DNA from: an uncultured bacterium
Lineage (GTDB): Bacteria > Patescibacteriota > Minisyncoccia > Moranbacterales > UBA2206
Length of the DNA stretch: 64,000 nt
Direction: 5' to 3'
Assembly: GCA_903937035.1 (NCBI GenBank)
Contig: CAIZXS010000012.1
Location: 18,314-82,313, forward strand
Part shown: in pieces, positions 1-64,000 of the stretch
Position numbering within the stretch: the stretch's first letter is position 1
Layout: every line of letters begins with the position of its first letter
Program-made: the position numbers and the translations under genes
The notes under the pieces: generated by a model
Seen by the model: the letters and a program-made list of their open reading frames with translations, nothing else
What the model was told of the DNA's origin: nothing
Databases searched by the model: none

Positions 1-28
1 AAATTAATAAATAATAAATTTTAAACTA

Positions 29-1108
29 ATGGAAACAGAAAAAAAAGAGCCCACGGAGGCTGAGTGCTGTGAGAAGGGGACATGTGGTTGCGAAAAGTAT
101 AAGAAATTTATGCCAAAGATAATTGCGATTGCGCTTTTGGTTATTGCGGCAGGAGGATTTAGTTATTACAAATTAGTTTGGCAAAAACGCAATTTAAGCC
201 AAGCACAAGCAAAAACAAAGGTTGAGGATTTCATCAATAAGAATTTGATGCAGGGAGGAATGAAGGCTAATATAACTTCAGTTGCCAAAGAGAACGGAAT
301 GTTTAAAGTGATGGTAGAAATTGGTGAAGGTGCACAAAAGCAAGAAATAACTTCTTATCTATCAACCGATGGGTCCAAATTTTTTCCTAGCGTGATGGAT
401 ATTGCGGAAACGGAAAAGAAAATGGCTGATCAAAAACCAGCCGAAACTAAGCCTGCTGCAGAAATTCCTAAGACTGATAAGCCAACGGTAGAGCTTTTCG
501 TGATGAGCTATTGTCCATATGGAACTCAGATCGAAAAAGGTATCTTGCCAGTAGTGGATGCGCTTGGAGCGAAGATTGATTACACAATGAAATTTGTTAG
601 CTATGCAATGCATGAAAAGAAGGAAATTGACGAGAATTTGAAGCAATATTGTATCCAGAAGAACGAGCCTAAAAAGTTAAGCGCCTATCTTAAATGCTTT
701 TTAAAGGATGATACTAAGGCGGCTGACTGTCTAAAAACTACTCTGATTAATCCAACAACGCTTAGTAGCTGTATTGCTGCTACGGATAAGCAGTTTAAGA
801 TTACGGAAAGTTATAATGACAAAGCATCTTGGAGTAACGGAAGCTTCCCTCCTTTCAATGTTGATAAGGACGCTAATGATAAATATGGCGTAAAGGGTTC
901 CCCGACACTTGTGATCAATGGTGTTGAGGCTTCTGCTGCCGGACGAGACGCTGCTAGCCTTTTGAAAACTATCTGTTCTGGATTCAAGACTGCACCAAAG
1001 GAATGTTCAGTAACACTTTCAGCTACAGCTCCTGCACCAGGTTTTGGTGAGGGCGCTGCTCCTGCCGGAGGCGCTGCTCCTGCTGCTGGCGCTGCTTGCG
1101 GAAACTAG
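29..1108 (+). CDS. Membrane-anchored thioredoxin-fold (DsbA-like) protein with N-terminal Cys-rich segment and C-terminal Gly/Ala/Pro low-complexity tail
   Basis: ORF track. N-terminal CC..C.C cluster then one TM helix. Thioredoxin/DsbA-like stretch 'VELFVMSYCPYGTQIEKGILPVVDALG' with degenerate CxxC (CPYG). C-terminal APAPGFGEGAAPAGGAAPAAGAACGN low complexity. Confidence 0.4.
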   Translation: METEKKEPTEAECCEKGTCGCEKYKKFMPKIIAIALLVIAAGGFSYYKLVWQKRNLSQAQAKTKVEDFINKNLMQGGMKANITSVAKENGMFKVMVEIGEGAQKQEITSYLSTDGSKFFPSVMDIAETEKKMADQKPAETKPAAEIPKTDKPTVELFVMSYCPYGTQIEKGILPVVDALGAKIDYTMKFVSYAMHEKKEIDENLKQYCIQKNEPKKLSAYLKCFLKDDTKAADCLKTTLINPTTLSSCIAATDKQFKITESYNDKASWSNGSFPPFNVDKDANDKYGVKGSPTLVINGVEASAAGRDAASLLKTICSGFKTAPKECSVTLSATAPAPGFGEGAAPAGGAAPAAGAACGN

Positions 1109-1132
1109 ATTTGAAAGCTTAGTTTTAAGAAA

Positions 1133-1166
1133 GAAAAGTCCCGATTAGTCGGGACTTTTCTTGTTT
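1133..1166 (+). terminator. Rho-independent terminator after first gene (aaagtcccgattagtcgggacttttcttg)
   Basis: Perfect 9-bp stem GTCCCGA..TCGGGAC with 4-nt loop followed by a T-run. Confidence 0.7.
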
Positions 1167-1178
1167 GTTTAGAGATAC

Positions 1179-1216
1179 TTGACAGTGTTAATGTATCAAT
1201 GATAAAATAACACTGT
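1179..1216 (+). promoter_or_regulatory. Sigma70-type promoter (TTGACA ~18 nt TAAAAT) overlapped by inverted repeat ACAGTGTT-N19-AACACTGT; candidate LexA operator
   Basis: ttgaca at 1179-1184 and taaaat at 1204-1209. acagtgtt at 1182-1189 and aacactgt at 1209-1216 straddle the -35/-10, directly upstream of lexA. Confidence 0.4.
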
Positions 1217-1229
1217 AATTATTAAATTC

Positions 1230-1352
1230 ATCCCCCACCACTTTTTTACTCGCATTTACAATGCGGATAGGGGCTAGGTTTCAGGAATATTTATCACATG
1301 CACCGATTGTAATTGTGAATTAAAGTCCAAAAGTAAAAAAGTGGTGGGGGAT
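1230..1352 (+). promoter_or_regulatory. Long-range perfect 21-nt inverted repeat in the lexA 5' leader; right arm contains the SD (GGGGGA)
   Basis: atcccccaccacttttttact (1230-1250) and agtaaaaaagtggtgggggat (1332-1352) are exact reverse complements about 80 nt apart. The ATG is at 1360. Confidence 0.6.
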
Positions 1353-1359
1353 AAAAAAT

Positions 1360-2019
1360 ATGATTCTAACTGCAAAACAACAAAACATTCTCGAATCCAT
1401 CCGGGAATTAATCAGTCAGGGCAAAGAAAACCCAACTAGTTATCGTTTGCAAAAATTTCTGGAATCCCAAGGTGTGAAAGATAGTTTGAAATCAGTTATG
1501 CAGGTGATTGAGTCATTGGAAAAAAAGGATCTCATCAAGCGAGATAAGAACAAAAAAATTTATCTGATTGAAAACGAGAACTACACGAACTTCAAAAATA
1601 TTTTTTCTGTTCCAGTATACGGCCTGGCTTCTTGTGGAGAAGCTTTGGCTTATGCGCAGGATAATGTGGATGGCTTCTTGCAGATTTCTAAAGCACTTTT
1701 TCGCGATAAGGACGAATCGCTTTTGTTTGCAGTAAAGGCGCTTGGTGACTCGATGGATAAAGAAAAAATCAATGACGGAGACTATGTTATTTTTGAAAAA
1801 TATGAACATCAAGAAGAATTGGAAGGCAAAATTGTTGTTGCGGTGGTCAACGGCATGGCAACGATTAAGCGTTACAAGAAAGTCAGTGAGGATGTGATTG
1901 GACTTTTCCCAAAATCGACCAATCCGATTCATCAGCCGATTTTCATCCACAAATCCGATTCTTTCATTTTTGCGGGAATTTTCAGAAAAGTTTTGCCGGT
2001 GAAGTATGTCAGCCTATAA
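1360..2019 (+). CDS. lexA: LexA repressor (wHTH + S24 peptidase domain)
   Basis: N-terminus 'LTAKQQNILESIRELISQGKENPT' resembles E. coli LexA 'LTARQQEVFDLIRDHISQTG'. C-terminal S24 motifs 'ALGDSM' (Ser) and 'TIKRYKK' (Lys) with 'VVAVVNG'. Confidence 0.85.
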   Translation: MILTAKQQNILESIRELISQGKENPTSYRLQKFLESQGVKDSLKSVMQVIESLEKKDLIKRDKNKKIYLIENENYTNFKNIFSVPVYGLASCGEALAYAQDNVDGFLQISKALFRDKDESLLFAVKALGDSMDKEKINDGDYVIFEKYEHQEELEGKIVVAVVNGMATIKRYKKVSEDVIGLFPKSTNPIHQPIFIHKSDSFIFAGIFRKVLPVKYVSL

Positions 2020-2103
2020 ATTATAGGCTTGACAAAATGGCTTTTTTGACGCTATGGTTTAGCTAGATGGGTTTTTTAACATTTTTTCACAGGAGGTGGG
2101 AAT

Positions 2104-2355
2104 ATGGGATTTGCAAGTTTTAAAGTTGTGGTGTCGAGCTCTAAGAATTTATTTGAGCTTCTGGAAAGAGTCAAAAAAAATGATTTTGAGTTAGGGGGAA
2201 AAATTTCCTCCGCAAAAGTTGGGAAGCACATTAATATTAAGGAGCTTTCAAATGAAGAGACTATGAAAAAAGTCATTCTCATTGCCGGAGAGACTGTCAT
2301 TTTTTATTCTTCAATGCAAGAATTCTCAGTCGATGTTTTTCCTGACATGGTGTGA
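2104..2355 (+). CDS. Small hypothetical protein (83 aa), paralog of the next ORF
   Basis: Strong SD (aggaggtgggaatATG). Shares pattern VG..I.I..L......V.L..GE.VIFY....F..D with the downstream ORF. Confidence 0.55.
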   Translation: MGFASFKVVVSSSKNLFELLERVKKNDFELGGKISSAKVGKHINIKELSNEETMKKVILIAGETVIFYSSMQEFSVDVFPDMV

Positions 2356-2382
2356 AGCTTTAATATTTGAAAAGGAGGGTGC

Positions 2383-2622
2383 ATGGCGGATAGAATTGAA
2401 GGAGCGGTTCGTAATTCAAGGACCGCAAGTGCAGTCCTAGAAAATCTCAAAAAGACTAATCCTCTCGATCATGCAAGAGTTGGATCGATGGAGATTGGTT
2501 TTGGGAAGAACATTGATCTAAGATATCTTCCTGCCAGTGATTTTATTTTTGAGGGTGAGCGAGTAGTTTTTTACCCCAAGCCAGGCGAGTCTTTTATCGC
2601 AAGTTTCTTTATTGACAGATAA
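2383..2622 (+). CDS. Small hypothetical protein (79 aa), paralog of the previous ORF
   Basis: Strong SD (aaaggagggtgcATG). Motif similarity to ORF 2104-2355 ('GKNIDLRYL...EGERVVFYPKPGESFIASFFID'). Confidence 0.55.
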   Translation: MADRIEGAVRNSRTASAVLENLKKTNPLDHARVGSMEIGFGKNIDLRYLPASDFIFEGERVVFYPKPGESFIASFFIDR

Positions 2623-2640
2623 ATTCGGAAGACTCAATCA

Positions 2641-2699
2641 AAAGCCAATTTTGTTTTTAGTGTTATTTTAGCTAAAGCAAAATTGGCTTAATTTTTTTT
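2641..2699 (+). terminator. Rho-independent terminator (aaagccaattttg ... caaaattggctt + T-run)
   Basis: 12-bp stem with large loop followed by aattttttttg. Confidence 0.55.
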
Positions 2700-2761
2700 G
2701 ATTTGGCTTGCAGTGAAAGTCAAAAAGTTATAAACTGAAATATGCTAAAATATTTAAATTT

Positions 2762-5755
2762 ATGCAGGAAGAATTGATTATTCGCGGAGCGCGCGAACAC
2801 AATCTGAAAAATATTAACCTCAATTTACCAAGAGGTAAATTTGTTGTGTTTACTGGAATATCTGGTTCAGGGAAAAGTACGCTGGCTTTTGATACGATTT
2901 TTGCCGAGGGACAAAGACGCTATTTGGAAAGTCTTTCTAGCTATGCGCGGCAGTTTTTGGGTCAAATGGGAAAACCGGAAGTGGATTCGATTGAGGGCCT
3001 CAGTCCTGCGATTTCGATTGACCAAAAAGCCGCTTCACACAATCCGCGCTCAACTGTGGGCACAGTGACGGAAATTCATGACTATTTGCGCTTGCTTTAT
3101 GCGAAAATTGGCACCGCGCATTGTCCGATTTGCAACCGGGAAATCGTGAAACTTTCCACAGATGAGATTGTGGACAGAATTTTGAATATTTGTACGGAGG
3201 AGGGCAAGAAATCGGCCAAGGATAATTGTGCAATTGAAATTTTTTCTCCAATTGTGCGAGAGCGCAAAGGTGAATATTCCACGCTTTTGGAGGAGATGTT
3301 TCGGCGTGGTTTTTCCACTGCGTTTGTGAATGGAAAAAAGCATGTCCTGGATGAAAAGATTGGGACGCGGGTAAAATTGGAACGCTACAAAAAACATAAT
3401 ATTGACATTTTGGTCGACAAAGTGGAAATAAATTCAGAGAATATTTCACGGATTTTTGAAGGCGTCGAGCAGGCACTGAAACTTTCCAAGGGTATTGTCA
3501 GAATAAAATTTCAAAATCCTAATTTCCAATTTCAAACCAAATCCAAAGTTCAAAATTCTAATGACAAAAAAGATAAAGAAATAAAAAAAGTTAAGGATGG
3601 AGAAAAAGATAAAATCAGCGAGATGATTTTTAATCAGAATTTTTCTTGCCCGGTGCATGAGGTGGATTTTCCCGAGCTCGAGCCGCGTTTGTTTTCTTTC
3701 AATAGCCCGTTTGGGGCTTGTCCATCTTGCGAAGGCTTGGGCGTGAAAAAGGAAATTGATCCCGATTTGGTTGTACCGGATATGAATAAAACCATCGCCG
3801 AAGGTGGAATCATGCCATGGAGTTACAAAAAAAATAACTGGCAGGGGACGATTTTGCGGGCTGTTACTAACTTCTATCACATCCGCGACAACGTGCGTTT
3901 GCGTGATTTATCGGAAGATGATTTTAATACTTTGCTCTATGGTGGACCTGACGCTGAGGATATGATTTCCGAAGACGCGGCCGATGAAATCCCCGTGACT
4001 CTGCGCAGCAAAACCGGATCAAGTTGGAAGTATAATATGCGTTGGCGGGGAGTGGTTGGTTATCTGCAGGAGCGTTATCTCAAAACGGATTCGGAAGGCG
4101 TGCGCACTGACATTGAAAAATACATGTCGCAAAATCCTTGTTCGACTTGTCTCGGGTCACGCTATAAAAAAGAAGTCTTGCTTGTGACCGTGGGAAATAA
4201 AAATATCCAAGAAGTTTCCATGATCAGCGTGCGGGAGACTTTAGATTTTTTTCAGAAAATAAAGTTTAGTAAACGCGAAGAACTGATTGCGAGCAGAATT
4301 CTCAAGGAAATTCAAAATCGCTTGGGTTTTTTACAAGATGTTGGTCTCGGGTATCTCTCGCTTGGTCGCGCGGCGAACACCCTGGCCGGTGGAGAGTCGC
4401 AACGCATTCGATTGGCTTCGCAAATCGGCTCACAGCTCGTTGGCGTGCTCTATATCCTCGATGAGCCATCGATTGGTCTTCATGCTCGTGACAACGCCAA
4501 GTTGCTCGCTACGCTCTTGCAATTACGCGATGTGGGAAATACTTTGATTGTGGTGGAGCACGACGAAGAAACAATGCGCGCGGCGGATTATCTAGTGGAC
4601 ATTGGACCGGGAGCGGGAAAACATGGCGGAGAAATTGTAGCGGAAGGCTCACCCGAAGAAGTGTTGAAAAGTGAAAAATCCTTGACGGCTAAATATTTAC
4701 GCGGTGATTTGCAGATCGAAATTCCTAATTTTCGGCGACCTTTGAAAAACAAAAAAACACTCGTAGTGCGGGGAGCACGCGAGCATAATTTGCAAAATAT
4801 CACTGTGTCATTTCCATTGAAAGTTTTGACTTGTGTGACGGGCGTGTCTGGGTCAGGAAAATCTACGCTTGTGGAAGATATTCTCTATAAAGCCCTGTCG
4901 GCCAAAATTATGCGTTCCTTGGAGCGACCAGGTAAACATAGTGAAATTGTCGGCGATCATTATCTCAACAAAGTGATTATGATTGATCAGTCGCCGATTG
5001 GTCGCACGCCCAGATCGAATCCGGCGACCTACACGGGTCTGTTTACTGCCATTCGCGAACTATTCGCCGAAACGCGCGACGCCAAAGCGAAAGGTTATTT
5101 GCCGGGAAGATTTTCCTTTAATGTTAAAGGTGGACGTTGCGATAATTGTCAGGGTGATGGGTATAACAAAATTGAAATGCAGTTTATGCCGGATGTCTAT
5201 CTTCCCTGTGATGTTTGTGCTGGAAAAAGATATAATAGCGAAACGCTCAAAGTGAAGTATCGTGATAAAAATATTGCCGATGTACTAGCCCTGACCATTT
5301 CCGAAGCCCGCGAATTTTTTGCTAATTTTCACGACATCGCGGACAAACTGAAAGTTCTCGAAGATGTCGGCTTGGGCTACATTCAACTCGGCCAATCCGC
5401 CACGACACTTTCCGGGGGAGAGGCCCAACGCATCAAGCTTTCCACCGAACTTTCTAGGCGAGCGACAGGGGATACACTCTACATTTTAGACGAACCGACA
5501 ACTGGCTTGCATTTTGATGACATTAAAAAACTACTAGGCATTCTCAATCGCTTGGTTGATGCAGGAAATACGGTTATTGTTATTGAACATAATTTAGACG
5601 TAATCAAAACCGCCGATTGGATTATTGATCTGGGACCGGAAGGTGGTAAAGAAGGTGGAAAGGTAATTGTCAGTGGTACGCCGGAAGAGGTGGCGAAGTG
5701 GCATAAGGAGAGTTGGACGGGGAAATATTTGAAGGAAGTTTTGAATAAAAAATAA
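2762..5755 (+). CDS. uvrA: Excinuclease ABC subunit A (UvrA), full-length two-ABC-module form with a low-complexity insertion
   Basis: '[53 protein letters not shown]' with two Walker A motifs ([18 protein letters not shown]). Zn-finger Cys pairs and ABC signatures [16 protein letters not shown]. Lys/Asn/Gln-rich insert around residues 255-285. Confidence 0.95.
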   Translation: MQEELIIRGAREHNLKNINLNLPRGKFVVFTGISGSGKSTLAFDTIFAEGQRRYLESLSSYARQFLGQMGKPEVDSIEGLSPAISIDQKAASHNPRSTVGTVTEIHDYLRLLYAKIGTAHCPICNREIVKLSTDEIVDRILNICTEEGKKSAKDNCAIEIFSPIVRERKGEYSTLLEEMFRRGFSTAFVNGKKHVLDEKIGTRVKLERYKKHNIDILVDKVEINSENISRIFEGVEQALKLSKGIVRIKFQNPNFQFQTKSKVQNSNDKKDKEIKKVKDGEKDKISEMIFNQNFSCPVHEVDFPELEPRLFSFNSPFGACPSCEGLGVKKEIDPDLVVPDMNKTIAEGGIMPWSYKKNNWQGTILRAVTNFYHIRDNVRLRDLSEDDFNTLLYGGPDAEDMISEDAADEIPVTLRSKTGSSWKYNMRWRGVVGYLQERYLKTDSEGVRTDIEKYMSQNPCSTCLGSRYKKEVLLVTVGNKNIQEVSMISVRETLDFFQKIKFSKREELIASRILKEIQNRLGFLQDVGLGYLSLGRAANTLAGGESQRIRLASQIGSQLVGVLYILDEPSIGLHARDNAKLLATLLQLRDVGNTLIVVEHDEETMRAADYLVDIGPGAGKHGGEIVAEGSPEEVLKSEKSLTAKYLRGDLQIEIPNFRRPLKNKKTLVVRGAREHNLQNITVSFPLKVLTCVTGVSGSGKSTLVEDILYKALSAKIMRSLERPGKHSEIVGDHYLNKVIMIDQSPIGRTPRSNPATYTGLFTAIRELFAETRDAKAKGYLPGRFSFNVKGGRCDNCQGDGYNKIEMQFMPDVYLPCDVCAGKRYNSETLKVKYRDKNIADVLALTISEAREFFANFHDIADKLKVLEDVGLGYIQLGQSATTLSGGEAQRIKLSTELSRRATGDTLYILDEPTTGLHFDDIKKLLGILNRLVDAGNTVIVIEHNLDVIKTADWIIDLGPEGGKEGGKVIVSGTPEEVAKWHKESWTGKYLKEVLNKK

Positions 5756-5765
5756 CACAATAAAG

Positions 5766-5955
5766 TGTCATCCCTGCGACCGCGTGCCGCCTTAGCTTTA
5801 GCGGTGGAGCAAGGCGGGGATCCAGGCACCTCGGGTCATAAGAAAAGAAAAACGAGATTTACTGGTTAAAAAATAAAAGTTAGAAGATTTATAATTCGAT
5901 TTTCCAGGGCTTAAAACTAGTGGAACCTAGATTCCCGCCTCCGCGGGAATGACAG
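5766..5955. repeat. MITE-like palindromic element (~190 bp) with terminal inverted repeats TGTCATCCCTGCG / CGCGGGAATGACA
   Basis: Ends are near reverse complements. Internal mini-palindrome attcccgcctccgcgggaat (5932-5950) is the reverse complement of the copy at 48722-48741. GC-rich relative to surroundings. Confidence 0.6.
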
Positions 5956-6041
5956 AGATGAGGGTTTTCAGGGAAAAAATAAAAGGCAGAAGTTTCATGA
6001 CAATGTCATAAAATTTCTGCCTTCACAAGGGACTTTTTGAC

Positions 6042-6260
6042 TTAACATCGATGGCCATAAAACAAAAATGACCATAGTGACAGTATTATCCATGGCAGGT
6101 TAATTATAATAAATATGAACAGAGCAATCTTCCTTGTCTTGTTGCTATATTCACTATCATTAAACTGTTCGGCTAAAATTCCTACGTAGAGTCCATAGGG
6201 AAATCCAATTATCCATAGAAAGAAATAAGTTAGGACAAAAGTATTCAATAACGTGTTCAT
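6042..6260 (-). CDS. Small two-TM membrane protein (72 aa), hypothetical
   Basis: Strong SD on minus strand (gaaaggaggtaaaaaaacgcATG). Hydrophobic throughout. Confidence 0.5.
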   Translation of the reverse strand: MNTLLNTFVLTYFFLWIIGFPYGLYVGILAEQFNDSEYSNKTRKIALFIFIIINLPWIILSLWSFLFYGHRC

Positions 6261-6362
6261 GCGTTTTTTTACCTCCTTTCGTGGCTATATTTTTTCGTTT
6301 TTTCTAGCTTTTCTCATGTTGTTGTCAAAGAGGATATTGTAATGTAGCTTGTATCTATACAA

Positions 6363-7610
6363 ATGTCAACTACTAAAATTGCTAAAAAACTAAAAAGTCT
6401 GCCAACTTCTCCTGGTGTCTACATCTTCAAAAATGATGCGGAGGTTATTTTATATGTGGGAAAAGCGACGTCGCTAAAAGACAGGGTTTCGTCATATTTT
6501 CAAAGTCGCAGTGGCTATGCTCGGCCAATCGAGATGTTTATGGACCAAGTCGCGGATATTGAAGTTCGGAAAACAGAAACAGTCCTCGAGGCATATATTT
6601 TGGAGCAGGAACTGATCAAGAATTGGCAGCCGAAGTTTAATGTGGATGGAAAAGATGATAAATCATTTTCTTATGTTGCAATTACAAAAGAAGATTTTCC
6701 ACGCATATTATTTTTACGAAAAAGAGAGATAGATCAAGATAGCGAAATAAAATCAAAATTTAGCAAAATCTATGGGCCATATATCTCAAAGAAAAATATT
6801 GAAATCGCACTGAAGATTCTCAGAAAAATTTTTCCTTATCATTCCAAAGTGCAAAAAACAGAGAAGGGTTGTTTGGATTTTCAGATTGGACTTTGTCCTG
6901 GGCCGTATGCTGGGGCGATTTCGAAAGATGATTATGCGAAAAATATTAGGGGAATCAAGATGATTTTAGCGGGGAAGAAAAAAGGTCTTATTGCCAAGAT
7001 GAAAAAGGAAATGTCGGATCTGAGTGAGAAACAAGAATTTGAAAAGGCTGGGAAGGTGAGAAATGCGATTTTTGCGTTGCAGTATATTCGCGATATTGCA
7101 CTCGTGTCATATAGTATGAAACATGAAACATATAACAAAAATGCAAATACAAAATCATTTCGCATCGAGGGTTATGATATTTCGAATATTTCTGGACGGT
7201 CCAGTGTTGGGTCTATGGTTGTTTTTGATAATTCTCAAGGGGAAATGGTAGCGAACAAAAGTCAGTATCGCAAATTTAAAATTAAAACGGTGGAAGGTGC
7301 GAATGACACGGCTTCAATGGCGGAAATTTTGGGGCGCAGATTTGGGAATAATTGGCCGCGGCCAGATCTCATAATTTTAGACGGTGGACAAGGGCATCTC
7401 ACTGCTGTGAGGCGTGTGCTCAAGAATTTTCATCTGGAAATTCCACTGCTCGCTGTCGCCAAGGGACCAAAGCGCAAAAAACTAGACCGCTATGCTTTCG
7501 GCAGTGTGCCGGAAATTTCGGACGAAATCATCGAACGCGTCAGGGATGAGGCGCATCGGTTTGCGATTACGTATCATAAAAAATTGCGGGGGAAGAGTTT
7601 TATGGAATAG
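6363..7610 (+). CDS. uvrC: Short UvrC (GIY-YIG + UVR + RNase H-like endonuclease domains; no C-terminal (HhH)2 domain)
   Basis: 'PTSPGVYIFKNDAEVILYVGKATSLKDRVSSYF' is GIY-YIG. 'EFEKAGKVRNAIFALQYI' is the UVR motif. 'RIEGYDISNISGRSSVGSMVVF...YRKFKIK...DDTASMAEILGRRF' is the second nuclease domain. Ends right after the 'RFAITYHKKLR' motif. Confidence 0.8.
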   Translation: MSTTKIAKKLKSLPTSPGVYIFKNDAEVILYVGKATSLKDRVSSYFQSRSGYARPIEMFMDQVADIEVRKTETVLEAYILEQELIKNWQPKFNVDGKDDKSFSYVAITKEDFPRILFLRKREIDQDSEIKSKFSKIYGPYISKKNIEIALKILRKIFPYHSKVQKTEKGCLDFQIGLCPGPYAGAISKDDYAKNIRGIKMILAGKKKGLIAKMKKEMSDLSEKQEFEKAGKVRNAIFALQYIRDIALVSYSMKHETYNKNANTKSFRIEGYDISNISGRSSVGSMVVFDNSQGEMVANKSQYRKFKIKTVEGANDTASMAEILGRRFGNNWPRPDLIILDGGQGHLTAVRRVLKNFHLEIPLLAVAKGPKRKKLDRYAFGSVPEISDEIIERVRDEAHRFAITYHKKLRGKSFME

Positions 7611-7721
7611 TTCCAGAACTTACGCCTTTGTTGAAAAGTTTTCAGCTATAGAATCAGCTTTTACTTGTTGGCGAAAATATGGTATTATTTTAGTATGCTT
7701 TCGGTTTAAAATGACTATATT

Positions 7722-10700
7722 TTGCGGATGAGAAAAATAAAAAAAACAAGAAAAATAGCTCTTAGGTTGAGAAGAATATTTTTCAAAATCAGGCAATTTA
7801 AGCTCAGACTTTTTTGGGTTGTTTTTTCGGCGGGCGCGAAGAGTTTGCCAGGGCGTTTTTGTGCGGGAATGAAAAAAATTCCCGGGACGATGGCAAATTT
7901 ACCAAGAAATATAAGAAATTTAAAATGGGTAAATATTAAGACTTTTTCTCGCAGAAATTATCCCTTGCTCTTGGCGATTGTGTTTTTGACCCCGGCTTTT
8001 ATTTTACTTTTCCTTTTTGTTAATTCTCGCATTCACAAGCAAACGACTCAAGCGGCGCCGTTTACAGGCGCAGTGAGAGTTTCCAAAGAGAACACCACTC
8101 TTTCGACCGCGGGAGGATGGCTCAAATCAATGGCTTTCTCCGGAGATGGAATCAATGGGGATGGTGATTATTTTCAGCCCATCCATCCTGGAGCCAGAGC
8201 GACCACTGAAGGCGCAGCAGGAACGTTGGCCGTGGGAGAGGTGGTGATGCCAACGATCACAGCTAATGCTTATGATGCGGCTGGGGCGGTGTTTATTCCT
8301 TGGAAGCCAAATACTAATGGAAATTTTTATGGCGTGACCTTGGCAGTGGCGAATCTCAATACTACTGCGGCTAACTTAAATGTAGTGGTGGAACTTTTGC
8401 GTTTTCCAACAGCATCCTATACTGGCACCCCTCCGACTGTTGTCTGGTCTAACTACGTTGCTTGCTCGGCAGTGAATACTTGTGTTTATGCCGCCGATAC
8501 AGTGATTGAAAGAACACAAGTGATGCGTTTTGATCAAAGCATATCCGGCGAAGCGGCCTATCCGGGGCAATACGGAATCCACTATATGGACTTTCGTTTT
8601 GATCCTTTAGCGGTCACGACAACTACGCATTATGGTTTTCGAGTTTATTATAACTCTTTAACGACAGCATCTACTTGGCCCAGGAACGGAGCGTCAAAAC
8701 CAACAGTAAATGCTGCGAATTTTGGTTTAGGAATTACTGATGTGGACACAGCCAACGCCTTGACAGTAACAGTTCCTTTGGCCAATACGACCCAATCGAG
8801 CTATGCAGTGGCAATCAATTCTGCCCCGGCTGTCGGTCAAGCCGCGGCTGCGCGTACTCAAAATGAGCATTGGAGTGGCACTTATTCTGACTCAAGTGGT
8901 AACTGGACGATTGCCGGTTCTGTTTCCGGGGTGCAAACAGCAAAATTGACTTCATCTACCGATGGAGGAACTGGGGTGGCGTGGGTTAATGATGGCGTGA
9001 CAAAGACAACATTGTCAGCTGACGCGACTGCCACTACAAAACTTTGCGTCAGTTCCATTGCTGGTTTTGCAGTCAATCAATATATTGACATCTGGGATGC
9101 GGACACAACTTCAATTCAAAGAATTATTGCTTCCGTGAGTTCTGCTGATGTCGGCTGTTCCAATGGTCCGTCAATTAATGTTACTGCAACTTTGGCAGCG
9201 ACCGATAAATTTACCCTTTCCAAAAATGCGACTGTGGCGCGAGCAATATGGAAATTGAGAATTATCCAAGGAGCGGAAGAAGCCTTCACGGAAAATATGC
9301 CGACAACGACAAAACTTTGCGTGGCCGATGCTTCACGCTTTTCTGTCGAGGCAACTGCCGGATCAAGCAATATTAACATTTGGGACGATAACTCGATCAT
9401 CGCCGCCAGAAGAATCACCACAATTTCATTTGCCGATGCTTCTTGCGCGAGTTTGAATAGTATCACGATTGACACCGCTATTACGGCCGGAACATATACA
9501 ATTGATAAAAACGCCAGAGTGGCGGAAATATCCGCTAATTTTTCTAACAATGGAACCCCGACTGATGGAAATATTTTTCGCTTCACGACTCTTAATATGG
9601 GACAAAATCCCGCCAAAATTGGAAATGGAAACAGTTTTGTTTTGCTGTATGGAAAAACCGCTGCTCCGGCCACTAGTGCGGTTAATTATCCCTGGATTGC
9701 TAACCAGCGGCATGCTTTTTTTGTGGCCTATGGTGATGCGGATACGACGGCGCCAGCTGATGGTGATATGGCGATTATCGGCGGTGGTGCGGCTGATCCT
9801 GACTCAGGTGATTCAGTCAATCTTTCCAATGATTTGGTTTTGGGAAATATTTCTCCACATACGGTTATGGTGGATAAAAATTTCGACATGCCAATGGCCT
9901 ATACAGGAGCGACCGGGGGAGGCGTGGGAAGTGGATTGACTACGCCAGCCACCGCTTCCTATGGTGGATCCGGTTTTGTTTCGATGCTAATCTCGACCAG
10001 GGCCAAGCTGGCTGTTTCCGATGCTATCAATCAGCGCTATCGACTTACTGCACCAGGAAGGATATTGCTATCTTCCGGTGCGTCTTTAGAATTGGGTTCG
10101 TCCGTCGATCCTTTGCTAAAAACAACAACAGTAGACTTATATCAGGATTCTGTCGGTCCATTAGTATCAACTGTGTTAACTTCTGACTCAACAACCAACA
10201 CCTATATTGACATGGCTTCCACTGCCGGGTTCTATATTGGAGATGTAGTAATGATTAAAGATAACAACAGTGTTCCGACAACAAGAATCATTGCGGCAGT
10301 CACTTCTTCCACTCGATTGACTTTCACGGCGGCGATGGTGGCCGGATACACCGTTGCTCAAGGTGCGACGGTTTCTCGCGGACCAAACACTGATGTGCCA
10401 ACCGGAGCAGACAGAAGAAGTTTCATCTATAGTGCCAGGGCTCAAGCAGCTCGAGTGAATATGTACTCTCAAGGGGCAGATGATTATCGGACGCCGCGGG
10501 CTGACTTAGCAGTGGATATCGATGGGAACATTGATACGGGCTATCTTGGAGCGCAACAAACGGCAGCCGGGAATGTTTGGATGGACGCCGCGGGGAGTTT
10601 GGCAGGCGATTGGTCGGCACTTGATCCACTTTCCGTCGCGCAAGGAAATTCCTATGCGGTCAATGATAATGATTCATCAATCGGCATGGGAGCCAATGAT

Positions 10701-13700
10701 GACGCTAGTGTTTTTCCGACTTGGACGGGAGTAGGAAGTCTTGGGACTAATGCTGATGCCGTCTACAATCCGGAGCAAAGTGAAATTGGAACGATTCCGC
10801 TGACCGATATCTATAACTATGACAATACGGGAGGTGTCTTTTCAGTGAACTACCAATCCGCATCTTCGTGGACAATTTTTGGTGATGGAGCAAATACGGA
10901 AAATAACGATGCGGTCTATTTCGGTGATCAGGGAAACACGCCAATCTATGCCTTGGAGTTTAATATTGGAACGGCTATTGGCGCGACTGCTAGTCGAATT
11001 TGGGAATATTGGAATGGATCGGCTTGGACTGAATTTGTTCCAAAATTTGGTTGGAAATATGTCCCGCGCGGAACGAATAATTATGGAGTGGGGGAATATT
11101 GTATCCCGTTTAATGCTGATCCGATATATCCCACAGCCACTGTTCAAATGACGGACACAAACACGCTTTTTGCTCCAGGGCAATACGTGAAAATTAAAGA
11201 CAATGATTCGGCGACCATAATTAGGCGCATTTCCACGGTGACAGCCGGAGCTCCGGCCAATGTAGTTTTCACTGAAATTATTCCGAGTGGCTACACAATT
11301 GCTCAGTCGGCCAAAGTTTGCATTTCAAACGGCGGTCAATGGCTGCCGATGGCGGCAAGTGATTTATTTTCTCAAACCGGGCGTACGATGATTTCTTGGA
11401 ATGCTTGGGATATGCCAAGCGCGGCAAAAACGACAGTCAACAGCACGAATGCTTATTGGGTGAGAAATCGTATTTCTGATTTCACATCTTGGACAACCGC
11501 GCCAATAAATCAGACAACTTCAGTCAGCATGCAAGGAGTGGAAAATGTGAACTCAGAAAATCTGACTGTTTCCAGTTCGGTTAGCGAAGCGAAGATAAGT
11601 CAGCTTTCCAACGGAGTTTCTTTTGATCCCAATGAAACCTGGACCCTTCGATATGATGATAATTCTACAGCTGTTTCAACTCTAAAAACTACTCGCTGGT
11701 ATGAATCGCAACTTGCTTCCTGGGGAACGGCGCATCGTTGGCTCAGTCCCAATCCGGATGGGGAAACTTCTGCTTACTATGAAAAAAATTCACAGGAAGC
11801 CAACTGGCATAGTCTCAACGGTGATTTTTCTTGGACTGATCAAAGTGTCTACGCTAAAGTCTATATGAATCAGCCAGTAGACGCGACAGTGGGAAGGCGC
11901 GTGGGAATATTTTTGCGTCAAGATGGTGATGATTATGGCTATGCTGCTTACATAACTAAATCAACCACCGTTTCTACCTTGGGTTGGTATTCAACTGCGC
12001 TCGGAGCAGAAACGGCAATTGGTACGGCAACTAACATCACCTTTAATGCTAATCAGTGGTATTGTTTGCGCGCTGAAGCAAATGGCACAACTCTTCAGGC
12101 CAAATTTTGGTCACCAGTTTCAGAAGACGCCGATTGTAATGGTGATATCAATGAACCAGGGACTTGGACAGAATCAGAAATAAATCAAACCGCTTTTATT
12201 GCCGGACGATTCGGTTTGGCGGCGGACATAATGCTGGCGCGTTTTGATGATGTAACAGTGAAAAACACAGCTGGCACAGAAACCTGGTTTAATGATAATT
12301 TCAATGATACCGGTTGCTGGAAGGTAATTGGTTCCATTCATGGAAGTCAAGGATGTGCCTATAATTCAGTCCCATTCACTTCTAGCTATCTTAATTTTAC
12401 GCTAAAACATCGAGGGGGGGTGCAATCCGGAGAAACTGGAATCAACGCGATAATCGGCCCATTGAATGCTCCGGAAGAAGGCGATGAAATTTATCTTTCT
12501 CCCTTTGAGCGGGGATCAAGTATCGGACTTGATGAGGCCGTGGGCATCACCACTTCTGACGCAAAAACTAAATATGAAAATTGGGATTTTGTCTATAACT
12601 CAACTTCCGGAAAATATGATGTGACCGGTTCGCAATATGGAGCAGCTGGGACGGCTACACCCGGAGCGACCTATACCTCTCCGGATAGCGAGGTGACCTT
12701 GAGAATAAAAGCGGGAACACCGGTTGGGCCAAAGTTTGGCAATCGAGCAGCTTATTTTCAAAACAGTTTTCAAAGAGGGGTGGGAAATTTTACCGGACTC
12801 AATAATCAATCTTCGGCCATTATCATTCAACCAACCTGGGTAGTAGCTGGTTCAGCCACTGGGTATAATGTTGAAGGAATTGGCGGGGTAGCAACACAAA
12901 AAGGCACAATGGATTTTTGGTTTAAGCCGAATTTTTCCGGCAGTCCTGACTACATACAGTATCTGTTTGATTATGCTCCCAATGGAAATACGGATAGGAT
13001 TTTTGCGCGAATTATGCCCAATGGCGTAATTGAAACTGTGGTTGCCCCGACTTTTGGAGTTGGAGCGACAGGAAAATTGGTCAAATCTTTTTCTGCAACC
13101 GCTGGTCAATGGTATCATTTCCGTTTAGCCTGGGAAGATTCTGATGCTGGACAGCTTAATATTAAAAAGGCCTGGATTGATGGCGCGGCTTTTACGAGTG
13201 CCAGTCAAGGGACAGCCTTGGGAGCGAGAGCGGCTAATGCGGGTTATTTGCGGCTTGGTAATTCTTGGCAGTACAATGCCGGCTTTGATGGCGCGATGGA
13301 TGAGTTCGCTATTTTTGACGATGCTGTCGATACTTCTAGCAGTTGTGACTGGGCATCTTCAGTGGCATTTACTGTTCCCACTACTCCTTGGACCAATGGG
13401 CAAACGGCGGGATGTACCACTGGGGGCGGAGAAGTGAGAACGGGGAATATCATATTTTTGACTCATTTTGACAATGCTTTTGAAAAACAAAAAGGGACAA
13501 TGATGCCGGATTATTTTATTGGACATCCGGCGATGGTTTTCACTAATGGCGCGGAGACACTGACTGGAGACCGGCTTCGTGTGGTGACGTATCCCAAGAG
13601 AACCAGGATTTGGATGGACAATACCGGATCGCAATATACCCCCGCGGCCAGAATCAAATATTCCGAAGGCTATAATATTGGAACCGCTCCCGGAACGGAA

Positions 13701-16700
13701 ATTGGCTGGGGGACAACTTTTCAATATCATCATAGAGCTGCTTCCGATAGCACTAGTCAGCCGATAACTTCACCGATTCTCAACCTAAGAAAACAGATAA
13801 GAATTTGGTCAGACGAAGATGTGAATGTGGCCAATTCTACTGCGCCGATTAATCAGGGATATGGATCACTGCTGTATTGGCCGAAAGCCATTGATGTTAA
13901 TCATATGGAACTTTCCCAATTGTATTATGGTTTTTATCTCTCCGGGAATCCTTTTACGACCAGCTTGCCATACCCCACTCAATATATTCGAAAAAGTGCT
14001 TTTAATAATGTGCAATACTATAATATTTACACTCTTTCCAAAACATTAGGCACTCAGGTGATTGATGATAATAATTTTTCCGCCCAAAGTGCCAATTATT
14101 ATCCTTTTCGAGAAGATACTTCAGCCAACATCACTTTTTCCAATAACTATGTCACGGGTTATTCTTCCGGCTATTTTAACTATTTAAATGGAGGAAGAAT
14201 CTTTAATATTTCTGGAAATAAATTTCTCAATGCTTATTACCCAGTCAGTCTTTTGGCAGGAACGGCCAAGGTTACCATTGCTAATAATGAATTTTGGCGC
14301 TTTCGGCGAGGCATTACGCTTAATGGAAACTCATTCATTCCGATGTCGGGGAATTCCTTTGATGGCGGAACTTCCTCGGAAACCAGCAATGGCTATTACG
14401 GAACAGGCATCTATGTGGCGCCAAGCTCTAGTAATGTAGAGGTGACTGATTCCAATTCAACCTTTGGAAAATCAATTTGGAATGAAGCCGATGTTTCCTT
14501 AGTTCCTGATACCACCTCTTGGCTCGCTGGTTCACTCTTGCGCTATACCGGAGAAAATTCTTCTTTCAATAGTAACTTCCACTATCTAGGCAACTCTACG
14601 CAAGATAAATTCGGTGGTGAATATTTGGCTACCGCTATTCCGGGAGTGGATGTTCGCATGGGGACAGGAAAGGATATTGTTAATTATACTAACTATGGGC
14701 TGATGAGAACGACTGGCCCAAATCTTATCGACACGACAGTTAGAACGTCTGGCGGGTATGCCTGGAGAATGGAATCAACTTCCAAAACTGATGCCTTGGA
14801 ATATACGGCCAAGGTGGTGGGTGTGGCGGGAAAGCCCCTCGCTATCACGGGGTATATCAGGATGAATGCAAATTACGGCACAGCTAATTTGCCAACAGTG
14901 ACTGTTTCCGGGCTGGGGATGACAGGCGCAAATCTTTCGTGGACAGCGAGTGCTACCGCTGACAGTTGGCAACAGTTTGTTATTTCTGGTACCCCAACAG
15001 AATCAGCTCTTGCTACGGTAGCTTTGTCAGTCAAGTCTGAGCCAACTGTGGCCGATTCAGGAACAGCTGAAAATGTTGATGACGGGCAAGGAATAAATGT
15101 GCCGACTCTAATTGAAGATGCAGATAAGAATTGGACTTGGAATCAGTGGACAGGTTACAAAATGCGAGATGACCAGGGCTTCATTTTTGACATTATTGGT
15201 AATACCGCAACCAGATTATTACTAAAAGGTACGCGGATTCCTTTCAGCAACACCTTGCCTACTCAGCCGTATGGTGGAATTTATGAAATATATTCTCCGC
15301 CCTATGTGTATCTGGATGATATTTCCGTTCTTTCTGGGACAGTGGATACGGGAACACTGGATTTCTATTCTCAGGGACAGCCGGTTTCTCCTTGGCTCTC
15401 GACCGGCCTAACAGCGGAAAATATTTGGGGAGCTCAATATTCCACTTTTGCTGATATCACCGGATCATTTGGTCAGTTGCTCAATGATTCCCTTGTTGCA
15501 AAATATTCTCGTGTGTCAGATCTGTCTCCAACTTTGACTGAATTCGACACCGACCTGGATTCCGCGACTGATGATTTCTATAATAATGGAGTAATAATTT
15601 TCACTGAAGGATTAAATGAGGGTGTGATGAGAAGAATTTCTGATTATGCGGGAGCTTCAAAAACAATCACAGTTGATCCGGCTCTGCCACTTATTCCATC
15701 TGACAATAATCGGTTTGCGATTATTGCCGCGACAGCTTCGGCCAGTGGTTCCGGCGGTGGGGCGACTGCTGCTGAGATTTGGAGTTATGTCTCGAGAACT
15801 CTGACGGATGCAACTTTGAATTCCGGAAGCTTGGCTACTGCGGCTGATGTGGCGAATATCCGTGCGGACATTACCAGTGTCCTGACTGAGCTTGGCACAG
15901 GTAATATTTCTGCCATTAAAACTAAAACCGATAGCATTGATTGGTCAGATGTGACCGGATTAGTCACTACGGCGGGCGAAATAAAAGCTAAAACGGACTC
16001 GATCAATTGGTCTGACGTGACGGGAATTGTGACAACTGCCGGGCAAATTAAATCCAAAACTGATACGATCGATTGGGATGCCGTGACTGCCATTAAAACT
16101 AGCACTGATACAATTGCTTGGAGCGATGTAACCGGCATTATTACCAGTAGTGGTCTCATTCAAGCTAAAACTGATACGATTAACTGGAGTGATGTGACGG
16201 GCATTAAAACTGCGACGGATAATATTGATTGGTTGGATATTTCTGCCATCAAAACCAAAACCGATACAATCGCATGGAGTGATGTGACCGGTATTAAATT
16301 AAACACAGACACGATTTCCTGGGGTGACATTACTACAATTAAAGCCAATGTAGCGACCTTGATTGCGGAAATTGGCACTGGCAATATTTCTGCCATTAAA
16401 ACAAGAACTGACAGCATTAATTGGTCTGATGTCACCGGCATCATAACTTCTGCTGGCGAAATTAAAGCCAAAACAGATACAATCGATTGGGCAAATGTCA
16501 CAGGTATCAAAACTAAAACAGATACAATTGATTGGGATAATGTTACAGGCATCAAAACAAAAACCGATACAATAGCTTGGGGTGATATTGCTGTTATCCA
16601 GTCATCAATTGATGCGTTAAATGACATTTCTGCGGCTGACATTTGGACCTATGCCACGCGAACAATTACGGGTGATGTTGCGCTCACGGCTGATTCTCGA

Positions 16701-19700
16701 AAGGCGATTTGGGACACGGCTTGCACAATTCTCAACACTTCCGGAAGTATTGGAAAGCAGGTGTGTGAAAATCTGGACATTAAAGTTTCCGAAGCGGGGG
16801 GGGCAGGTGGTACTACGCTTACGGCGGCTGATGTTTGGAATTATACCACTAGAACGATAACTGGCCTGACTGATCCGGCACTTTCTGCTTTGGCCAGCAG
16901 TGTTTGGGATAATGCTACACGGACGCTTTCATCCTATGGTAATGATATAACTGCGCAGGAAGTTTGGGACACATTGACCTCAAGCCTCACGACAATTGAT
17001 TCAGTCGGAAAACTGCTTGTGACAAATGTTGATGAAACGATTTCTTCTCGCGCAACTCAGGCGAGCGTGGACGCAATGGCTTCTAATTTGGCGACGGTGC
17101 TTTCAGAAATCGGGACTGGCAATATTTCCGCGATAAAAACAAAAACGGACACAATCAATTGGAGCAATGTGACAGGACTTGTGACTACTGCTGGTGAAGT
17201 TAAGTTGAAGACTGACACAATCAACTGGAGCGATATTGGAGCGATCAAAACAAGCACTGACACGATTGATTGGGATGACATTACCACAATCAGGCTCAAA
17301 ACCAATACTATCGAGTGGGGCGATATTGCGGATATCAAATCCAATGTCGCGATCCTTATTTCGGAAATTGGAACGGGCAATATTTCCGCCATCAAAGCGG
17401 GAACGGACACAATTAGTTGGTCTGATATTACCGGACTCATAACCACAAGTGGAGCAATAAAATTGAAAACCGACACGATTGACTGGAACAAAGTTGATGC
17501 GATAAAAACTAAAACGGACACAATCAGTTGGGATGATGTTACAGGTATTAAATTGAAAACGGATACGATTAATTGGACAAACATTGATACGCTTAACTCG
17601 CGAGTGGATACCACCATTTCTTCGCGTGCCTCGCAGGCCAGTTTGGACGCGCATGAATCAGCCGATGCTACCTTTAGAACGAATACTACGGAAAGTCTGG
17701 GTGAAATTTCAACTGACGTGACCAATTTAGTTTTGAATGTGGGAGAGATCCGCACGAGTCTTTCAGCGATTGAAACTAAGATTGATACGATTGGAGCTAA
17801 TCTGAATTCAGTCGATGATAAAATTGACATCCTTGATACTAATGTGGATAGTATTAAAAATACTGCCGAAGACACGAATATTAAGGTTTCTGCTATCCAG
17901 ACAGTCGTGAACAATATTTTAAATAAGTGGGGCTCTTATTCCGCCGCTGATATTATTGGTTATGTTGACGCGCTGGAAGGTTATGTCGGGCAACCGGATG
18001 ATGATTCTTTGCAGGAAACATTATTTGGTCGCCTAAAAAAACTGGACGGATCAGCTGGTGGTGGCGGTACGCTTGATTTGGTCTATGCGCAAGTGCAAGC
18101 TACGCACAATAAACTGTTGTCCGTGGAGAGCGATCTTGGCTTTGAAGGTAAGACGACTAGTGCGTATGATGAGATTGCTGCGATTAAAAATTATGTGGAT
18201 ACGGTTGAAAGCGGGATAAATAATTTGGATAGTCGCACTTCCAGCATTGCCTCTTCTGTCTCAACTGTTTCAAATGACCTCAAAGATGTAACTGGTCAAA
18301 TCGGCAAGGTGGATGTTGGCTCTTTTGATTCCATATTTGAAGTGCAAAAAACTGACATTGAGTCTTTGAAAAACAAGGTATTGGAACTAAAAGCGCTGGC
18401 AGATATTAATCGACAACTGCTGGAACGCACCGTAGATGAGCCCACGGTCAAGGTGATGATGGAATGGGGCTCGGTGATTATTAAATTTATTATTGTTAAT
18501 CCGTCTGACTCGAAAGAACAAAAGGTGCCATTTAAGGCCTATCTTCCAAAGGAAGTCCGCCAGGAATACGTCATGGATCTGGGCGGTATGGAGCTTAATT
18601 ATGACACAACGACGGAACAGTATTATGTAACGGCGGATATTTTTCTGAAATCCGGTCAAGCAATTACTCGCGCAGTTGAGATTAAGGATATTTGGGTGTT
18701 TTCTGACGAAGAGATCGCGTCTATCAGAAAGCAAGCTGATGAGTTGAGTGCTGGACTAACGGACAACTCCTATAAAACTCAAGCCATTACACTTAAGACC
18801 GATATCAATACTCGTCTCGATAGGATTGTCAGGAAGCAAAAGGACAATAACGCTACTCCGCAAGATCATATTTTAGCCTATCGGGAAAATCAAGAAGAAA
18901 TGAAAGCGGTAACAGAAAACACTAAAGCGCTGAAAGATTTATTGCTTAACTCTGGTGTTGGCAAAAATTTTCTGGCTTCAATCGGTGGAATTCAAACTTT
19001 TGCCACCTGGGGGATTGTCTTGGCTTTGATTTTTGGTATGGGCGCTCTGGGATTTTTCTATTATGCTCTCTGGAGAAAAAAAATTATTAATGCTAATAAA
19101 CCCGATCCTAAGGAAGATGAGACTATCAAGACCGACAAAGAGTCTGATCAAGAATTAGAAACACAAATCATTGAGCTTCCGACGCCATCGCCGGCACGCC
19201 TAGTCGGGGTTTCTCTTTCTTGGCAAAAAAAGATTTTCACCGGCTTAGTTGTTTTAGCGAAAGACTTAGTGAGATTTATTGGATATATTTTGAAAAAAAT
19301 AATTTCTCTTTCGATAAAAATTTGGGTGACAGCTCTCATATTAGCGGTGCTGTTTGTAGGGGTTTCTACTCTTTGGCACTATCGAGAAAATGAAAAATTG
19401 AACGTGCAAAAAGAAAAACAATCGATTAGCTTGCCAGAAAACCAAGCAAAGGAAGATATTGAAAATTTAAATGAAAGGGGCAGAAAAGTAACTAAGATGG
19501 TAGATGAAATAAATAAAAAAGCAGAAGAAAAAACCAATACAAATCAAAAAATCGATGCTTTATTAGAAGATCAGGAGCCAGCGATGGATGAGTCAGGAAA
19601 GGCAGAAAAAGAAAATAAATTGGTGATAAAGAATACTCCAACTAATTTTCTCAATGTTCGCAAGGATTCATCAGTAGAGAGTGAGATTGTTGGCAAGGTT

Positions 19701-20543
19701 TATCCGAAAGAAAGTTATGTCTATTCAGCTGAAAAAAGTGGTTGGTATGAAATTATTCTTAAAGATAGTCAGAAGGGTTGGGTTAAGGGGCAGTACGTGG
19801 AGCTATCTGCTAGGGGAGCTGTTCAATCTGATGGGCTTGCTGCCCAGGATACTCCGGAAAATCAACTGGTGGTCAAAAATACGCCCACAGGATATCTTAA
19901 TGTGAGAGACGCGGCCTCTGCCGGTGGCGCTCTTTTGGGAAAAGTTTACCCAGGAGAAAAATATATTTTTAGTGAGAAAAAAGATGGTTGGTATAAAATT
20001 AAAATTAAGGATGATGAAGAGGGTTGGGTTATTGGTGAATATGTTGATGCTAAGGGTCCATTGGCGCTTGATGATTTGGACAGAGCGGATAAAAAAGAAG
20101 TTTTAGGCGCTAGCGTCAGCACGGATAGGTTCATTGTTATTAGGCAAACATCTTTAAATTTTGTGAATGTCTATGAAAAGCCAAGCTACACGGAGAGAAT
20201 TATTTCAAAGGCGTATCCTGGTGAGGATTATGCTTTTTTGGAAGTTCAAAGCGGGTGGTACCGGGTAGTGCTTGGCGATAAGCGAGAAGGCTGGATTTTA
20301 GGTGAATTTTTGAAAGTGGAAGACAATGGAAAAACTCAGGATGATGATCAATGGATAGATGTGCAGCCAAGTGATGGGTCGTATGTCAATATTCGCAAAG
20401 ACGCCACGGATTCATCGGCGATTGTGGAGAAGATTTATCTTTCCAGTCATTTTTTGAAATTAGAGGAAAAAAATGATTGGGTAAAAATAAAATTGTTGGA
20501 TGGGAATGTCGGTTGGGTTTTAGGAAAATTTGTGAATAAATAA
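7722..20543 (+). CDS. Giant (~4270 aa) membrane-anchored surface protein: N-terminal TM, LamG/ConA-like lectin domains, parallel beta-helix repeats, two blocks of 15-aa tandem repeats, coiled-coil, two TM helices, four C-terminal SH3b domains
   Basis: Single uninterrupted ORF. LamG-like 'GTMDFWFKPNF...WYHFRLAW...LNIKKAWIDG...MDEFAIFDDAV'. Beta-helix 'NISGNKFLNAYYPV...IANNEFW..ITLNGNSFIPMSGNSFDG'. Repeats 'IKTKTDTIDWSDVTG'. TM 'FATWGIVLALIFGMGALGFFYYALW'. Four SH3b repeats of 'LVVKNTPTGYLNVR...GKVYPGE.Y....K..GWYKIKL.D...GWV.G.YV'. Exact start codon uncertain (7722, ~7869 or ~7890). Confidence 0.85.
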   Translation: MRMRKIKKTRKIALRLRRIFFKIRQFKLRLFWVVFSAGAKSLPGRFCAGMKKIPGTMANLPRNIRNLKWVNIKTFSRRNYPLLLAIVFLTPAFILLFLFVNSRIHKQTTQAAPFTGAVRVSKENTTLSTAGGWLKSMAFSGDGINGDGDYFQPIHPGARATTEGAAGTLAVGEVVMPTITANAYDAAGAVFIPWKPNTNGNFYGVTLAVANLNTTAANLNVVVELLRFPTASYTGTPPTVVWSNYVACSAVNTCVYAADTVIERTQVMRFDQSISGEAAYPGQYGIHYMDFRFDPLAVTTTTHYGFRVYYNSLTTASTWPRNGASKPTVNAANFGLGITDVDTANALTVTVPLANTTQSSYAVAINSAPAVGQAAAARTQNEHWSGTYSDSSGNWTIAGSVSGVQTAKLTSSTDGGTGVAWVNDGVTKTTLSADATATTKLCVSSIAGFAVNQYIDIWDADTTSIQRIIASVSSADVGCSNGPSINVTATLAATDKFTLSKNATVARAIWKLRIIQGAEEAFTENMPTTTKLCVADASRFSVEATAGSSNINIWDDNSIIAARRITTISFADASCASLNSITIDTAITAGTYTIDKNARVAEISANFSNNGTPTDGNIFRFTTLNMGQNPAKIGNGNSFVLLYGKTAAPATSAVNYPWIANQRHAFFVAYGDADTTAPADGDMAIIGGGAADPDSGDSVNLSNDLVLGNISPHTVMVDKNFDMPMAYTGATGGGVGSGLTTPATASYGGSGFVSMLISTRAKLAVSDAINQRYRLTAPGRILLSSGASLELGSSVDPLLKTTTVDLYQDSVGPLVSTVLTSDSTTNTYIDMASTAGFYIGDVVMIKDNNSVPTTRIIAAVTSSTRLTFTAAMVAGYTVAQGATVSRGPNTDVPTGADRRSFIYSARAQAARVNMYSQGADDYRTPRADLAVDIDGNIDTGYLGAQQTAAGNVWMDAAGSLAGDWSALDPLSVAQGNSYAVNDNDSSIGMGANDDASVFPTWTGVGSLGTNADAVYNPEQSEIGTIPLTDIYNYDNTGGVFSVNYQSASSWTIFGDGANTENNDAVYFGDQGNTPIYALEFNIGTAIGATASRIWEYWNGSAWTEFVPKFGWKYVPRGTNNYGVGEYCIPFNADPIYPTATVQMTDTNTLFAPGQYVKIKDNDSATIIRRISTVTAGAPANVVFTEIIPSGYTIAQSAKVCISNGGQWLPMAASDLFSQTGRTMISWNAWDMPSAAKTTVNSTNAYWVRNRISDFTSWTTAPINQTTSVSMQGVENVNSENLTVSSSVSEAKISQLSNGVSFDPNETWTLRYDDNSTAVSTLKTTRWYESQLASWGTAHRWLSPNPDGETSAYYEKNSQEANWHSLNGDFSWTDQSVYAKVYMNQPVDATVGRRVGIFLRQDGDDYGYAAYITKSTTVSTLGWYSTALGAETAIGTATNITFNANQWYCLRAEANGTTLQAKFWSPVSEDADCNGDINEPGTWTESEINQTAFIAGRFGLAADIMLARFDDVTVKNTAGTETWFNDNFNDTGCWKVIGSIHGSQGCAYNSVPFTSSYLNFTLKHRGGVQSGETGINAIIGPLNAPEEGDEIYLSPFERGSSIGLDEAVGITTSDAKTKYENWDFVYNSTSGKYDVTGSQYGAAGTATPGATYTSPDSEVTLRIKAGTPVGPKFGNRAAYFQNSFQRGVGNFTGLNNQSSAIIIQPTWVVAGSATGYNVEGIGGVATQKGTMDFWFKPNFSGSPDYIQYLFDYAPNGNTDRIFARIMPNGVIETVVAPTFGVGATGKLVKSFSATAGQWYHFRLAWEDSDAGQLNIKKAWIDGAAFTSASQGTALGARAANAGYLRLGNSWQYNAGFDGAMDEFAIFDDAVDTSSSCDWASSVAFTVPTTPWTNGQTAGCTTGGGEVRTGNIIFLTHFDNAFEKQKGTMMPDYFIGHPAMVFTNGAETLTGDRLRVVTYPKRTRIWMDNTGSQYTPAARIKYSEGYNIGTAPGTEIGWGTTFQYHHRAASDSTSQPITSPILNLRKQIRIWSDEDVNVANSTAPINQGYGSLLYWPKAIDVNHMELSQLYYGFYLSGNPFTTSLPYPTQYIRKSAFNNVQYYNIYTLSKTLGTQVIDDNNFSAQSANYYPFREDTSANITFSNNYVTGYSSGYFNYLNGGRIFNISGNKFLNAYYPVSLLAGTAKVTIANNEFWRFRRGITLNGNSFIPMSGNSFDGGTSSETSNGYYGTGIYVAPSSSNVEVTDSNSTFGKSIWNEADVSLVPDTTSWLAGSLLRYTGENSSFNSNFHYLGNSTQDKFGGEYLATAIPGVDVRMGTGKDIVNYTNYGLMRTTGPNLIDTTVRTSGGYAWRMESTSKTDALEYTAKVVGVAGKPLAITGYIRMNANYGTANLPTVTVSGLGMTGANLSWTASATADSWQQFVISGTPTESALATVALSVKSEPTVADSGTAENVDDGQGINVPTLIEDADKNWTWNQWTGYKMRDDQGFIFDIIGNTATRLLLKGTRIPFSNTLPTQPYGGIYEIYSPPYVYLDDISVLSGTVDTGTLDFYSQGQPVSPWLSTGLTAENIWGAQYSTFADITGSFGQLLNDSLVAKYSRVSDLSPTLTEFDTDLDSATDDFYNNGVIIFTEGLNEGVMRRISDYAGASKTITVDPALPLIPSDNNRFAIIAATASASGSGGGATAAEIWSYVSRTLTDATLNSGSLATAADVANIRADITSVLTELGTGNISAIKTKTDSIDWSDVTGLVTTAGEIKAKTDSINWSDVTGIVTTAGQIKSKTDTIDWDAVTAIKTSTDTIAWSDVTGIITSSGLIQAKTDTINWSDVTGIKTATDNIDWLDISAIKTKTDTIAWSDVTGIKLNTDTISWGDITTIKANVATLIAEIGTGNISAIKTRTDSINWSDVTGIITSAGEIKAKTDTIDWANVTGIKTKTDTIDWDNVTGIKTKTDTIAWGDIAVIQSSIDALNDISAADIWTYATRTITGDVALTADSRKAIWDTACTILNTSGSIGKQVCENLDIKVSEAGGAGGTTLTAADVWNYTTRTITGLTDPALSALASSVWDNATRTLSSYGNDITAQEVWDTLTSSLTTIDSVGKLLVTNVDETISSRATQASVDAMASNLATVLSEIGTGNISAIKTKTDTINWSNVTGLVTTAGEVKLKTDTINWSDIGAIKTSTDTIDWDDITTIRLKTNTIEWGDIADIKSNVAILISEIGTGNISAIKAGTDTISWSDITGLITTSGAIKLKTDTIDWNKVDAIKTKTDTISWDDVTGIKLKTDTINWTNIDTLNSRVDTTISSRASQASLDAHESADATFRTNTTESLGEISTDVTNLVLNVGEIRTSLSAIETKIDTIGANLNSVDDKIDILDTNVDSIKNTAEDTNIKVSAIQTVVNNILNKWGSYSAADIIGYVDALEGYVGQPDDDSLQETLFGRLKKLDGSAGGGGTLDLVYAQVQATHNKLLSVESDLGFEGKTTSAYDEIAAIKNYVDTVESGINNLDSRTSSIASSVSTVSNDLKDVTGQIGKVDVGSFDSIFEVQKTDIESLKNKVLELKALADINRQLLERTVDEPTVKVMMEWGSVIIKFIIVNPSDSKEQKVPFKAYLPKEVRQEYVMDLGGMELNYDTTTEQYYVTADIFLKSGQAITRAVEIKDIWVFSDEEIASIRKQADELSAGLTDNSYKTQAITLKTDINTRLDRIVRKQKDNNATPQDHILAYRENQEEMKAVTENTKALKDLLLNSGVGKNFLASIGGIQTFATWGIVLALIFGMGALGFFYYALWRKKIINANKPDPKEDETIKTDKESDQELETQIIELPTPSPARLVGVSLSWQKKIFTGLVVLAKDLVRFIGYILKKIISLSIKIWVTALILAVLFVGVSTLWHYRENEKLNVQKEKQSISLPENQAKEDIENLNERGRKVTKMVDEINKKAEEKTNTNQKIDALLEDQEPAMDESGKAEKENKLVIKNTPTNFLNVRKDSSVESEIVGKVYPKESYVYSAEKSGWYEIILKDSQKGWVKGQYVELSARGAVQSDGLAAQDTPENQLVVKNTPTGYLNVRDAASAGGALLGKVYPGEKYIFSEKKDGWYKIKIKDDEEGWVIGEYVDAKGPLALDDLDRADKKEVLGASVSTDRFIVIRQTSLNFVNVYEKPSYTERIISKAYPGEDYAFLEVQSGWYRVVLGDKREGWILGEFLKVEDNGKTQDDDQWIDVQPSDGSYVNIRKDATDSSAIVEKIYLSSHFLKLEEKNDWVKIKLLDGNVGWVLGKFVNK
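15910..16600 (+). repeat. Tandem 45-bp (15-aa) coding repeats, block 1, inside giant gene
   Basis: Repeated units aaaacngatacnattgattggagtgatgtgaccggnatt encoding (I)KTKTDTIDWSDVTG with occasional 7-aa inserts. The higher-order unit EIGTGNISAIK recurs. Confidence 0.9.
17110..17600 (+). repeat. Tandem 45-bp (15-aa) coding repeats, block 2, inside giant gene
   Basis: Same KTDTI(D/N)W(S/D)DVTGI unit as block 1. EIGTGNISAIK occurs at four positions across the two blocks. Confidence 0.9.
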
Positions 20544-20566
20544 GGCTTATCAAGGCAAGAAATAAT

Positions 20567-20700
20567 GAATTATGCGTTTGTCTGGAAAAAGTCCGCACGT
20601 ACATTTCATCTAGCATTTCAAGGTATTTGGTAAAACAAAGAGGGAAAACTAAAAAGAGGAAATTATGCTTTTAAGATTTTTTTCGGGAAAATGCGTAATT
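20567..20700. repeat. ~135-bp repeat, copy 1 of a direct-repeat pair bracketing the 20708-22112 cassette
   Basis: gcgtttgtctggaaaaagtccgcacgta...ttcaagg...ttttttcgggaaaatgcgtaa aligns at ~75-80% identity with 22130-22266. Terminal segments ccggaaaaagt / acttttttcgg are complementary. Confidence 0.65.
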
Positions 20701-20707
20701 CCTAAAA

Positions 20708-21175
20708 CTAATAAAGTAAGCTGGCGATAGTTCGATTGTAGGTGTAGTGGATGAGTATCGCTAAGGATAGTGCAAAAGGAAAGATCCAGCGATACTTTTG
20801 GGAAAAGAAGAGCATTAGTAGTATAGTAAAAACATGTAGTGTAGAGGTCAAGAGGAGTCTTTCTATGAAAATAAGCGGTGAGGCGTAGAGATTAGAGTTG
20901 GAAAGATAAAAGATATTTTCCGAAAAAGCGAAAAATAATCCAATCAAAATAGACAATTGCAATTGGAAAGTTCTCTTTCCTGGGATAGTTAGAATGAGCA
21001 GAACAAAAACAGCTTTTATGCCTTCTTCAATGATATAGGGATAGGGAAGAATCTTTTCAATTGGTAGCAAGATAAGCGAGCTCAGCAGTGCGGCAAGTGG
21101 TAGGGCGATTGCCAAGTAGAGAGATTCGGCTGATTTTTTTTCACCTTTTTCATTTTTTGTTTGAAATGAAGTCAT
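20708..21175 (-). CDS. PrsW-like/CPBP-like intramembrane metalloprotease family protein (155 aa)
   Basis: Polytopic membrane protein with motifs 'IIEEGIKAV' (EExxK), 'FAFSENIFY' (FxxxE) and 'HYTYN' (HxxxN). Confidence 0.45.
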   Translation of the reverse strand: MTSFQTKNEKGEKKSAESLYLAIALPLAALLSSLILLPIEKILPYPYIIEEGIKAVFVLLILTIPGKRTFQLQLSILIGLFFAFSENIFYLSNSNLYASPLIFIERLLLTSTLHVFTILLMLFFSQKYRWIFPFALSLAILIHYTYNRTIASLLY

Positions 21176-22112
21176 AAGTAATTTTTGATAAATTAGAAAT
21201 CAGTTCTTTTGATTTTGACAACTCTAAATCTTTAGTCATGATGCAAAGATAGTAGGGACTACTATTCTCGTAGACAATTCCGCAATCAGAAATGCCATCC
21301 GGGCGCTCACCGTACTTATGCGCAACCTGAATTTCCGGTGGAACTCCGGCAGAAATAAGGCTTTCCACTTGAGTGTCTGTGGTAATGCTGAGGGCTTTTT
21401 CTGAAAGTTCCGGGGAGACATAGGTTGCGAAATAGAGAGCCTTAAAAAGGCGAGTATATCCGCGCGGAGTGACAGTTGGTTCGCTTTTTTCCTGATACGG
21501 ATTAGGGATGCCCACATGAGCAAAAATAGCATTTAGTTCAGAGGGGGAGAGCTGTCGACGCAAGACATTTTTTGCCGTATTATCTGAAGCAAGGATCATT
21601 TCTTCTAGTAGATTCCAAAAAGATATTTCATAACCAGCACCTTTTTTGTATAATTTACCAGAATTGCTATCGAGATCTTCCGGAAGAATTTTCATGCTAT
21701 CTTTGAGAGAAATTTCTTCTAGCGTAACTTTTTTCAGGATGCCAAGCATTATGGGAATTTTTAAAAGGCTGGCTGGCGTAAATCCTGTTTTCTCATTGAT
21801 GCCAAGCCAAGCTCCTGTGGTTGAATCTTGAAGAAAAAAACCAATATTTTGCTCCGCTCCAAAATGGGAGATTTCTTTTTCGATTGCCGGCTTTAAATCA
21901 TTGAATTGGATAATAAGCGAATCGGTTTGGACATTAGAGTCTATCGGTACTTGGCTTTTTTGGTTGACAAGCTGGTAGTGTTTTTCTGGCTGACTAGTCA
22001 AGATGCTATTGGTATGTTTTGACTTTGTGTATAAGAATATATTCAAGATTAGTGAAAGAAAAAACAAAAACAAGACCAGCGCAGTTGCTCTATTTTTAAA
22101 AAATAAATTCAT
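21150..22112 (-). CDS. Class A beta-lactamase-like / PBP-family serine hydrolase with N-terminal TM anchor
   Basis: SxxK 'ASLLK', SDN 'LASDNTAKN', plus N-terminal hydrophobic helix. Overlaps the downstream PrsW-like gene by 26 bp (operon). Confidence 0.6.
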   Translation of the reverse strand: MNLFFKNRATALVLFLFFLSLILNIFLYTKSKHTNSILTSQPEKHYQLVNQKSQVPIDSNVQTDSLIIQFNDLKPAIEKEISHFGAEQNIGFFLQDSTTGAWLGINEKTGFTPASLLKIPIMLGILKKVTLEEISLKDSMKILPEDLDSNSGKLYKKGAGYEISFWNLLEEMILASDNTAKNVLRRQLSPSELNAIFAHVGIPNPYQEKSEPTVTPRGYTRLFKALYFATYVSPELSEKALSITTDTQVESLISAGVPPEIQVAHKYGERPDGISDCGIVYENSSPYYLCIMTKDLELSKSKELISNLSKITYDFISNKK

Positions 22113-22129
22113 GGTCGATTTTTTGGTTA

Positions 22130-22266
22130 ATATGCAATTTTACAACTTACGCGTTTGTCCGGAAAAAGTTCGCACGCATGTCTTTCTCGGCACTTCAAGG
22201 CTTTTAGTAAAGCACGGAAAGAAAGCCAAAATGAGGAAACCGCGCTTTTAAACTTTTTTCGGGTAA
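22130..22266. repeat. ~135-bp repeat, copy 2 of the direct-repeat pair
   Basis: acgcgtttgtccggaaaaagttcgcacgcatg...ttcaagg...ttttttcgggtaaatgtgtaag; see copy 1. Confidence 0.65.
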
Positions 22267-22395
22267 ATGTGTAAGTGCCAAGTTTATGAAATTATTATAG
22301 CAGGCCATACGAAGAAAATCCAGGATTTTCACACTTTGACTTATCTTGAAAAAAAAGCTAAAGTCGGGGTTGAGATCAGAAGAACGAAATACTTT

Positions 22396-23070
22396 ATGTC
22401 AAAAATCCCAATCTCAAAAATCATCCGTTCCAAGAGAAAAAACATCGCGCTTGTGATTTCACACGACGCGACCTTGATTGTGCGTGCTCCAATGCGCACC
22501 CCACTACACTATATCGAAAAACTGGTCGAAGAAAAATTTGACTGGATTGAAAGAAAGATGCGAGAATTTGAGAAGCGTCCTAAGGCCGACAAGAAAACTT
22601 TCTCGGAAGGCGAAGAGTTTCTTTATTTTGGGAAAAAATACAAATTAGCGCTGACCAATGGACTCAGGATTGAAGCTACTGAGGATTTTGAATTACTTTT
22701 CCCCAGAGTTTTTCTTTGGCGGGCGCATCATCGAATGCACGATTGGTATAAGAAGCAGGCGCATAAAGAAATTTCCGAGCGCACAAAAATAATCGCTGAT
22801 AAATTAAACCTCAAATATTCATCGCTCAAAATTTCCAATGCCAAAACTAACTGGGGATCATGCGGTCCGAAAAATAGTTTGAATTTCAATTGGCGGCTCA
22901 TTATGGCGCCTGAGGGTGTCATTGATTATGTCATCATCCATGAACTGATGCACATTCTTGAAAAAAATCATTCGGCAAAATTTTGGAACAAAGTCGCGGC
23001 TATGATGCCGGATTATAAAACCGCCAGAAAGTGGCTGAGGGAAAATAGTAAGGTTTTGACGTTGGAATGA
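22396..23070 (+). CDS. YgjP/DUF45-family metal-dependent hydrolase (WLM/SprT-like HExxH)
   Basis: 'WGSCGPKNSLNFNWRLIMAPEGVIDYVIIHELMHILEKNHSAKFW' with HELMH. The ORF-track start at 22267 lies inside the upstream repeat and is probably spurious; 22396 (MSKIPIS...) is preferred. Confidence 0.7.
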   Translation: MSKIPISKIIRSKRKNIALVISHDATLIVRAPMRTPLHYIEKLVEEKFDWIERKMREFEKRPKADKKTFSEGEEFLYFGKKYKLALTNGLRIEATEDFELLFPRVFLWRAHHRMHDWYKKQAHKEISERTKIIADKLNLKYSSLKISNAKTNWGSCGPKNSLNFNWRLIMAPEGVIDYVIIHELMHILEKNHSAKFWNKVAAMMPDYKTARKWLRENSKVLTLE

Positions 23071-23164
23071 TTAACAGCTTGCCAAAACCCAAAAGCTAGT
23101 GTAAAATTTGTTCCTAGTAATGCTATTGACGTCTTTTTTAAAAAAATATAACTCTTTTTTGTCT

Positions 23165-25972
23165 ATGTCAAAAAACAAACCCAAGGATCGTAGTCAAATT
23201 ATCGTTCGCGGAGCACGTGTGAATAATTTAAAAAATGTCGACGTGGAAATTCCGCGTGACAAGCTAGTTGTCATTACGGGACTTTCTGGCAGCGGAAAAT
23301 CTTCCTTGGCTTTTGATGCAATTTATGCCGAAGGTAATCGTAGATACTTGGAGGGCATGTCGAGTTATGCGACACAGTTTTTAGATGTATCAGCGAAACC
23401 GGATGTGGACAAGATTGAAAATCTTACCCCGACAATTTCTATTGATCAAAAAAGCATCGCACGCAGTCCGCGCTCAACTGTTGGAACGTTGACAGAAATT
23501 TATGATTATCTGCGCGTGCTTTATGCTAAGACTGGAATGCCGCATTGCCCGCATTGCAAAACACCTCTAGAGAAAATTACTAATTCAGAGGTCTTGGAAG
23601 ATATTCTTAATTCTCCTGATAAAACAAATATCGCGATTCTCGCGAAACTTAATGGCAAGGAGCGAAATTTGAAAGAGACCTTAAAAAGTATTAGCCAGCT
23701 TGGCTATGCACGACTTCGATTTAAGGGGAAAATAATGTCACTTACTGAGGCATTGGCGCTAAATAATGTTGACGCGGATGAGACTTGCAACGCTGAGATT
23801 GTGATTGATCGATTGGTCTTGAATAAAAAAAATCCTGATCGAGAAAGGATTTTGGATTCAATCGAGACTGCTTTCAAGTTGGGCAAAGGTATGGCTGTGG
23901 TAATCAAGGATAACGAAGCCGAGAAGATATATAATCGTGATTTCGTGTGCAAGAAATGTTTTTTTGAAGTAGCCGATATTACCCCGAAACATTTTTCTTT
24001 TAATAGTCCTGAGGGTGCTTGTCAACATTGTTCTGGGCTTGGTATAATCAAGGAAATTGATGAAGATCTCTTGATTCCAAATAAAGACCTAACGCTCGCT
24101 GAGGGGGCAATTTTGTCGTGGAATAAATCAGGCGGGAGATCAAGTGTGCTCGCGAGTGGAAATAATATCTTGAAAATGCTGGGAGACAAGTATGGATTTT
24201 CTGTCGATATTCCGGTGAGAAAAATTAGTCGTGAACATCTGAATATTGTGCTTTATGGTTCGAATGATCCCAAGATAATCTTTGAAGGAGTCATTCCGAC
24301 AATGAAAAAGAAATATGAAGAATTGAATTCCAACTATCTGCGGAGTGAGATTGAAAAATACATGATTGAAAAGGTTTGTCCGCTTTGTTCAGGCAAGCGA
24401 TTAAAAGGTGAATATCTCTCAGTTCTTGTAGCTGGGAAATCGATTGATCAAACAGTGGATTTATCTCTTGTGGATTTTTCTATTTTCCTGGAAACACTAG
24501 AAAAAACAAATATTAGTTCGGCCAAGAAAAATATTATTTTACCGTTAGTCAAAGAAATGAAAGCGCGTAGTGCCGCACTTCAGAATGTGGGCTTGGGCTA
24601 TCTTTCGCTTTCGCGCTCGGCTAATTCTATTTCCGGCGGAGAAGGGCAGCGTATCCGTCTTGCAACTCAGATCGGTTCGGAACTTTCTGGCATCACTTAT
24701 GTTTTGGACGAGCCTTCTATTGGCCTGCATAATCGTGACACGGAAAAGCTGATTGCGACAATGGAAGAATTGCGTGAAGCGGGGAATTCATTGATTACTG
24801 TGGAGCATGATGAGCAAATAATTCGCAAAGCGGATTGGATTATCGATATGGGGCCTGGTGCTGGTGAGGAAGGTGGAGAAGTGATTTTTTCCGGCGACCT
24901 TGTTAAACTTTTAAAATCAAAAACTTTGACGGCGCAATACTTGAATGGAAAAAGACACGTTGGCGATAAAAAAAAGGCGCGCAAGGGTTCTGGAAAATTT
25001 ATTAAAATTCAGGGAGCGACGGAGCACAACTTGAAAAATATCGATGCGAATCTTCCCTTGGGAAAATTTATCTCGCTTACCGGTGTTTCTGGTTCAGGTA
25101 AATCAACATTGGTAACTGATATTCTGTCGAAAGCCTTGGCGAAACATTTTTTCAACACAAAAGAAACTCCTGGTAAACATAAGAAAATTAGTGGGATGGA
25201 AAGTATTGATAAGGTGATTAGTATCAATCAATCTCCAATCGGTCGTACGCCAAGATCAAATGCCGCAACGTATACTGGTGTATTTTCACTTATCCGTGAA
25301 CTGTTTGCACAGACGGAAGAATCACGTACTCGAGGATATGATGCTAGTCGGTTCAGTTTTAATATGAAAGGCGGGCGTTGTGAGGATTGTCAGGGCGAAG
25401 GAAAAAAGAAAATTGAGATGCATCTTCTGCCGGATGTTTATGTTGCCTGCGAAACATGTAATGGCGCAAAGTACAATCAAAGAACGCTAGAAATTGAATA
25501 TCGCGGCGTGAGTATTGCTGCGGTACTTGATATGAGTGTGAGTTACGCGTTGGCCTTTTTTAAAAATTCTAAATTAGTGACAGAGAAATTAGCCACACTG
25601 GAAAAAGTTGGTCTGGGCTACCTTAAATTGGGGCAAAGTGCAGTAGATCTTTCTGGTGGAGAGGCGCAACGGATTAAGCTGGCGACAGAGCTTTCTCGTC
25701 GTGCGACTGGTAAGACGCTCTATATTTTAGATGAACCAACGATTGGTCTTCATTTTGAAGATATTCGAAAGCTGTTAGGCGTGCTTGACGCGCTTGTGGA
25801 CAAAGGCAATACTGTGCTCGTTGTTGAGCATAACGTGGACGTGATTCGTAATTCTGATTGGGTGATCGATCTTGGTCCAGAAGGCGGATCGGGCGGAGGA
25901 GAAATTGTTTTTGAGGGGTCACCGGCGGAACTGAAAAAATGCTCAAAGAGTTGGACGGGGAAATACCTCTAG
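23165..25972 (+). CDS. Second excinuclease ABC subunit A paralog (UvrA-like), full length
   Basis: '[55 protein letters not shown]'. Two Walker A motifs, Zn-finger Cys pairs and [16 protein letters not shown]. Start taken at MSKNKPK (23165). Confidence 0.9.
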
Positions 25973-26012
25973 GAAATGGAAAATGTAAATCTCAAAAATC
26001 AAAATTATTTTC

Positions 26013-26152
26013 TGTCATCCTGAGCGTAGTCGAAGGATCTGCTTGGGATAACTGCAAGCTTTACCATAAATCATAAAGCCTGTGATAATGGAAGGCAGAT
26101 CCTTCGACTTCATAAATTTTCTATTGAAAATTTATTCCGCTCAGGATGACAA
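26013..26152. repeat. MITE-like palindromic element (140 bp) with TIRs TGTCATCCTGAGCG / CGCTCAGGATGACA and internal inverted repeat tcgaaggatctgc / gcagatccttcga
   Basis: Perfect 14-bp terminal inverted repeats and a nested 13-bp inverted repeat. It overlaps the ORF-track start codon of the next gene. Confidence 0.7.
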
Positions 26153-26172
26153 GTTTTTTCATACTACTTTCT

Positions 26173-27144
26173 ATGCACAGCTCGCTTTCCCAAAACATTC
26201 TTGCTACTATTGCATACTACGATGTCCTGGATTATCCCTTGACGGTTTTTGAATTGTGGAAATATTTGATTAGTAATCAGCAAGCAGTAGGTGGTGACGA
26301 GGAAAAAGACAAGGTAGTACTTATAGATATAATCAATGAAATAGAAAACGAAGAGCTGAAAAAGCAAATCGAAACTTTCCGTGGGTATTATTTTTTGCCA
26401 GGGCGCATTAATTTGGTGGCGCAAAGAATTGAGCGCAATAAGATATCTGAAGAAAAGTATGAGATAGTCCAGTGGGTCGTGCAGTTTTTGCGTTTTGTGC
26501 CATATGTGAGAATGATTTTGGTGACTGGTCGGGTGGCAATGAAAAATGCTGACAAAAAAAGTGATCTTGATCTCTTAATTTGTCTGGAAAAAGGAAGAAT
26601 TTTTACTGGTAGAACTTTAGTTACGCTAGCGATTCATCTTTTGGGAAAAAGGCGTTACGGAAAAAAAATTACAAATAGAATTTGTCTTAATTATTTTATT
26701 ACTACTGGATCTTTGGAGATTGAAATGCAAGATCTTTTCGCATCCTCGGAGTATTTTTTTGCTCTTCCCGTGTTTGGTTTTAATGTTTTTGGAGAATTTC
26801 AAAAAGCCAATGGCTGGATTTCTAAATATCATGAAAATTTTAGCTCCACGGAAATTCCAAATCTAAAATTGAAATCTGACAACTATTTTTCAAAGTTAAT
26901 TCGATCTGTTGGTGAGAAATTACTTGGCTTTGATTATCTTGAGCAAAAATTAAAAGTCTGGCAAACTAAAAGAATTGCCTTGGATCCACGTACGAATATG
27001 CCCGGAAGCATGATTGTTGCTGATGACAATTCTTTGGTTTTTTTGCCTGAGCCGCAGGGGCCGAAAGTTTTTGAAGCATTTAAGCTGAGAATGGAAAAAC
27101 TAGAAGAAAAACAGCAGAGATGCCCCGTTAGGACGTCTGCTTGA
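26173..27144 (+). CDS. Nucleotidyltransferase-fold (Pol beta-like minimal NTase) domain protein, hypothetical
   Basis: 'LVTGRVAMKNADKKSDLDLLI' matches the G[SG]-x(9-13)-D[LI]D NTase motif. Start moved to 26173 (MHSSLSQ) to avoid the MITE. Confidence 0.45.
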   Translation: MHSSLSQNILATIAYYDVLDYPLTVFELWKYLISNQQAVGGDEEKDKVVLIDIINEIENEELKKQIETFRGYYFLPGRINLVAQRIERNKISEEKYEIVQWVVQFLRFVPYVRMILVTGRVAMKNADKKSDLDLLICLEKGRIFTGRTLVTLAIHLLGKRRYGKKITNRICLNYFITTGSLEIEMQDLFASSEYFFALPVFGFNVFGEFQKANGWISKYHENFSSTEIPNLKLKSDNYFSKLIRSVGEKLLGFDYLEQKLKVWQTKRIALDPRTNMPGSMIVADDNSLVFLPEPQGPKVFEAFKLRMEKLEEKQQRCPVRTSA

Positions 27145-27177
27145 CTAAGTCTTTCGTTTTTGTCAAAATAGAAGATA

Positions 27178-27204
27178 TTAGCACTCTAGCCTTATGATTG
27201 CTAA
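27178..27204 (+). promoter_or_regulatory. CIRCE element (HrcA operator) TTAGCACTC-N9-GATTGCTAA
   Basis: Left arm identical to consensus TTAGCACTC. Right arm GATTGCTAA has one mismatch to GAGTGCTAA. About 215 bp upstream of groEL. Confidence 0.75.
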
Positions 27205-27207
27205 AAC

Positions 27208-27363
27208 GATATCCTCCTCGCCCTTAGGGAGAGGATGTCACGAGCACGTGACAGGTGAGGGTTCTTGCTAATACGGGGAAGCTGTTGGTTATATTGAAAG
27301 CTTTGGTGTTATTGATAGCACCCTCATCCGCCCTTCGGGCACCTTCTCCCGGAGGGAGAAGAG
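27208..27363. repeat. ~155-nt multi-hairpin repeat element, copy 1 (inverted relative to copy at 48800-48953); candidate structured RNA or MITE
   Basis: Hairpins atcctc..gaggat, gtcacgagcacgtgac, gtgagggt..accctcat, gcccttcgggc and cttctcccggagggagaag. Copy 2 reverse complement aligns with compensatory changes. Confidence 0.6.
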
Positions 27364-27400
27364 AAATTAAATGACAATTTGTTTAATTTATAGAAAATAA

Positions 27401-29098
<1,698 letters not shown>

Positions 29099-29287
29099 AA
29101 ACTAAAAAAGGTAATGGAAAACAATATCAAAACGAGGGGGTATGATTCATTTCATGCCCTTTGTTTTTTGGCTGAAAAAAGTTATCCACAGTTGCTTTCT
29201 TTCCCCCTTCTTGTTTCCCATAAGACATTTAATCGGATTTGTGGTATAATTTAGTTATAAAATACAAAAAAGATAAAAATAAAAAAT

Positions 29288-30250
29288 ATGTGGCTTGTCA
29301 ATGATTTAAATTTGAAAAAGCAGGCGCGTGATTTAGGGGTTAAGCTTTGGCAAACTCCTGGCTTTTTGTTTATCATACTCGGCGTTTTGTCAGTGGTCGT
29401 CATGACCGCTACGTTTTACATTTCCAAAAATTATGATAGTCCGGAGATGCTTGTTGTGGCAGAATGCATCGTTGTCATTGTCATTTTGAGTATCGGAAAT
29501 TTTGTGATAAGTCTTATTGAACAGATGATAAAATTGAATCGGATGAAGAGTGAATTTGTTTCAGTAGCCTCTCATCAACTCCGAACCCCCTTGTCAGCTA
29601 TTAGATGGGAAACAGAGCTGTTACTTTCGAAGTTTAGAAAGGAATCAGTCAGCACGAAGCAACGTCAAAGCATCGAAAATATTAATGCTCTGAGCGGAAA
29701 AATGACTAAATTGGTCAATGATCTTTTGGATGTGGCCAGAATCGATCAGGGAAGGTTGATTATAAAAAAAGTGCCCGTGGACATCGTGGAAATCATCGAG
29801 GAGGCTGTGTCTGGTGCAAATGCCATTATTAGGATTAGAAATATTGAAGTGGTTTTTCGAGATAAGAAAAAAATTCCTTTGGTTTTTGGTGATCCAGAAA
29901 AATTGAGAATGGTTGTTGAAAATCTATTAAATAATTCCATTAAATATACGACTAGTCATGGTAAGATTGAGATAAAATTGCTCAAGAAGGGCGATTTTGT
30001 ATTTTTTAGTGTTAAAGATAACGGTGTGGGCATTCCTCTCGAGCAACATGGTCGTGTTTTTGATAAGTTTTTTCGTAGCGATAACGTTGTTAAATATCAG
30101 ACAGAAGGGACGGGACTTGGGCTATATATCGCCAAAAATATCATTGAGCAATTAAATGGCAAGATTTGGTTTGATTCAGTGGAAAATTTGGGATCAATTT
30201 TTAGTTTCTCTGTTCCTGTGAGTAGGAAAGGTAAGAATTTAATTAAATAA
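29288..30250 (+). CDS. Sensor histidine kinase (two TM helices, HisKA + HATPase_c)
   Basis: H-box 'SHQLRTPLSAIRWETELL'. N/G boxes 'NLLNNSIKYT', 'DNGVGIP' and 'GTGLGLYIAKNIIEQLNGKIW'. Confidence 0.85.
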   Translation: MWLVNDLNLKKQARDLGVKLWQTPGFLFIILGVLSVVVMTATFYISKNYDSPEMLVVAECIVVIVILSIGNFVISLIEQMIKLNRMKSEFVSVASHQLRTPLSAIRWETELLLSKFRKESVSTKQRQSIENINALSGKMTKLVNDLLDVARIDQGRLIIKKVPVDIVEIIEEAVSGANAIIRIRNIEVVFRDKKKIPLVFGDPEKLRMVVENLLNNSIKYTTSHGKIEIKLLKKGDFVFFSVKDNGVGIPLEQHGRVFDKFFRSDNVVKYQTEGTGLGLYIAKNIIEQLNGKIWFDSVENLGSIFSFSVPVSRKGKNLIK

Positions 30251-30317
30251 AAGAGCTCATGTATTTTCTGAAATAAATTTTTTTCAAAGATTTATGATGG
30301 TGAATATGCAAGCTTAA

Positions 30318-30704
30318 ATGAATAAATATATGACAAAAATATTAATTGCAGAGGATGAGCCAACATTACATAGAGCCTTGGCGGAGTTTTTGACTGAAGA
30401 AGGTTTTGAGACTATAAGTGCATTTGATGGTGAGGAGGCTGTTACTTTGGCTAAATCGAAAAAACCAGATCTAATTCTTTTGGACATTATTCTTCCCAAA
30501 AAGGATGGATATGAGGTTTTAGATGAACTCAAAAGTGATGAAAAAATACAAAAAGTGCCGATTGTGTTACTGACCAATCTTGAAAGCGCTGAGAATATTC
30601 AAAAAGCCTTCGATAAAGGCGCAACTACATATTTAGTTAAATCAAATTACAAACTGGAGGATGTTGTTAAAAAAATAAAAGAAGTTTTGGAAAATAATAA
30701 ATAG
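30318..30704 (+). CDS. Stand-alone CheY-like response-regulator receiver domain protein
   Basis: 'KILIAEDEPTL...PDLILLDIILPKKDGYEVL...PIVLLTNL...KAFDKGATTYLVK'. No output domain. Confidence 0.85.
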   Translation: MNKYMTKILIAEDEPTLHRALAEFLTEEGFETISAFDGEEAVTLAKSKKPDLILLDIILPKKDGYEVLDELKSDEKIQKVPIVLLTNLESAENIQKAFDKGATTYLVKSNYKLEDVVKKIKEVLENNK

Positions 30705-30711
30705 AAATTGC

Positions 30712-32457
30712 ATGCGGATAGGAAATGAACAACTAAAAAACTTCATTAAAGATTCGGAAATGATTTCCGATGAGAATCTTAAGCTTGCCTTCGAAGAGGC
30801 TGAGGAAAATAAAAAGGCACTAGGGGACGTGCTACTTGCAAAGAAATTTATTGATGAAGAAAAATTGCGCAAATTATATGCCTATATCTTAGGCATTCCT
30901 TTTGTAGACTTGCAGAAGGAAACAATCGCCACGGAAATTCTCCAGATGATTCCTGAGCCGATTGCCAAGAAATATAAGATTGTGGCGTTCGAGAAAAATG
31001 GTGCAGAACTTAAGATTGCAATGCTTAATCCGGAAGATATTCAAACCGTTGATTTCATTAGAAAAAAAACCGGACTGCGAATCGTCACTTGCATTACTTC
31101 GCAAGAGAGTATTGAAGCAATTTTAAAACAGTATGGAAAGAGTTTGCGCGCAGAATTTGGCGATATGATTGATAAAAATTCTGCTGAAGTGCCAAATGGT
31201 GAGACGACAGATGATCTCGAAGAGATCGCGCAGGGATTGCCGATTATTCGTATCGTTGATACCTTGGTAAAACATGCCATCCTTCAGGGCGCATCAGATA
31301 TCCATATTGAGCCCGATGAGAAGGAGGTGCGAGTGAGGTATCGGATTGATGGAATGCTTCATGAAGCGATGACCCTGCCTAAGCAAGTGCGCGATGGGAT
31401 TATTGCTAGAATTAAAGTGCTATCTAATTTGAAGTTGGATGAGCATCGCATTCCTCAGGACGGTCGATTTAAGATTGAAAGGGATGAGGTGAAGATGTCT
31501 TTTCGCGTTAGTGTGCTACCAATTTTTGACGGAGAAAAAATTGTAATGCGACTTCTTGATGAATCCTCAAAAGGATTAACACTGGAAATGATGGGTCTTA
31601 CTGGCAAGGCACTTGAAGCGATTCATACGGAAATAAAAAAACCAAATGGAATGATTTTGGTAACCGGACCAACAGGTAGCGGAAAAACGACGACACTCTA
31701 TACCATCATGGATATTCTCAATACGGTTGACGTTAACATTAGTACAGTGGAAGACCCAGTGGAGTATCGAATGCCTCGAGTGAACCAAACGCAAATTCAT
31801 CCCAAAGTGGGGCTGACTTTTGCGGCCGGCCTGAGAGCTCTTCTTCGTCAAGATCCAGACATTATAATGGTGGGGGAGATTCGTGATAACGAAACAATGG
31901 AAATGGCTATTCATGCTGCTATGACAGGGCATTTAGTACTTTCAACTTTACACACGAATAGTGCTGCTGGGACACTCCCACGCTTACTCGACATGGGAGC
32001 GGAACCCTTCTTAGTTGCTTCCACTGCAAATGTGATTATTGCCCAGCGTTTGGTGCGAAAAGTTTGCCATGATTGTTGCGTGGAATACAAGTTAAATGAT
32101 AAGGAGATGGATGTTTTGTCGAATAATTATGAAATGGAAAAAATACTGGAGGTCATAAAGAGAAGTGATATTTTGGGCGGTACCTTGAAAGCAAAAGATA
32201 AATGGAAGGATGTAAAACTATTCAAAGCCAAGGGATGCGAACAGTGTATGGGAGGCTATAGAGGGCGTAATGGAATCTATGAGGTCTTGGAGATAGATGA
32301 GGAAATTCGAAAGATGATTTCGCAGCGGGCATCCTCTCACGATATTGAAACTAAGGCGCGAGAAAAGGGAATGTTAACGATGATTGAAGATGGTTTTGCG
32401 AAATGCATTCAAGGATTGACAACCGTAGAGGAAATATTAAGAGTAACAAAAGAATAG
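30712..32457 (+). CDS. pilB: Type IV pilus assembly ATPase PilB/GspE family
   Basis: Walker A 'GPTGSGKTTTLYT', 'DPVEYRM', 'LRQDPDIIMVGEIRD', 'TGHLVLSTLHTN', plus N-terminal GspE_N-like domain. Confidence 0.92.
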   Translation: MRIGNEQLKNFIKDSEMISDENLKLAFEEAEENKKALGDVLLAKKFIDEEKLRKLYAYILGIPFVDLQKETIATEILQMIPEPIAKKYKIVAFEKNGAELKIAMLNPEDIQTVDFIRKKTGLRIVTCITSQESIEAILKQYGKSLRAEFGDMIDKNSAEVPNGETTDDLEEIAQGLPIIRIVDTLVKHAILQGASDIHIEPDEKEVRVRYRIDGMLHEAMTLPKQVRDGIIARIKVLSNLKLDEHRIPQDGRFKIERDEVKMSFRVSVLPIFDGEKIVMRLLDESSKGLTLEMMGLTGKALEAIHTEIKKPNGMILVTGPTGSGKTTTLYTIMDILNTVDVNISTVEDPVEYRMPRVNQTQIHPKVGLTFAAGLRALLRQDPDIIMVGEIRDNETMEMAIHAAMTGHLVLSTLHTNSAAGTLPRLLDMGAEPFLVASTANVIIAQRLVRKVCHDCCVEYKLNDKEMDVLSNNYEMEKILEVIKRSDILGGTLKAKDKWKDVKLFKAKGCEQCMGGYRGRNGIYEVLEIDEEIRKMISQRASSHDIETKAREKGMLTMIEDGFAKCIQGLTTVEEILRVTKE

Positions 32458-32461
32458 TCTT

Positions 32462-33682
32462 ATGAAAGTTTTCTATAGCGCTAAAAATTATTCCGGCGAG
32501 ACCAAGGCGGAAGAAATAGACGTGAAAAATGAAAGAGATTTGGCCAATCAGCTTCGGGCTGATGGTTATATTTTGACGTCTTTCAAGGAGCTCAAAGAAG
32601 AAAAGAAAAATGATGTTAGTGTAAAGTTTATGGATCGTTTTTTTAGTATTTCGCTGAAAGATAAATTGATGTTCACTCGTAATTTGAGCGTGATGATATC
32701 CTCCGGACTACCAATTTCCAAATCGGTTAGTAATATTTCCGTGCAGACGAAAAATAAGAAGTTTCAGCAAATTTTAGTTAGTATTTTTGATGACATTCAA
32801 TCAGGCACGACTTTTGCTGACGGGTTAGCTCATTATCCTGGTGTTTTTGGTGATCTATTTGTGAACATGGTCAGAGTCGGGGAATCAAGTGGAAATTTGG
32901 AGGAAATCTTAGAAATTCTTTCTATTCAGCTTGAAAAAGAGCATGACCTAACAAGCAAGATCAAAGGTGCGATGACTTATCCCGCGGTGATTATTGTGGC
33001 CATGATTGGTATCGCGGTTTTAATGTTAACCTATATTTTACCGAAAATGATGGGGGTTTTTGCTGATATGAAAGTTGATTTGCCAGCATCGACGCAGTTT
33101 ATTATTAGTTTGAGCAATGCTCTGAGAGATCATTATATCATAGTGGCCATTGGGTTCGCCTCGTTCATTTTAGCGATTAGATATCTATTGACGATGGAAA
33201 GTGGGAAAAGAATATTGGGTTTTATCTTGATCAATATTCCTGTAATCAAAAATATGGTAATAAAAGTAAACTGCGCCAGATTTGCGAGAATTTATAGCTC
33301 ACTTCTTCGTAGCGGAGTTCCGGTTGTGCAGGCATTGACAATCATCTCTAACACGCTGACAAATTATTATTACAAAAAAGCCGCTATGGATGGCATCGAA
33401 GATGTGCAAAAAGGAGTTAGTCTTAGCAAAGTGATTGAAAAAAATCCGAAAGTATTTCCCGTTCTCATGGCTCAAATGGCGCAGGTTGGCGAGGAGACTG
33501 GAAAAACAGAGACAGTCCTTTTGAAGTTGGCCGAGTTCTATGAAGATGAAGTAGATCAGATTTCTAAGAATATGTCTTCCATTATTGAGCCGGTGCTTAT
33601 GATTTTTATTGGCGGAGCGGTGGGATTTTTTGCCATTTCGATGCTTCAGCCGATGTATAGTCTTATGGATAACATAAAATAA
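32462..33682 (+). CDS. pilC: Type IV pilus inner-membrane platform protein PilC/GspF family
   Basis: Two GspF repeats ('MISSGLPISKSV...', 'LLRSGVPVVQALTIISNT') and three TM segments. Confidence 0.88.
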   Translation: MKVFYSAKNYSGETKAEEIDVKNERDLANQLRADGYILTSFKELKEEKKNDVSVKFMDRFFSISLKDKLMFTRNLSVMISSGLPISKSVSNISVQTKNKKFQQILVSIFDDIQSGTTFADGLAHYPGVFGDLFVNMVRVGESSGNLEEILEILSIQLEKEHDLTSKIKGAMTYPAVIIVAMIGIAVLMLTYILPKMMGVFADMKVDLPASTQFIISLSNALRDHYIIVAIGFASFILAIRYLLTMESGKRILGFILINIPVIKNMVIKVNCARFARIYSSLLRSGVPVVQALTIISNTLTNYYYKKAAMDGIEDVQKGVSLSKVIEKNPKVFPVLMAQMAQVGEETGKTETVLLKLAEFYEDEVDQISKNMSSIIEPVLMIFIGGAVGFFAISMLQPMYSLMDNIK

Positions 33683-33731
33683 GGGTGATTTTTTTGATAG
33701 ATTTGGAGTGGGAATAGCTATGTCGTGAAGT

Positions 33732-35126
33732 ATGAAAAAACAAATACAAAAATATTGCCTTAATGGGCAGACAAAAAAAGGATTCTTGCTAATTGAGGGC
33801 TTGACGGTGCTTTTTATTTTTGCCTTGGTTACCGTAACATTCTATTCCGTTTTTAGTATTGGAATCCGCTATATTCAAGATGCAAAGAATCGGCTTGGTG
33901 CTCTTGCGATTGCCAATGAGAAGATTGAAATTATTCGCAATCTTCAATATGACAGTATCGGTACGGATGAGGGAGCCATAGAGGGTGACATTCCACAAGA
34001 TCAAGATGTCCTGGAAAATACGCGTCAGTATCATATTCATACCGATGTGTCATATATTGATGATCCTTACGATGGGTTGGCCTATTCTGACACTGCTTGG
34101 TTCGAGGACTATAAGAGGGTGACTATCACCGTTTCTTGGATTAATGGAGGAGGAATGGAAGAAGTTGAGCTGATATCTCGGTTTGTTCCACCAGGGAAAG
34201 AGGTGCCTCATATCGGAGATGGAATCCTTTCGATAAATATTTTTAGTGATCAGCCTGGTGGCGTTGGCATCCCTAGCTCCAGGGTGGATATTTATAACCC
34301 AGATACTGGAATCGATACGTTTGGTACGACGGATAGTACGGGAAATGTGACTTTTATGGGCAGTCGCGTGTCTGACTCAATCCAAAAATATCAACTTACT
34401 GTAACGAAAAATGGCTATGAAACCGTTCACACGATGTCGCCCTATCCTACGACAGCCTATGAGCCGATTGATGTGCATGCTTCAGTGGTGACCGGATCAA
34501 TGAATGTGAAAAATCTTGTGCAAAATGAATTGGCAAGTATTAAGATTTCTTCCGTCAATCATTTAGATGAGCCTATTGCTGGTGTGTCTTTTGACCTTGT
34601 TGGCGGAAGAAGATTGGGCACAGATATAACAACTTTGCCCGTTACCCCGATTTACAATTTTAATGAAAATGGCACAACTGATTCCGCGGGAGAAAAATTA
34701 TACAGCTCGATTAGTCCTGGGGAGTATACTTTTGCTTTAACTGGTTCAGCGCTCAGTGATTATGAGATAATTAGCATGAATCCACCAACTCCATTTTCTT
34801 TACTATCGTCTGATGGAACGTTGAATGTTAGTTTGAAACTAGCGGATAAAGACGTTACTTCATTTCTTATCACCGTTCTGGATGTGAGTAATGATGCTCC
34901 TATCGCCGGAGCCAAGGTGAAATTAACGAACTCTAGTTTGAATTATGAAAAGGAATTAGATGCTGCGGGTGATGGAAGAGTTTTTTTCCCAGATTCTTCC
35001 GACCCTCTTTTGCCGGAAACATATCATGTCAAAATTACGGCAAGCGAATTTTCTGATAGTGAATTTGATATTACAATCAATGCCAATGAATTGAAATTGG
35101 AAACTAAAAAATTAACCGCTTCATAA
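33732..35126 (+). CDS. Large prepilin-type protein (class III signal 'KKGFLLIEGL') with three transthyretin/carboxypeptidase-regulatory-like beta-sandwich domains; putative pilus tip adhesin
   Basis: 'G|FLLIEGLTVLFIFALV' prepilin cleavage motif. Repeated 'V.I.N.DTG....G.TDS.GNVTF...' CarbopepD_reg-like segments. Confidence 0.7.
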   Translation: MKKQIQKYCLNGQTKKGFLLIEGLTVLFIFALVTVTFYSVFSIGIRYIQDAKNRLGALAIANEKIEIIRNLQYDSIGTDEGAIEGDIPQDQDVLENTRQYHIHTDVSYIDDPYDGLAYSDTAWFEDYKRVTITVSWINGGGMEEVELISRFVPPGKEVPHIGDGILSINIFSDQPGGVGIPSSRVDIYNPDTGIDTFGTTDSTGNVTFMGSRVSDSIQKYQLTVTKNGYETVHTMSPYPTTAYEPIDVHASVVTGSMNVKNLVQNELASIKISSVNHLDEPIAGVSFDLVGGRRLGTDITTLPVTPIYNFNENGTTDSAGEKLYSSISPGEYTFALTGSALSDYEIISMNPPTPFSLLSSDGTLNVSLKLADKDVTSFLITVLDVSNDAPIAGAKVKLTNSSLNYEKELDAAGDGRVFFPDSSDPLLPETYHVKITASEFSDSEFDITINANELKLETKKLTAS

Positions 35127-35822
35127 ATGAACTCTGAAAATACATTATTAAAAAAGCAAGAAAGCCTATCTTTTTCTGAGAATATCGCTCCACGCGTATC
35201 TGTTGGACGCCGAGGCTTAACTTTAATTGAAACGCTTATGGCGATTGCTATTTTTGCTGTTGGAATTGAAGGTTTTAGTTTGCTTTTTATGCGTGCCTGG
35301 AAGAATAACTCCTACACATTAGAAATGGGACAATCTTCCATGGCTGTTTCACGGGGAGTAAATACTCTCGTGGGCTATTTAAGGAGTGCTAGGCAATCAG
35401 ATAATGGATCATATCCAATTATATCGGCAAATGATAATGATTTAGTTATTTATTCTGACTACAATCGCGATGGAATAACGGAACGACTGCATATTTATAA
35501 GAGTAATCAAAATATTTTAATGGGCGTGACAAATCCAACGACATCCATGCCCAAGACCTATCCTACGGCTGATCAAGAAGTAAAAACTATTGCTGTCCGA
35601 ATTGTTAATACAAATTCCGAGCCGATTTTTTATTACTACGATAAAGATTATGCCGGGGGAACAACTCAGCTTCCGCTTGAAACACCGGCTGCTGTTGCTG
35701 ATATACGTCTTTTAAAAATTCATCTCAAAATAAATATTGATCCAAATCGTGCTCCCGATAATATCGAAATGCAAACATACGTGGAACTGCGGAATTTAAA
35801 TGATTATGACAGAATCCACTAA
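35127..35822 (+). CDS. Prepilin-type N-terminal cleavage/methylation domain protein (pilin/pseudopilin)
   Basis: 'RRGLTLIETLMAIAIFAVGI' canonical G|LTLIE + hydrophobic helix. Confidence 0.75.
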   Translation: MNSENTLLKKQESLSFSENIAPRVSVGRRGLTLIETLMAIAIFAVGIEGFSLLFMRAWKNNSYTLEMGQSSMAVSRGVNTLVGYLRSARQSDNGSYPIISANDNDLVIYSDYNRDGITERLHIYKSNQNILMGVTNPTTSMPKTYPTADQEVKTIAVRIVNTNSEPIFYYYDKDYAGGTTQLPLETPAAVADIRLLKIHLKINIDPNRAPDNIEMQTYVELRNLNDYDRIH

Positions 35823-35844
35823 TTGAATAATAAAGCTATATTAA

Positions 35845-37389
35845 ATGAAGCAATATAAACTTATTACGATTAATAAAAAAAATAGTGGCTCTGTTTTGGC
35901 ATATGCGCTGGTTATTATGTCAATTGTCACGATGATCTTGGTTTCCATGTTGGGTTATATTTCATCTCAGCTTAAATTTAGTTTCAATCGTGTTGAGAAA
36001 GAAAGATCTTTTCAGATTGCAGAAGCGGGAATTTACTATTATCGATGGTATCTTGCGCATGAGACTTCCGGAAAGACTGCCCTGGAGATTAACACTTTTT
36101 TGCAAACTGGAGGACCAATGGGTTTTGCTCCTTCTCCAGTGGAGTATGAAGACAGTGGACAATATCAGATCGTAGTTACTCCACCAGTCGCTGGATCGAC
36201 AATAATTAATGTTGAGTCGACTGGTTGGTCTGACAAGGTGCCTGATATGAAAAGAACAGTAAGGGTGAGATTCCGGCGTCCATCATGGAGTGAGTATATT
36301 TTTTTGTCTAATAGTTTCATGAACTTTGGAGATCAGGCAGTAGTATATGGGAAAGTTCACTCGAATAATGGAATCCGTTTTGATGGTGTAGCGTATAATA
36401 CTGTCAGCTCTTTACTTCCTCGATTTGACGATCCGACCTATGGAGGCAATAGAATGGAATTTGGCGTGCATACCACAACGAATCCTGCTGATCCTAGTGC
36501 TCCTACTTACCCTTGGGCTAGCGGAACTGTTCCTGATCGGTCAGATGTTTTCAAGGGCGGACGGGCATTTCCTGTTTCTGAAGTTAGTTTCACAGGCGTT
36601 ACAACTGATTTAGCGAATATGCGGACAAAAGCCCAGGCAGGGCAGGGTAGGTATTTTGATAATGCCGGCGGAGGTAGAAGATTAAATCTTAAAACTGATG
36701 GAACCTATGACATTTGTACTATCAATTCATACAATAACAATACAAAGGCGATTAGCGACTATCTAGGAGTAATTACGGGAGCTACAGGGACTTATAGCGG
36801 AACCAATGGAAATAGTTGCACAGTTTCATCGTGCTGCTTAGGGAGTTCATGTCCATATATTCAAGCAAGTAGAACTAGCAGGGGAAGATGTGTTAGTCTT
36901 TCTAATTATAGTATTATCAATGACGGGGTAATTTTTGTGGAAAATACCGTTTGGATTGAAGGGGCTATTAACAATAATCGGGTGACGGTTGTCGCTGCAA
37001 ATCTTTCTGGCTCGGGTAGTCAGCGCGATATTTATATAGGGATTAGCAATAATAATTTGCGTTATGCAGCCTATAATTGTGCTAATATGCTTGGACTTGT
37101 AGCGCAAAGAGATGTTCTCGTACTTAATGATTGCCCATCTAACTTTATTGTTGATGCGGCGCTTTTGGCGCAAGGAGGTATGGTGGGAATTAACGACAAT
37201 GGTTTTAGCGGAAAAGATTCCCTGACCTTTAATGGTGCAATCGCATCCTATTTGCAGCCATATTTTCAACATGGAAATAGTGGTTTTGCAGATCGTGTCT
37301 ATAATTTTGATAATAATTTGCTTTATTGCCCACCACCATATTTCCCAACCGGCACGGAATACGCGATTGATCTTTGGGAGGAGTTATGA
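35845..37389 (+). CDS. PilX-N-like minor pilin/pilus-associated protein (514 aa)
   Basis: N-terminal 'NSGSVLAYALVIMSIVTMILVSMLGY' resembles PilX_N hydrophobic segment. Large Gly/Ser/Asn-rich beta-rich body. Located inside the pil cluster. Confidence 0.5.
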   Translation: MKQYKLITINKKNSGSVLAYALVIMSIVTMILVSMLGYISSQLKFSFNRVEKERSFQIAEAGIYYYRWYLAHETSGKTALEINTFLQTGGPMGFAPSPVEYEDSGQYQIVVTPPVAGSTIINVESTGWSDKVPDMKRTVRVRFRRPSWSEYIFLSNSFMNFGDQAVVYGKVHSNNGIRFDGVAYNTVSSLLPRFDDPTYGGNRMEFGVHTTTNPADPSAPTYPWASGTVPDRSDVFKGGRAFPVSEVSFTGVTTDLANMRTKAQAGQGRYFDNAGGGRRLNLKTDGTYDICTINSYNNNTKAISDYLGVITGATGTYSGTNGNSCTVSSCCLGSSCPYIQASRTSRGRCVSLSNYSIINDGVIFVENTVWIEGAINNNRVTVVAANLSGSGSQRDIYIGISNNNLRYAAYNCANMLGLVAQRDVLVLNDCPSNFIVDAALLAQGGMVGINDNGFSGKDSLTFNGAIASYLQPYFQHGNSGFADRVYNFDNNLLYCPPPYFPTGTEYAIDLWEEL

Positions 37390-37417
37390 GATAGAAAAAG
37401 TATGCTATAATTAAATT

Positions 37418-38485
37418 ATGAATTTTCTGAAAAAAAATATATTTACTTTCGAGGATGCATATTTTGGCATTGATTTGGGCGATCTTTTTGTCAAAGTTTT
37501 GCAGTTGGAGAAAAGGGGTTCCGATGATTTTGTGCGTTCTTTTTCTATCGCTCCGATTCCTGGTGGTTGCATCGAAGATGGCCGGATAATTGATAAGAAA
37601 AAAGTTTCTCAAGTAATAAAGACGGCAATCGCGACAGCTCGACCAAAAAAAATAAATTCAAAAAAAGTCATCTGTTCCTTGCCTGAATCAAAAGTTTTTT
37701 TGCGAGTGCTTTCTATTCCTAAAATGGATAAATCAGAAATTGGCGAAGCCATAAAATGGGAAATAGAAGCGAGCATTCCGCTTTCAGTTGATCAGGTCTA
37801 TTATGACTGGCAATTGATTAGTGAAATAGCGGACAAACAAAGCATCTTGACCGTCGCTGTTTCAAGGGAGATTGTTGATGATATTCTGGAAGTTCTCGAG
37901 GGGGCCGATTTGGAGGTGTATGGCCTTGAAGCTGAGTCAATGGCTACAGCACGGAGTCTTATTAATGACTCTGGCGAAGATAAAGGAGTCTCTTTGGTTG
38001 TCGATTTGGGATCAAAGCGGACTAATTTTGTTATTGCGGAAGGTAATTTACCTTTCTTTACCTCCAGTATCCCGTTTTCCTCTAACGGTGTGACGGATGC
38101 TATTGCAAAGACATTAGGGGTAAATAGTGAAGAAGCAGAGAAAATAAAGATTTCCCAGGGCGTTGGTTGTTGTCATGACGATGATTCAGTTTTTAATTCA
38201 ATTCGTTCTTATCTTGAAGGGCTTTCTGTGGAAATAGAGAAAACAATCGATTTTTATCAAAATATAAGTAATGAATCAGGCAAGGTCGATAAAATTATTA
38301 TTTGCGGAGGAGCTAACTTGAAGGGGCTTGTTCCATATCTTGCGAAAAGACTAAAAAACAAGATTTTTATTGGCGACCCTTGGGTGAATTTGGATTTTGG
38401 TGGAAGCTTGCCCGTAATTAGCAAGGAAAAATCTATCCAATTTACAAACGCCATTGGTCTTGCAATGAAAAATAAAATAGTATGA
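37418..38485 (+). CDS. pilM: Type IV pilus assembly protein PilM (actin-like ATPase fold)
   Basis: 'FGIDLGDLFVKVLQL', 'LVVDLGSKRTNFVIAEG', 'IIICGGANLKGL'. Confidence 0.8.
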   Translation: MNFLKKNIFTFEDAYFGIDLGDLFVKVLQLEKRGSDDFVRSFSIAPIPGGCIEDGRIIDKKKVSQVIKTAIATARPKKINSKKVICSLPESKVFLRVLSIPKMDKSEIGEAIKWEIEASIPLSVDQVYYDWQLISEIADKQSILTVAVSREIVDDILEVLEGADLEVYGLEAESMATARSLINDSGEDKGVSLVVDLGSKRTNFVIAEGNLPFFTSSIPFSSNGVTDAIAKTLGVNSEEAEKIKISQGVGCCHDDDSVFNSIRSYLEGLSVEIEKTIDFYQNISNESGKVDKIIICGGANLKGLVPYLAKRLKNKIFIGDPWVNLDFGGSLPVISKEKSIQFTNAIGLAMKNKIV

Positions 38486-39039
38486 AAATAGGAATTAACT
38501 TACTTCCACCCAATAAAAAAGAGGACATTTGCAACGCAGAGCGATTTCGTTCTGTGTTGGGCTGGGAGGCGGTCATTTTTTTCCTAGCCATTCTGTTTTT
38601 CGGATTCATTTTTGGCGTTAATTATCTGCTTGATTTCAATCTTCGAGTAATAGCTGACAATAAGGTCAGTGACTCACGTGGATCAAAGCAATACGAAACA
38701 ATAAAAAACTACGAGAATAAATTTTCCGAAATTAATTCAAGGATAACTAAGATTTCCAATATCACTAGCGGCCAGATTTATTGGTCAACGTTATTTTCAA
38801 AATTAGGCAAGATAATTCCAGATAACGTTGAGATTAGCGGAATATCCACGAAAAATTTTTCAATTTTCTTTGCAGGAAAAGCTAAAAATCGGGAGGATTT
38901 ATTATTGTTTAAAAATAATTTAATTCAAGAGTCGTGTTTTGAAAATGTTAATTTGCCTCTTTCTAATTTGGTTTCAAAAGAAGATATTGTTTTTCAAATA
39001 GATTTGGAAATAAAAGAAGAATGTATTAAAAATAAATGA
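38482..39039 (+). CDS. pilN: PilN-like bitopic pilus alignment protein
   Basis: Single N-terminal TM 'VIFFLAILFFGFIFGVNYLL'. Position after pilM with 4-bp overlap. Confidence 0.55.
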   Translation: MKIGINLLPPNKKEDICNAERFRSVLGWEAVIFFLAILFFGFIFGVNYLLDFNLRVIADNKVSDSRGSKQYETIKNYENKFSEINSRITKISNITSGQIYWSTLFSKLGKIIPDNVEISGISTKNFSIFFAGKAKNREDLLLFKNNLIQESCFENVNLPLSNLVSKEDIVFQIDLEIKEECIKNK

Positions 39040-39746
39040 AAAATTTTTGGAAAAAACATAGAATAGTTCTTGTTATCAGCGCTTTTTTGCTGATTATCTT
39101 GCCTCTTTTTTGCTGGGCAGCTTCATTCATGGTAGCAAGGGTGAGAGCTAAGGCGGATCTGATTCAGGAGAAAGTGATTGATAACAATTTAGAAAAAACT
39201 AAGATTGAAAAAATACCCAAGATGGAGGAGGTAAGTGCTGAGTTTGAAAAAAATAAGGATGCTACAGGGATAATTCTCAATGCTAACAACAAAGTTGATT
39301 TTATTGAATACATTGAGTCCCTAGCAGCTGAGACAAAAAACGATGTAGAAATAAAGGTTTTGAATGATGATCAGAATAATGCGGTAGTTAAGGAAGCAAA
39401 AGCAAAAACTGTCAAAAAAGATAATGCTGGAGAAATCAAAAAAAGTATTGAGGAACGGCTGCTATATAAGCAGTATATTTCCATGCAAGTTGATTTAGTT
39501 GGGGATTATGCGGGGTTTTTGAATTTTGTGCATAAATTAGAAAATAATAAATATTATGTAAATATAGTTTCTTTTAATTTACAAAAGGAGCTTATTAATA
39601 AGGCCGACTCGTCAAAAAAACAAAATTCTTCATCTAATGGCATATTTCTCTCGCCCCCTGGTCAGGGTGACGCTGGCGCTGAAGCTGAAAATGATGGCGA
39701 GTTGATGCTTAAGAGTTCTTTGAGTATAATTGTCTATATCGAATAA
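39036..39746 (+). CDS. pilO: PilO-like bitopic pilus alignment protein
   Basis: N-terminal TM 'IVLVISAFLLIILPLFCWAASF', coiled-coil then conserved C-terminal domain. Overlaps pilN by 4 bp. Confidence 0.5.
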   Translation: MKNFWKKHRIVLVISAFLLIILPLFCWAASFMVARVRAKADLIQEKVIDNNLEKTKIEKIPKMEEVSAEFEKNKDATGIILNANNKVDFIEYIESLAAETKNDVEIKVLNDDQNNAVVKEAKAKTVKKDNAGEIKKSIEERLLYKQYISMQVDLVGDYAGFLNFVHKLENNKYYVNIVSFNLQKELINKADSSKKQNSSSNGIFLSPPGQGDAGAEAENDGELMLKSSLSIIVYIE

Positions 39747-40070
39747 ATGTTAAATTTAAAAAACATAAAAAAAGATATTGCCTCCGGAACCTTATGGGGG
39801 CAGGTGGGTAAGTTTTTTAGCGGCAATGTTAAATCGTTTGTTTTCATTTTATTTTTTATATTGTCTGGTTATTGCATATATGTCTGGTATTCATGTGTCT
39901 ATGATTATAGATGGAGCGAAGATAAGAAATCGGAATACTTAAAAACAAAGGACAAGGAGGTCACGTTTAATCGAAAAAAGTTCCAGGAGATTGTGGAAAA
40001 AGAGCAAAAAAGAGAAGAGGAGTATGACAAAAAAATAACAGTAGAGAGGGATATTTTTGGAATAAAATAG
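39747..40070 (+). CDS. Small bitopic membrane protein with Lys/Glu-rich tail, hypothetical (pilus cluster member)
   Basis: TM 'FVFILFFILSGYCIYVWY'; charged C-terminus. Confidence 0.45.
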   Translation: MLNLKNIKKDIASGTLWGQVGKFFSGNVKSFVFILFFILSGYCIYVWYSCVYDYRWSEDKKSEYLKTKDKEVTFNRKKFQEIVEKEQKREEEYDKKITVERDIFGIK

Positions 40071-40080
40071 TTTTTCAATA

Positions 40081-40110
40081 AAAAAATGACCGTGAGTGGT
40101 CATTTTTTTG
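40081..40110. terminator. Bidirectional rho-independent terminator (aaaaaatgaccgtgagtggtcattttttt)
   Basis: 7-bp stem ATGACC..GGTCAT flanked by A-run and T-run. Sits between the + pil operon and the minus tRNA operon. Confidence 0.7.
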
Positions 40111-40262
40111 TGCGCCGGACAGGAACTGAGCTTTAATTTTAAAAGCCTAATATCAAATTTCCAATCAAATCCAAAATTCAAAGTCCAAAGCATTTTTGAC
40201 ATTTGGATTTCGAGTTTTGCTTGACATTGGAAATTTGAGCTTTGAAGTTATTCATTTCTACG

Positions 40263-40336
40263 TGCGCCCTGAGGGACTCGAACCCCCGACCCTCTGGTCC
40301 GAAGCCAGATGCTCTAATCCGCTGAGCTAAGGGCGC
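40263..40336 (-). tRNA. tRNA-Arg (anticodon TCG as read)
   Basis: Minus-strand cloverleaf: GCGCCCT/AGGGCGC acceptor, D-arm GCTC..GAGC, anticodon stem TCTGG/CCAGA with loop CTTCGGA, T-arm GGGGG TTCGAGT CCCTC. Confidence 0.8.
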
Positions 40337-40365
40337 ATAGACACTTTCTTATTTCGTTTCTAAAA

Positions 40366-40437
40366 TTTTCAGGGGGGTGGCTAGAGAGAATCGAACTCTC
40401 GACGCAGGTACCACAAACCCGAGTTTTACCACTAAAC
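40366..40437 (-). tRNA. tRNA-His (GTG) with encoded G-1
   Basis: Acceptor GTGGCTA/TAGCCAC with extra 5' G opposite discriminator C. Anticodon stem CGGGT/ACCTG, loop TTGTGGT. T-arm GAGAG TTCGATT CTCTC. Confidence 0.8.
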
Positions 40438-40462
40438 TATAGCCACCACTCTGAAAACTTTA

Positions 40463-40535
40463 ATTTTTCCTGTGCCCTCACCAAGATTCGAACTTGGGAC
40501 CATCTCCTTAAGAGGGAGCTGCTCTACCAACTGAG
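40463..40535 (-). tRNA. tRNA-Lys (CTT)
   Basis: Acceptor GCCCTTA/TGAGGGC, D-arm GCTC AGTTGGTA GAGC, anticodon loop CTCTTAA, T-arm CCAAG TTCGAAT CTTGG. Confidence 0.8.
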
Positions 40536-40544
40536 CTATAAGGG

Positions 40545-40640
40545 CGAAACCATGAAACATGTAGCATAAAACATGTAACAGGATAAATTATACATCAAAT
40601 CATGCTTTTGTTACATGCTGCATGTTTTATGTTTCATGAG
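40545..40640. repeat. Imperfect ~30-bp-arm palindrome in tRNA operon spacer (catgaaacatgtagcataaaacatgtaaca ... tgttacatgctgcatgttttatgtttcatg)
   Basis: Arms are near reverse complements with permuted inner 7-mers. Shares the atgaaacatgtaaca motif with two coding regions (7117, 62739). Confidence 0.6.
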
Positions 40641-40644
40641 AAAG

Positions 40645-40717
40645 TGCGCCGGGCAGGAATCGAACCTGCGACCAATAGCTTAGAAGGCTACTGCTCTATC
40701 CACTGAGCTACCGGCGC
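40645..40717 (-). tRNA. tRNA-Arg (TCT)
   Basis: Acceptor GCGCCGG/CCGGCGC, anticodon stem GTAGC/GCTAT with loop CTTCTAA, T-arm GCAGG TTCGATT CCTGC. Confidence 0.8.
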
Positions 40718-40824
40718 AGATAACACTGAGAACTATTCGAGATAAAAAATTGCCCATTGGCAATGGTATTAGCTTATCAAAGATAGGCAACTAAGTCAAT
40801 CCTTGGATAATTATACCGTATAGC

Positions 40825-42132
40825 TTAATTTATCCCATGCTCTTTTTTGTAGACTTTCCATTCCCGGTCAGACCAATTTTTTGGTTTTTTAGTGAGTAGG
40901 CCAGAGGTTTCTCCTGGATGGGGAAACTTAGATGGTGATTCGTAGTTGCTCTTGAAAACATCTTCGCGGATCAAGTTGCCATCTTTGTCATTGATTTGTT
41001 GTGTGAAGGTGGTCTTCATTGAGCCATCCGGATTTTTTTCTAAGATTGTTGGACCAATGACGGTCGTTTTTCTTCCATCAGAGGTGCCATAAAACTGAAA
41101 GGTTAATTCTGTGCCGACAATTTTCGTCTGAATTAGGATGTAATTAGGCGTGTCATTTTTAAAGCGCAGATCTGGTTTGGGGATATAGACGGTTGAATCC
41201 ATCCCTTGAGGATTGTAATACCCTACAGGATAGGCGTGGTTCCTCCTCGCAGTGATTTCTAGTCCGGAGTAAATTGCCGCGCGAAAAGCGGTTGTTGAAA
41301 CTTGGCAGATTCCTCCGCCGAATTCTGGTTCAGTTTTATCATGCTTGATAACTAGTTCTGGTAGATAGCCATGTTCACCGTCAACTTCACCTAAGACTTT
41401 CACAAATGAAAATTCCTCTCCGGGTTTAATAAGAAGACCGTTGAAGCGATCGGTGGCAACGTTGATATTGAAAATTCGATTTTTTGGTGAGCCTCTGAAG
41501 TTCGAACGACCTTCACCAATCAGCGTGTCTATTCCCATATTATCGACCGAATCAATAGCGACAATAGGGTTGATATCCTGGTATGGCAGGTCTATCTTAG
41601 TATTAGTTGATTTGTTTTTTAAGGCAGCTAATATCAATTCAAGACTTTTTGTCTTATCAAGTTTGAAGCCTTTTTCGCTCAATAAGAAAAGTGAAACCTT
41701 TCCTTCTTCAACTTTAAATTTAGAATCAGCTGGCTCTTTATTCATTTTGGTGGCAAGGCTAGTAATGGATTTCCTTATCATTTCCATATCCAACGTCACA
41801 AAGATGTTTTGCTTAAAGCCACTTTCCTTGCGATAGCTGAAGTCTATCTTACAAAGAAGCGATTTTTTATATGCACAAAAGTTGCCATTTTCTATCTCAG
41901 CTTTATAGCTTTTTGTGTAGCTGAGTGAGGGCTTGATTTTGAGCCAGTTAGCTATCTCTGACGCTGGAATAGAGATGTCTTGGTCTTTTACTTTTAGGAC
42001 TAAATCAGTTTCAAAATTCGCGCTAAATTCTTGTATCGTTAAAAAACCCAAATCAGCCCCTTCGGCCAAACAGCTAGGCGAGAGGAAAAATAGGAAAAAT
42101 AAAAAAACAGCGAAATAATAGATGAGTTTCAT
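40825..42132 (-). CDS. VanW-family protein with N-terminal signal/TM
   Basis: 'LIKPGEEFSFVKVLGEVDGEHGY...GGGICQVSTTAFRAAIYSGL' is the VanW domain signature. Confidence 0.75.
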   Translation of the reverse strand: MKLIYYFAVFLFFLFFLSPSCLAEGADLGFLTIQEFSANFETDLVLKVKDQDISIPASEIANWLKIKPSLSYTKSYKAEIENGNFCAYKKSLLCKIDFSYRKESGFKQNIFVTLDMEMIRKSITSLATKMNKEPADSKFKVEEGKVSLFLLSEKGFKLDKTKSLELILAALKNKSTNTKIDLPYQDINPIVAIDSVDNMGIDTLIGEGRSNFRGSPKNRIFNINVATDRFNGLLIKPGEEFSFVKVLGEVDGEHGYLPELVIKHDKTEPEFGGGICQVSTTAFRAAIYSGLEITARRNHAYPVGYYNPQGMDSTVYIPKPDLRFKNDTPNYILIQTKIVGTELTFQFYGTSDGRKTTVIGPTILEKNPDGSMKTTFTQQINDKDGNLIREDVFKSNYESPSKFPHPGETSGLLTKKPKNWSDREWKVYKKEHGIN

Positions 42133-42244
42133 ATTATTAAGAATACATCAAGGATAAGCTAAAATCAAGGCGGATGCCCATGTCTATAAAAAACAAAACC
42201 TCGCAGTAATAGCGAGGTTAAAAAGACGTAGATATGTTGACTAA

Positions 42245-42802
42245 TTAGAATCCTCGAACTTGAATTTTTTTCGACTTATTGCTGTCAGCTTTGGGCATTC
42301 TTACTGTCAAAATTCCATTTTTCATGGAAGCCTCAATCTTGTCGGCAACAACATCAATTGGTAAAATTACAGAACGCGAAAACGAACCCCAATAGCACTC
42401 CTGGTAGTAGTAATTTTCTTCCATGACCTGCTCATCATTTTTTCTTTCTCCACGAATTGTGAGCATGTCGTTGTTGATGCTAACATCAAGATCTTCTGGT
42501 TTTACTCCTGCGATGGTTGATTTGATGACAATGTCATTATCTGTCTGGTAAACATCAATAGTTAATTGGCCTTCGTTATTTTCCAAATCATTAGGCTGAC
42601 TTTCTTCCCTTGCTTCTCTGGAAAAGTGACTGGGCGTTGAATGTGTTGCAATTTCTCTTTCCATTTCAATCTCCTCGTCTTCTCCATACATACTCACACT
42701 TGGTGAAATCGTTCGCTCGGAGATGTATGTATCTTCTTCTATCGTTCTTGCTCCAGTTAGTCTTTCGAGAAAAGATTTTTTTATTTTGGTCATAAGTTTC
42801 AA
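42245..42802 (-). CDS. Hsp20/alpha-crystallin family small heat-shock protein
   Basis: 'LTIDVYQTDNDIVIKSTIAGVKPEDLDVSINNDMLTIRGERK...GSFSRSVILP...ASMKNGILTVRMPK'. Confidence 0.85.
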   Translation of the reverse strand: MKLMTKIKKSFLERLTGARTIEEDTYISERTISPSVSMYGEDEEIEMEREIATHSTPSHFSREAREESQPNDLENNEGQLTIDVYQTDNDIVIKSTIAGVKPEDLDVSINNDMLTIRGERKNDEQVMEENYYYQECYWGSFSRSVILPIDVVADKIEASMKNGILTVRMPKADSNKSKKIQVRGF

Positions 42803-42873
42803 AAAATTATTTATTACTCTATGTTTAAATTATAGCTGACTATCAGTATTTGGCAAGTTAATTGTATATTCGT

Positions 42874-43320
42874 TTAATTCAGGCGTAAAATGAGAAGATT
42901 ATAGAGAAAATGCACTAAAATATTTAGACCAAGAAAGAAAATACTTAGGCTTATTTGGGTGGTAGTATTTTTTCGGAAAAATAATCCCAAAAGTGAAGCT
43001 GTGAGAATGTGAACGAGAAAAACTCCAATAATCGGAAATAGAAGGTTCTTCTCATAGGATAATTGTTTTAGAAATATGTCGATAGATGCAAAGCCCAGTC
43101 CGATAAGAAATGCTCCAGAAAGGATTTTTTCTTTCACTTTTAATTTTGCATAGTGATTGTAAATGAAGATGAATTTTATCGTCTCTTCAATTGTGGCAGT
43201 GAACAGAAGGAATATCAAAGAGGTTTCGGACAGGGTCAACCCAAAAATTGGTGGACTTAGCTCCAAAATTAATGCTCCAAGAGCGGCGATTATTCCTTCA
43301 AAGAAAGCTTGAATAGGCAT
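42874..43320 (-). CDS. Second PrsW-like/CPBP-like intramembrane protease family protein (148 aa)
   Basis: 'IEETIKF' (EExxK), 'FASIDIF', 'HFLYN' (HxxxN). Polytopic; paralogous pattern to 20708-21175. Confidence 0.45.
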   Translation of the reverse strand: MPIQAFFEGIIAALGALILELSPPIFGLTLSETSLIFLLFTATIEETIKFIFIYNHYAKLKVKEKILSGAFLIGLGFASIDIFLKQLSYEKNLLFPIIGVFLVHILTASLLGLFFRKNTTTQISLSIFFLGLNILVHFLYNLLILRLN

Positions 43321-43396
43321 GGTTGGTTTTTGTTTTGAAAAATATTATTAAATTTATTCCTGACGAAAAACTTCCGAAAAAATATCTTACCCACTT

Positions 43397-43605
43397 TGTC
43401 ATTCCCGCACCCATTTCACGAGCATGAGTTCCGGCGGCCTGCCTGCCGGTAGACAGGGAATCCAGTTTCTGGTCTATATTAAAATACGAAATCGTTCTGG
43501 TTAGAATCTTTTGCTTATCAAGACGCGAAGATGGTTGTGCTTTATTGAGTTTTCCTACTAGATTCCCGCCGGAGTTTATGCTCGTGAAACGGGTGCGGGA
43601 ATGAC
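43397..43605. repeat. MITE-like palindromic element (~209 bp) with TIRs TGTCATTCCCGCACCC / GGGTGCGGGAATGACA and ~45-bp imperfect palindromic arms
   Basis: Terminal 16-mers are exact reverse complements. Subterminal catttcacgagcatgagttccggcgg / ccgccggagtttatgctcgtgaaacg are complementary. Abuts the tsaD stop codon. Confidence 0.7.
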
Positions 43606-43607
43606 AC

Positions 43608-44660
43608 TTATAATTTCAAACTCGCGCTTGTCTCCATATTTTTCCAAGTATCCTCCATGCCTTTTTTATTTTTTAAATTTTTCCAGCGATAATATCCTGC
43701 TATGGCAATCATAGCGGAATTGTCCATGCTGTAAGTTAGCTCTGGTATGAGACAGGTTGTATTTTTCAAGTTTTCTTTTACGCTTAGTTCTAGTTTTTTT
43801 CGCAAAGCCATATTTGCGCTAACCCCGCCGGCCAAGAGAATCGTTTTTGGCGTATGTTTTTTGGCGGCGCGAATAGTTTTGGCAATCAAAACATCTGTGA
43901 CGGCAGTCTGAAATTCTTGGCACATTTCAGATATATAGTTATGATCCTTTAGATTTTCTGGATTTTTTTTTGTGGCATAAAGTACGGCAGTCTTTAGGCC
44001 AGAAAAAGAAAAGTTAAAATTAGCAGACTTGAGCATCGGACGGGGGAGTGTGATTTGGAATTTTTTCTCTCCAGAAAATGCATCTGCAAATTTCGCCACG
44101 GCCGGACCACCAGGATAGCCCAAACTCAAAATGCGCGCGACCTTATCAAACGCTTCGCCAACTGCATCATCGACTGTTTCTCCGATAATTTCATAGCTCA
44201 GATGTTTTTGCATTAAAATTAGTTGAGTGTGGCCGCCGGAAACAATCAGACCAAGGATGGGAAATTTTAGCTTATCGATTTTGTTAGAAATAAAGTTGGC
44301 GTAAATATGACCCTCGATGTGATGGATTCCGATGAGTGGTACGCGCCAGAGATAGGACAATGTTTTTGCGGTGGTCGTGCCGACAAGTAGCGCAGGAATA
44401 AGTCCTGGCCCATTTGTGACAGCAATTAAATCTAAATTTTCTGGTTTTTTCCCAGCTTTTTTGAGCGCAGTTTCAATGACGGGTAGGATATTCTTTAAAT
44501 GTTCTCTGGCTGCTAGATTTGGCACAACACCACCCCACTTGGCATGGAGCGTAATTTGAGAGGAGACGATATTGGAAAGTACCATGACTTGGTCATTTTC
44601 CACCTCCAAAACGGAAGCCGCCGTTTCATCGCAAGATGTTTCTAATCCTAAAATTAGCAT
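43608..44660 (-). CDS. tsaD: tRNA N6-threonylcarbamoyladenosine synthase TsaD (Kae1/Gcp family)
   Basis: 'MLILGLETSCDETAASVLE', 'GIHHIEGHIYANF', 'VSGGHTQLIL', 'LLAGGVSANMALR'. Confidence 0.9.
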   Translation of the reverse strand: MLILGLETSCDETAASVLEVENDQVMVLSNIVSSQITLHAKWGGVVPNLAAREHLKNILPVIETALKKAGKKPENLDLIAVTNGPGLIPALLVGTTTAKTLSYLWRVPLIGIHHIEGHIYANFISNKIDKLKFPILGLIVSGGHTQLILMQKHLSYEIIGETVDDAVGEAFDKVARILSLGYPGGPAVAKFADAFSGEKKFQITLPRPMLKSANFNFSFSGLKTAVLYATKKNPENLKDHNYISEMCQEFQTAVTDVLIAKTIRAAKKHTPKTILLAGGVSANMALRKKLELSVKENLKNTTCLIPELTYSMDNSAMIAIAGYYRWKNLKNKKGMEDTWKNMETSASLKL

Positions 44661-44827
44661 AAGATTTCACAGTTTATCCTTTTATCTTAGTTGAAATAGG
44701 GGATAATTGCAATTTTTATTGACTTTCCAGGAGGAATCGAGTAAACTATTAAGTCAAATAGCTCATTGTCAATCAATCTTGAATCATAAAAATGATTCGA
44801 AAACATATAGAAAGGAGAAAATCAGTT

Positions 44828-45634
44828 ATGGAGAAATTAATCTTAACCTTGTTGATGATTATTATTGTAGTCTCAATTGCGGAGACTACCTTTTCTGGAG
44901 ATATTAATCCGCATATAAGAATGGCCTGTGAATGGCGTCAAAGCGTTATCGACATTGCAACGGAATTGGGAAGTCAGGAGGTAAATGAGCTTATTAGTCA
45001 GGTCGAGGAAAGGCTTATAGTAGGGAAAGCTCTTATTGGGGTAATTGAGCTTATGGAGCAAAAAAATGCCTCAGATTGGGTTCTTATTATTCCAATATTG
45101 GAGGAAAAAGAATTGTGGGAAAATTGGAAAAATCTTTTCCTATTTTCTCCAGTTCAATTTGTGTCCGTTACTCGTTCTATAATGATCGATGGGAGCGCAA
45201 ATTTCAGCCATATAGGAATGGCGCTGACTACCCTTCGGGAATATTATCGGGCAGCTCATTCTAGTGAGGAAGGATGTGAATGGCGTGCTCAGGCTTTTTT
45301 GAATAAGTGTATGTCTTTCCTCGGAGGGAAGGCTTACAATAAATTGGTGTATGCCCAGGCCAGAAGAATGACTAACGAGATAGCGAGGCAGAGTTATTGC
45401 GATCTAGGCTATTTTATTCCAAAGCCGGTTAAGCATGGTAAAAAATTAGAGAGGATTTTTGGAAAACCATTCTCCAAAGAAGAGGACTATTTTTTCCAGA
45501 TGAATCTTTGGATCCATGCTCTATTTATTATGATTGATAGCGATCCAGAAGTCGGAGATGCGAGTGACCAAAAATCCAAGCTCATAGAAATTCTCAAATA
45601 CTATGAGCGCGGAGGTTCGGTTGGTTGGCATTAG
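44828..45634 (+). CDS. Secreted hypothetical protein (signal peptide MEKLILTLLMIIIVVSIAETTFSG)
   Basis: SD aggagaaaa before ATG at 44828. No recognisable domain. Confidence 0.5.
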   Translation: MEKLILTLLMIIIVVSIAETTFSGDINPHIRMACEWRQSVIDIATELGSQEVNELISQVEERLIVGKALIGVIELMEQKNASDWVLIIPILEEKELWENWKNLFLFSPVQFVSVTRSIMIDGSANFSHIGMALTTLREYYRAAHSSEEGCEWRAQAFLNKCMSFLGGKAYNKLVYAQARRMTNEIARQSYCDLGYFIPKPVKHGKKLERIFGKPFSKEEDYFFQMNLWIHALFIMIDSDPEVGDASDQKSKLIEILKYYERGGSVGWH

Positions 45635-45663
45635 TTGTTCTTTTTTATATGTATTTTCATAAA

Positions 45664-45713
45664 CACTTTGGGTGGCTGTATATTTTTACAGCCATTCCAA
45701 GGTGTTTTTTGTT
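45664..45713 (+). terminator. Rho-independent terminator (long hairpin tgggtggctgta...acagccattcca + T-run)
   Basis: Stem-loop followed by ggtgtttttt. Confidence 0.5.
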
Positions 45714-45807
45714 TGTTGCCTAAGTACTGGATTTATTTTTTAGGATGTGCTATTATCTTTTCTAGGTAAATAAATTGGAAAAAGCAGGTATGCTTTGTTT
45801 TGATTTT

Positions 45808-45838
45808 GGCCCCATCGTCTATCGGTTAGGACATCAGG
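45808..45838 (+). pseudogene. 5' half of a tRNA-Glu copy (acceptor + D-arm + 5' anticodon stem), truncated
   Basis: ggccccatcgtctatcggttaggacatcagg is identical to the first 31 nt of the complete tRNA-Glu at 45864. Followed by tttttttaccccacaccaattttaat. Confidence 0.7.
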
Positions 45839-45863
45839 TTTTTTTACCCCACACCAATTTTAA

Positions 45864-45935
45864 TGGCCCCATCGTCTATCGGTTAGGACATCAGGTTTTC
45901 ATCCTGAAAAGAGGGGTCCGACTCCCCTTGGGGCT
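45864..45935 (+). tRNA. tRNA-Glu (TTC), complete; T-loop TCCGACT (C at position 54)
   Basis: Acceptor GGCCCCA/TGGGGCT, D-arm GTCT ATCGGTTA GGAC, anticodon stem TCAGG/CCTGA with loop TTTTCAT, T-arm AGGGG TCCGACT CCCCT. Confidence 0.8.
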
Positions 45936-45961
45936 ACAGGCCCAAAATTGGTGTGGGGCAA

Positions 45962-45996
45962 GTCCTGAAAAGAGGGGTTCGACTCCCCTTGGGGCT
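45962..45996 (+). pseudogene. 3' half of a tRNA-Glu copy (3' anticodon stem, variable loop, canonical T-arm TTCGACT, acceptor 3' strand)
   Basis: tcctgaaaagaggggttcgactccccttggggcta matches the tRNA-Glu 3' half except T-loop TTCGA vs TCCGA. Preceded by caggcccaaaattggtgtggggcaag, the inverse of the upstream CCCCACACCAA motif. Confidence 0.7.
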
Positions 45997-46000
45997 ACAT

Positions 46001-46606
46001 ATGGAACAGCTTGGTCAAAACATCTTTCAATTTTTGCATCAGTATGGCTATTGGTTGATGGTACCACTGATGATTATTGAGGGTCCGGTGGTAACAGTAA
46101 TTGCCGCGATGCTGGCATCCCTTGGCGCTTTTAATGTTTTTTTAGTTTTACTTTTTTCAATTCTCGGAGACATTATTGGAGATATCGCGCTCTATGGTTT
46201 GGGCTATCGATTTGGCATGGGGTTTGTCCGGCATGTTGGGAAGTATATGGGCATCACGGAGAAACTGGTATTGCGGATGCAGAAATATTTCAAAAAGCAT
46301 GGAGGAAAAACAATTTTTGCCGTTAAATCGACAACGGGACTTTGTTGGGCTACTTTCACGGCCGCCGGAATCGTCAAAATGGATTTCAAAAAATTTCTGA
46401 AAAATTCTTTCTATGGTGGTATTGTTTGGAGTGGATTTTTGGTTGCAATGGGTTATTTTTATGGCTACCTTTGGCGCGAAATAAAACAATACATCCAGTG
46501 GATTGGCTGGGCAATTTTTGCTGTGGCAGCTGCCTCTATCGTCGTAGTTACGCTTTATAAGAATCTCCAGGCAAAGAAGCTTCTACGGGAAGGACATGAA
46601 AAATAA
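46001..46606 (+). CDS. DedA/TVP38 family membrane protein
   Basis: 'YGYWLMVPLMIIEGPVVTVIAAML...' with multiple TM segments. The ORF-track start at 45953 overlaps the tRNA fragment; MEQLGQ (46001) is preferred. Confidence 0.7.
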   Translation: MEQLGQNIFQFLHQYGYWLMVPLMIIEGPVVTVIAAMLASLGAFNVFLVLLFSILGDIIGDIALYGLGYRFGMGFVRHVGKYMGITEKLVLRMQKYFKKHGGKTIFAVKSTTGLCWATFTAAGIVKMDFKKFLKNSFYGGIVWSGFLVAMGYFYGYLWREIKQYIQWIGWAIFAVAAASIVVVTLYKNLQAKKLLREGHEK

Positions 46607-46644
46607 GCCCTTTTGTTTTCATAGGTCATCAAGCAAAATCTTGC

Positions 46645-47520
46645 TTGGCTTTTTGTGCTTGGTTGGCTAAATTAGATAAAGGTAGTAGGATATTAAGTAT
46701 GGTCAAGCGATTGTATGAAAAAGTGAAATCAGTCATTTTTGCTGATCCGAAGTTACTCTACAAAGAAGAGATTGCCTTCACTAATAAGCCCTTCTACTTT
46801 GCTGGTGTTAATAATCGGGCGGTTTTGCTTGTGCATGGCTGGACCTCAACTTCCTATGAAGTTCGTCGCCTTGGTCGTTATCTCAATGAGAGTGGTTATA
46901 CCGTTTCTGCACCGATGCTTCGCGGACACGGAACAGTGCCAAAAAGCTTGGAAGATGTTAGCTTTTTGGATTGGCTATCGGACCTGGAAGGGGAATGTCA
47001 AGCGCTTAAAAAAGAGCATACGCAGGTCTATATTGCTGGTACTTCAATTGGCGCTAACTTGGCAATGATGTTGGCCAAGAAAGACCAGTCTATTTCCGGA
47101 TTAGTTTTGATGGCCACGCCATACAAAATTAAGTTAGAAAAAATTACAGTGGGGTTCGCCAAATTGCTAGGTTTTTTCAAGGCATATAATAAGAAATTCT
47201 ATCCACCAACCTTTGGACTTTCTTCCACGATTACGCGTTTGATTTCCTATCAAACCTATCCAATCAAGAGCGCCTTGGAAACATTTGAGCTGATAAGGGA
47301 ATCACGCAAAAACTTGGAAAAAATTATTCAGCCGTGTTTTATTATTCAATCACAGAGCGATCATGTTGTGGCGAAAAAAAGCTTGGAGAGGATTTTTGAA
47401 AAAATCGGTTCGAAAATTAAGAAAAAAAAATACATTAAACGAGCCTATCATACTTTCATATCAGATATTAAAAATGAAAAGATCTTTGAGGAGATTTTGC
47501 AATTTTTAGATGAAAACTAG
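46645..47520 (+). CDS. Alpha/beta-hydrolase fold esterase/lipase
   Basis: 'VLLVHGWTSTSYE' (oxyanion HG), nucleophile elbow 'GTSIGAN' (GxSxG), C-terminal His region. Start could be 46699 (MVKRLYEK). Confidence 0.7.
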   Translation: MAFCAWLAKLDKGSRILSMVKRLYEKVKSVIFADPKLLYKEEIAFTNKPFYFAGVNNRAVLLVHGWTSTSYEVRRLGRYLNESGYTVSAPMLRGHGTVPKSLEDVSFLDWLSDLEGECQALKKEHTQVYIAGTSIGANLAMMLAKKDQSISGLVLMATPYKIKLEKITVGFAKLLGFFKAYNKKFYPPTFGLSSTITRLISYQTYPIKSALETFELIRESRKNLEKIIQPCFIIQSQSDHVVAKKSLERIFEKIGSKIKKKKYIKRAYHTFISDIKNEKIFEEILQFLDEN

Positions 47521-47525
47521 GAGTT

Positions 47526-48707
47526 ATGAATATTGCCATCTTCACTAACAACTATTTGCCTAACCCCTACGGCGTGACCGTTTCCGTGGAAACATTTCGC
47601 GCGGAATTGGAAAAGCGGGGACACACTGTCTATATTTTTGCACCCAAATGGAAGGGGTATCTAGATGAAAATCCGAACGTTTTTCGCTATCCTTCAATTG
47701 ATATTGAATTTAAGTTTCGTTTTCCGTTGCCCTTGCCTTTTTCTTGGCGGATGCACAAGGTTCTAAAAAAGCTCAAGATTGACATTGTCCATGCTCAGCA
47801 TCCCAATCTTCTGGGAGCAGTCGCCAGAAATTGGGCGAAAAAAAAGAAGATTCCCTTGGTGTTCACTTGGCACACGCTTTACGATCAATATACTAATTTC
47901 ATCCCACTGGTACCCAAAAAATGGGCAGCGAATTATATTATCAAAAAAGCGACGGACTATGCCAATGGTGCGAATGCGGTCATTGCTCCAACGGCTTCGA
48001 TTATTCCAATCCTCCGAAAGTGGGGAGTAAAAAAAGAAATTATCCCGATTGCCACTGGAATCAAGGCGGGGGAATTTGAAAATACTGATCGAGAAATTGT
48101 GAGAAAAAAGCTTAATATCGCCAAGGATGAGATTGTGCTTTTTCTGGTTTCCCGATTAACGGGAGAAAAAAATATCGAATTTGTTTTTCGCGCCCTGAGA
48201 AATATTCTAGCGGACAGTCCGCTGGAAAGCGGACTGTCCGCGCGAAAAGTGAAATTTTTGGTAGCAGGGGATGGCTATCTTTTGCCTGAGCTAAAAAAAT
48301 ATTGTGAAAAAGCGGAGATTTCTAACTCAGTGATTTTTGCGGGGCTTATTCCTCATGAAGAAGTGAAAAATTATTTTGCGGCAACGGATATTTTTGTCTA
48401 TGGTTCACAATCAGAAACTCAAGGCATTATCCCGCTTGAAGCGATGTATATGGGTCTCCCAATTGTAGCAGTCAATTCCACTGGAATCAGCAGTCTGATG
48501 CTCAATAAGGCCAATGGTTTTTTGGTGCGCGAAGATGAAAGAGAATTTTCTGATGCCGTTTTAAAACTAATTAATGACCCTGAACTGCGCAAGCGTTTTG
48601 GGGAAGCATCAGGAAAAATTGCGCGAGAGAATTTTACGAGCGAGGTTTGTACGGATAAATTATTGAAAGTGTATGATGAGGCGATCAATAATAAAAATGG
48701 CAAATAA
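47526..48707 (+). CDS. GT4-family glycosyltransferase (GT-B fold)
   Basis: 'FLVSRLTGEKNIEFVFRAL', 'VAGDGYLLPELKK', 'FVYGSQSETQGIIPLEAMYMGLPIVAVNSTG' (E-x7-E motif). Confidence 0.85.
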   Translation: MNIAIFTNNYLPNPYGVTVSVETFRAELEKRGHTVYIFAPKWKGYLDENPNVFRYPSIDIEFKFRFPLPLPFSWRMHKVLKKLKIDIVHAQHPNLLGAVARNWAKKKKIPLVFTWHTLYDQYTNFIPLVPKKWAANYIIKKATDYANGANAVIAPTASIIPILRKWGVKKEIIPIATGIKAGEFENTDREIVRKKLNIAKDEIVLFLVSRLTGEKNIEFVFRALRNILADSPLESGLSARKVKFLVAGDGYLLPELKKYCEKAEISNSVIFAGLIPHEEVKNYFAATDIFVYGSQSETQGIIPLEAMYMGLPIVAVNSTGISSLMLNKANGFLVREDEREFSDAVLKLINDPELRKRFGEASGKIARENFTSEVCTDKLLKVYDEAINNKNGK

Positions 48708-48718
48708 CTAATGTGTGT

Positions 48719-48746
48719 CATTCCCGCGGAGGCGGGAATCCAGTGG
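48719..48746. repeat. Mini-palindrome TGTCATTCCCGCGGAGGCGGGAATCCAG (solo fused ends of the GTCATTCCCGC element family)
   Basis: attcccgcggaggcgggaat is a perfect 20-bp palindrome and the reverse complement of 5932-5950. Confidence 0.7.
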
Positions 48747-48799
48747 ATAAACTTAATGAAAAGTCATTGGTATAATATCTAGATAGTTAATTGAAAAAG

Positions 48800-48953
48800 C
48801 CTCTTCTCCCCTCGGGAGAAGGTGGCCGGAGGCCGGATGAGGGTGCTCACAGAAACAATAAAAAACTTTAATTTAGTTGGTGGTTTTCTATGTGTTGGTG
48901 AAAACCCTCACCTGTCCTTCGGACATCCTCTCCCGGAGGGCGAGGAGGATATT
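48800..48953. repeat. ~155-nt multi-hairpin repeat element, copy 2 (inverted relative to 27208-27363)
   Basis: cttctcccctcgggagaag, ggccggaggccgg, gatgagggtgct..aaccctcacc, tgtccttcggaca, tcctctcccggagggcgaggagga. Aligns to reverse complement of copy 1 with hairpin-preserving substitutions. Confidence 0.6.
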
Positions 48954-49041
48954 TTGCAAGAATGAATAAAGCAAAACACCCTCGACATAATTCATGCCAA
49001 GGTGCGTGACCGTTCAATTTATAGGACGATAAACTTTTTGA

Positions 49042-49344
49042 CTATTTTTTTCTAAAAACAACCCAATATCCAGAAGGGTCGGAGTGCGCGGTTATCGGAA
49101 ATGCGGTTGCGAGGCAATAGCCCGCGTCCTCTTGTTGCTTAAGGAGGGTTGAAAACGTTTTTCCGAAATCATCTGACTTTGTTGTGTTGTATGGTGAATA
49201 GATATAAAATAAATCATTTCCATAATCAACAATGAAGCATCTTCCAGCTTCTGTTTTTGGTTGGTCGGTTATGTCAGCCATAGTTGGCGTAACAGGAACG
49301 AGTAGAATGATCGCCATTGCAAAAACTATTGCACACTTTTTCAT
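49042..49344 (-). CDS. Small secreted hypothetical protein (100 aa)
   Basis: SD aaaaggagaatcgaaaATG on minus strand. Signal peptide MKKCAIVFAMAIILLVPVTPTMA. Confidence 0.5.
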   Translation of the reverse strand: MKKCAIVFAMAIILLVPVTPTMADITDQPKTEAGRCFIVDYGNDLFYIYSPYNTTKSDDFGKTFSTLLKQQEDAGYCLATAFPITAHSDPSGYWVVFRKK

Positions 49345-49438
49345 TTTCGATTCTCCTTTTCTGGATTGTTAAGAAATATTTATTTGCGAGTCTTTGCTCG
49401 ATAATCGACAGTAGCGCAAAAAGCATAAAAAGTCAAGC

Positions 49439-51532
49439 TCACTCTAAATGTACATCCTTCGCGAATTTTTCCAAGGCTTTTGCGATAAGTGGGTGTTTTT
49501 TTAGTTTTGAGTCTGTCTTGAAAATATTCTGGGCTTCCGCGCGAGCGAGTTTAATTAATTTTAAATTGTTGAGATTTTCCATAGCAATATCAGAAAATCC
49601 CGATTGGGATTTTCCGAGCAGTTGTCCCGGGCCGCGCAGTTTCAAATCAATTTCGGAAAGTTCAAATCCGTCATTGCTTTTTTCCATTGCGCGCATGCGT
49701 TCTAGCGCGGTTTTGGTAGCTGAGTCAGTGAAAAGAAAGCAATATGACTGGTGCTCTCCACGACCGACGCGGCCACGGAATTGGTGGAGTTGGGAAAGAC
49801 CAAAGCGGTCGGAATTTTCGATGAGCATGATTGTGGCATTGGGGATGTCGATGCCAACTTCGACGACCGAAGTGGAAACCAGAATTTGACTTTTTTTATC
49901 CTTGAAATCTTGCATTACTGTTTCTTTTTCTTTAGATTTGAGTCGGCCATGCAGTAGTCCCAAGTGATATTCAGGAAAAATTTCAGAAAGTTTTTTGTGC
50001 TCTTCGGTGACTGCTTTGACTTCTGTGAGCACTTTGGATTCTTCGACTAGTGGCAAAATAACGAAGACTTGGCGGCCGGCATCAATTTCTTTGCGCATAA
50101 AAGCATAAATCTGATCTCTTTGCGCAGGGAGGACAATTCTGGTGATGATTGGTTTTCTATTTTTAGGCATCTCGTCCAAAATGGATAAATCGAGACTGCC
50201 AAAAAAAGCAATTGCCAAGGTGCGCGGAATTGGCGTCGCGGTCATAGTGAGGAGGTGGGGGATGGTTTTCTTTTTTCCATCTTTGAGTTGCATGGTTTCT
50301 TTTTGCAACTCGGATCTTTGGGCGACGCCAAAGCGATGCTGCTCGTCAATAATTACTAGCGCAAGATTTTTGAAATTAACATCTTTTTGGATAATGGCGT
50401 GTGTACCGATGACTAGGTTTATTTCTCCATTTTCAATTTGCCCTAGCATTTGATCGCGCGTAATCTTTTGCGCCTTTGGTTCCCAACTTTGAAAAATTAA
50501 TTTATAGGAACTGGTGAGTAGCGCAATTTTGAAATCATATGCGGAAAATAGTTTGCAAAAACTTTCAAAGTGTTGGAGTGCGAGCACTTCAGTGGGAGCA
50601 AGGATGGCGACTTGATGTTTTTGGGAAAGCACACTAAGCGTGGAAATAGCTGCTACAACTGTCTTTCCTGCGCCCACATCGCCGTTCAAAAGGCGATTCA
50701 TCGGACTCGTTTTTTCTAGGTCTCTTAGGATTTCAAAAGAAGATTTATGTTGAGCTCCAGTTAGTTTGAAGGGAAGATTTTCAATGAATTTATTGATCAG
50801 TTTCTCGTCAAGCAAAAGATTGGTCGCGCTTTGCGCTTCCCAGGTATTTTTCACTCGCAGTGTTTTTATCTGCATCAAAAACATTTCGCGAAAAGCAAAA
50901 GTTTTTTGGGCGATAAGGAGCTTTTCTTGATTTTCTGGAAAATGGATCTGCCCGAGTGCAGAAATTAAAGAGTAGAGATGAAATTTTTTGCGAAGTTCTT
51001 CTGGCACAAAATCTTCCAACTGAGTGATATTTGCAAAAAACGTTTTCATCTGCCAACGGATCCACTTGGAGGTGAGACCAGGAGTTTCGCTGTAGATTGG
51101 CACAAGTTGTCCTGTGTTAGTTTTTTCGCGCGAGGCCCTTTCCCAAGCAGGATTGGAAAGTGTGAAATATTTTCCCATGCGACTGAGTTTTCCTGATAGA
51201 CGAACTTCGCTGCCAATCGGCAGAGATTCGAGCATGAAAGGTTGGTTGAACCAAACCGCTTTCAGGGGGGTTTGATTTTCATCTTCTAGATAAACTTCCG
51301 CAATGGTCATTTTGCGACGAAAAATACGATTTAGCTTTGTTTTCATGACGACAGCTGAGACAGTGACTACTGAATTTAGATGTTCATCGGAAAGCGCGAC
51401 CGTTTGGGAAAAGTCGTCATAACGAAAGGGTAGGTAGAACAAAAAATCTTGCACGGTAAAAAGCCCCAGCTTCTCCAGGATTTTAATATACTTCGGAGTG
51501 ATTTTGGGAATATTTTTGAGAAGAGTGTTCAT
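49439..51532 (-). CDS. recG: ATP-dependent DNA helicase RecG
   Basis: Wedge/N-terminal 'MNTLLKNIPKITPKYIKILEKLGLFTVQDFLFYLPFRYDD', Walker A 'LLNGDVGAGKTVVA', DEQH 'VIIDEQHRFG', 'QFRGRVGRGE'. Start set at 51532 (MNTLL) so it does not run through the tRNA. Confidence 0.9.
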   Translation of the reverse strand: MNTLLKNIPKITPKYIKILEKLGLFTVQDFLFYLPFRYDDFSQTVALSDEHLNSVVTVSAVVMKTKLNRIFRRKMTIAEVYLEDENQTPLKAVWFNQPFMLESLPIGSEVRLSGKLSRMGKYFTLSNPAWERASREKTNTGQLVPIYSETPGLTSKWIRWQMKTFFANITQLEDFVPEELRKKFHLYSLISALGQIHFPENQEKLLIAQKTFAFREMFLMQIKTLRVKNTWEAQSATNLLLDEKLINKFIENLPFKLTGAQHKSSFEILRDLEKTSPMNRLLNGDVGAGKTVVAAISTLSVLSQKHQVAILAPTEVLALQHFESFCKLFSAYDFKIALLTSSYKLIFQSWEPKAQKITRDQMLGQIENGEINLVIGTHAIIQKDVNFKNLALVIIDEQHRFGVAQRSELQKETMQLKDGKKKTIPHLLTMTATPIPRTLAIAFFGSLDLSILDEMPKNRKPIITRIVLPAQRDQIYAFMRKEIDAGRQVFVILPLVEESKVLTEVKAVTEEHKKLSEIFPEYHLGLLHGRLKSKEKETVMQDFKDKKSQILVSTSVVEVGIDIPNATIMLIENSDRFGLSQLHQFRGRVGRGEHQSYCFLFTDSATKTALERMRAMEKSNDGFELSEIDLKLRGPGQLLGKSQSGFSDIAMENLNNLKLIKLARAEAQNIFKTDSKLKKHPLIAKALEKFAKDVHLE

Positions 51533-51536
51533 TTGT

Positions 51537-51551
51537 GCGCTTAGCAGGAAT
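51537..51551. repeat. 15-nt partial duplicate of the tRNA-Arg 3' acceptor/T-arm region (gcgcttagcaggaat), separated from the tRNA by ttcaccccacaccaaattgtatgg
   Basis: Matches cttagcaggaat of the adjacent tRNA at 51588-51599 (as read on + strand). Confidence 0.55.
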
Positions 51552-51583
51552 TTCACCCCACACCAAATTGTATGGGATATTTG

Positions 51584-51656
51584 TGTCCTTAGCAGGAATC
51601 GAACCTGCGACCTTCTGGACCGCAACCAGACGCTCTATCCACTGAGCTATAAGGAC
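51584..51656 (-). tRNA. tRNA-Arg (anticodon GCG as read)
   Basis: Acceptor GTCCTTA/TAAGGAC, D-arm GCTC AGTGGATA GAGC, anticodon stem TCTGG/CCAGA with loop TTGCGGT, T-arm GCAGG TTCGATT CCTGC. Confidence 0.75.
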
Positions 51657-51718
51657 GTACGATAAAAAAGCGACAACCTATGCTTTTTAACACATAAAAA
51701 AGAAAAAAGCAATATTTT

Positions 51719-52309
51719 TTATATTCCCAAAAATCTTTCCAATAGCTCCGCTGCGTTATGTTCTTGTTTTATTTCCGGGATGTATTCGAGTAATATTCGA
51801 CGGATCTCAACAGGATCCTCCTTGTTGATTGGAATATGTACAAAAGGCGTTAGGTAACTTTTTATGTGCAAACTGATTACTTTTTTATATTCCGGATCAT
51901 AAAAAATCCAAAAAGAACGAATATTTTCAAATTCGTATATTTCCTTGCCGGCTAGTATCCCCTCGGGTACGATTTGAAAATTGAGAATGCGCGGCTCTTT
52001 ATTGAGGTGCATGTAAGCAACAATCCCGATGAGAACAAAAACGATAGCCATTATGGGGTTATTGGTAAATGTGGCATAGATAATAATTGCGAGAAGGACG
52101 AGTGCAGCGTAAGAAAGGCGTTTTTTATTTTGTTCAACCATATCAAATTCTGGTGCACTCCAAGATAAATGTGAGTCCTGGGAGTGTTGCTCCAAGAGTT
52201 CTGTGTTATGGGGGGGAGGAAGCATTTCCGGTTCTTCCCAGTTTTTTTCTAGAAGTAATTCTTCCTCGGCGTTATTCTTGGGATGTTGTTTGTGATTTTC
52301 GATATACAT
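51719..52309 (-). CDS. Hypothetical two-TM membrane protein
   Basis: ORF with acidic N-terminus and hydrophobic helices 'LSYAALVLLAIIIYATF' and 'IMAIVFVLIGIVAYM'. Start codon uncertain. Confidence 0.4.
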   Translation of the reverse strand: MYIENHKQHPKNNAEEELLLEKNWEEPEMLPPPHNTELLEQHSQDSHLSWSAPEFDMVEQNKKRLSYAALVLLAIIIYATFTNNPIMAIVFVLIGIVAYMHLNKEPRILNFQIVPEGILAGKEIYEFENIRSFWIFYDPEYKKVISLHIKSYLTPFVHIPINKEDPVEIRRILLEYIPEIKQEHNAAELLERFLGI

Positions 52310-52524
52310 TATTTTTTTGGGTAAATTTCTAACTCTAACTTACTCCATATTAGCATATTGAACTTGAAAGGACAAAAGTTTGTAAGATTGTAGGGAGGAG
52401 AGAATTATAATAGAATTTGAATTTCTCTCTACATATTAGTAAAAAGAAAAAATAGAGTGTTCTTTGATAGGGTTTACAAATACTGGTCCAGCTGGTAGTA
52501 TTTAAAAGTTAGGTTTAGGATATT

Positions 52525-52616
<92 letters not shown>

Positions 52617-52792
52617 AACGAAGTGAATAAGGAGAGGAGCAAGCCAACTGCTTGGCTTGCGTGAGGGATTTGAAAGACGGAGCGCGGCGGCGCGTTGAAA
52701 AGTAATAATATTACTTTTCAAGGGTCGAGCAAATTTTTAGCAAAAAATTATGCGTGACCAAATCTTCATTTTGTTCTCAATCTTAGTATACT

Positions 52793-52880
52793 GGAGAGAT
52801 GGCCGAGTGGTTTAAGGCAACAGTCTTGAAAACTGTCGTACTGTTAAAGGTACCGTGAGTTCGAATCTCACTCTCTCCGC
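52793..52880 (+). tRNA. tRNA-Ser (TGA), long variable arm
   Basis: GGAGAGA acceptor, anticodon stem ACAGT/ACTGT with loop CTTGAAA, variable arm, T-arm GTGAGTTCGAATCTCAC. Confidence 0.8.
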
Positions 52881-52925
52881 CTTCGCTAAAGCTTCGACGG
52901 ATAAATCCGCAGTCTTAAATCTATT

Positions 52926-52999
52926 CGGGGTGTAGTATAGTGGTAGTACGCAAGGCTGGGGGTCTTGTAGTCGGAGTTCAATTCTCCGCACCCCGACCA
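52926..52999 (+). tRNA. tRNA-Pro (GGG), CCA encoded
   Basis: Acceptor CGGGGTG/CACCCCG, D-arm GTAT AGTGGTA GTAC, anticodon stem CAAGG/TCTTG with loop CTGGGGG, T-arm CGGAG TTCAATT CTCCG, ends ...ACCA. Confidence 0.75.
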
Positions 53000-53001
53000 G
53001 T

Positions 53002-53805
53002 CTAAATCTTTTGCCTGGCAATAATTGCACCAAAGACTTCTTTTGCTCCTGAATCTTTGAGGATTTTCGCGCATTCAAAAAGTGTTGCTCCGGTCGTAGC
53101 GATATCATCTATGAGTAGGATTCTTTTGCCCCTAAGAGCTTCTTTCGCTTGCGATGGAACGCTGAATGCGCCGTGAAGATTACTTAGTCTTTCTTGATAG
53201 GATTTGATTTTCATTTGCGTTTTAGTTTTTTTTCGGCGAAAAACTAAATCGGTACGAACCGATAGCGGGAGGCCTGGCGTCAAACTTTGGCCTATGAAAT
53301 TAGCAAGAATTTCTGCTTGATTGAAACCGCGCCATTTCAGCTTGTGTCTATGAATTGGAGTGGGGATTATGAGATCCGGCAGGGGGAGATCGTTTTTCTG
53401 CAAAGCTCTGGTGATGATTTTTCCCAGTGGCTGTCCGAGGTCGGAAACGAAATTGTATTTAAATAAATGAACAAATTTGGCAATTTTTTGGTAATCGGTG
53501 GCGCAAACTAGGGCGCTTAAAGATAATAAGGAATTTTTTTCAAATTGATGTTTGCGACATTTTTCACATACAACGCCAGCTTGCGTGATCTCTTTTTCAC
53601 AATAGGGGCAAAGTTGGAAGGAGAGAAGTGGAAAATTTTTCACACATCTCGAACAAAGCCAAGTATTTTTTTTCCGACAAATCAAACACGAGATGGGGAA
53701 AAGCGCATCAAGAAAGAAAGTATTTACTTTTTTTAAGAAGGATGATGGCTTTTGGATATTTTTGATTTTAGTTTTTTGACTTTTTATCCAGTTTATTTTT
53801 TTCAA
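53002..53805 (-). CDS. comFC: ComF/ComFC-family phosphoribosyltransferase-domain competence protein
   Basis: N-terminal Zn-ribbon Cys pairs (CLICRKK..CSRC, CPYCEK...CEKC) and PRTase motif 'KRILLIDDIATTGATL'. Confidence 0.75.
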   Translation of the reverse strand: MKKINWIKSQKTKIKNIQKPSSFLKKVNTFFLDALFPISCLICRKKNTWLCSRCVKNFPLLSFQLCPYCEKEITQAGVVCEKCRKHQFEKNSLLSLSALVCATDYQKIAKFVHLFKYNFVSDLGQPLGKIITRALQKNDLPLPDLIIPTPIHRHKLKWRGFNQAEILANFIGQSLTPGLPLSVRTDLVFRRKKTKTQMKIKSYQERLSNLHGAFSVPSQAKEALRGKRILLIDDIATTGATLFECAKILKDSGAKEVFGAIIARQKI

Positions 53806-53874
53806 TGTTAATTGTCAACAAAGCAGGTTTATGTTAAAATATTGGAGTATATATAATCTACTAATAAACAAAAA

Positions 53875-56163
53875 ATGAACAATAAAAAAACAAGGAACAA
53901 TAAAAAAACAATTAAGTTGATACTCGCTAGTATTCTAACAGTTTTTGGATTGGCTTTTTGCATTTCTCAATCCAAGGCTGCTAGTACTTCGCTACCGGCA
54001 CCAGTCAATTCGATTACGGTTGCCACCGTCAATATATATGATGCGAAGATGGTGTCACAGGAGAAAAATAGATTGAAGATATCCTTTGATCTTTCTAATC
54101 GGGAACTGGTACAGCCGGATGTGCATTATGCCGTTCAGCTTATGAAGAAGGATGTAAATACTTTGTCGGTAGTGGATGAAAAAATATATCCCGAAACGAT
54201 TAATCTTGGCAAAAATGAAACACTCAAGAAAGAAATCGAATATCTCGCCCCGCAATATCTAAATGGAAAGTTTCGACTTTGGCTTGTAGCAAAAAATGCA
54301 AGTGGTATGAATTTTTCTAGTGCTAATTTGGGAGAAATAACACTTGCAGGGGATAATCAATATGTGGGGATAGACACTGCTACCTGTTATCTTAAGGTGG
54401 TCGGAGAATCAGGGGATAAAAAATATAACCCAAGGCAGGGGGTAGATATTAGTAGCGAAGAAAAGTTAATTGCTACTTGTGATGCAATGAATTATTCCGA
54501 TACAAGTCTCACTCTTACCCCCCAGATTAAAACTTACTGGCGTTCTACTTTTGGAAAATTAGTTGAAGATAATAAGGAGCCTCAGACAGTCCTGTCCTTT
54601 GAAGCAAAAAAGCAAAAAACAATTTCCATTACATTACCAAAGGCTAGTCTCCCGCAAGCTTATGACGCGGTTTTGGAGTTGGTAGATAATCGAAAAAAAG
54701 TTCTTTCCACTCCTGTGGCTTTTCACTATGTCTTACAAGGAGCTAGCGCGACTATTCAGAGCTTTATTATGGACAAAGCTGCCTATCAAAAAGGGGAGAC
54801 AGCTAAGGCATCTTTCTTTTGGACTCCTTCCGCAGACATTTTTCCTGATTCTCGCGCTGGTCTTTACAGCGAGAAGATGGCTATGACGATGCAGATTGAA
54901 ATTAAAAATAGCAAAGGCGCAAATTGTATTAGCCCAACGAATGAGGCTCTGGACGCAACAAAAAATGCTCTGAATTTCAGCTATCCAATAATTACTGAAT
55001 GTAACGAACCAAAAATTGCAATCAGTATCAAGGATGCTAAAGGCAATATTTTAGACAAAAAGGAGTATTCATTGGAAGCTCAAGCTCAGAAAGCAGTTGT
55101 AGAAAAACTGGGAACTGCAAAAACGGAAAAAAGCTTATTGACCTACGTGATTATTCTAGTCGTGGTACTCTTGATTATTTCTTTCGGCCTGATTTATTTT
55201 AAAAAGAATAATGGTAATGGTGGGGATATAACAAAACTGACTATTTTTTTAATTCTATTGGCAGGGGGATTGTTTTTGTCTGCTAGTGGAGTGCGAGCGG
55301 ATACATGGACAGCTTATGTTGCTGGAACAGTCAAGGGTTCTGGTGAGCCAACAGATATACCGATTAATTTTGATGTGAGTTTGAATAAAGCTGTGTATGC
55401 GCCAAATGAGGAGATTAAAGTCAGTGGAACGGCAATGTCTTTTATTTGTGCTAATAGCTCTAATGTAAATATTGAGCTAACTGGAGAAACGAATGGTAGT
55501 GAAAAAACATTGATTCCAAGAAGTATGTATGGTTATTCTGGGACAGTCTATATTAACGGTGGCGATCCTGTTATTTTTCAAGCGCCATCTGTTCCAGGCA
55601 CATATAAAATGCACTATGCAGGCGAGGTTGGTTATCATTCGACGCCAACTGAGCATGATACCTATTATACTGTCGTCGATCCTTGCGTTCAATCATGTTC
55701 AGGCGATGCTAGTTGTAAAGCGACTCAACCTGGCTTCTCAACCGAAGTTACCACAGCAGGAACGAAATGTTGCACTACTGGTGAAAAATGCTACAACTGC
55801 ATAGCTCCACGGATCTGGGATTCGTTGAGTGGAACTTGCAAAGATCCATCTTGTGTTCAATCATGTTCAGGCGATGCTAGTTGTAAAGCGACTCAACCTG
55901 GCTTCTCAACCGAAGTTACCACAGCAGGAACGAAATGTTGCACTACTGGTGAAAAATGCTACAACTGTATAGCTCCAAAGGTTTGGGATTCGTTGAGCGG
56001 AGCCTGTAAGGACCCATGCACACCTGGTAATTGTACTGGCAGCTGTTCACTTCCATGCAGTCCTGGAATTTGTGGATATCAGACTCCAACGTGCTCCAAT
56101 TCTTGTCAGACATGTCCTCAAACATACTGTGGTTCTTGTAGCTCTGGTTGGCAAGAAAAATAG
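53875..56163 (+). CDS. Large secreted/membrane hypothetical protein with C-terminal Cys-rich tandem repeat modules
   Basis: Signal peptide 'KLILASILTVFGLAFCISQSKA'. TM helices near residues 425-445 and 465-485. Two ~55-aa near-identical Cys-rich repeats followed by a Cys-rich tail. Confidence 0.6.
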   Translation: MNNKKTRNNKKTIKLILASILTVFGLAFCISQSKAASTSLPAPVNSITVATVNIYDAKMVSQEKNRLKISFDLSNRELVQPDVHYAVQLMKKDVNTLSVVDEKIYPETINLGKNETLKKEIEYLAPQYLNGKFRLWLVAKNASGMNFSSANLGEITLAGDNQYVGIDTATCYLKVVGESGDKKYNPRQGVDISSEEKLIATCDAMNYSDTSLTLTPQIKTYWRSTFGKLVEDNKEPQTVLSFEAKKQKTISITLPKASLPQAYDAVLELVDNRKKVLSTPVAFHYVLQGASATIQSFIMDKAAYQKGETAKASFFWTPSADIFPDSRAGLYSEKMAMTMQIEIKNSKGANCISPTNEALDATKNALNFSYPIITECNEPKIAISIKDAKGNILDKKEYSLEAQAQKAVVEKLGTAKTEKSLLTYVIILVVVLLIISFGLIYFKKNNGNGGDITKLTIFLILLAGGLFLSASGVRADTWTAYVAGTVKGSGEPTDIPINFDVSLNKAVYAPNEEIKVSGTAMSFICANSSNVNIELTGETNGSEKTLIPRSMYGYSGTVYINGGDPVIFQAPSVPGTYKMHYAGEVGYHSTPTEHDTYYTVVDPCVQSCSGDASCKATQPGFSTEVTTAGTKCCTTGEKCYNCIAPRIWDSLSGTCKDPSCVQSCSGDASCKATQPGFSTEVTTAGTKCCTTGEKCYNCIAPKVWDSLSGACKDPCTPGNCTGSCSLPCSPGICGYQTPTCSNSCQTCPQTYCGSCSSGWQEK
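55678..56007 (+). repeat. Near-perfect tandem duplication (2 x ~165 bp) inside CDS 53875-56163
   Basis: gatcc(t/a)t(g/c)...caatcatgttcaggcgatgctagttgtaaagcgactcaacctggcttctcaaccgaagttaccacagcaggaacgaaatgttgcactactggtgaaaaatgctacaactg repeated at 55687 and 55852 with only a few mismatches. Confidence 0.85.
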
Positions 56164-56374
56164 CAACGTACCTTGTGGAAAAATCTCAGTTTCTGACTAG
56201 CTGCTTATTTCGATGAAATGAGAAATAGACAAGAAGCATCCGATTCTTTTGGATGTTTTTTGTTTGCGAAAAGCATTTGATAAACTTGGGTTAATGCTGT
56301 AAAATTAGGATAGAATTAAAATATTATTTATTCTTGCTAGCTGGCAATGTGCCAATTAGTAAAAAAAATGAATT

Positions 56375-58279
56375 ATGTCTCTTAATGAAATACAAAACGA
56401 ACTATATAAGAAGGAGCCAAGCAAGGAATTGCTGCAACATGAAAAAAGTGAATTTGATGCAAGCTCGATAGTCTTTTCTTCCCCTGAAAAAAGCGGACTG
56501 CCCAAAGATGAATGGTTGGAAAAAGAGGATGTGATTGAAAAGGAAGATAAAAAGATTGTAAAAAAGGGAGCGCTTATCGTGGGCGGATTGCTCTTAGTGA
56601 TTGCAGTTGTGGTGGGATTCTATAAGATAAAGCAATCTTTTTTCAACGCTGATCGGCTTTCTGTCTCCTTGGAAGGACCGGCAGAAGTTAAGAGTGGCAA
56701 TCTAGTTACCTATGAAATAAAATATAAAAATGACAACCGCGCTGATCTGAAAAATGTCACGCTGAAGATGACTTATCCCGAGGATTTTAAGCCTGAAGGG
56801 AATGCTGATTTCAAGAGCGAGGGCACAATGGTTAGTGTGCTGAAATTTGCCGACATCAAGGGGCAGAGCGAAGGAAAGATAGTTTTTAATGGACGAACCT
56901 ACAGTCCCAAGGGGAACTTGATTAAGATTAAAGCGGAAATTTCCTATATGCCGTCAACAGTCAGTACGACTTTTGTGGTGGGGGATCAATTGTCAATTGG
57001 TGTTATTTCAGCTCCAATAGCCCTTGAGGTAACGGCGCCACAAAATATTTCGGCTAATGACGAAGTAAATTATTTGATTAATTATAAGAATGAAGGCGTA
57101 GAGAATTTTGAAAATATCCGGGTTAAAATTGATTATCCTGAACAGTTCACGTTTACCAGCTCTGATCCTAAAGTGTTTGAAGGAAATAATATTTGGTATA
57201 TCGGTAGCCTGCCTGGTGGGCAAAGTGGAAAAATTGTAGTGGCCGGAAGAATGTCTGGCAATCGGGATGAGGTTAAGTTGGCCAAAGTAACAATCGGTGC
57301 GAATAATAATAGTGTATTTGTCAGCTATAACGAAGAGAGTGCTAGGACAAAAATAATATCCTCACCGCTAGTAATCAAGCAGACAGTCAATGGCTTGGAT
57401 AATCTAACTGCAAATGCTGGTGATAATTTGCGATTCAAGATAGATTATAAAAACGAAGGACCGTTGGGACTTCGTGATGTAATCGTGACCGAACATATCG
57501 ATAGTACGGTTTTAGATTATTCAACATTGGACACGGATGGAGGGGCATATGATGCTAACAGTAAAACAATCACTTGGAAGGCCTCGGATCATAAAGAATT
57601 AAAAAATCTTGCTTCGGGCCAGGGTGGTACAATATCATTCATAATAAATATCAAAGGGGTTATTCCTGTGGCAAGCGGTAATGATAAAAATTTTGTTATT
57701 TCCAGTTTGGCAAAAATTGATAGTCCTGACATTTCAACACCTATTAGCATGAATAAGGTTATCTCTGGGAATAAGATGGATACTAAGCTTAATTCCAAGT
57801 TAGTCTTGGATGTGAAGGGTTACTACAATGATGCCAAAATTCCCAATACTGGACCAGTCCCGCCTAAAGTCTCACAAGAATCAACCTATACCATGCATTT
57901 CATCGCATCGAACGTTTCCAATGATATTGAAGGCGCAAAGGTGGAAGCGGTTCTACCTACATCAGTCAGTGTGACGGGAAAATTTTTCCCTGAAGGATCT
58001 CCAATATTTTATAACGAAAGAACTAATTCTATTGTATGGAATATTGGCAATTTAGAGGCCGGTGCCGGAATAGTGTCTCCAGGGAAAGAAGTAGCCTTTC
58101 AGGTGAAAATCAAACCTTCTGTCGACCAGGTTGGGCAAGAAGCGCCACTACTCAATGAATCTGTTTTTTCCGCTAAGGATCTATTTACAGGAGAGAATAT
58201 ATCTGCTAAGGTTCCAGGTAAAAGCACGCGACTCTATGAGGATGATGGTTTAGTGGGAAGTTATAGGGTATCCAATTAA
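56375..58279 (+). CDS. Bitopic surface protein with repeated DUF11/CARDB-like beta-sandwich domains
   Basis: N-terminal TM 'GALIVGGLLLVIAVVVGFY'. Repeated units of type 'LSVSLEGPAEVKSGNLVTYEIKYKNDNRADLKNVTLKMTYPEDF' / 'LEVTAPQNISANDEVNYLINYKNEGVENFENIRVKIDYPEQF'. Confidence 0.55.
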   Translation: MSLNEIQNELYKKEPSKELLQHEKSEFDASSIVFSSPEKSGLPKDEWLEKEDVIEKEDKKIVKKGALIVGGLLLVIAVVVGFYKIKQSFFNADRLSVSLEGPAEVKSGNLVTYEIKYKNDNRADLKNVTLKMTYPEDFKPEGNADFKSEGTMVSVLKFADIKGQSEGKIVFNGRTYSPKGNLIKIKAEISYMPSTVSTTFVVGDQLSIGVISAPIALEVTAPQNISANDEVNYLINYKNEGVENFENIRVKIDYPEQFTFTSSDPKVFEGNNIWYIGSLPGGQSGKIVVAGRMSGNRDEVKLAKVTIGANNNSVFVSYNEESARTKIISSPLVIKQTVNGLDNLTANAGDNLRFKIDYKNEGPLGLRDVIVTEHIDSTVLDYSTLDTDGGAYDANSKTITWKASDHKELKNLASGQGGTISFIINIKGVIPVASGNDKNFVISSLAKIDSPDISTPISMNKVISGNKMDTKLNSKLVLDVKGYYNDAKIPNTGPVPPKVSQESTYTMHFIASNVSNDIEGAKVEAVLPTSVSVTGKFFPEGSPIFYNERTNSIVWNIGNLEAGAGIVSPGKEVAFQVKIKPSVDQVGQEAPLLNESVFSAKDLFTGENISAKVPGKSTRLYEDDGLVGSYRVSN

Positions 58280-59454
58280 TGTTCAGTCTAATAGCCAGAA
58301 AAAATACCGCGAGAAGCGGTCAAATTAAGACAAGAAACGGAGTAATTAATACCCCGTTTTTTATGCCTGACGCGACGCGTGGTTTTGTGAAATCGCTAGA
58401 TAGGGATGATTTGCTTGAAGCGGGCGTGGAACCGATGGTGGTGAATACCTATCATTTATACTTGCAACCCGGAACGGAACTTATTAAAAATGCCGGAGGC
58501 ATCCATCAATTCATGAATTGGCATGCGCCGCTTCTTTCTGACTCAGGCGGTTATCAAGTCTTTTCTTTGATTCATAAAAATCCCAAGATGGGAAAAATTA
58601 CTGATGAGGCTGTTATTTTCAAATCTCCCTTGGACGGATCAACGCATATAATTTCACCAGAAAAATCCATTCAAATTCAATTTGACCTGGGCGTTGACAT
58701 GATGGTGGTACTGGACGACGTGCCACCGAATAGTTACACAAAAGAAAAAATCAAAGACGCTGTCGAGCGGACTGTTCGTTGGGCAGCTCGTTGCAAGATT
58801 GAGTATAAAAAGCAATTAAAAAAGAGAAAAATATCAAAGGCAGATCGTCCATTAATTTTTGGTGTTATTCAAGGTGGAGGACATGCTGACCTGCGAAAAT
58901 ATTGCGCCGAAAAGCTTGTTGAGATTGGATTTGATGGATATGGCTTTGGCGCGCGGCACGTTGACACAGATGGAAATTTTATGGAAGACGTTGTGCGCGA
59001 GACCGCCAAGCTTATTCCGGAAAATTCTTTACGTTTTGCCTTGGGCGTTGGAACACCAGCTGATATTGTTAAGTTTACCAATTGTGGTTGGGATATGTTT
59101 GATTGTGTGATTCCAACAAGAGAGGGGAGACACGGACGGTTGTTTATAAGAAAGATTGCAGAGACGCAATTTATTGCGTCTAAAAAAACAAACAAAGACG
59201 CGATAAAGCGCGTCTCTACGATGGATGATGATTTCTATGAAACGATTAATATTAATAACGAAAAATTCAGAGAAGACTTTGGACCAGTGGACGCCGCTTG
59301 TGATTGCCAGCTTTGCAAGAATTATTCGCGAAGCTATCTTCGTCATCTCTTTGCCATGAAAGACCCAATCGCCATGCGACTCTCAGCAATTCATAATTTG
59401 AAATTCTATATGGATTTGATGGAAGACTTGCGGGCGGAGATTATAAATAAATGA
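58279..59454 (+). CDS. tgt: Queuine tRNA-ribosyltransferase (tRNA-guanine transglycosylase)
   Basis: 'TRNGVINTPFFMPDAT', 'NTYHLYLQPG', 'GVIQGGGHADLR', Zn site 'CDCQLCKNYSRSYLRHL'. Confidence 0.9.
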   Translation: MFSLIARKNTARSGQIKTRNGVINTPFFMPDATRGFVKSLDRDDLLEAGVEPMVVNTYHLYLQPGTELIKNAGGIHQFMNWHAPLLSDSGGYQVFSLIHKNPKMGKITDEAVIFKSPLDGSTHIISPEKSIQIQFDLGVDMMVVLDDVPPNSYTKEKIKDAVERTVRWAARCKIEYKKQLKKRKISKADRPLIFGVIQGGGHADLRKYCAEKLVEIGFDGYGFGARHVDTDGNFMEDVVRETAKLIPENSLRFALGVGTPADIVKFTNCGWDMFDCVIPTREGRHGRLFIRKIAETQFIASKKTNKDAIKRVSTMDDDFYETININNEKFREDFGPVDAACDCQLCKNYSRSYLRHLFAMKDPIAMRLSAIHNLKFYMDLMEDLRAEIINK

Positions 59455-59469
59455 CATTTTTAAATTTAG

Positions 59470-59790
59470 TGGGGGAGCTTTCCTGAAAGACACTCCCCCG
59501 ACGGAGTTTGATCGCGCTGAAGGTTTCCTTAACCAGCTGAACTTTCTCAGCTGATCACATCAGAACAGGCCCTGGTTTTTCACGGGTCTTACAAAGACTC
59601 GTCGAGGGACTTTGCCCTCGATCTGCTCCAAAATGCGTAGCTCATCGGCTAGCAAATAAGCGGTCAGAGACCCTAGCTCACAATCACACTCTATATTTAT
59701 ACAATCAGGTTTTCTACGTGTAGTCAAGTTGGACATTGCCCGGTTCTCTTGACTTTTTGCTTTAATTGTGCTATTATTAAAAATCGTACG
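59470..59790. ncRNA. GC-rich, ORF-free ~320-400-nt segment with multiple hairpins; candidate structured non-coding RNA (identity unknown)
   Basis: No ORF >=60 aa on either strand across 59455-59884. Local GC clearly above the AT-rich background. Hairpins gggggag...ctccccc, gagggactttgccctc, agctga..tcagct, ggtt..aacc. Confidence 0.35.
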
Positions 59791-59884
59791 TGGACAATTT
59801 ATTTGTTCGAATTGTCTCGCTAAATGGCCATTTTTTGCTACTTTTCGTAGCTTTATTTTTTAACAACTTTGGGAGAAAAGTTCA

Positions 59885-61132
59885 ATGAAAAGATTGATTC
59901 TGGTATGTTTTCTCGTGGCGACTATAGTTGTGTTTTACTCTTCTGGTGTTTTTGCAAAGAGTGAGATTGTCAGCAGTATTAATCTGGTCAATAAAATCCA
60001 AGATATTGCCGTGGACGGCAATGGCATTATTTATGCCACGACCGATTACAGCAGTAACGCCTGGGATGGAGATGTTTTTAAGCTCCAGCTCAGTGGGAAT
60101 CAGCTGCAAAAAATTTCCTCTTTGCGTGGAAATGGATTCCGTAATCGGGATGCTTTTTCTGAAATGTCCATTTTGAACGGGAGGGGCTATGTGCTCTCAA
60201 CCTACTCTGAATCTTGTGGAATTGTGGCGGATTTGAGTACCATGACAATCGCCGTGCCCATTGGTATGGAATGTCAAATAAAGGACTCAAAAATTATTAC
60301 CACTGATGGCGTTGATATTTATATTGGTGGTGGAATGTTGAGTGGTGGAAAGACTGTGCCCTATGTGCGGTCATATGTCCCACTTTCCAATGGAGAGCTG
60401 AATTATCAGAGCGCCGTTACTCCCGAAGGAATTCCTGAGAAAGTATTTTTTCAGCCAGAAAAGAAGTATCTCTTCCTGGCGATGGGAAATGCTGGGATCG
60501 GGGCTTGGGACACAACCGATCCAAGAGCTCTCTGGAAGTTGGGTCAGCCGCGAGACACTTTCTACACTGCGGATGGCTATGATTATTTCAAAAGAGCCAT
60601 CGATATGGTGTCGGAAAATCAATATGTCTATGCGCTGGCTGGGGATGATCAATGTTGGAGGGGTGTATTGGCGATCATTAGTTTGACCGAACCAAGCTAT
60701 GATGAGTATTGGTTTCGGTTCGCTAATCAGGTTGGTGGGCTGGATATTGATGACGGACCATTATTTTTGAAAAAAAGTGGTAATCGAATTTTTATCGCTA
60801 CAAAAACATCCAGCATTCTCGTTGTGGATGTTTCAGACGCGATGAAGCCAAAGCTTATCGAGACAATCTCAATCATGGCAACAGATTTTGAAGTGATTGA
60901 GGATAAGCTCATTGTGGCCAGTGACAACCTTTTACAAGTTGTGCAGTTGGCCGGTGAAAAAATCGTTGGCGACATCAATGATGATGGCAAGGTCGATCTG
61001 GCTGATGCAATTTTGGCATTACAAGTCACGAGCGGAAAAAGCGTGACTGTTAAGGTCGAAAATGGTGTCAATGGAAAAATCGGCCTCACGGAGGCTGTGT
61101 ATGCCTTGCAAAAAACTGTAGGGCTGCGTTAG
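59885..61132 (+). CDS. Secreted protein with C-terminal dockerin-like Ca-binding repeat pair
   Basis: Signal peptide 'MKRLILVCFLVATIVVFYSSGVFA'. C-terminus 'GDINDDGKVDLADAILALQVTSG ... NGVNGKIGLTEAVYALQKTVG' fits the dockerin D-x-N-x-DG-x-V-x-x-x-D repeat. Confidence 0.5.
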   Translation: MKRLILVCFLVATIVVFYSSGVFAKSEIVSSINLVNKIQDIAVDGNGIIYATTDYSSNAWDGDVFKLQLSGNQLQKISSLRGNGFRNRDAFSEMSILNGRGYVLSTYSESCGIVADLSTMTIAVPIGMECQIKDSKIITTDGVDIYIGGGMLSGGKTVPYVRSYVPLSNGELNYQSAVTPEGIPEKVFFQPEKKYLFLAMGNAGIGAWDTTDPRALWKLGQPRDTFYTADGYDYFKRAIDMVSENQYVYALAGDDQCWRGVLAIISLTEPSYDEYWFRFANQVGGLDIDDGPLFLKKSGNRIFIATKTSSILVVDVSDAMKPKLIETISIMATDFEVIEDKLIVASDNLLQVVQLAGEKIVGDINDDGKVDLADAILALQVTSGKSVTVKVENGVNGKIGLTEAVYALQKTVGLR

Positions 61133-61138
61133 AAAAAA

Positions 61139-61175
61139 GGACCATCCGGGAGATTTCCCGGATGGTCCTTTTCTT
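61139..61175. terminator. Bidirectional rho-independent terminator (ggaccatccgggagatttcccggatggtcc)
   Basis: 12-bp perfect stem, 6-nt loop, A-run upstream and T-run downstream. Sits between convergent genes. Confidence 0.85.
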
Positions 61176-61243
61176 ATACTTTAGAATTGTATGAGCAGTA
61201 GCTGTTAAGTTGGTGCTCATTTTTTTGTGCTTTTTGGCAGTAA

Positions 61244-61990
61244 TTATTCCTGCTTCCCATTTGCAAGAATGCGCAGACTTTCTTTGATGGTACACAGCTC
61301 TAGTTCTTTTTCTTTGAGTCTTTTTCGGAGATCATCAACGAGGGCATCTTTTAGCTTCAACTCGCTTTGACAGGTTGTTCTATCATCCATACAGTTGGCA
61401 AGATTTTTTCTCACTGGGCAGTCGTCGCATTTTTCTGCTTGCAACCGTTTGGCTTCAGCAGTAAAACGCACAAGGCAAGTGTGGATTGACCCAATCAATG
61501 ATGGATCTATCTTTTGGAATGGAGCTGGCAACTCCATGGTTGGCTGATCTGACGGGAGTGGCTGTTTTTCTGAAAGAGAATCGGCGATCGTTTTCTCAAT
61601 CTTTTCCTTGACATAAGTCTCCTGGATTATCTCCCAGGTTATGCCGTCATCCAGAAGTTGCTTCAAGGGCTTCGTATACCAGCTTTGCTTGATAGACACG
61701 AGATGTTGCATACGCGCCTTGGCCTTTTCGTCTCCTCGCAATACACCCCAGGTTAATTTATAAAGACTCAATGTGAACTTTATAATTCCCACAGATGATG
61801 CACATTCTGCGGCCTCTAATTCCAGCATTATTTCAGGGAATCTTGAGCGGTGAATTTTAAAGTCAGGCGTTGCCCAACTTATGATTATTTTTCTAGCTTT
61901 AAGCACTTTTGGATCCGTTTCTCTTCTGTATGATGGTGAAAAGCGAGAAATAAAATCCGCAGCCTTGTTTAGTCGTGCATTTGTTGTCAT
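61244..61990 (-). CDS. Hypothetical protein with C-terminal Cys cluster and coiled-coil tail
   Basis: ORF only. 'CDDCPVRKNLANCMDDRTTC' then K/E-rich heptads. Confidence 0.4.
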   Translation of the reverse strand: MTTNARLNKAADFISRFSPSYRRETDPKVLKARKIIISWATPDFKIHRSRFPEIMLELEAAECASSVGIIKFTLSLYKLTWGVLRGDEKAKARMQHLVSIKQSWYTKPLKQLLDDGITWEIIQETYVKEKIEKTIADSLSEKQPLPSDQPTMELPAPFQKIDPSLIGSIHTCLVRFTAEAKRLQAEKCDDCPVRKNLANCMDDRTTCQSELKLKDALVDDLRKRLKEKELELCTIKESLRILANGKQE

Positions 61991-62127
61991 AACTCTAGTC
62001 TCCCTAGTGTATTGTTAATATGCTTTATTTCTAGCGATAATTTAGTAATAGATATTAATAGCACAAAACAAAAGCTTTGTAAAGAGCGCGGTTTGCCTTT
62101 TTTGCTTATCTGGCTTAGATTATATAT

Positions 62128-63405
62128 ATGAAAAAAATTGAACTTTTAGCGCCGGCTGGCGACCTAAATAAACTAAAATACGCCCTAGCCTTTGGCGCGG
62201 ACGCCGTTTATTGCGGTGTGCCGGATTTTTCTTTGCGGGTGCGGATCAATCGGTTTTCGGATAATGATTTAACTAAAGCTGTGGAATACGTGCATGCGCG
62301 CAAAAAAAAGATTTATGTGACGCTGAATATCTATGCTCACAATCAGCATTTGGAAAAAATCAAAAAGCACATTCAATTCTTGAAAAAGTTGAAAGTTGAT
62401 GCGATTATCGCTAGTGACCCAGGGATAATTCTCCTTATCCAAAAATATTGGCCAAAGTGTGAAATTCATCTCTCTACCCAAGCCAATGTGACCAACTTTG
62501 CGGCGGTAGAGTTTTGGAAAAAGCAGAGTGTGAAAAGAATTATTCTCGCGCGAGAAGTTTCACTCTCGGAGATTAAGGAAATCAAGAAGCAAACGAAAAA
62601 TATTGAGCTGGAATATTTTGTTCATGGCGCGATGTGCATGAGTTATTCCGGGCGCTGTATTTTGTCCAAATGGATGACGGACCGCAGTGCCAATCTGGGT
62701 GATTGTTCGCAGCCGTGTCGGTGGGAATACCATGAAACATGTAACATGAAACATGAAACAAAAAATGCAGGGGGCGATAATTTCCTTAGTATGAGTGTGA
62801 TTGATGATCAAAAACGCTATGGGATGGATGTGGAGGAAGATGCACACGGGACATATTTTTTTAATAGTTATGACATGAATTTGCTTCCGCACCTTTCTGA
62901 TTTACGTGAGGCGGGCGTGGAGTCATTCAAGATTGAAGGACGAGCCAAAAGTGCCTATTATCTAGCAATTGTGACACGAGCCTATCGTGCCGTGCTTGAT
63001 GCCTTGGAAAATAATCTGCCAGTAAAAGAAACCAAAGCGATCATTAAAAAGCAAAAAATCGAACTGGATAACTTAGTACACCGTGGATATTCAACCGGCT
63101 TTCTTTTGGGGCGAGAGCCGGAGCATAATTTTGAAAATAAAAATAATCCGGCTAAATTTCAATTTGTGGGCGAGGTGAGGGGAGTGGAAGGAAATCTTAA
63201 TATTTTACGCGTGCACAATCACGTTGCTATTGGAGACAAATTGGAAGCAATAACACCGAAAGAAAACATCAAGCTTAAAATAAAAAGGATTTTAGATTAT
63301 AATAAAAATGAAGTGGCAGTGGCTGATGGCGGGCACAATAGGGAGTACTATTTTGAATTTGATAAAAAACTGGAAAGCGGAAGTTTGGTGCGGAAAGTGA
63401 TCTAA
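62128..63405 (+). CDS. Peptidase U32 family protein (RlhA/TrhP-like RNA-modification or collagenase-like)
   Basis: 'MKKIELLAPAGDLNKLKYALAFGADAVYCG' and U32 signature 'EYFVHGAMCMSYSGRCILS'. Confidence 0.85.
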   Translation: MKKIELLAPAGDLNKLKYALAFGADAVYCGVPDFSLRVRINRFSDNDLTKAVEYVHARKKKIYVTLNIYAHNQHLEKIKKHIQFLKKLKVDAIIASDPGIILLIQKYWPKCEIHLSTQANVTNFAAVEFWKKQSVKRIILAREVSLSEIKEIKKQTKNIELEYFVHGAMCMSYSGRCILSKWMTDRSANLGDCSQPCRWEYHETCNMKHETKNAGGDNFLSMSVIDDQKRYGMDVEEDAHGTYFFNSYDMNLLPHLSDLREAGVESFKIEGRAKSAYYLAIVTRAYRAVLDALENNLPVKETKAIIKKQKIELDNLVHRGYSTGFLLGREPEHNFENKNNPAKFQFVGEVRGVEGNLNILRVHNHVAIGDKLEAITPKENIKLKIKRILDYNKNEVAVADGGHNREYYFEFDKKLESGSLVRKVI

Positions 63406-63443
63406 AAAGTTTAAAGCGTAAACTTAAAAACTAATATAAAATT

Positions 63444-63893
63444 ATGCGAGAAGATAGGGTCTATAAAATTGAAGTGCATGTGGCGGGAATTTGTTTTTGG
63501 GGCGATAAGGTGCTGATTGTGAAAAGAAACTCCAAAAGGAGGCTCTATCCTAATCTTTGGGAGTGTGGTGGTGGACAAGTTAGAAATGGAGAAAACTTTG
63601 AGGAGGCCTTGATTCGTGGACAGAGAGAAGAATTGGGCGTCGAAATCAAGCCGTTGCGGATGCTCAAAAATTTAGGTACCTATGAGATTATTACCAATAA
63701 TCCCGAGCAATCAAAGATTCCGGGAGTTAAAATTTTTTGTGAAATCGTTGGCTTTGCACGTGGCAAAGAGCCAGAAATTACTGACGAGCATAGTGAGTGG
63801 AAATTTATTTCCAAAGCGGAAATTGGTGATTATGAATTTATTCCTGGGTTGAAAGATGAGATTAGAGAGGCGTATGGGATGATAGAAAAATAA
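63444..63893 (+). CDS. Nudix hydrolase
   Basis: Nudix box 'GGGQVRNGENFEEALIRGQREELGVEI' (Gx5Ex7REUxEExGU). Confidence 0.85.
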   Translation: MREDRVYKIEVHVAGICFWGDKVLIVKRNSKRRLYPNLWECGGGQVRNGENFEEALIRGQREELGVEIKPLRMLKNLGTYEIITNNPEQSKIPGVKIFCEIVGFARGKEPEITDEHSEWKFISKAEIGDYEFIPGLKDEIREAYGMIEK

Positions 63894-64000
63894 AGCCAGG
63901 GCGTTGACATTTGTGCTTGCTTATAATACATTAACCCAAAGTAGCTTGAAGCTACTTTTTTGTACCTAAGATATTAAATATTCCATTTAATGATAATTTT

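Follow-up and report, generated by a model that had tools for sequence, protein, structure and literature searches.

The 64-kb window, which is the whole stretch of DNA analysed here, comes from a genome of Candidatus Moranbacteria (CPR/Patescibacteria). It carries a lexA-like gene, the promoter of that gene, and a palindromic repeat element that lies between the two. The features of this locus, in order of position, are the following.

1131-1162, + strand: terminator-like hairpin (14-bp stem, T-rich tail) belonging to the upstream gene, which bounds the lexA control region on its 5' side
1179-1208, + strand: lexA promoter, with -35 TTGACA at 1179-1184, an 18-nt spacer and -10 TAAAAT at 1203-1208
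1183-1190, strand not applicable: upstream half-site CAGTGTTA over the -35, which with a weak partner TATCAATG forms a second, overlapping dyad (1183-1201) in this sub-clade
1197-1215, strand not applicable: main LexA-type operator dyad CAATGATA-AAA-TAACACTG over the -10 (full sequence CAATGATAAAATAACACTG)
1227-1250, + strand: left terminal inverted repeat, consisting of TTCAT, the invariant core CCCCCACCACTTTT and five covarying bases
1228-1352, + strand: inserted palindromic repeat element of 125 nt, TCATCCCCC...GGGGGAT, the extra stretch relative to the empty leaders of relatives L001 and L008
1251-1265, + strand: small inner hairpin CGCATT-TAC-AATGCG, the one interior feature that recurs in the ~125-nt subfamily
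1332-1355, + strand: right terminal inverted repeat, including GGGGG at 1346-1350
1360-2019, + strand: lexA-like gene (219 aa), with Ser131 (GDSM), Lys170 and the CG/AG cleavage-site region conserved

The product of 1360-2019 is, by sequence homology, a LexA-like repressor. The open reading frame matches the Peptidase_S24 profile (E = 1.9e-18) and aligns over its full length with E. coli LexA structures (E = 2.5e-10), and both Ser131 of the GDSM motif and Lys170 are invariant. The match to LexA_DNA_bind is weak (16.8 bits, against a cut-off of 23.7 bits), and the score against the NCBIfam LexA equivalog TIGR00498 is 87.9 bits, below the cut-off of 110.95. The overall architecture is that of a LexA repressor, with an N-terminal DNA-binding domain, a C-terminal S24 domain, a Ser/Lys dyad and an Ala/Cys-Gly cleavage site; E. 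coli-type LexA likewise joins a winged-helix DNA-binding domain to a self-cleaving S24 domain.

The lexA promoter and its operator

An earlier note on this DNA had described a TTGACA-N18-TAAAAT promoter upstream of lexA, bracketed by an 8-bp inverted repeat that was proposed as an SOS-box candidate. The promoter was recovered at the same position and fits 11 of 12 consensus positions. Its -10 is of the extended type (TGaTAAAAT, 1200-1208, with the TG at 1200-1201), and the TG, TA and AT of this element are unchanged across 63 related lexA promoters. The predicted transcription start lies at about 1215-1217, 5' of the left arm of the repeat element.

The 8-bp inverted repeat (ACAGTGTT at 1182-1189, AACACTGT at 1209-1216) is also real: it occurs once in the 64-kb window, is matched in 0 of 100 shuffles and is conserved in the clade. 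Its operator-like character was borne out, but the best unit is a tighter dyad at 1197-1215, and the proposed left arm is a third half-site lying over the -35. The tighter dyad has the highest weight-matrix score in the window (23.2, against a shuffle maximum of 15.7), follows the clade consensus aGTGnTA-N3-TAnCACt, and shows mirror-symmetric conservation among the 63 Moranbacteria lexA promoters. The second dyad (1183-1201) scores 12.5, which alone is not significant; the upstream half-site at 1183-1190 and the segment at 1209-1216 together make up the ACAGTGTT/AACACTGT repeat. The earlier note had also suggested looking for the repeat near other SOS genes. The dyad is present 5' of recA in a related Moranbacterium (L109/L131; score 15.1) but was absent at uvrA and uvrC in a weight-matrix scan within the window, which contains no recA.

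Judged from these alignments, the promoter palindrome is part of a clade-wide LexA-type operator, and the arrangement would be one of ordinary LexA autoregulation. It resembles that of E. coli-type autoregulated lexA genes with an SOS box, in that a palindromic operator covers the gene's own promoter and recA carries the motif as well. The Moranbacteria operator differs from such SOS boxes in its sequence, aGTGnTA-N3-TAnCACt, and in its extra half-site 14 nt upstream. A LexA motif for Patescibacteria was reportedly published by Sanchez-Osuna et al. in 2017. The present clade-wide operator alignment yields a directly testable LexA motif for Moranbacteria. LexA motifs are known to differ widely from phylum to phylum (PMC8565304). 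A DnaA-box-like motif, GTTATCCACA, was also seen 5' of most lexA promoters; it is over-represented in intergenic DNA generally and was set aside as not specific to lexA.

A palindromic element in the lexA leader

Downstream of the promoter, the arm ATCCCCCACCACTTTTTTACT (1230-1250) and its exact reverse complement (1332-1352), 21 nt each, were found as previously described. These are the only two matches to the arm in the window, even with three mismatches allowed (0.01 expected). The complementarity stretches to 24 nt at 96% (1227-1250 / 1332-1355). The right arm includes the GGGGGA noted before (1346-1351), 8 nt ahead of the ATG at 1360. When RNA spanning 1215-1375 was folded, the expected long-range helix appeared in both the minimum-energy and the centroid structures (-53.1 kcal/mol; z = -5.8; 0 of 200 shuffles equally stable). 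The stem is nearly perfect over its 24 bp, of which 10 are G-C pairs. Opening the region from -18 to +12 is predicted to cost 30.7 kcal/mol here, compared with 3.9 and 1.3 kcal/mol in L001 and L008.

The helix had been interpreted as hiding the lexA ribosome-binding site. Occlusion of the start region is indeed predicted, but the presumed Shine-Dalgarno sequence is the terminus of a repeat. Shine-Dalgarno sequences are missing from 31 of the 38 window genes and from the empty lexA leaders of relatives, which argues that the "lexA Shine-Dalgarno" is the G-rich end of the repeat.

Several other possible functions were considered for this stretch. A 20-codon open reading frame (1261-1323) within the element is in frame in L002, but its three non-synonymous changes against one synonymous change, together with the lack of a Shine-Dalgarno, led us to regard it by eye as non-coding. 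An intrinsic terminator or attenuator has a run of U behind its G+C-rich hairpin; here AUAAAAAAUAUG follows the helix, and a terminator scan finds none at 1227-1360. No promoter was seen in the element. At gathering thresholds Rfam reports only tRNAs in the whole window, and a permissive search of 1100-1420 gave only sub-threshold, generic long-hairpin (miRNA-precursor) matches.

Comparison with relatives indicates that the element is an insertion. Among genomes whose LexA proteins are 93-98% identical, L002 and L006 have the element in the lexA leader, as the window does. L001 and L008 have an empty leader of about 20 nt that lacks a Shine-Dalgarno, and L003, L004 and L007 carry different inserts there. 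L003 is the nearest to the window by lexA DNA (90%), yet it carries a different insert. The same arms and the same small inner hairpin occupy the leader of a gene for a Cys-rich membrane protein in L006, L011, L016 and L017, so that L006 has the element at both genes; this second leader is empty in the window, L001-3, L007-10 and L012-14. Both independent sites share the insertion junction AAT^AAAAAA(N)TATG. The window and L002 copies of the element share 90% identity, whereas four-fold sites of lexA differ at 53%; identity so far above that of neutral sites implies that the element either postdates the species split or is constrained. Long inverted repeats adjacent to an ATG are 3.8-fold enriched at lexA (8/75 versus 9/294, p = 0.010).

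A dispersed family of repeats

The element belongs to a family whose terminal inverted repeats, 19-24 bp long, read TTYAT-CCCCCACCAC-TTTT (core pair CCCCCACCAC...GTGGTGGGGG). Each end comprises TTYAT, the invariant 14-nt core CCCCCACCACTTTT and about five covarying pairs. We scanned metagenomes with the right arm as query, and at least 120 stretches matched. Both arms were present in 70 of 125 matches, giving 72 non-identical elements of 33-290 nt in CPR-like contigs; these contigs resemble CPR DNA in their low G+C and, for some, in Moranbacteria-type genes and motifs. Among the unrelated genes that the elements adjoin are recA, ddl, HU and pilM. Single contigs may contain two or three copies (L006, L093, L125, L161, L162, L188), and copies within one contig are the most alike. 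The 64-kb window itself has one canonical copy.

Stem pairing across the family holds in 90% of cells, compared with about 55% in slid controls, and the covariation score of 0.198 (versus 0.075) was reached in 0 of 500 shuffles. All double-sided changes sit just inside the invariant core. These patterns indicate that the stem is maintained. The mismatches are few and show no excess of G.U over A.C on the mRNA-sense strand. The interior is not conserved, and the recurrent inner hairpin adjoins one arm or the other depending on the copy. A real start codon lies directly next to the ATAAA end in 23 of 66 cases (35%), against 2 of 31 (6%) for the other end and 6% for random positions, although the search pattern included ATAAA, which introduces an ascertainment bias.

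These are properties of MITEs: the elements are small and non-coding, have terminal inverted repeats, are dispersed in multiple copies, and at two sites occur as filled and empty orthologous positions. The assignment is nevertheless incomplete, because a search of 1.46 Mb for a transposase-bearing parent with matching ends found none (no arm pairs spaced 320-6000 nt) and because the junctions, AAT|TCAT...GGGGGAT|AAAAAA, allow a target-site duplication of "AT" at most and show none clearly. Two possible relationships to tRNA sequences were considered. Similarity of the interior to tRNA-Glu is not significant (p = 0.15). The arms of a tRNA-associated insert fit the family repeat at 16 of 19 positions, but shuffles give 0.45 such hits per window, too many for this match to prove kinship.

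The closest analogue is the Correia repeat enclosed elements (CREE/NEMIS) of Neisseria, which are non-coding, about 100-150 nt long, with inverted repeats of about 25 nt at their ends, and intergenic, often within 5' UTRs. They are co-transcribed as long hairpins, RNase III cuts the mRNAs at the inverted repeats, and expression of adjacent genes is altered (PMC10969869, PMC2649163). Like the Moranbacteria element, they vary in presence between strains. The two have no sequence similarity, however. Insertion of a Correia element duplicates a TA target and can create promoters and IHF sites, whereas the Moranbacteria element shows neither a clear duplication nor a promoter. It further differs in its target, the run of A immediately ahead of start codons in a CPR genome poor in Shine-Dalgarno sequences, and in its far more variable interior (33-290 nt); RNase III cleavage would apply to it by analogy. 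ERIC/IRU, RUP and other MITE-like repeats are also small imperfect palindromes in transcribed intergenic DNA, and their folding alters mRNA stability (ERIC and RNase E are covered in the review PMC10969869), but they belong to other phyla and have other sequences. The ERIC effects described are for 3'-end insertions. No bacterial MITE-like family targeting the translation-initiation region was found reported, and review PMC10969869 mentions neither ribosome-binding sites nor Patescibacteria.

Interpretation of the lexA insertion

Together, these observations make it likely that a copy of a 125-nt MITE-like mobile repeat sits between a presumably LexA-autoregulated promoter and lexA, and that any effect on LexA is a by-product of the insertion. 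The copy sits at AAT^AAAAAA in a short, A-rich lexA leader without a Shine-Dalgarno sequence of its own. Since the promoter is upstream, the element is presumably co-transcribed with lexA. Its ends would then pair into a near-perfect helix of about 24 bp, ending 4 nt short of the AUG and covering positions -28 to -5, and access of the ribosome would require the helix to be cut, as by RNase III at the Correia elements of Neisseria, or unwound. An RNase III signature was not found in the window, and this 64-kb sample is too small to be informative about the genome. An opening cost of about 31 kcal/mol, against 1-4 in insert-free relatives, makes an effect on LexA synthesis likely if the helix forms in the mRNA; LexA synthesis in this lineage is probably lower or dependent on processing. 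As far as the comparisons among relatives indicate, such an effect is a side-product of mobile insertion and not a conserved regulatory layer.

The earlier note had instead viewed the helix as an RNA control dedicated to lexA, sequestering the Shine-Dalgarno in cis as a switch, a thermometer or the target of an RNA-binding factor. The exceptional stability of the helix, its end 4 nt before the AUG, and its retention at lexA in two genomes besides the window (L002 and L006) would agree with such a role. We nonetheless consider it extremely unlikely: the element is absent or replaced in L001, L003, L004, L007 and L008 despite their closely similar LexA, the same arms are dispersed repeat ends that precede many unrelated genes, and the organism is largely Shine-Dalgarno-independent. 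The proposal of a dedicated translational layer on LexA is thus not supported. The more specific suggestions fare no better, the interior being variable and without an Rfam match. RNA thermometers and translational riboswitches do also place a helix over the ribosome landing site just 5' of the AUG, but thermometers have short, mismatched, meltable stems, and a near-perfect, G+C-rich stem of 24 bp that costs about 31 kcal/mol to open could not serve as one. A riboswitch keeps a conserved ligand-binding core and stays with its gene, whereas this element has a variable core, is not gene-specific and is not conserved at lexA. It is also very improbable that the palindromes act as DNA, in the form of a cruciform or a site for a nucleoid, recombination or replication protein, with any RNA effect incidental. 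The lack of a G.U over A.C excess means that nothing points specifically to selection on RNA, and the interior can be flipped relative to the arms, as expected of recombination between inverted repeats; yet the mismatches are too few for that test to discriminate, and neither a candidate protein nor any positional logic other than proximity to start codons is known.

A further alternative is that the family has been domesticated as a regulon-like post-transcriptional module. Wherever a copy lies 8-10 nt ahead of a start codon, translation would be gated by a host factor (RNase III, a helicase or a dsRNA-binding protein), and lexA here and recA elsewhere would be deliberately under that control. 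The CCCCCACCAC elements would then be portable translational gates, inserting at AAT^AAAAAA and kept by selection. The start-codon bias of the ATAAA end, a 14-nt core invariant beyond the needs of pairing, and the conservation of the window and L002 copies far above that of synonymous sites would also fit a selected function of this kind. So would the position of a copy downstream of the LexA operator at both lexA and recA, in different genomes, and the enrichment of ATG-adjacent inverted repeats at lexA. However, the flanking genes have no common function and presence of the element is polymorphic in close relatives. In addition, the asymmetric target AAT^AAAAAA, typical of start-proximal leaders, explains position and orientation without selection, the orientation bias is subject to the ascertainment noted above, and a transposase recognition site would equally have invariant ends. 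We therefore regard this alternative as unlikely. If it were true, each insertion would lock a start region in a 24-bp helix opened only by dsRNA processing or unwinding, and CPR bacteria would possess a mobile, reusable post-transcriptional switch with the SOS master genes lexA and recA among its targets.

Insertion of a MITE-like repeat thus remains the preferred reading. It removes the idea of a dedicated LexA riboregulator and replaces it with a testable one, a selfish palindromic repeat in the lexA leader that, in this lineage alone, probably limits the synthesis of LexA. Hardly any small mobile repeats have been described from CPR/Patescibacteria, with no report found in the literature searched; the present family is abundant and inserts with precision at the translation-initiation region. 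In Moranbacteria, the interval between the SOS promoter and lexA is a recurrent landing pad for hairpin repeats of several families, and it also collects Bro-N, ORF6N, RhuM/Fic and PD-(D/E)XK genes. From their position, elements that land between the SOS-controlled promoter and lexA would gain DNA-damage-inducible expression.

The lexA gene and its promoter

The ORF at 1360-2019 encodes a LexA-like repressor: in a domain search its product matched the S24 peptidase domain (E = 1.9e-18) and, weakly, the LexA DNA-binding domain. The product aligned over its full length with E. coli LexA structures (E = 2.5e-10), across the cleavage-site region, the GDSM serine and the catalytic lysine, and scored under the NCBIfam LexA equivalog cut-off. 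Its homologues at 70-98% identity belong to Candidatus Moranbacteria (CPR/Patescibacteria), and 80 species-level Moranbacteria loci surrounding a lexA-like gene formed the comparison set (L-numbers denote compared loci, from related genomes and metagenome contigs).

Features of the lexA region (window positions, forward-strand numbering)
1179-1184: -35 hexamer, TTGACA
1182-1189 and 1209-1216: 8-bp inverted repeat, ACAGTGTT / AACACTGT
1183-1201: second, weaker dyad
1197-1215: dyad over the -10
1203-1208: -10 hexamer, TAAAAT
1228-1352: palindromic repeat element
1230-1250 and 1332-1352: 21-nt arms
1346-1351: GGGGGA
2104-2355 and 2383-2622: small ORFs between lexA and uvrA, 83 and 79 aa
2762-5755: uvrA, downstream of lexA
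6363-7610: uvrC, downstream of lexA
7722-20543: one ORF of 4273 aa, start codon TTG

Each small ORF has a strong Shine-Dalgarno sequence (AGGAGG), and a Pfam search returned no match for either.

The promoter described in an earlier note on this DNA is present, with an 18-nt spacer, TG before the -10 and 11 of 12 consensus positions matched; the 8-bp repeat that the note proposed as an SOS box is likewise there, once in the window and never in shuffled sequence. Across 63 distinct lexA promoters the TG, TA and AT of the extended -10 were invariant, and conservation around the -10 was mirror-symmetric (paired positions 58/57, 46/39, 63/63, 63/62, 36/31, 63/59 and 63/63), which defines the dyad aGTGnTA-N3-TAnCACt. 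The SOS-box reading survives as this dyad; the 8-bp repeat itself combines the dyad's distal half with a third, less conserved half-site over the -35, CAGTGATA. The window dyad scored 23.2 (shuffle maximum 15.7), and the weaker one, present in the window's sub-clade, 12.5. The note had proposed a search for the repeat near other DNA-damage genes: the dyad was found upstream of recA in L109/L131 and was absent from the window's uvrA and uvrC. In other species it also precedes Bro-N, ORF6N, RhuM/Fic and PD-(D/E)XK genes lying between operator and lexA. Judged from this conservation, the promoter palindrome appears to be an ordinary LexA operator of the autoregulatory type, its motif being particular to the clade.

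In about 50 of the 80 species (among L010-L080), a DnaA-box-like sequence, GTTATCCACA, precedes the lexA -35 by 8-12 nt. Its over-representation is strong and general (594 kb hold 113 copies where about 7 are expected, and 63 of the 113 are away from lexA); the window has a copy at 29182 but none at its lexA promoter.

A dispersed palindromic repeat in the lexA leader

The distance from operator to ATG is bimodal among Moranbacteria lexA loci. About two dozen species have leaders of 15-25 nt, as in L001 (AATTATTAAAAATAAAAAATATG), in which no Shine-Dalgarno was found, and in most others the leader holds 47-330 nt of unrelated sequence. Both states occur among the closest relatives compared, whose LexA is 93-98% identical to that of the window.

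State of the lexA leader, with predicted cost of opening positions -18 to +12
Window: element; 30.7 kcal/mol
L002: same element as the window; 28.1 kcal/mol
L006: ends as in the window, interior different; 21.2 kcal/mol
L001: empty; 3.9 kcal/mol
L008: empty; 1.3 kcal/mol
L003, L004/L005, L007: other inserts

The nearest relative by lexA DNA, L003 (90%), carries an insert different from that of the window. Against L001, the extra stretch is TCATCCCCC...GGGGGAT (1228-1352), inserted at AAT^AAAAAATATG.

A BLAST search of the window leader against all collected loci found the same arms elsewhere. In L006, L011, L016 and L017 they occupy the leader of a Cys-rich membrane-protein gene (homologue of window ORF 29-1108), the right arm stopping 7-9 nt short of the ATG; L006 carries a copy here and another at lexA. 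This leader is empty in the window and ten other relatives, and its filled/empty junction, AAT^AAAAAA(N)TATG, is as at lexA. A scan of metagenomes with AAGTGGTGGGGGATAAA turned up at least 120 stretches, and both arms were present in 70 of the 125 metagenome matches listed. Together with the genome loci, the listed matches gave 72 non-identical elements of 33-290 nt, mainly of about 36, 62, 105 and 125 nt, adjoining genes as unrelated as recA, ddl, HU, pilM, a MiaA-like gene, UDP-glucose dehydrogenase and membrane proteins. Several single contigs hold 2-3 copies, and same-contig copies are most alike.

The elements end in TTYAT-CCCCCACCACTTTT, and the next five positions vary yet remain complementary. 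Across the 58 pairs of arms compared, bases are complementary in 90% of cells (slid controls, about 55%), and the covariation score of 0.198, against 0.075, was reached by 0 of 500 shuffles, with double-sided changes clustered in columns 19-24. The interior is poorly conserved, its sole recurrent feature being a small G+C-rich hairpin next to either arm. No Rfam family matched the element, and the collected DNA yielded neither a transposase-bearing version with the same ends nor a clear flanking target duplication. By these comparisons, the lexA leader carries one member of a MITE-like repeat family that appears not to have been described before; the nearest analogue of the family is the Correia element of Neisseria.

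A real ORF start follows the ATAAA end of the element at 5-17 nt in 23 of 66 cases and the ATGAA end in 2 of 31 (random positions, 6%), in a sample biased by a search pattern that itself contained ATAAA. In both ATGAA cases the ATG supplied by the element shares the reading frame of the gene, which may point to selection against out-of-frame ATGs at gene-proximal ends. This orientation bias, together with the invariant core of the ends, could indicate a domesticated module, as could the comparison with L002, where the element is 90% identical and lexA 4-fold sites differ at 53%; the element is thus either constrained or much younger than the species split. Recent mobility appears the simpler reading, since interiors vary freely across the family (64% identity between the window and L006). 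Insertion at the asymmetric A-run typical of start-proximal leaders would alone give the orientation pattern. We consider domestication unlikely.

The predicted hairpin in the lexA transcript

The arms are exact reverse complements, as the earlier note described, with no other match in the 64 kb at up to 3 mismatches, and their pairing continues over 24 nt in all if one mismatch is allowed (1227-1250 / 1332-1355). Folding of RNA 1215-1375 also bore out the long-range helix, in both the minimum-energy and centroid structures (-53.1 kcal/mol, z = -5.8; 0 of 200 shuffles equally stable). GGGGGA, taken in that note for the lexA Shine-Dalgarno, is instead the repeat's terminus and not a native ribosome-binding site, because 31 of the 38 window genes, with A/T-rich leaders, and the empty lexA leaders have no such motif. 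A few window genes have a strong AGGAGG. Nor is the hairpin a LexA-specific regulatory device, being a copy of a family that adjoins unrelated genes.

The MITE-like copy is probably consequential for LexA synthesis in the window's lineage all the same, given the predicted opening costs; it may lower LexA output or make that output depend on processing. Transcription from the conserved promoter is predicted to begin about 12-15 nt before the left arm, which would place the element in the lexA transcript. Long helices of this kind are RNase III substrates. The predicted helix would be a candidate for such cleavage by analogy with Neisseria, where RNase III cuts Correia-element hairpins in mRNAs (PMC10969869, PMC2649163).

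Other repeats, and the landing pad upstream of lexA

At 45809-45999, a tRNA-Glu(UUC) is nested within another tRNA-Glu: 5' half (45809-45843), arm TTACCCCACACCAATTTT, full tRNA-Glu (45865-45937), complementary arm, 3' half (45963-45999). It is predicted to fold as a perfect double cloverleaf (-82.9 kcal/mol, z = -4.3), and four independent assemblies show the identical arrangement; in the closest relative, L206, a single intact tRNA-Glu equals the two outer halves joined. The arms within the nested pair agree with the lexA-element repeat at 16 of 19 positions, with spacing of 82 vs 81 nt, which falls short of proving kinship. In the inner copy, as in the sole tRNA-Glu of L207 and that of L209, the T-loop is TCCGACT, with C at position 55, and the outer 3' half and L206 have the canonical TTCGACT; to our knowledge, TTCGA is near-universal. 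In relatives, about 190 nt of conserved, hairpin-rich inserted sequence comes after tRNA-Glu, upstream of dedA (L207, about 1013-1200; L209, about 992-1195; L206, 804-1200, two tandem units). It ends in a direct repeat of the last ~19 nt of tRNA-Glu (CGACTCCCCTTGAGGCTAC) and resembles either the scar left by integration at a tRNA attachment site or a small structured RNA located there. Imperfect long inverted repeats with 30-37-nt arms (40153-40238 and 40551-40638) also lie between tRNA genes of an Arg-His-Lys-Arg cluster.

A second palindromic family, TGTCATYCC...GGRATGACA, has three window copies:
5766-5954
26013-26151
43397-43606

One lies directly 3' of uvrA, and another places its right arm over the ATG of gene 26146; seven more occur in related and metagenome loci (L006, L015, L029, L080, L150, L196, L200). 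By eye, its terminal motif can also be read in the L014, L015 and L029 lexA leaders, and BLAST against the collected loci matched other lexA-leader inserts to sequence elsewhere in other genomes. Of 75 lexA loci, 8 have a long inverted repeat whose end falls no more than 25 nt from the ATG; among other genes the figure is 9 of 294 (odds ratio 3.8, p = 0.010). The recA leader of L131 has the same layout as lexA, with operator and promoter followed by other hairpins, a CCCCCACCAC element and the ATG. In many Moranbacteria, a small gene of mobile-element type (Bro-N, ORF6N, RhuM+Fic or PD-(D/E)XK nuclease) lies between the LexA-controlled promoter and lexA (L043, L058, L061, L064, L066-L069, L071, L073, L075, L077), and genes so placed would presumably gain SOS-inducible expression.

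Follow-up and report, generated by a model that had tools for sequence, protein, structure and literature searches.

Trimeric autotransporter adhesins such as YadA and BadA present a β-helix or lectin-like head on a coiled-coil stalk of short repeats whose number differs between strains. Little is understood of how ultra-small CPR bacteria recognize and hold other cells, and hardly any have been cultured; in a CPR bacterium, Vampirococcus lugosii, giant membrane proteins have been proposed to form a fibrous, host-contacting surface that takes part in recognizing and attaching to the host (PMC8080830). In Apilactobacillus kunkeei, the giant β-solenoid proteins Giant1-5 carry a C-terminal SH3b-like domain proposed to attach to the cell wall (PMC12863079). 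Giant CPR surface proteins are already known as a kind; what is newly described here is an anchor module.

The gene studied here spans 12.8 kb, one fifth of the window (the whole stretch of 64,000 nucleotides that was analysed), and encodes about 4,270 residues (Table 1). The protein resembles the trimeric autotransporters in its head-stalk-anchor logic, an analogy of architecture and not of family membership: their C-terminal outer-membrane β-barrel translocator is absent, and the anchor consists instead of α-helical transmembrane (TM) segments and SH3b domains. It shares with the Vampirococcus giants, which reach 4,163 aa, its size class, a small-genome CPR background and an inferred membrane location; those proteins, compared by description only, differ in bearing WD40, PKD, DUF11, integrin and fibronectin domains, and a stalk/anchor module with an SH3b tail is not among the features that the report's description of them names (PMC8080830). 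Giant1-5 are similar in size (3,000-8,000 aa), in their elongated β-solenoid and Ig-like regions and in their SH3b-like end. However, they have no predicted TMs, against three in the present protein, two of which make a predicted hairpin immediately ahead of its SH3b domains; they come from another phylum and are likened by architecture, the coiled-coil and repeat stalk being a feature of the present protein (PMC12863079). The Omnitrophota, ultra-small bacteria that depend on hosts, likewise have giant proteins, but these are far larger and contain long antiparallel β-helix tubes and SecA-type or dockerin-type regions (bioRxiv 10.1101/2023.11.21.568195), none of which was detected in the present protein. 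Phage tailspike and fibre proteins also combine β-helix, lectin-like and coiled-coil parts, and a 45-aa unit of the stalk recurs on 51 viral contigs; in contrast to these, the present gene is chromosomal with housekeeping neighbours, and its product has membrane and wall anchors and 15-aa repeats that are absent from the viruses searched.

On balance, we favour, with about even confidence, the reading in which the product of the giant gene is a surface fibre of head-stalk-anchor design on a cell of Candidatus Moranbacteria (CPR/Patescibacteria). The K/R-rich N-terminus would be cytoplasmic, as judged from hydropathy and K/R counts, and TM1 would lead into an ectodomain of 3,660 residues; TM2, a short cytoplasmic loop and TM3 would then form a membrane hairpin, followed by about 395 residues outside that close in the four SH3b domains. 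These domains would bind the cell's own peptidoglycan beside the hairpin, so that the base would be held by both membrane and wall. The β-sandwich/helical module and a coiled coil of about 260 residues would make up a membrane-proximal stalk, probably oligomeric, which helical 'IWD..GSIGK' units and a variable count of 15-aa repeats would lengthen. The distal, variable part (LamG lectin-like module, β-helix repeats, small β-barrels and about 1,200 residues without assignment) would present glycan- or surface-binding modules outward, and its likeliest role would be contact with the host's envelope or that of a partner cell. What we infer is the course through the membrane, the binding to peptidoglycan and to glycans, the oligomeric state and the attachment role; host or partner attachment is plausible from the domain types and the biology of the lineage. 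The preliminary description had guessed at an episymbiont of the CPR. In keeping with this, the neighbouring GroEL clusters with proteins of Candidatus Moraniibacteriota, and NCBI assigns the name Candidatus Moranbacteria to one of the giant protein's close homologs.

Table 1. Features of the giant gene, its product and the adjoining genes (residues counted from TTG 7722; nucleotides numbered from the first letter of the window)
Feature	Residues (aa)	Nucleotides	Strand	Remarks
Promoter match		7660..7688	+	sigma-70-like, TTTACT-17-TATTAT, TG before -10; consensus match only
Giant ORF		7722..20543	+	4273 codons, no internal stop; stop TAA 20541-20543
Candidate starts		TTG 7722, ATG 7728, ATG 7869, ATG 7890		
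K/R-rich N-terminal tail, predicted cytoplasmic		7722..7964	+	length set by true start; little conserved in close orthologs
TM1, signal anchor	82-100	7965..8021	+	hydropathy 2.97; K/R 4 upstream, 2 downstream
N-terminal ectodomain without family assignment	~113-1324	8058..11693	+	holds four small β-barrel repeats of ~70 aa
Small β-barrel repeat 1	426-500	8997..9221	+	self-BLAST, hhalign, pLDDT 70-80
Small β-barrel repeat 2	520-595	9279..9506	+	self-BLAST, AF2, hhalign
Small β-barrel repeat 3	812-890	10155..10391	+	self-BLAST, AF2, hhalign
Small β-barrel repeat 4	1135-1205	11124..11336	+	self-BLAST, AF2, hhalign
Candidate second lectin-like module, rejected	~1325-1520	11694..12281	+	
LamG / concanavalin-A-like module	~1722-1869	12885..13328	+	Laminin_G_3, PF13385
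Right-handed parallel β-helix repeats	~2088-2244	13983..14453	+	Beta_helix, PF13229
Conserved region between β-helix and stalk, without family	~2245-2700	14454..15821	+	no Pfam match
Repeat array 1	~2726-2965	15897..16616	+	twelve 15/22-aa units
Inter-array helical segment	~2966-3124	16617..17093	+	'VW..TRTLT ... IWD..LTT.GSIGK' units
Repeat array 2	~3125-3300	17094..17621	+	eight 15/22-aa units; diverged duplicate of array 1
Heptad coiled-coil stalk	~3305-3568	17634..18425	+	hydrophobic period 3.5; AF2 helices pLDDT 70-85
Membrane-proximal 7-strand β-sandwich	~3575-3654	18444..18683	+	pLDDT 85-96; core of conserved anchor module
Conserved helical segment 'PQDHILAYREN'	~3662-3755	18705..18986	+	pLDDT mostly >90; alignment A4
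TM2	3765-3783	19014..19070	+	'GGIQTFATWGI' motif just before; hydropathy, alignment
Predicted cytoplasmic loop	3784-3859	19071..19298	+	conserved 'E(L/I)PTP.P' motif and amphipathic segment
TM3	3860-3878	19299..19355	+	hydropathy, AF2, K/R counts
Charged heptad-periodic linker, TM3 to SH3b	3879-3966	19356..19619	+	period 3.5; composition
Four SH3_3 domains (PF08239)	3967-4026, 4049-4108, 4138-4197, 4212-4271	19620..20534	+	
PrsW-family protease gene		20708-21175	-	convergent with giant gene
Beta-lactamase2-family gene		21150-22112	-	convergent with giant gene

The C-terminal module of about 250 residues, newly defined in this study, runs from the end of the coiled coil through the β-sandwich and the helical segment to a TM helix, behind which a second TM and SH3b domains often lie; no Pfam family covers it. 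It is recognizable by the motifs 'PVV.TW..GSV...I.NP...FKA.LP.E', 'PQDHI.AYREN' and 'GGIQTFATWGI'. The β-sandwich at its core is conserved in alignments A4 and A5 and has neither a Pfam family nor a significant structural match. Partly through the 'GGIQTFATWGI' pattern, we found the module at 20 loci in as many species genomes, with a CPR lineage in every informative record title (11 in number); the contig scan used a seven-sequence alignment, and this distribution is biased toward members that keep 'GIQTFATW' or 'PQDHI.AYR'. The ORFs that it ends are 702 aa long at the shortest, in one that runs off its contig, and 3932 aa at the longest, and their ectodomains vary, containing Laminin_G_3, MG2, Ig_Rha78A_N or DUF7483, while their ends carry SH3_3. 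In the giant protein, the largest family member found here, the module is 30-71% identical to that of 17 other members (alignments A4 and A5), and an N-terminal TM with a large variable ectodomain, the other mark of the family, precedes it. The head-stalk-anchor family occurs chiefly in genomes of the CPR, and literature searches turned up nothing on it, nor on giant LamG/SH3 proteins of CPR bacteria. Conservation among orthologs is highest in the anchor and around aa 2200-2700 (58-86 of every 100 residues identical over aa 2301-2700), and the repeat arrays and the SH3b copy number vary. Of the protein's parts, the stalk with the membrane-proximal anchor, and not the lectin-like modules, is the best conserved and the most widely distributed, and a conserved anchor combined with varying repeats and SH3b number is a pattern typical of surface fibres. 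The conserved module offers a search handle for equivalent proteins across many CPR lineages despite their completely different outer parts, and the family lends itself to comparisons of how heads are swapped and stalk lengths change.

The anchor had been described in advance as an N-terminal TM, two closely spaced TMs and four SH3b domains, and all of these were found, in the module order given. SH3_3 matched in four stretches (E 1.7e-36, 124.6 bits against a cut-off of 27), SH3_4 and SH3_16 likewise exceeded their own cut-offs, and NCBIfam and PHROG matches in this region were to wall-binding and endolysin-type proteins; orthologs carry two or three SH3b copies. K/R counts around the TM segments obey the positive-inside rule with an in/out/in/out order starting from a cytoplasmic N-terminus, and distant family members have a clean two-TM hairpin followed by SH3_3. 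Together, the three TMs, the K/R counts and these relatives would place the SH3b domains outside the cell. An additional amphipathic segment between TM2 and TM3, scoring up to 2.06 in close orthologs (L011), leaves the exact number of membrane passes in some doubt. Other anchoring types were not recovered: the protein contains no LP.[TSA]G motif of an LPXTG-type sorting signal anywhere, its Pfam matches include no SLH domain, and the C-terminus gave no Pfam match to a YadA-type outer-membrane β-barrel.

The stalk proved to contain the two arrays of 15-aa repeats and the long coiled coil that had been proposed, the latter with its heptad period and long predicted helices. The repeats amount to 20 units of 15/22 aa over the two arrays, of the form 'KTKTDTI(D/N)WSDVTG'. 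Array 1 is absent from one ortholog (P0032) and partly lost in another (L002), and array 2 is absent from both. An AF2 model of aa 2700-3890, built on 50 sequences, represented the coiled coil and anchor well and the 15-aa arrays poorly (coil, pLDDT 30-45); a Foldseek search with this model against PDB and viral structures returned generic helical matches only. If formed as one continuous helix, the coiled coil would be about 39 nm long, and its PDB-profile matches, to viral fusion and fibre coiled coils, were weak and non-significant. Most of the 535 library matches fell on the inter-array segment, and a first 'IW...GSFGQLL' unit already occurs at aa ~2570-2590. One of the viral ORFs carrying the 'IWD..GSIGK' unit sits between head genes and a tail sheath gene, and 10 such carrier ORFs had no PHROG family. 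Other giant proteins, differently built, also contain stalk units, one of them on a record labelled Deltaproteobacteria, and a PHROG scan of 79 repeat-sharing proteins gave scattered matches only. The stalk contains fibre-type units shared with other giant proteins and, in the case of one unit, with ORFs in a virion structural module.

The lectin-like modules of the head are less conserved. A Pfam scan of the whole protein returns SH3 alone, and the LamG and Beta_helix matches appear only when 600-aa segments are scanned; such scans of whole giant proteins can overlook genuine domains. Homolog searches were also run segment by segment, and PDB sequence and profile searches with the N-terminal, central and stalk parts gave only SH3-type matches at E <0.01, at the C-terminal end of the profile. 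Laminin_G_3 scored 45.1 bits (E 1.5e-11; cut-off 27.6) and is also on record in two orthologs (P0013 and P0014). At least two LamG modules had been claimed; one stands, and all three motifs quoted for them fall within it. The segment at aa ~1325-1520, taken as a candidate for the second, aligned to the LamG module with an hhalign probability of 0.9% and lacked a Pfam or PDB-profile match, and was rejected; one ortholog shows a sub-threshold SO2946-like_C match there. The domain searches thus recovered one LamG and four SH3b signatures. The first ectodomain region (aa ~113-1324) has no family match in Pfam, PHROG, NCBIfam or PDB, and a word-indexed search of 5.8e9 proteins listed 4 homologs. 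Its AF2 model (aa 101-1300, 7 sequences; mean pLDDT 40) is usable solely for the four small β-barrels, whose related pairs score 97-98% with hhalign. The protein offers candidates for proteomics, cryo-electron tomography and binding assays with SH3b, LamG and β-helix fragments.

An alternative hypothesis is that the protein belongs to the architecture of the envelope and is no adhesin: with both ends in the membrane, it would form a fibrous coat or spacer without specific partner recognition, organize the wall or an S-layer zone, or keep sister cells apart or together. After TM1, orthologs align at a conserved Ala followed by 'FTG' (aa ~112-116), a possible signal-peptidase site, and distant family members have a conserved cytoplasmic motif ahead of TM1. 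This suggests that, unless cleaved at the Ala, the N-terminus remains in the membrane, and that both ends of the ectodomain may be tethered there, TM1 and the N-terminal motif at one end and the hairpin at the other; tethering at two ends fits a loop or canopy better than a free-ended fibre. Also consistent with an architectural role are the putative wall binding directed at the cell's own surface, the fibrous material that the Vampirococcus report describes between sister cells as well (PMC8080830), and the setting of the locus among housekeeping genes, with UvrA and UvrC upstream and PrsW, β-lactamase-family, YgjP-like, UvrA and GroEL genes downstream, a neighbourhood partly conserved across genomes. 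However, ectodomains are swapped wholesale among family members while the anchor is kept, and stalk length differs among close orthologs, as is more usual for proteins exposed to shifting external ligands than for a scaffold; nor did the Pfam scans match SLH or any further S-layer family. We consider a purely architectural role unlikely.

In a bolder idea, which we regard as rather improbable, the conserved parts would be more than a passive anchor: the N-terminal motif with TM1, the β-sandwich/helical module, and the hairpin with its E(L/I)PTP.P loop could constitute an undescribed envelope-spanning device, mainly of CPR bacteria, with interchangeable host-binding heads and an adjustable stalk made partly of phage-virion units. 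Such a device might signal host contact to the cell interior, or the neighbouring PrsW-type protease might process it; a PrsW-like gene adjoins orthologs of the giant gene in other genomes too. If this were true, it would be a general organelle of attachment and sensing in episymbiotic bacteria.

A surface-tethered polysaccharide depolymerase is a reading that we find quite improbable. The β-helix and the small β-barrels would act on the host as a phage tailspike does, degrading its capsule, EPS or wall polymers for access or for feeding, with LamG binding the substrate. It draws on the Beta_helix match, on a stalk unit common to virion proteins, and on local Foldseek matches of the small β-barrels to a domain of the phage K1 capsule lyase 7w1c (weak, E 7.6e-4) and to GH110 (E 0.05). 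However, the Foldseek matches were obtained with a low-confidence model and span no more than about 100 columns, and the Beta_helix score (26.6 bits, E 5.4e-6) lies just 0.7 bits over its cut-off of 25.9. The region does show repeat-like 'N.F..N....GI.L.GNS' runs. Of the pectate-lyase-like β-helix proposed earlier, the repeats hold marginally, through the generic Beta_helix model only, and the enzymatic character found no support: no lyase or glycosidase family was found in Pfam (E up to 5) or NCBIfam (0.01).

It is very improbable that the gene is a phage-derived element domesticated in the chromosome, such as a prophage fibre, a receptor decoy or a superinfection-exclusion protein. The viral distribution of the 45-aa unit would agree with such an origin, as would a small HTH_17 gene (excisionase/MerR-type) directly 5' of three orthologs (L002, L004 and L005). 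However, no phage genes flank the locus, its partly conserved neighbours being those listed above, and the gene has neither a PHROG structural family nor a location in a virion gene module; PHROG gave only weak coiled-coil matches to families of unknown function and lysis-type matches in the SH3b/TM region (amidase, weak Rz-like spanin). The 15-aa repeats had no relatives in the viral collection, and the TM hairpin with SH3b is a cellular envelope feature.

The giant gene is real and intact, and the single unbroken ORF of the preliminary description was found again as exact copies of the protein on 4 contigs (the sources listed are JGI, NCBI and ENA); at the assembly level it was not split by frameshift or chimerism. 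The independent Logan assembly was 100% identical over 4137 aa. Intact, colinear orthologs (45-76% protein identity) include P0013 (4253 aa, on a 110-kb contig), P0032 (3726 aa), L009 (3932 aa) and L011 (3919 aa), the last on a 945-kb chromosome of which the gene takes about 1.2%. That the ORF results from faulty assembly or is a pseudogene in decay is hardly credible: frame changes do occur in orthologous loci (L002/L012 and L003), at differing positions, and the gene does contain repeats, but these are only 60-85% identical at the DNA level, so that their collapse in assembly is unlikely, the ORF is the same in every assembly compared, at least four further orthologs are intact and colinear end to end, and by a rough estimate 4273 open codons would be vanishingly unlikely by chance at such a base composition. 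The source names on record for the exact protein are 'hypothetical protein', and its stored domain matches are to SH3 only.

The start had been left between several candidates, and this still holds, as public gene calls begin at either ATG 7728 (4271 aa) or ATG 7890 (4217 aa). The reason then given, a missing Shine-Dalgarno sequence, does not: such a motif, read by eye, is rare 5' of 21 other genes in the window, and its absence here is therefore uninformative. The sigma-70-like promoter match stands upstream of every candidate start.

A whole-protein Pfam scan of the giant protein returned SH3 families only, as do the hits stored for it in the public record; Laminin_G_3 and Beta_helix rose above threshold only when the protein was scanned as 600-aa segments. 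In the segment scan, the lectin-like and β-helix regions of the preliminary description were recovered as Laminin_G_3 at aa ~1722-1869 (45.1 bits, cut-off 27.6; residues counted from TTG 7722) and Beta_helix at aa ~2088-2244 (26.6 bits, cut-off 25.9), and its four SH3b domains as four SH3_3 stretches. NCBIfam and PHROGs added only wall-binding or endolysin-type SH3 and generic coiled-coil matches. Hydropathy placed the three expected transmembrane (TM) segments at aa 82-100, 3765-3783 and 3860-3878. The coiled coil was evident as a hydrophobic periodicity of 3.5 in aa 3295-3560, which is found also in aa 3880-3960, and the two repeat arrays as 15/22-aa repeats with twenty 'KTKTDTI(D/N)WSDVTG' units, the arrays being diverged duplicates of one another. 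The proposal of a second LamG module did not hold, as aa ~1325-1520 failed three tests (hhalign, Pfam and PDB profile). The three motifs that had been quoted for two such modules all fall in the single confirmed one.

The K/R counts agree with an N-in/out/in/out topology, and the SH3b domains are thus predicted to lie outside. The reading we favor, to which we give about an even chance, is that of a head-stalk-anchor surface fibre, in which a membrane hairpin and SH3b domains bound to the cell's own peptidoglycan would fix the base, while the lectin-like and β-helix modules would face outward. The most likely role would be contact with the envelope of a host or partner. This role is proposed by analogy, because giant surface proteins in Vampirococcus, another CPR bacterium, have been suggested to contact the host (PMC8080830), and because of the architecture of the wall-attached giant proteins in Apilactobacillus (PMC12863079). 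If the N-terminus were released at the conserved Ala before 'FTG', the fibre would be free-ended; if it were kept in the membrane, it would form a loop tethered at both ends.

Residues ~3540-3800 are well conserved as a unit among 30 or more of the proteins compared. The AF2 model of the anchor region, for which a 50-sequence alignment was used, was confident, and its elements are listed in the table; no significant structural neighbour of the module was found in PDB or the viral library. A pattern scan with one genome per species located the module in 20 loci. A CPR lineage is given in eleven of the record titles (Moraniibacteriota, Falkowbacteria, Kaiserbacteria, Zambryskiibacteriota, Paceibacterota, Parcubacteria or Patescibacteria group), the remaining titles being generic or automatic, and the family is distributed mainly in CPR genomes. 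The shortest carrier ORF has 702 aa (still open where the contig stops) and the longest 3932 aa. Some terminate in a single TM segment with a short tail, the others in a TM segment, a loop, a second TM segment and then 170-415 residues. Among the five carriers scanned, SH3_3 was present at the end of four, and the ectodomains contained Laminin_G_3, MG2, Ig_Rha78A_N or DUF7483. Taken together, the anchor is conserved in this family, the heads are exchangeable and the stalk length is variable; that the giant protein serves instead as an envelope coat or spacer appears unlikely.

Features of the giant gene, its product and its surroundings (nt, window positions; aa, residues of the giant protein)
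Feature	Position	Strand	Remarks
UvrA gene	nt 2762-5755		neighbour of giant gene
Short UvrC gene (415 aa)	nt 6363-7610		upstream of giant gene
Giant ORF	nt 7722-20543	+	4273 codons, internal stops absent
Long helices	aa 3305-3568		AF2 pLDDT 70-85
Seven-strand β-sandwich	aa 3575-3654		AF2 pLDDT 85-96
Helical segment	aa 3662-3755		AF2 model
TM2 helix			AF2 model, confident
PrsW-family and Beta-lactamase2-family genes	nt 20708-22112	-	convergent with giant gene
Second UvrA paralog	nt 23108-25972		window has two UvrA
tRNA cluster Arg-His-Lys-Arg	nt 40262-40717	-
tRNA cluster Ser-Ser-Pro	nt 52525-52999	+
YgjP-like gene, GroEL; farther off, nine tRNA genes			other neighbours

Distant members (L013, L014, L016, L020 and L022-L025) carry the cytoplasmic motif 'LVPDFLIGHPNLWDNLK.L.KHPQFKPLRM' before TM1; in the Moranbacteria clade the basic tail is a different one and ends in 'RR(N/H)LPL'. 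Between TM2 and TM3, the loop predicted to be cytoplasmic (aa 3784-3859, nt 19071-19298) holds a proline-rich 'E(L/I)PTP.P' followed by an amphipathic segment. This loop motif, which might serve for docking or be phosphorylated, is common to P0013 and L008-L012, with EISTPSP in one ortholog.

Five orthologs are full-length and colinear with the window protein: P0013 (4253 aa; its 110-kb contig has a CPR-like gene set), P0032 (3726 aa), L009 (3932 aa), L011 (3919 aa, from a chromosome of 945 kb) and L008 (at least 3894 aa). The best-conserved stretches among them are aa ~2200-2700 and ~3500-3800. Both repeat arrays are absent from P0032, and array 2 and part of array 1 from the L002 ortholog; SH3b is present in two or three copies in the orthologs (four in the window protein). 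Frame changes split the giant genes of other loci at different sites, near aa 775 in L002 and L012 and near aa 1980 in L003, and these may be either assembly errors or real decay. L002 and L012 probably derive from one genome, as both the frame change and the alignment coordinates are identical. Among 5.8 billion protein clusters searched with a word index, at least four homologs of aa 101-1200 and at least one of aa 1201-2400 were listed, counts that are lower bounds because the index missed one known ortholog.

The ectodomain at aa ~113-1324, approximately 1,200 residues, had no match in family, PDB or PHROG searches. It contains four related ~70-aa units, and although AF2 modelled the whole region poorly (mean pLDDT 40), the units alone were confidently predicted as small β-barrels. 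Their local Foldseek match to one domain of a K1 capsule lyase from a phage (E 7.6e-4, ~100 columns) is a lead only; weaker matches were to ATPase crown barrels and GH110. That the giant protein is a tethered polysaccharide depolymerase, as such a lyase match might hint, we regard as improbable.

An exhaustive HMMER search with the stalk region (aa 2640-3330) returned 535 proteins, of which 144 had an E-value of 1e-10 or lower. Several are giants of very different architecture (LamG repeats, FG-GAP or Ig-like arrays), some have the stalk repeats alone in common with the window protein, and one is on a record labelled Deltaproteobacteria. P0021 has the full stalk, the membrane-proximal module and the TM helix; the P0023 sequence ends just after the start of that module. 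The stalk contains a recurrent 45-aa unit, with consensus '..AIWDALTSALTT.GSIGKLLVDN.DATISSR', for which there is no Pfam family and which an exhaustive genome and metagenome search also found with MG2 and dockerin domains in smaller proteins. The unit ('IWD..TS.LTT.GSIGKLL.DN.DA.ISSR') is present on 51 viral contigs from IMG/VR, in ORFs of 286-1010 aa. On the myovirus-like contig L034, the carrier ORF (7344-9056) has head genes on one side and the tail sheath gene on the other, a position consistent with a fibrous virion protein. Ten such viral ORFs gave zero matches to PHROG, and the viral collection yielded none of the 15-aa units. The neighbours of the giant gene in the window are housekeeping genes, and its derivation from a phage is very improbable.

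Giant surface proteins of CPR bacteria are already known as a class, and the window protein is already deposited, annotated only as 'hypothetical'. In a limited literature search, we found no description of the conserved stalk/anchor module, of the combination of this module with SH3b domains and a TM hairpin, of its recurrence beneath differing heads in various CPR lineages, or of a stalk unit common to giants and virion proteins.

The claim of a single uninterrupted ORF was upheld by its stop-free reading frame and by identical proteins on several public contigs. The exact protein was confirmed on four contigs and occurs in public collections as two gene calls, neither functionally named, starting at ATG 7728 (4271 aa) and ATG 7890 (4217 aa); these calls are listed on contigs of up to 84 kb from NCBI, JGI/IMG and ENA. 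A Logan assembly copy is 100% identical over 4137 aa, interrupted only by the contig end. Repeat collapse is unlikely because the DNA repeats inside the gene share only 60-85% identity. The ORF is therefore real and reproducible at the assembly level, and an artefact or pseudogene is scarcely credible. Most of the gene has a G+C content of 0.43-0.47, compared with a value of about 0.39-0.40 for the bulk of the window.

The suspected CPR source was supported: the window GroEL groups with Candidatus Moraniibacteriota proteins, NCBI assigns a close relative of the giant protein to Candidatus Moranbacteria, and the genome that best matches the anchor module is a MAG of Candidatus Moraniibacteriota. 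Four contigs carrying close orthologs or family members (L009, L010, L012 and L015) are titled 'uncultured Gammaproteobacteria bacterium', automatic labels that are probably wrong; neighbours common with the window occur there, namely PrsW (L010, L012), a β-lactamase-family gene (L010) and uvrA (L015).

The neighbourhood is partly kept between genomes. A PrsW-family membrane protease gene adjoins the giant gene in the window and in five to six related loci (L002, L008, L010, L011, L012 and L025), and a β-lactamase-family gene does so in two (L010 and L011); the window PrsW ORF, a short one of 155 aa, has an overlap of 26 nt with the β-lactamase-family ORF. The position of the locus may be old, since two distant family members (L015 and L027) have a uvrA gene directly upstream as well. 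A small HTH_17/MerR-type gene (59-68 aa) is immediately upstream of the orthologs in three other assemblies (L002 53-232, L004 2160-2342, L005 472-678); it is absent upstream of the window giant gene, where UvrC is found instead. The upstream regions in the window are A/T-rich, with rare Shine-Dalgarno-like motifs (ATGs 2762, 37418 and 53875 among others), and at several genes a -10-like box (TAAAAT, TATAAT) stands just 6-17 nt before the ATG, which suggests that mRNAs of the source genome may be leaderless or have very short leaders.

Follow-up and report, generated by a model that had tools for sequence, protein, structure and literature searches.

An overlapping pair of genes in a 64-kb stretch of Moranbacteria DNA (64,000 nucleotides, hereafter the window) is bracketed by two similar sequences of about 135 nucleotides, which raises the question of what these sequences are. 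The initial annotation, made from the sequence alone, proposed either a cassette acquired or excised by recombination or a pair of structured RNAs. The features of the locus are listed below in window coordinates, the bounds of the two repeat copies, A and B, being those of the covariance model.

20567-20702, plus strand: hairpin repeat copy A (136 nt; covariance model R1, 135.9 bits, E 1.7e-36)
20568-20594, plus strand: 5' arm of the 27-bp basal helix of copy A (alignment A9, columns 2-29)
20674-20700, plus strand: 3' arm of the basal helix of copy A (alignment A9, columns 112-139)
20708-21175, minus strand: PrsW-like membrane protease gene (155 aa; Pfam PF13367, E 5.6e-07, 29.7 bits for a cut-off of 23.5)
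21150-22112, minus strand: class-A beta-lactamase-related serine hydrolase/PBP-like (Beta-lactamase2) gene (320 aa; Pfam PF13354, E 5e-43)
22144-22278, plus strand: hairpin repeat copy B (135 nt; covariance model R1, 137.4 bits, E 6.3e-37)
22145-22171, plus strand: 5' arm of the basal helix of copy B (alignment A9)
22251-22276, plus strand: 3' arm of the basal helix of copy B (alignment A9), including the ATG at 22267
22396-23070, plus strand: YgjP-like metallopeptidase gene from its probable true start (Pfam PF01863, E 2.1e-61)

The direct repeats around the gene pair are real, and both copies lie on the plus strand. The coordinates first given for copy A were right, those for copy B (22130-22266) were about 13 nt too far left, and the identity first put at about 75-80% came to 77% by BLAST over 131 nt and varied between 73% and 79% with the alignment. 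The conserved blocks quoted at the time were found in both copies, and exactly two occurrences of the 26-nt 5' block were counted in the window, with none in 100 shuffles. No third copy was detected in the 64 kb by nhmmer or with the covariance model. Copies A and B differ mainly by T/C and A/G transitions in both directions. With 73% identity they are no closer to each other than either is to copies from another organism (74-77%), and they are not a recent duplication resulting from insertion of a cassette. A template/variable repeat pair of a diversity-generating retroelement (DGR) was also considered and rejected on the basis of the mismatch pattern, which is not confined to adenines, the intergenic position of both copies and the absence of a reverse transcriptase.

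The terminal segments are mutually complementary, as had been noticed, and each copy folds as a long rod-like hairpin with a 27-bp closing helix. When the two copies were aligned and folded, four pairs were found changed on both sides and eight on one side, and none was broken. The basal helix comprises 19 Watson-Crick, six G.U, one A.C and one other cell in copy A, and 21 Watson-Crick, five G.U and no A.C cells in copy B. The predicted RNA fold of copy A reaches -34.7 kcal/mol (z -3.84) on the plus strand, with a z of -0.12 on the minus strand; the corresponding values for copy B are -48.1 kcal/mol (z -4.94) and -38.2 kcal/mol (z -2.91).

Copy A occupies a 164-nt spacer between a giant-protein gene (stop codon ending at 20543) and the convergent PrsW-like gene (stop codon 20708-20710), and copy B a 283-nt spacer between the PBP-like gene (start codon at 22112) and the divergent YgjP-like gene (probable start at 22396). 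The repeats thus flank the overlapping pair as described, copy A ending 5 nt from the PrsW stop codon and copy B beginning 31 nt upstream of the PBP start codon. The motifs EExxK, FxxxE and HxxxN are visible in the PrsW-like protein, and SxxK (SLLK) and SDN in the PBP-like protein, which scores far below every NCBIfam beta-lactamase cut-off. The latter has 713 homologs at E<=1e-10, and the source names of the best 120 are CPR or archaeal (DPANN-type) taxa. The PBP-like/PrsW-like pair is conserved across the CPR, and the orthologous pair usually adjoins the same giant SH3 surface-protein gene. These genes are bracketed by the repeats and are not part of the repeat element; the idea that they form an envelope-stress module is independent of the repeats.

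On the other side of copy B, the suggestion that the repeat creates a false start for the YgjP-like gene is plausible, if short of proven. The ATG at 22267, which opens the long YgjP open reading frame, sits in the conserved AAATG of the 3' arm, and a protein begun at the ATG at 22396 still contains the whole Pfam domain (residues 15-216 cover profile positions 1-206 of 207). The gene is called with 267 aa or 244 aa in different assemblies. For annotation, the ATG within copy B is a probable false start. Spurious small open reading frames are likewise called on the elements themselves, such as one of 50 aa on a copy in locus L043.

Searching for further copies, as the initial annotation had recommended, showed the repeat at unrelated intergenic sites of other Moranbacteria. 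A metagenome scan gave 24 matches, 22 of which share an 18-mer alone, and full copies were present in two other contigs. Three organisms are known to carry the repeat, all Moranbacteria according to the source names of their proteins' homologs, and the family, previously undescribed, has so far been found only in this group of the Patescibacteria/CPR. Eight distinct copies were counted in about 280 kb of Moranbacteria DNA, with two in the 64-kb window and zero to two per locus of about 20 kb. Elsewhere, the scan of GTDB species genomes with the pattern GGAAAAAGTNCGCACGN{12,22}TTCAAGG gave one match, on a GC-rich deltaproteobacterial contig sharing the pattern alone; viral contigs gave chance matches only, and blastn found no match to the repeat in plasmids, phages or E. 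coli genomes. A literature search on MITEs or attC sites in Patescibacteria/CPR returned nothing relevant.

The members of this family are non-coding intergenic elements of about 136-140 nt with an imperfectly palindromic sequence, the copies as bounded by the covariance model measuring 135-137 nt. In each copy the well-conserved ends build the 27-bp basal helix of the rod-like hairpin, in which 27 pairs follow one another almost without interruption, the alignment showing one insertion column. Above this helix lie conserved asymmetric internal loops (5' side CGCAC, 3' side GCUUUUAGG) and then two or three short helices, while the apex is variable. Conservation is about 85% in the arms and about 61-67% in the centre. 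Among the eight distinct copies, 95.3% of the cells of the basal helix (helix 1) are paired and six pairs are changed on both sides. Its covariation score is 0.289, versus 0.206+-0.018 in shuffled alignments, none of 500 shuffles reaching the observed value, and slid controls gave at most 0.13. RNAalifold predicted 40 pairs, ten of them compensatory. Most reading frames on either strand are broken by stop codons, and the copies have no conserved frame in common; a small conserved ORF or a Shine-Dalgarno sequence with an ATG was rejected, GAGGAAATTATG being present in copy A and not kept in copy B or the other copies. Identities between copies form a star-like pattern of 64-77%, rising to 83% within L043 and to 96-100% for same-site copies of strains. 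Since the copies are just 64-83% identical, same-site strain variants aside, they look old and constrained, and this one hairpin family has long been kept under structural constraint.

Occupancy of individual sites varies among close relatives. In an operon encoding a membrane fusion protein (MFP), an ABC ATPase and an FtsX-type permease (MacAB-like), L043 carries copies in both spacers (237 and 234 nt), bracketing the ATPase gene; the same operon has a copy in spacer B only in L046 and in spacer A only in L048, and it has spacers of 12 and 17 nt without a copy in L050/L051. L043 and L046 share homologous sequence between the element and the start of the permease gene. Likewise, L039 has a copy between ArgS and AlkD, where L055 and L057 have empty spacers of 54 and 23 nt, respectively. 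The search for empty sites, also recommended initially, was thus positive, close relatives having repeat-free ABC-operon and ArgS-AlkD spacers of 12-54 nt. As to the orthology of same-site copies, identities of about 70% fail to separate them from copies at different sites. The PBP-like and PrsW-like pair itself occurs without the repeat in the relatives L007/L008, L009/L010 and L011.

Other hairpin families occupy neighbouring spacers of Moranbacteria. The S5 gene of L055 is flanked by two different ones in 167-nt spacers, the corresponding spacers of L057 measuring 22 and 27 nt; spacer B of L048 holds a different palindrome, and the window's own spacers contain at least three further long hairpins.

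The initial annotation held that its cassette interpretation fails if related genomes carry the same genes without flanking repeats and the repeats occur at unrelated positions, and both were observed. A more specific form of the idea, in which the repeats would serve as sites of recombination, either attC-like or recognised by a tyrosine or serine recombinase, and delimit an excisable or exchangeable cassette, has some attractive features. In two organisms a single gene or operon lies between direct repeats of imperfect dyad symmetry separated by 0.8-1.4 kb, and the strand that folds better is antisense to the enclosed genes, as is the case for attC bottom strands. Contig L004, moreover, breaks at the hairpin apex of both copies. 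This contig is probably chimeric, and it was rejected as a product of recombination at the apices; its foreign part is absent from the window and encodes a T9SS-type sorting domain, weakly matched (E 0.0063, below threshold) and truncated where the two parts join. We consider recombination sites very improbable. A regular-expression search of the eight copies with 8-nt flanks found neither RYYYAAC nor GTTRRRY on either strand, the near-continuous basal helix has neither the unpaired spacer nor the extrahelical bases of attC, and the window genes include no recombinase, integrase, transposase or reverse transcriptase. In L043 the repeats enclose an ATPase gene that belongs to a transporter operon of three genes and is no independent cassette, single copies occur in L046, L048 and L039, and the PBP/PrsW pair keeps its synteny without repeats. 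All 14 contigs read with the PBP protein show one arrangement, except L004 and the DNA-less record gERG7eSP (same layout). The repeat should consequently not serve as a cassette boundary in annotation.

The structured-RNA alternative fared better in part, the hairpin being kept by compensatory changes; a role at the RNA level is an interpretation. That the repeats are leader and trailer RNAs specific to the PBP-like/PrsW-like operon, for instance an envelope-stress sensor, would suit the position of copy B 31 nt upstream of the PBP start and of copy A 5 nt downstream of the PrsW stop, but this reading is contradicted by the distribution of the element, which also flanks unrelated genes (ABC transporter, ArgS/AlkD) and is missing from orthologous PBP/PrsW operons. 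Copy A, on the operon strand, folds no better than shuffled sequence, and we regard such leaders as scarcely tenable. Small structured RNA genes with their own promoter, transcribed from the sense strand (plus in the window) and acting in trans or as antisense RNAs in an incidental neighbourhood, are a rather unlikely explanation with more in its favour. Folding is biased towards the sense strand, with 31 G.U versus 5 A.C cells (13 versus 5 columns, p=0.048) and a mean advantage of 5.3 kcal/mol (p~0.07), and the asymmetric internal loops give the element a polarity. Where the element lies within an operon, its sense strand is opposite to that of the genes, so that a fold selected on it would have to be transcribed separately. 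Yet most copies fold well both ways and the strand bias is marginally significant. No conserved promoter or terminator was found in the sense-oriented flanks, a consensus scan included, and same-site presence varies among close relatives, which would be unusual for an essential small RNA. Rfam offered no relevant match either: only tRNAs pass the gathering threshold in the window, and at E<=10 the sole match on a copy between 20400 and 22500 is an 18-bit chance match to a microRNA (gathering score 94).

The strand evidence is conflicting. At each of the three sites inside operons, the favoured strand lies opposite to the genes, and their mRNA would contain the form that pairs less well. Another reading is that of a functional, orientation-specific CPR module, with a gene-antisense fold formed in antisense RNA or single-stranded DNA and typically present as gene-bracketing pairs, as opposed to a decayed selfish repeat; two copies could, for instance, excise or insulate a cistron by pairing of their arms across the gene, or the copies could be sites for an unrecognised recombinase. 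We think such a module improbable. Against accidental pairing, two of the three organisms have a pair bracketing one gene or operon, and bracketing pairs could be non-random; given the other hairpin-repeat families in moranbacterial spacers, these pairs look like a by-product.

On balance we find it probable that the repeats form a new ERIC/Correia-like family of intergenic palindromic repeats, which spread in the past, was selected for its hairpin and, we infer, acts at the RNA level. The family may have spread as a small non-autonomous insertion element, like ERIC, Correia and other bacterial MITE-like repeats, after which its elements would have been kept under selection for the hairpin. 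Because they are located inside or at the ends of transcription units, they are presumably co-transcribed with their neighbours, and the long double-stranded stem would then act in the RNA, most likely as an RNase III-type processing site or stability determinant. Copy A, at convergent gene ends, may be a transcript-end structure, and the bracketing of the PBP-like/PrsW-like operon would reflect elements that settled in adjacent spacers. Several properties of MITE-like elements were found in the copies, which are small (<200 bp) and non-coding, have terminal inverted repeats in the form of the 27-bp terminal helix, and occupy chromosomal sites that are filled in some related genomes and empty in others. 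TA at both termini with a target-site duplication was not found; TA is present at one end only, in seven of the eight copies, and a target-site duplication was rejected, as no direct duplication flanks any copy or recurs consistently across them. Neither a transposase nor an insertion sequence with matching ends was found that could be the parent, the 24 metagenome matches included no longer element with these arms, and there was no set of near-identical copies at different sites of one genome as the trace of a recent burst. In view of this last result, empty sites may stem from deletion in an ancestral filled state, rather than from insertion elsewhere.

Among known systems, ERIC/IRU sequences (127-bp imperfect palindromes) resemble the moranbacterial element in their size and single long stem-loop, in their location in intergenic spacers inside or beside transcription units, in their low to moderate copy number and in their presence or absence at orthologous sites. 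They show no sequence similarity to it (blastn, word size 11, E<=0.01; 5,426 E. coli genomes, 20,395 records), and they list 7 contiguous bp for the terminal helix versus 27 bp here; the present element also lacks a TA target duplication and comes from a different phylum (Moranbacteria/CPR). Bacterial MITE-like repeats are described as non-coding sequences of <200 bp with terminal inverted repeats, whose transcripts contain long stem-loops; ERIC has orientation-dependent effects on mRNA stability, and Correia hairpins are RNase III targets (PMC2229807). The effect on mRNA stability is demonstrated for ERIC and serves as the proposed functional model for the moranbacterial element. Correia terminal repeats form a hairpin which, as an RNase III substrate, alters the expression of neighbouring genes (PMC2229807; PMC2649163). 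Correia/NEMIS elements (107-155-bp MITEs of Neisseria) have terminal inverted repeats of 24 bp, compared with 27 bp here, and are likewise intergenic and often co-transcribed, a property that is predicted for the present family. Their TA duplications, IHF site, outward promoters and hundreds of near-identical copies have no demonstrated counterpart in the moranbacterial element, which has a low copy number and copies 64-83% identical (same-site strain variants aside).

REP, BIME and REPIN sequences are also palindromic, hairpin-forming intergenic repeats, often located between the genes of an operon, and REPINs are presented in PMC3116915 as hairpin-forming miniature mobile DNA. The moranbacterial arms are not themselves palindromic, and neither a RAYT nor an IS200-like gene is present in the window. 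REP units are also far shorter, and REPINs are doublets of short palindromes with a high copy number and a single RAYT gene. Integron attC sites are direct repeats of about 57-141 bp (about 123-126 bp for the VCRs of Vibrio) with imperfect dyad symmetry, which bracket genes, conserve structure more than sequence and fold in a strand-specific manner. The element shares with attC/CALIN arrays the gene-bracketing direct repeats with imperfect dyad symmetry; it differs in having no R''/R' core motifs, a continuous basal helix, no integrase and bracketed genes that are integral operon members.

CPR genomes of about 1 Mb are thought to be streamlined, and Moranbacteria carry several families of 100-200-nt hairpin elements in operon spacers whose counterparts in close relatives measure 12-27 nt. 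The repeat family described here supplies a defined covariance model for surveying CPR genomes. If the hairpins tune mRNA processing in operons, they would represent an unstudied layer of regulation in organisms with few known regulators.

Within region 20300-22600, two direct copies of an element of about 135 nt (copies A and B) were confirmed on the + strand, as proposed in the initial annotation, which had placed copy B about 13 nt too far to the left. The copies do flank an overlapping pair of minus-strand genes, as described there:

20567-20702, + strand: copy A (covariance-model bounds)
20708-21175, - strand: PrsW-like gene (155 aa; PF13367 match, E 5.6e-07)
21150-22112, - strand: PBP-like gene (320 aa; Beta-lactamase2 PF13354 match, E 5e-43)
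22144-22278, + strand: copy B (covariance-model bounds)

The PBP-like protein scores far under all curated beta-lactamase cut-offs. By BLAST, copies A and B share 77% identity over 131 nt. Their 26-nt 5' block, GCGTTTGTCNGGAAAAAGTNCGCACG, has exactly two occurrences in the window, against none in 100 shuffles, and neither nhmmer nor the covariance model found a third copy of the element within the 64 kb. The complementarity noticed between the ends was borne out, and both copies form long hairpins, with + strand folds of -34.7 kcal/mol for copy A (z -3.8 vs shuffled sequence) and -48.1 kcal/mol for copy B (z -4.9).

The consensus fold of copies A and B comprises 40 pairs, 4 of which are changed on both sides and 8 on one side via G.U, none being broken. 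A covariance model built from five copies recovers and aligns eight distinct full-length copies. In this alignment, which is biased towards structure because it was fitted to the model, the basal helix (helix 1, 27 pairs) is 95.3% paired with compensatory changes in 6 pairs; it is just as clear in plain MAFFT alignments. Its covariation score is 0.289, against 0.206+-0.018 after shuffling (reached in 0/500) and at most 0.13 in slid controls. RNAalifold applied to the eight-copy alignment gave 40 pairs, 10 of them compensatory, and an extra small apical helix (UGGU/ACCA). Conserved unpaired blocks lie between the helices, CGCAC on the 5' side, GCUUUUAGG on the 3' side, and UUAGCAC; as they are not complementary to each other, the element has polarity. 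The copies share no conserved reading frame, and no Rfam family matched the element. The suggestion that the copies are paired structured RNAs is supported as regards conserved structure.

The sense strand, which is the + strand of the window, is modestly favoured by the G.U and A.C counts in helix 1 (31 vs 5 cells; 13 vs 5 columns, binomial p 0.048) and by the fold energies, with a mean advantage of 5.3 kcal/mol (p about 0.07). The gap between strands is large for copy A (-34.7 vs -16.5 kcal/mol) and nil in three copies. The genes at each of the three operon-internal sites run opposite to the sense strand, as does the window's PBP-like/PrsW-like operon; the neighbouring giant gene and YgjP run in its direction. 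For most copies the mRNA-borne version retains a fold of -33 to -51 kcal/mol, and a conserved promoter or terminator was not found in the element flanks. The functional molecule may be this mRNA-borne version or a separately made sense-strand RNA or single-stranded DNA.

Scanning the GTDB species genomes gave one chance match only, and scans of viral contigs gave chance matches only. A metagenome scan with an 18-base core of the element returned 24 loci, two of them real. One, L032, has the same sequence as L045 and as a portion of the 50-kb contig L043, and carries two full copies in direct orientation. In L043 these occupy both spacers of a membrane-fusion-protein (MFP) / ABC-ATPase / FtsX-permease operon, bracketing the ATPase gene. 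Operons of relatives were retrieved via the ATPase (88-91% identity), and their MFP-ATPase (A) and ATPase-permease (B) spacers are occupied as follows:

L043 and L044: spacers A and B filled (237 and 234-235 nt)
L046 and L047: only spacer B filled; spacer A is unrelated AT-rich sequence
L048 and L049: only spacer A filled; spacer B is a different GC-rich palindromic element
L050 and L051: both spacers empty (12 and 17 nt)

The copy in L039 follows the ArgS stop codon (protein end ...APEKM*) and precedes the start of an AlkD-type DNA-alkylation repair gene; in L055 and L057 this junction has no copy and measures 54 and 23 nt, respectively. All three host organisms are Moranbacteria, judged from the source names of protein homologs. 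A 50-aa ORF was called within the spacer-B copy of L043 (L043:10732-10884) and a 267-aa YgjP call begins at ATG 22267, inside copy B; both look like annotation artefacts due to the element.

The PBP-like protein was found on 14 contigs from several samples, which share one arrangement with 100% identical repeats, apart from two exceptions (L004 and gERG7eSP). Its homologs are from Patescibacteria, with Moranbacteria among the closest named. The nearest ortholog loci retain the PBP-like/PrsW-like pair (70% identity in L007/L008, ~58-60% in L009/L010 and L011), in reversed gene order in L009, and the pair usually adjoins a giant SH3-domain protein gene of the same type. The element is absent from L007-L011 by nhmmer and by the covariance model, and L007 and L009 have no spacer at all beside the giant gene. 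Since relatives conserve the pair without the repeats, the pair is a conserved, vertically inherited neighbourhood and the repeats are an addition specific to the lineage. The envelope-stress role proposed for the two genes is independent of the repeats.

The giant gene of the window is a 4273-aa ORF (7722-20543); it has SH3-type domains, a transmembrane region at the C-terminus and, at 15915-17548, internal repeats of ~158-208 nt. Giant genes of this kind adjoin the pair in several Moranbacteria, a recurrent adjacency that suggests a functional link. Another ORF, of 762 aa without Pfam match (53875-56163), contains 168 nt duplicated in tandem in perfect register (55682-56017, 93% identity).

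The copies had also been suggested to border a cassette acquired or excised by recombination. Repeats at unrelated sites, together with orthologous pairs lacking them, had been named beforehand as the outcome refuting this interpretation; this is the outcome obtained, and the interpretation is not supported. No target-site duplication was found at the copies, and TA adjoins one end only in 7/8 of them. No copy has attC core motifs on either strand, and the basal helix lacks an attC-like unpaired spacer. Nothing similar to the element was found among known plasmids, phages or E. coli repeats. The window genes are housekeeping genes (two UvrA paralogs, UvrC, S24 peptidase, GroEL, a two-component system, type IV pilus genes, TsaD, RecG, TGT and others), with no transposase, integrase or reverse transcriptase among them. 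Both UvrA paralogs (2762-5755, 997 aa; 23108-25972, 954 aa) lie within the 64-kb window, as do UvrC (6363-7610) and the S24 (LexA-like) peptidase (1360-2019); the UvrA genes have a 50-nt stretch in common, with 74% identity. We rejected contig L004 as evidence of recombination. L004:1-2668 matches window 22211-20632 at 100% identity before running on into sequence missing from the window; its start lies at the apex of copy B and the divergence at that of copy A. The gERG7eSP record (no DNA) has the same layout, the breakpoints being common to separate assemblies. At its end, the protein encoded by the foreign part weakly matches a T9SS-type sorting domain (E 0.0063, below threshold), and the junction truncates this match at profile position 68 of 75. 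L004 is probably chimeric, with the hairpins having promoted the join.

The pattern of identities is not that of a recent burst of transposition or of a local duplication. Pairwise values are star-like (64-77%); the 73% identity shared by A and B does not exceed what either shares with the L043 copies (74-77%), and the one somewhat higher value is that between the two L043 copies (83%). Conservation is ~85% in the arms and ~61-67% in the centre. An element long persistent under constraint fits these data. From the element to the permease start, L043 and L046 share a homologous flank of ~75 nt, so their spacer-B copies are probably orthologous. The two strains L043 and L044 have identical ATPase proteins and 100% identical spacer-A copies; their spacer-B copies (L043:10728-10863 vs L044:4447-4583) show 7 differences inside the copy and 1 in ~100 nt of flanks, which suggests faster change or gene conversion limited to that copy.

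Other hairpin families occupy spacers in the window:

43397-43606: 210-nt hairpin, 41-nt arms, 90% complementary, TGTCATTCCCGCACCC...GGGTGCGGGAATGACA
about 48715-48740: short hairpin GTGTCATTCCCGCGGAGGCGGGAATCC, related to the arms of the 210-nt hairpin
near 27214-27365 and 48800-48950: GC-rich palindromic family (…ACCCTCAYCYGYCCTTCGGRCAYCYTCTCCCGGAGGGMGARGAG…), strong folds

The 287-nt spacer that separates a second PrsW-like gene (42874-43320, -) from TsaD (43608-44660, -) is filled by the 210-nt hairpin; this PrsW-like ORF of 148 aa is a paralog of 20708-21175 with a weaker PF13367 match (E 9.5e-04, under the cut-off). The GC-rich family lies in the spacer upstream of GroEL and in a 731-nt spacer after a glycosyltransferase gene. 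In L055, from a Moranbacterium, both spacers beside the ribosomal protein S5 gene measure 167 nt (2973-3139, 3644-3810); their long hairpins (-45.7 and -62.0 kcal/mol) differ from each other and belong to sequence families other than the element. The S5 spacers of L057, a relative, measure 22 and 27 nt. The ATPase-permease spacer of L048 holds another palindrome (L048:10706-10929, GTCATCCTGAGCG...GAAGGATC...). With several hairpin families in Moranbacterial spacers, brackets round single genes arise readily as the spacers of compact operons are colonised, which weakens any special meaning of the 20567/22144 pair; two copies two spacers apart among the window's 33 spacers are mildly non-random.

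In form and behaviour the element is closest to bacterial intergenic palindromic repeats. ERIC/IRU is 127 bp long (PMC2229807). Correia/NEMIS has 24-bp terminal repeats and hairpins cleaved by RNase III (PMC2229807; PMC2649163), REP/REPIN are further intergenic palindromic repeats (PMC3116915), and repeats of the ERIC/Correia/REP type are small and non-coding with terminal inverted repeats, and their transcripts form long stem-loops affecting neighbouring mRNAs (PMC2229807; PMC2649163; PMC3116915). Unlike a MITE, the element does not carry TA at both of its termini and has no target duplication, and no parent element is known for the hairpin family; it is therefore described as working like these repeats and not filed as a proven MITE. 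We found no description of repeats of this kind in Patescibacteria/CPR in the literature, and the element is a new family of a known kind of repeat.
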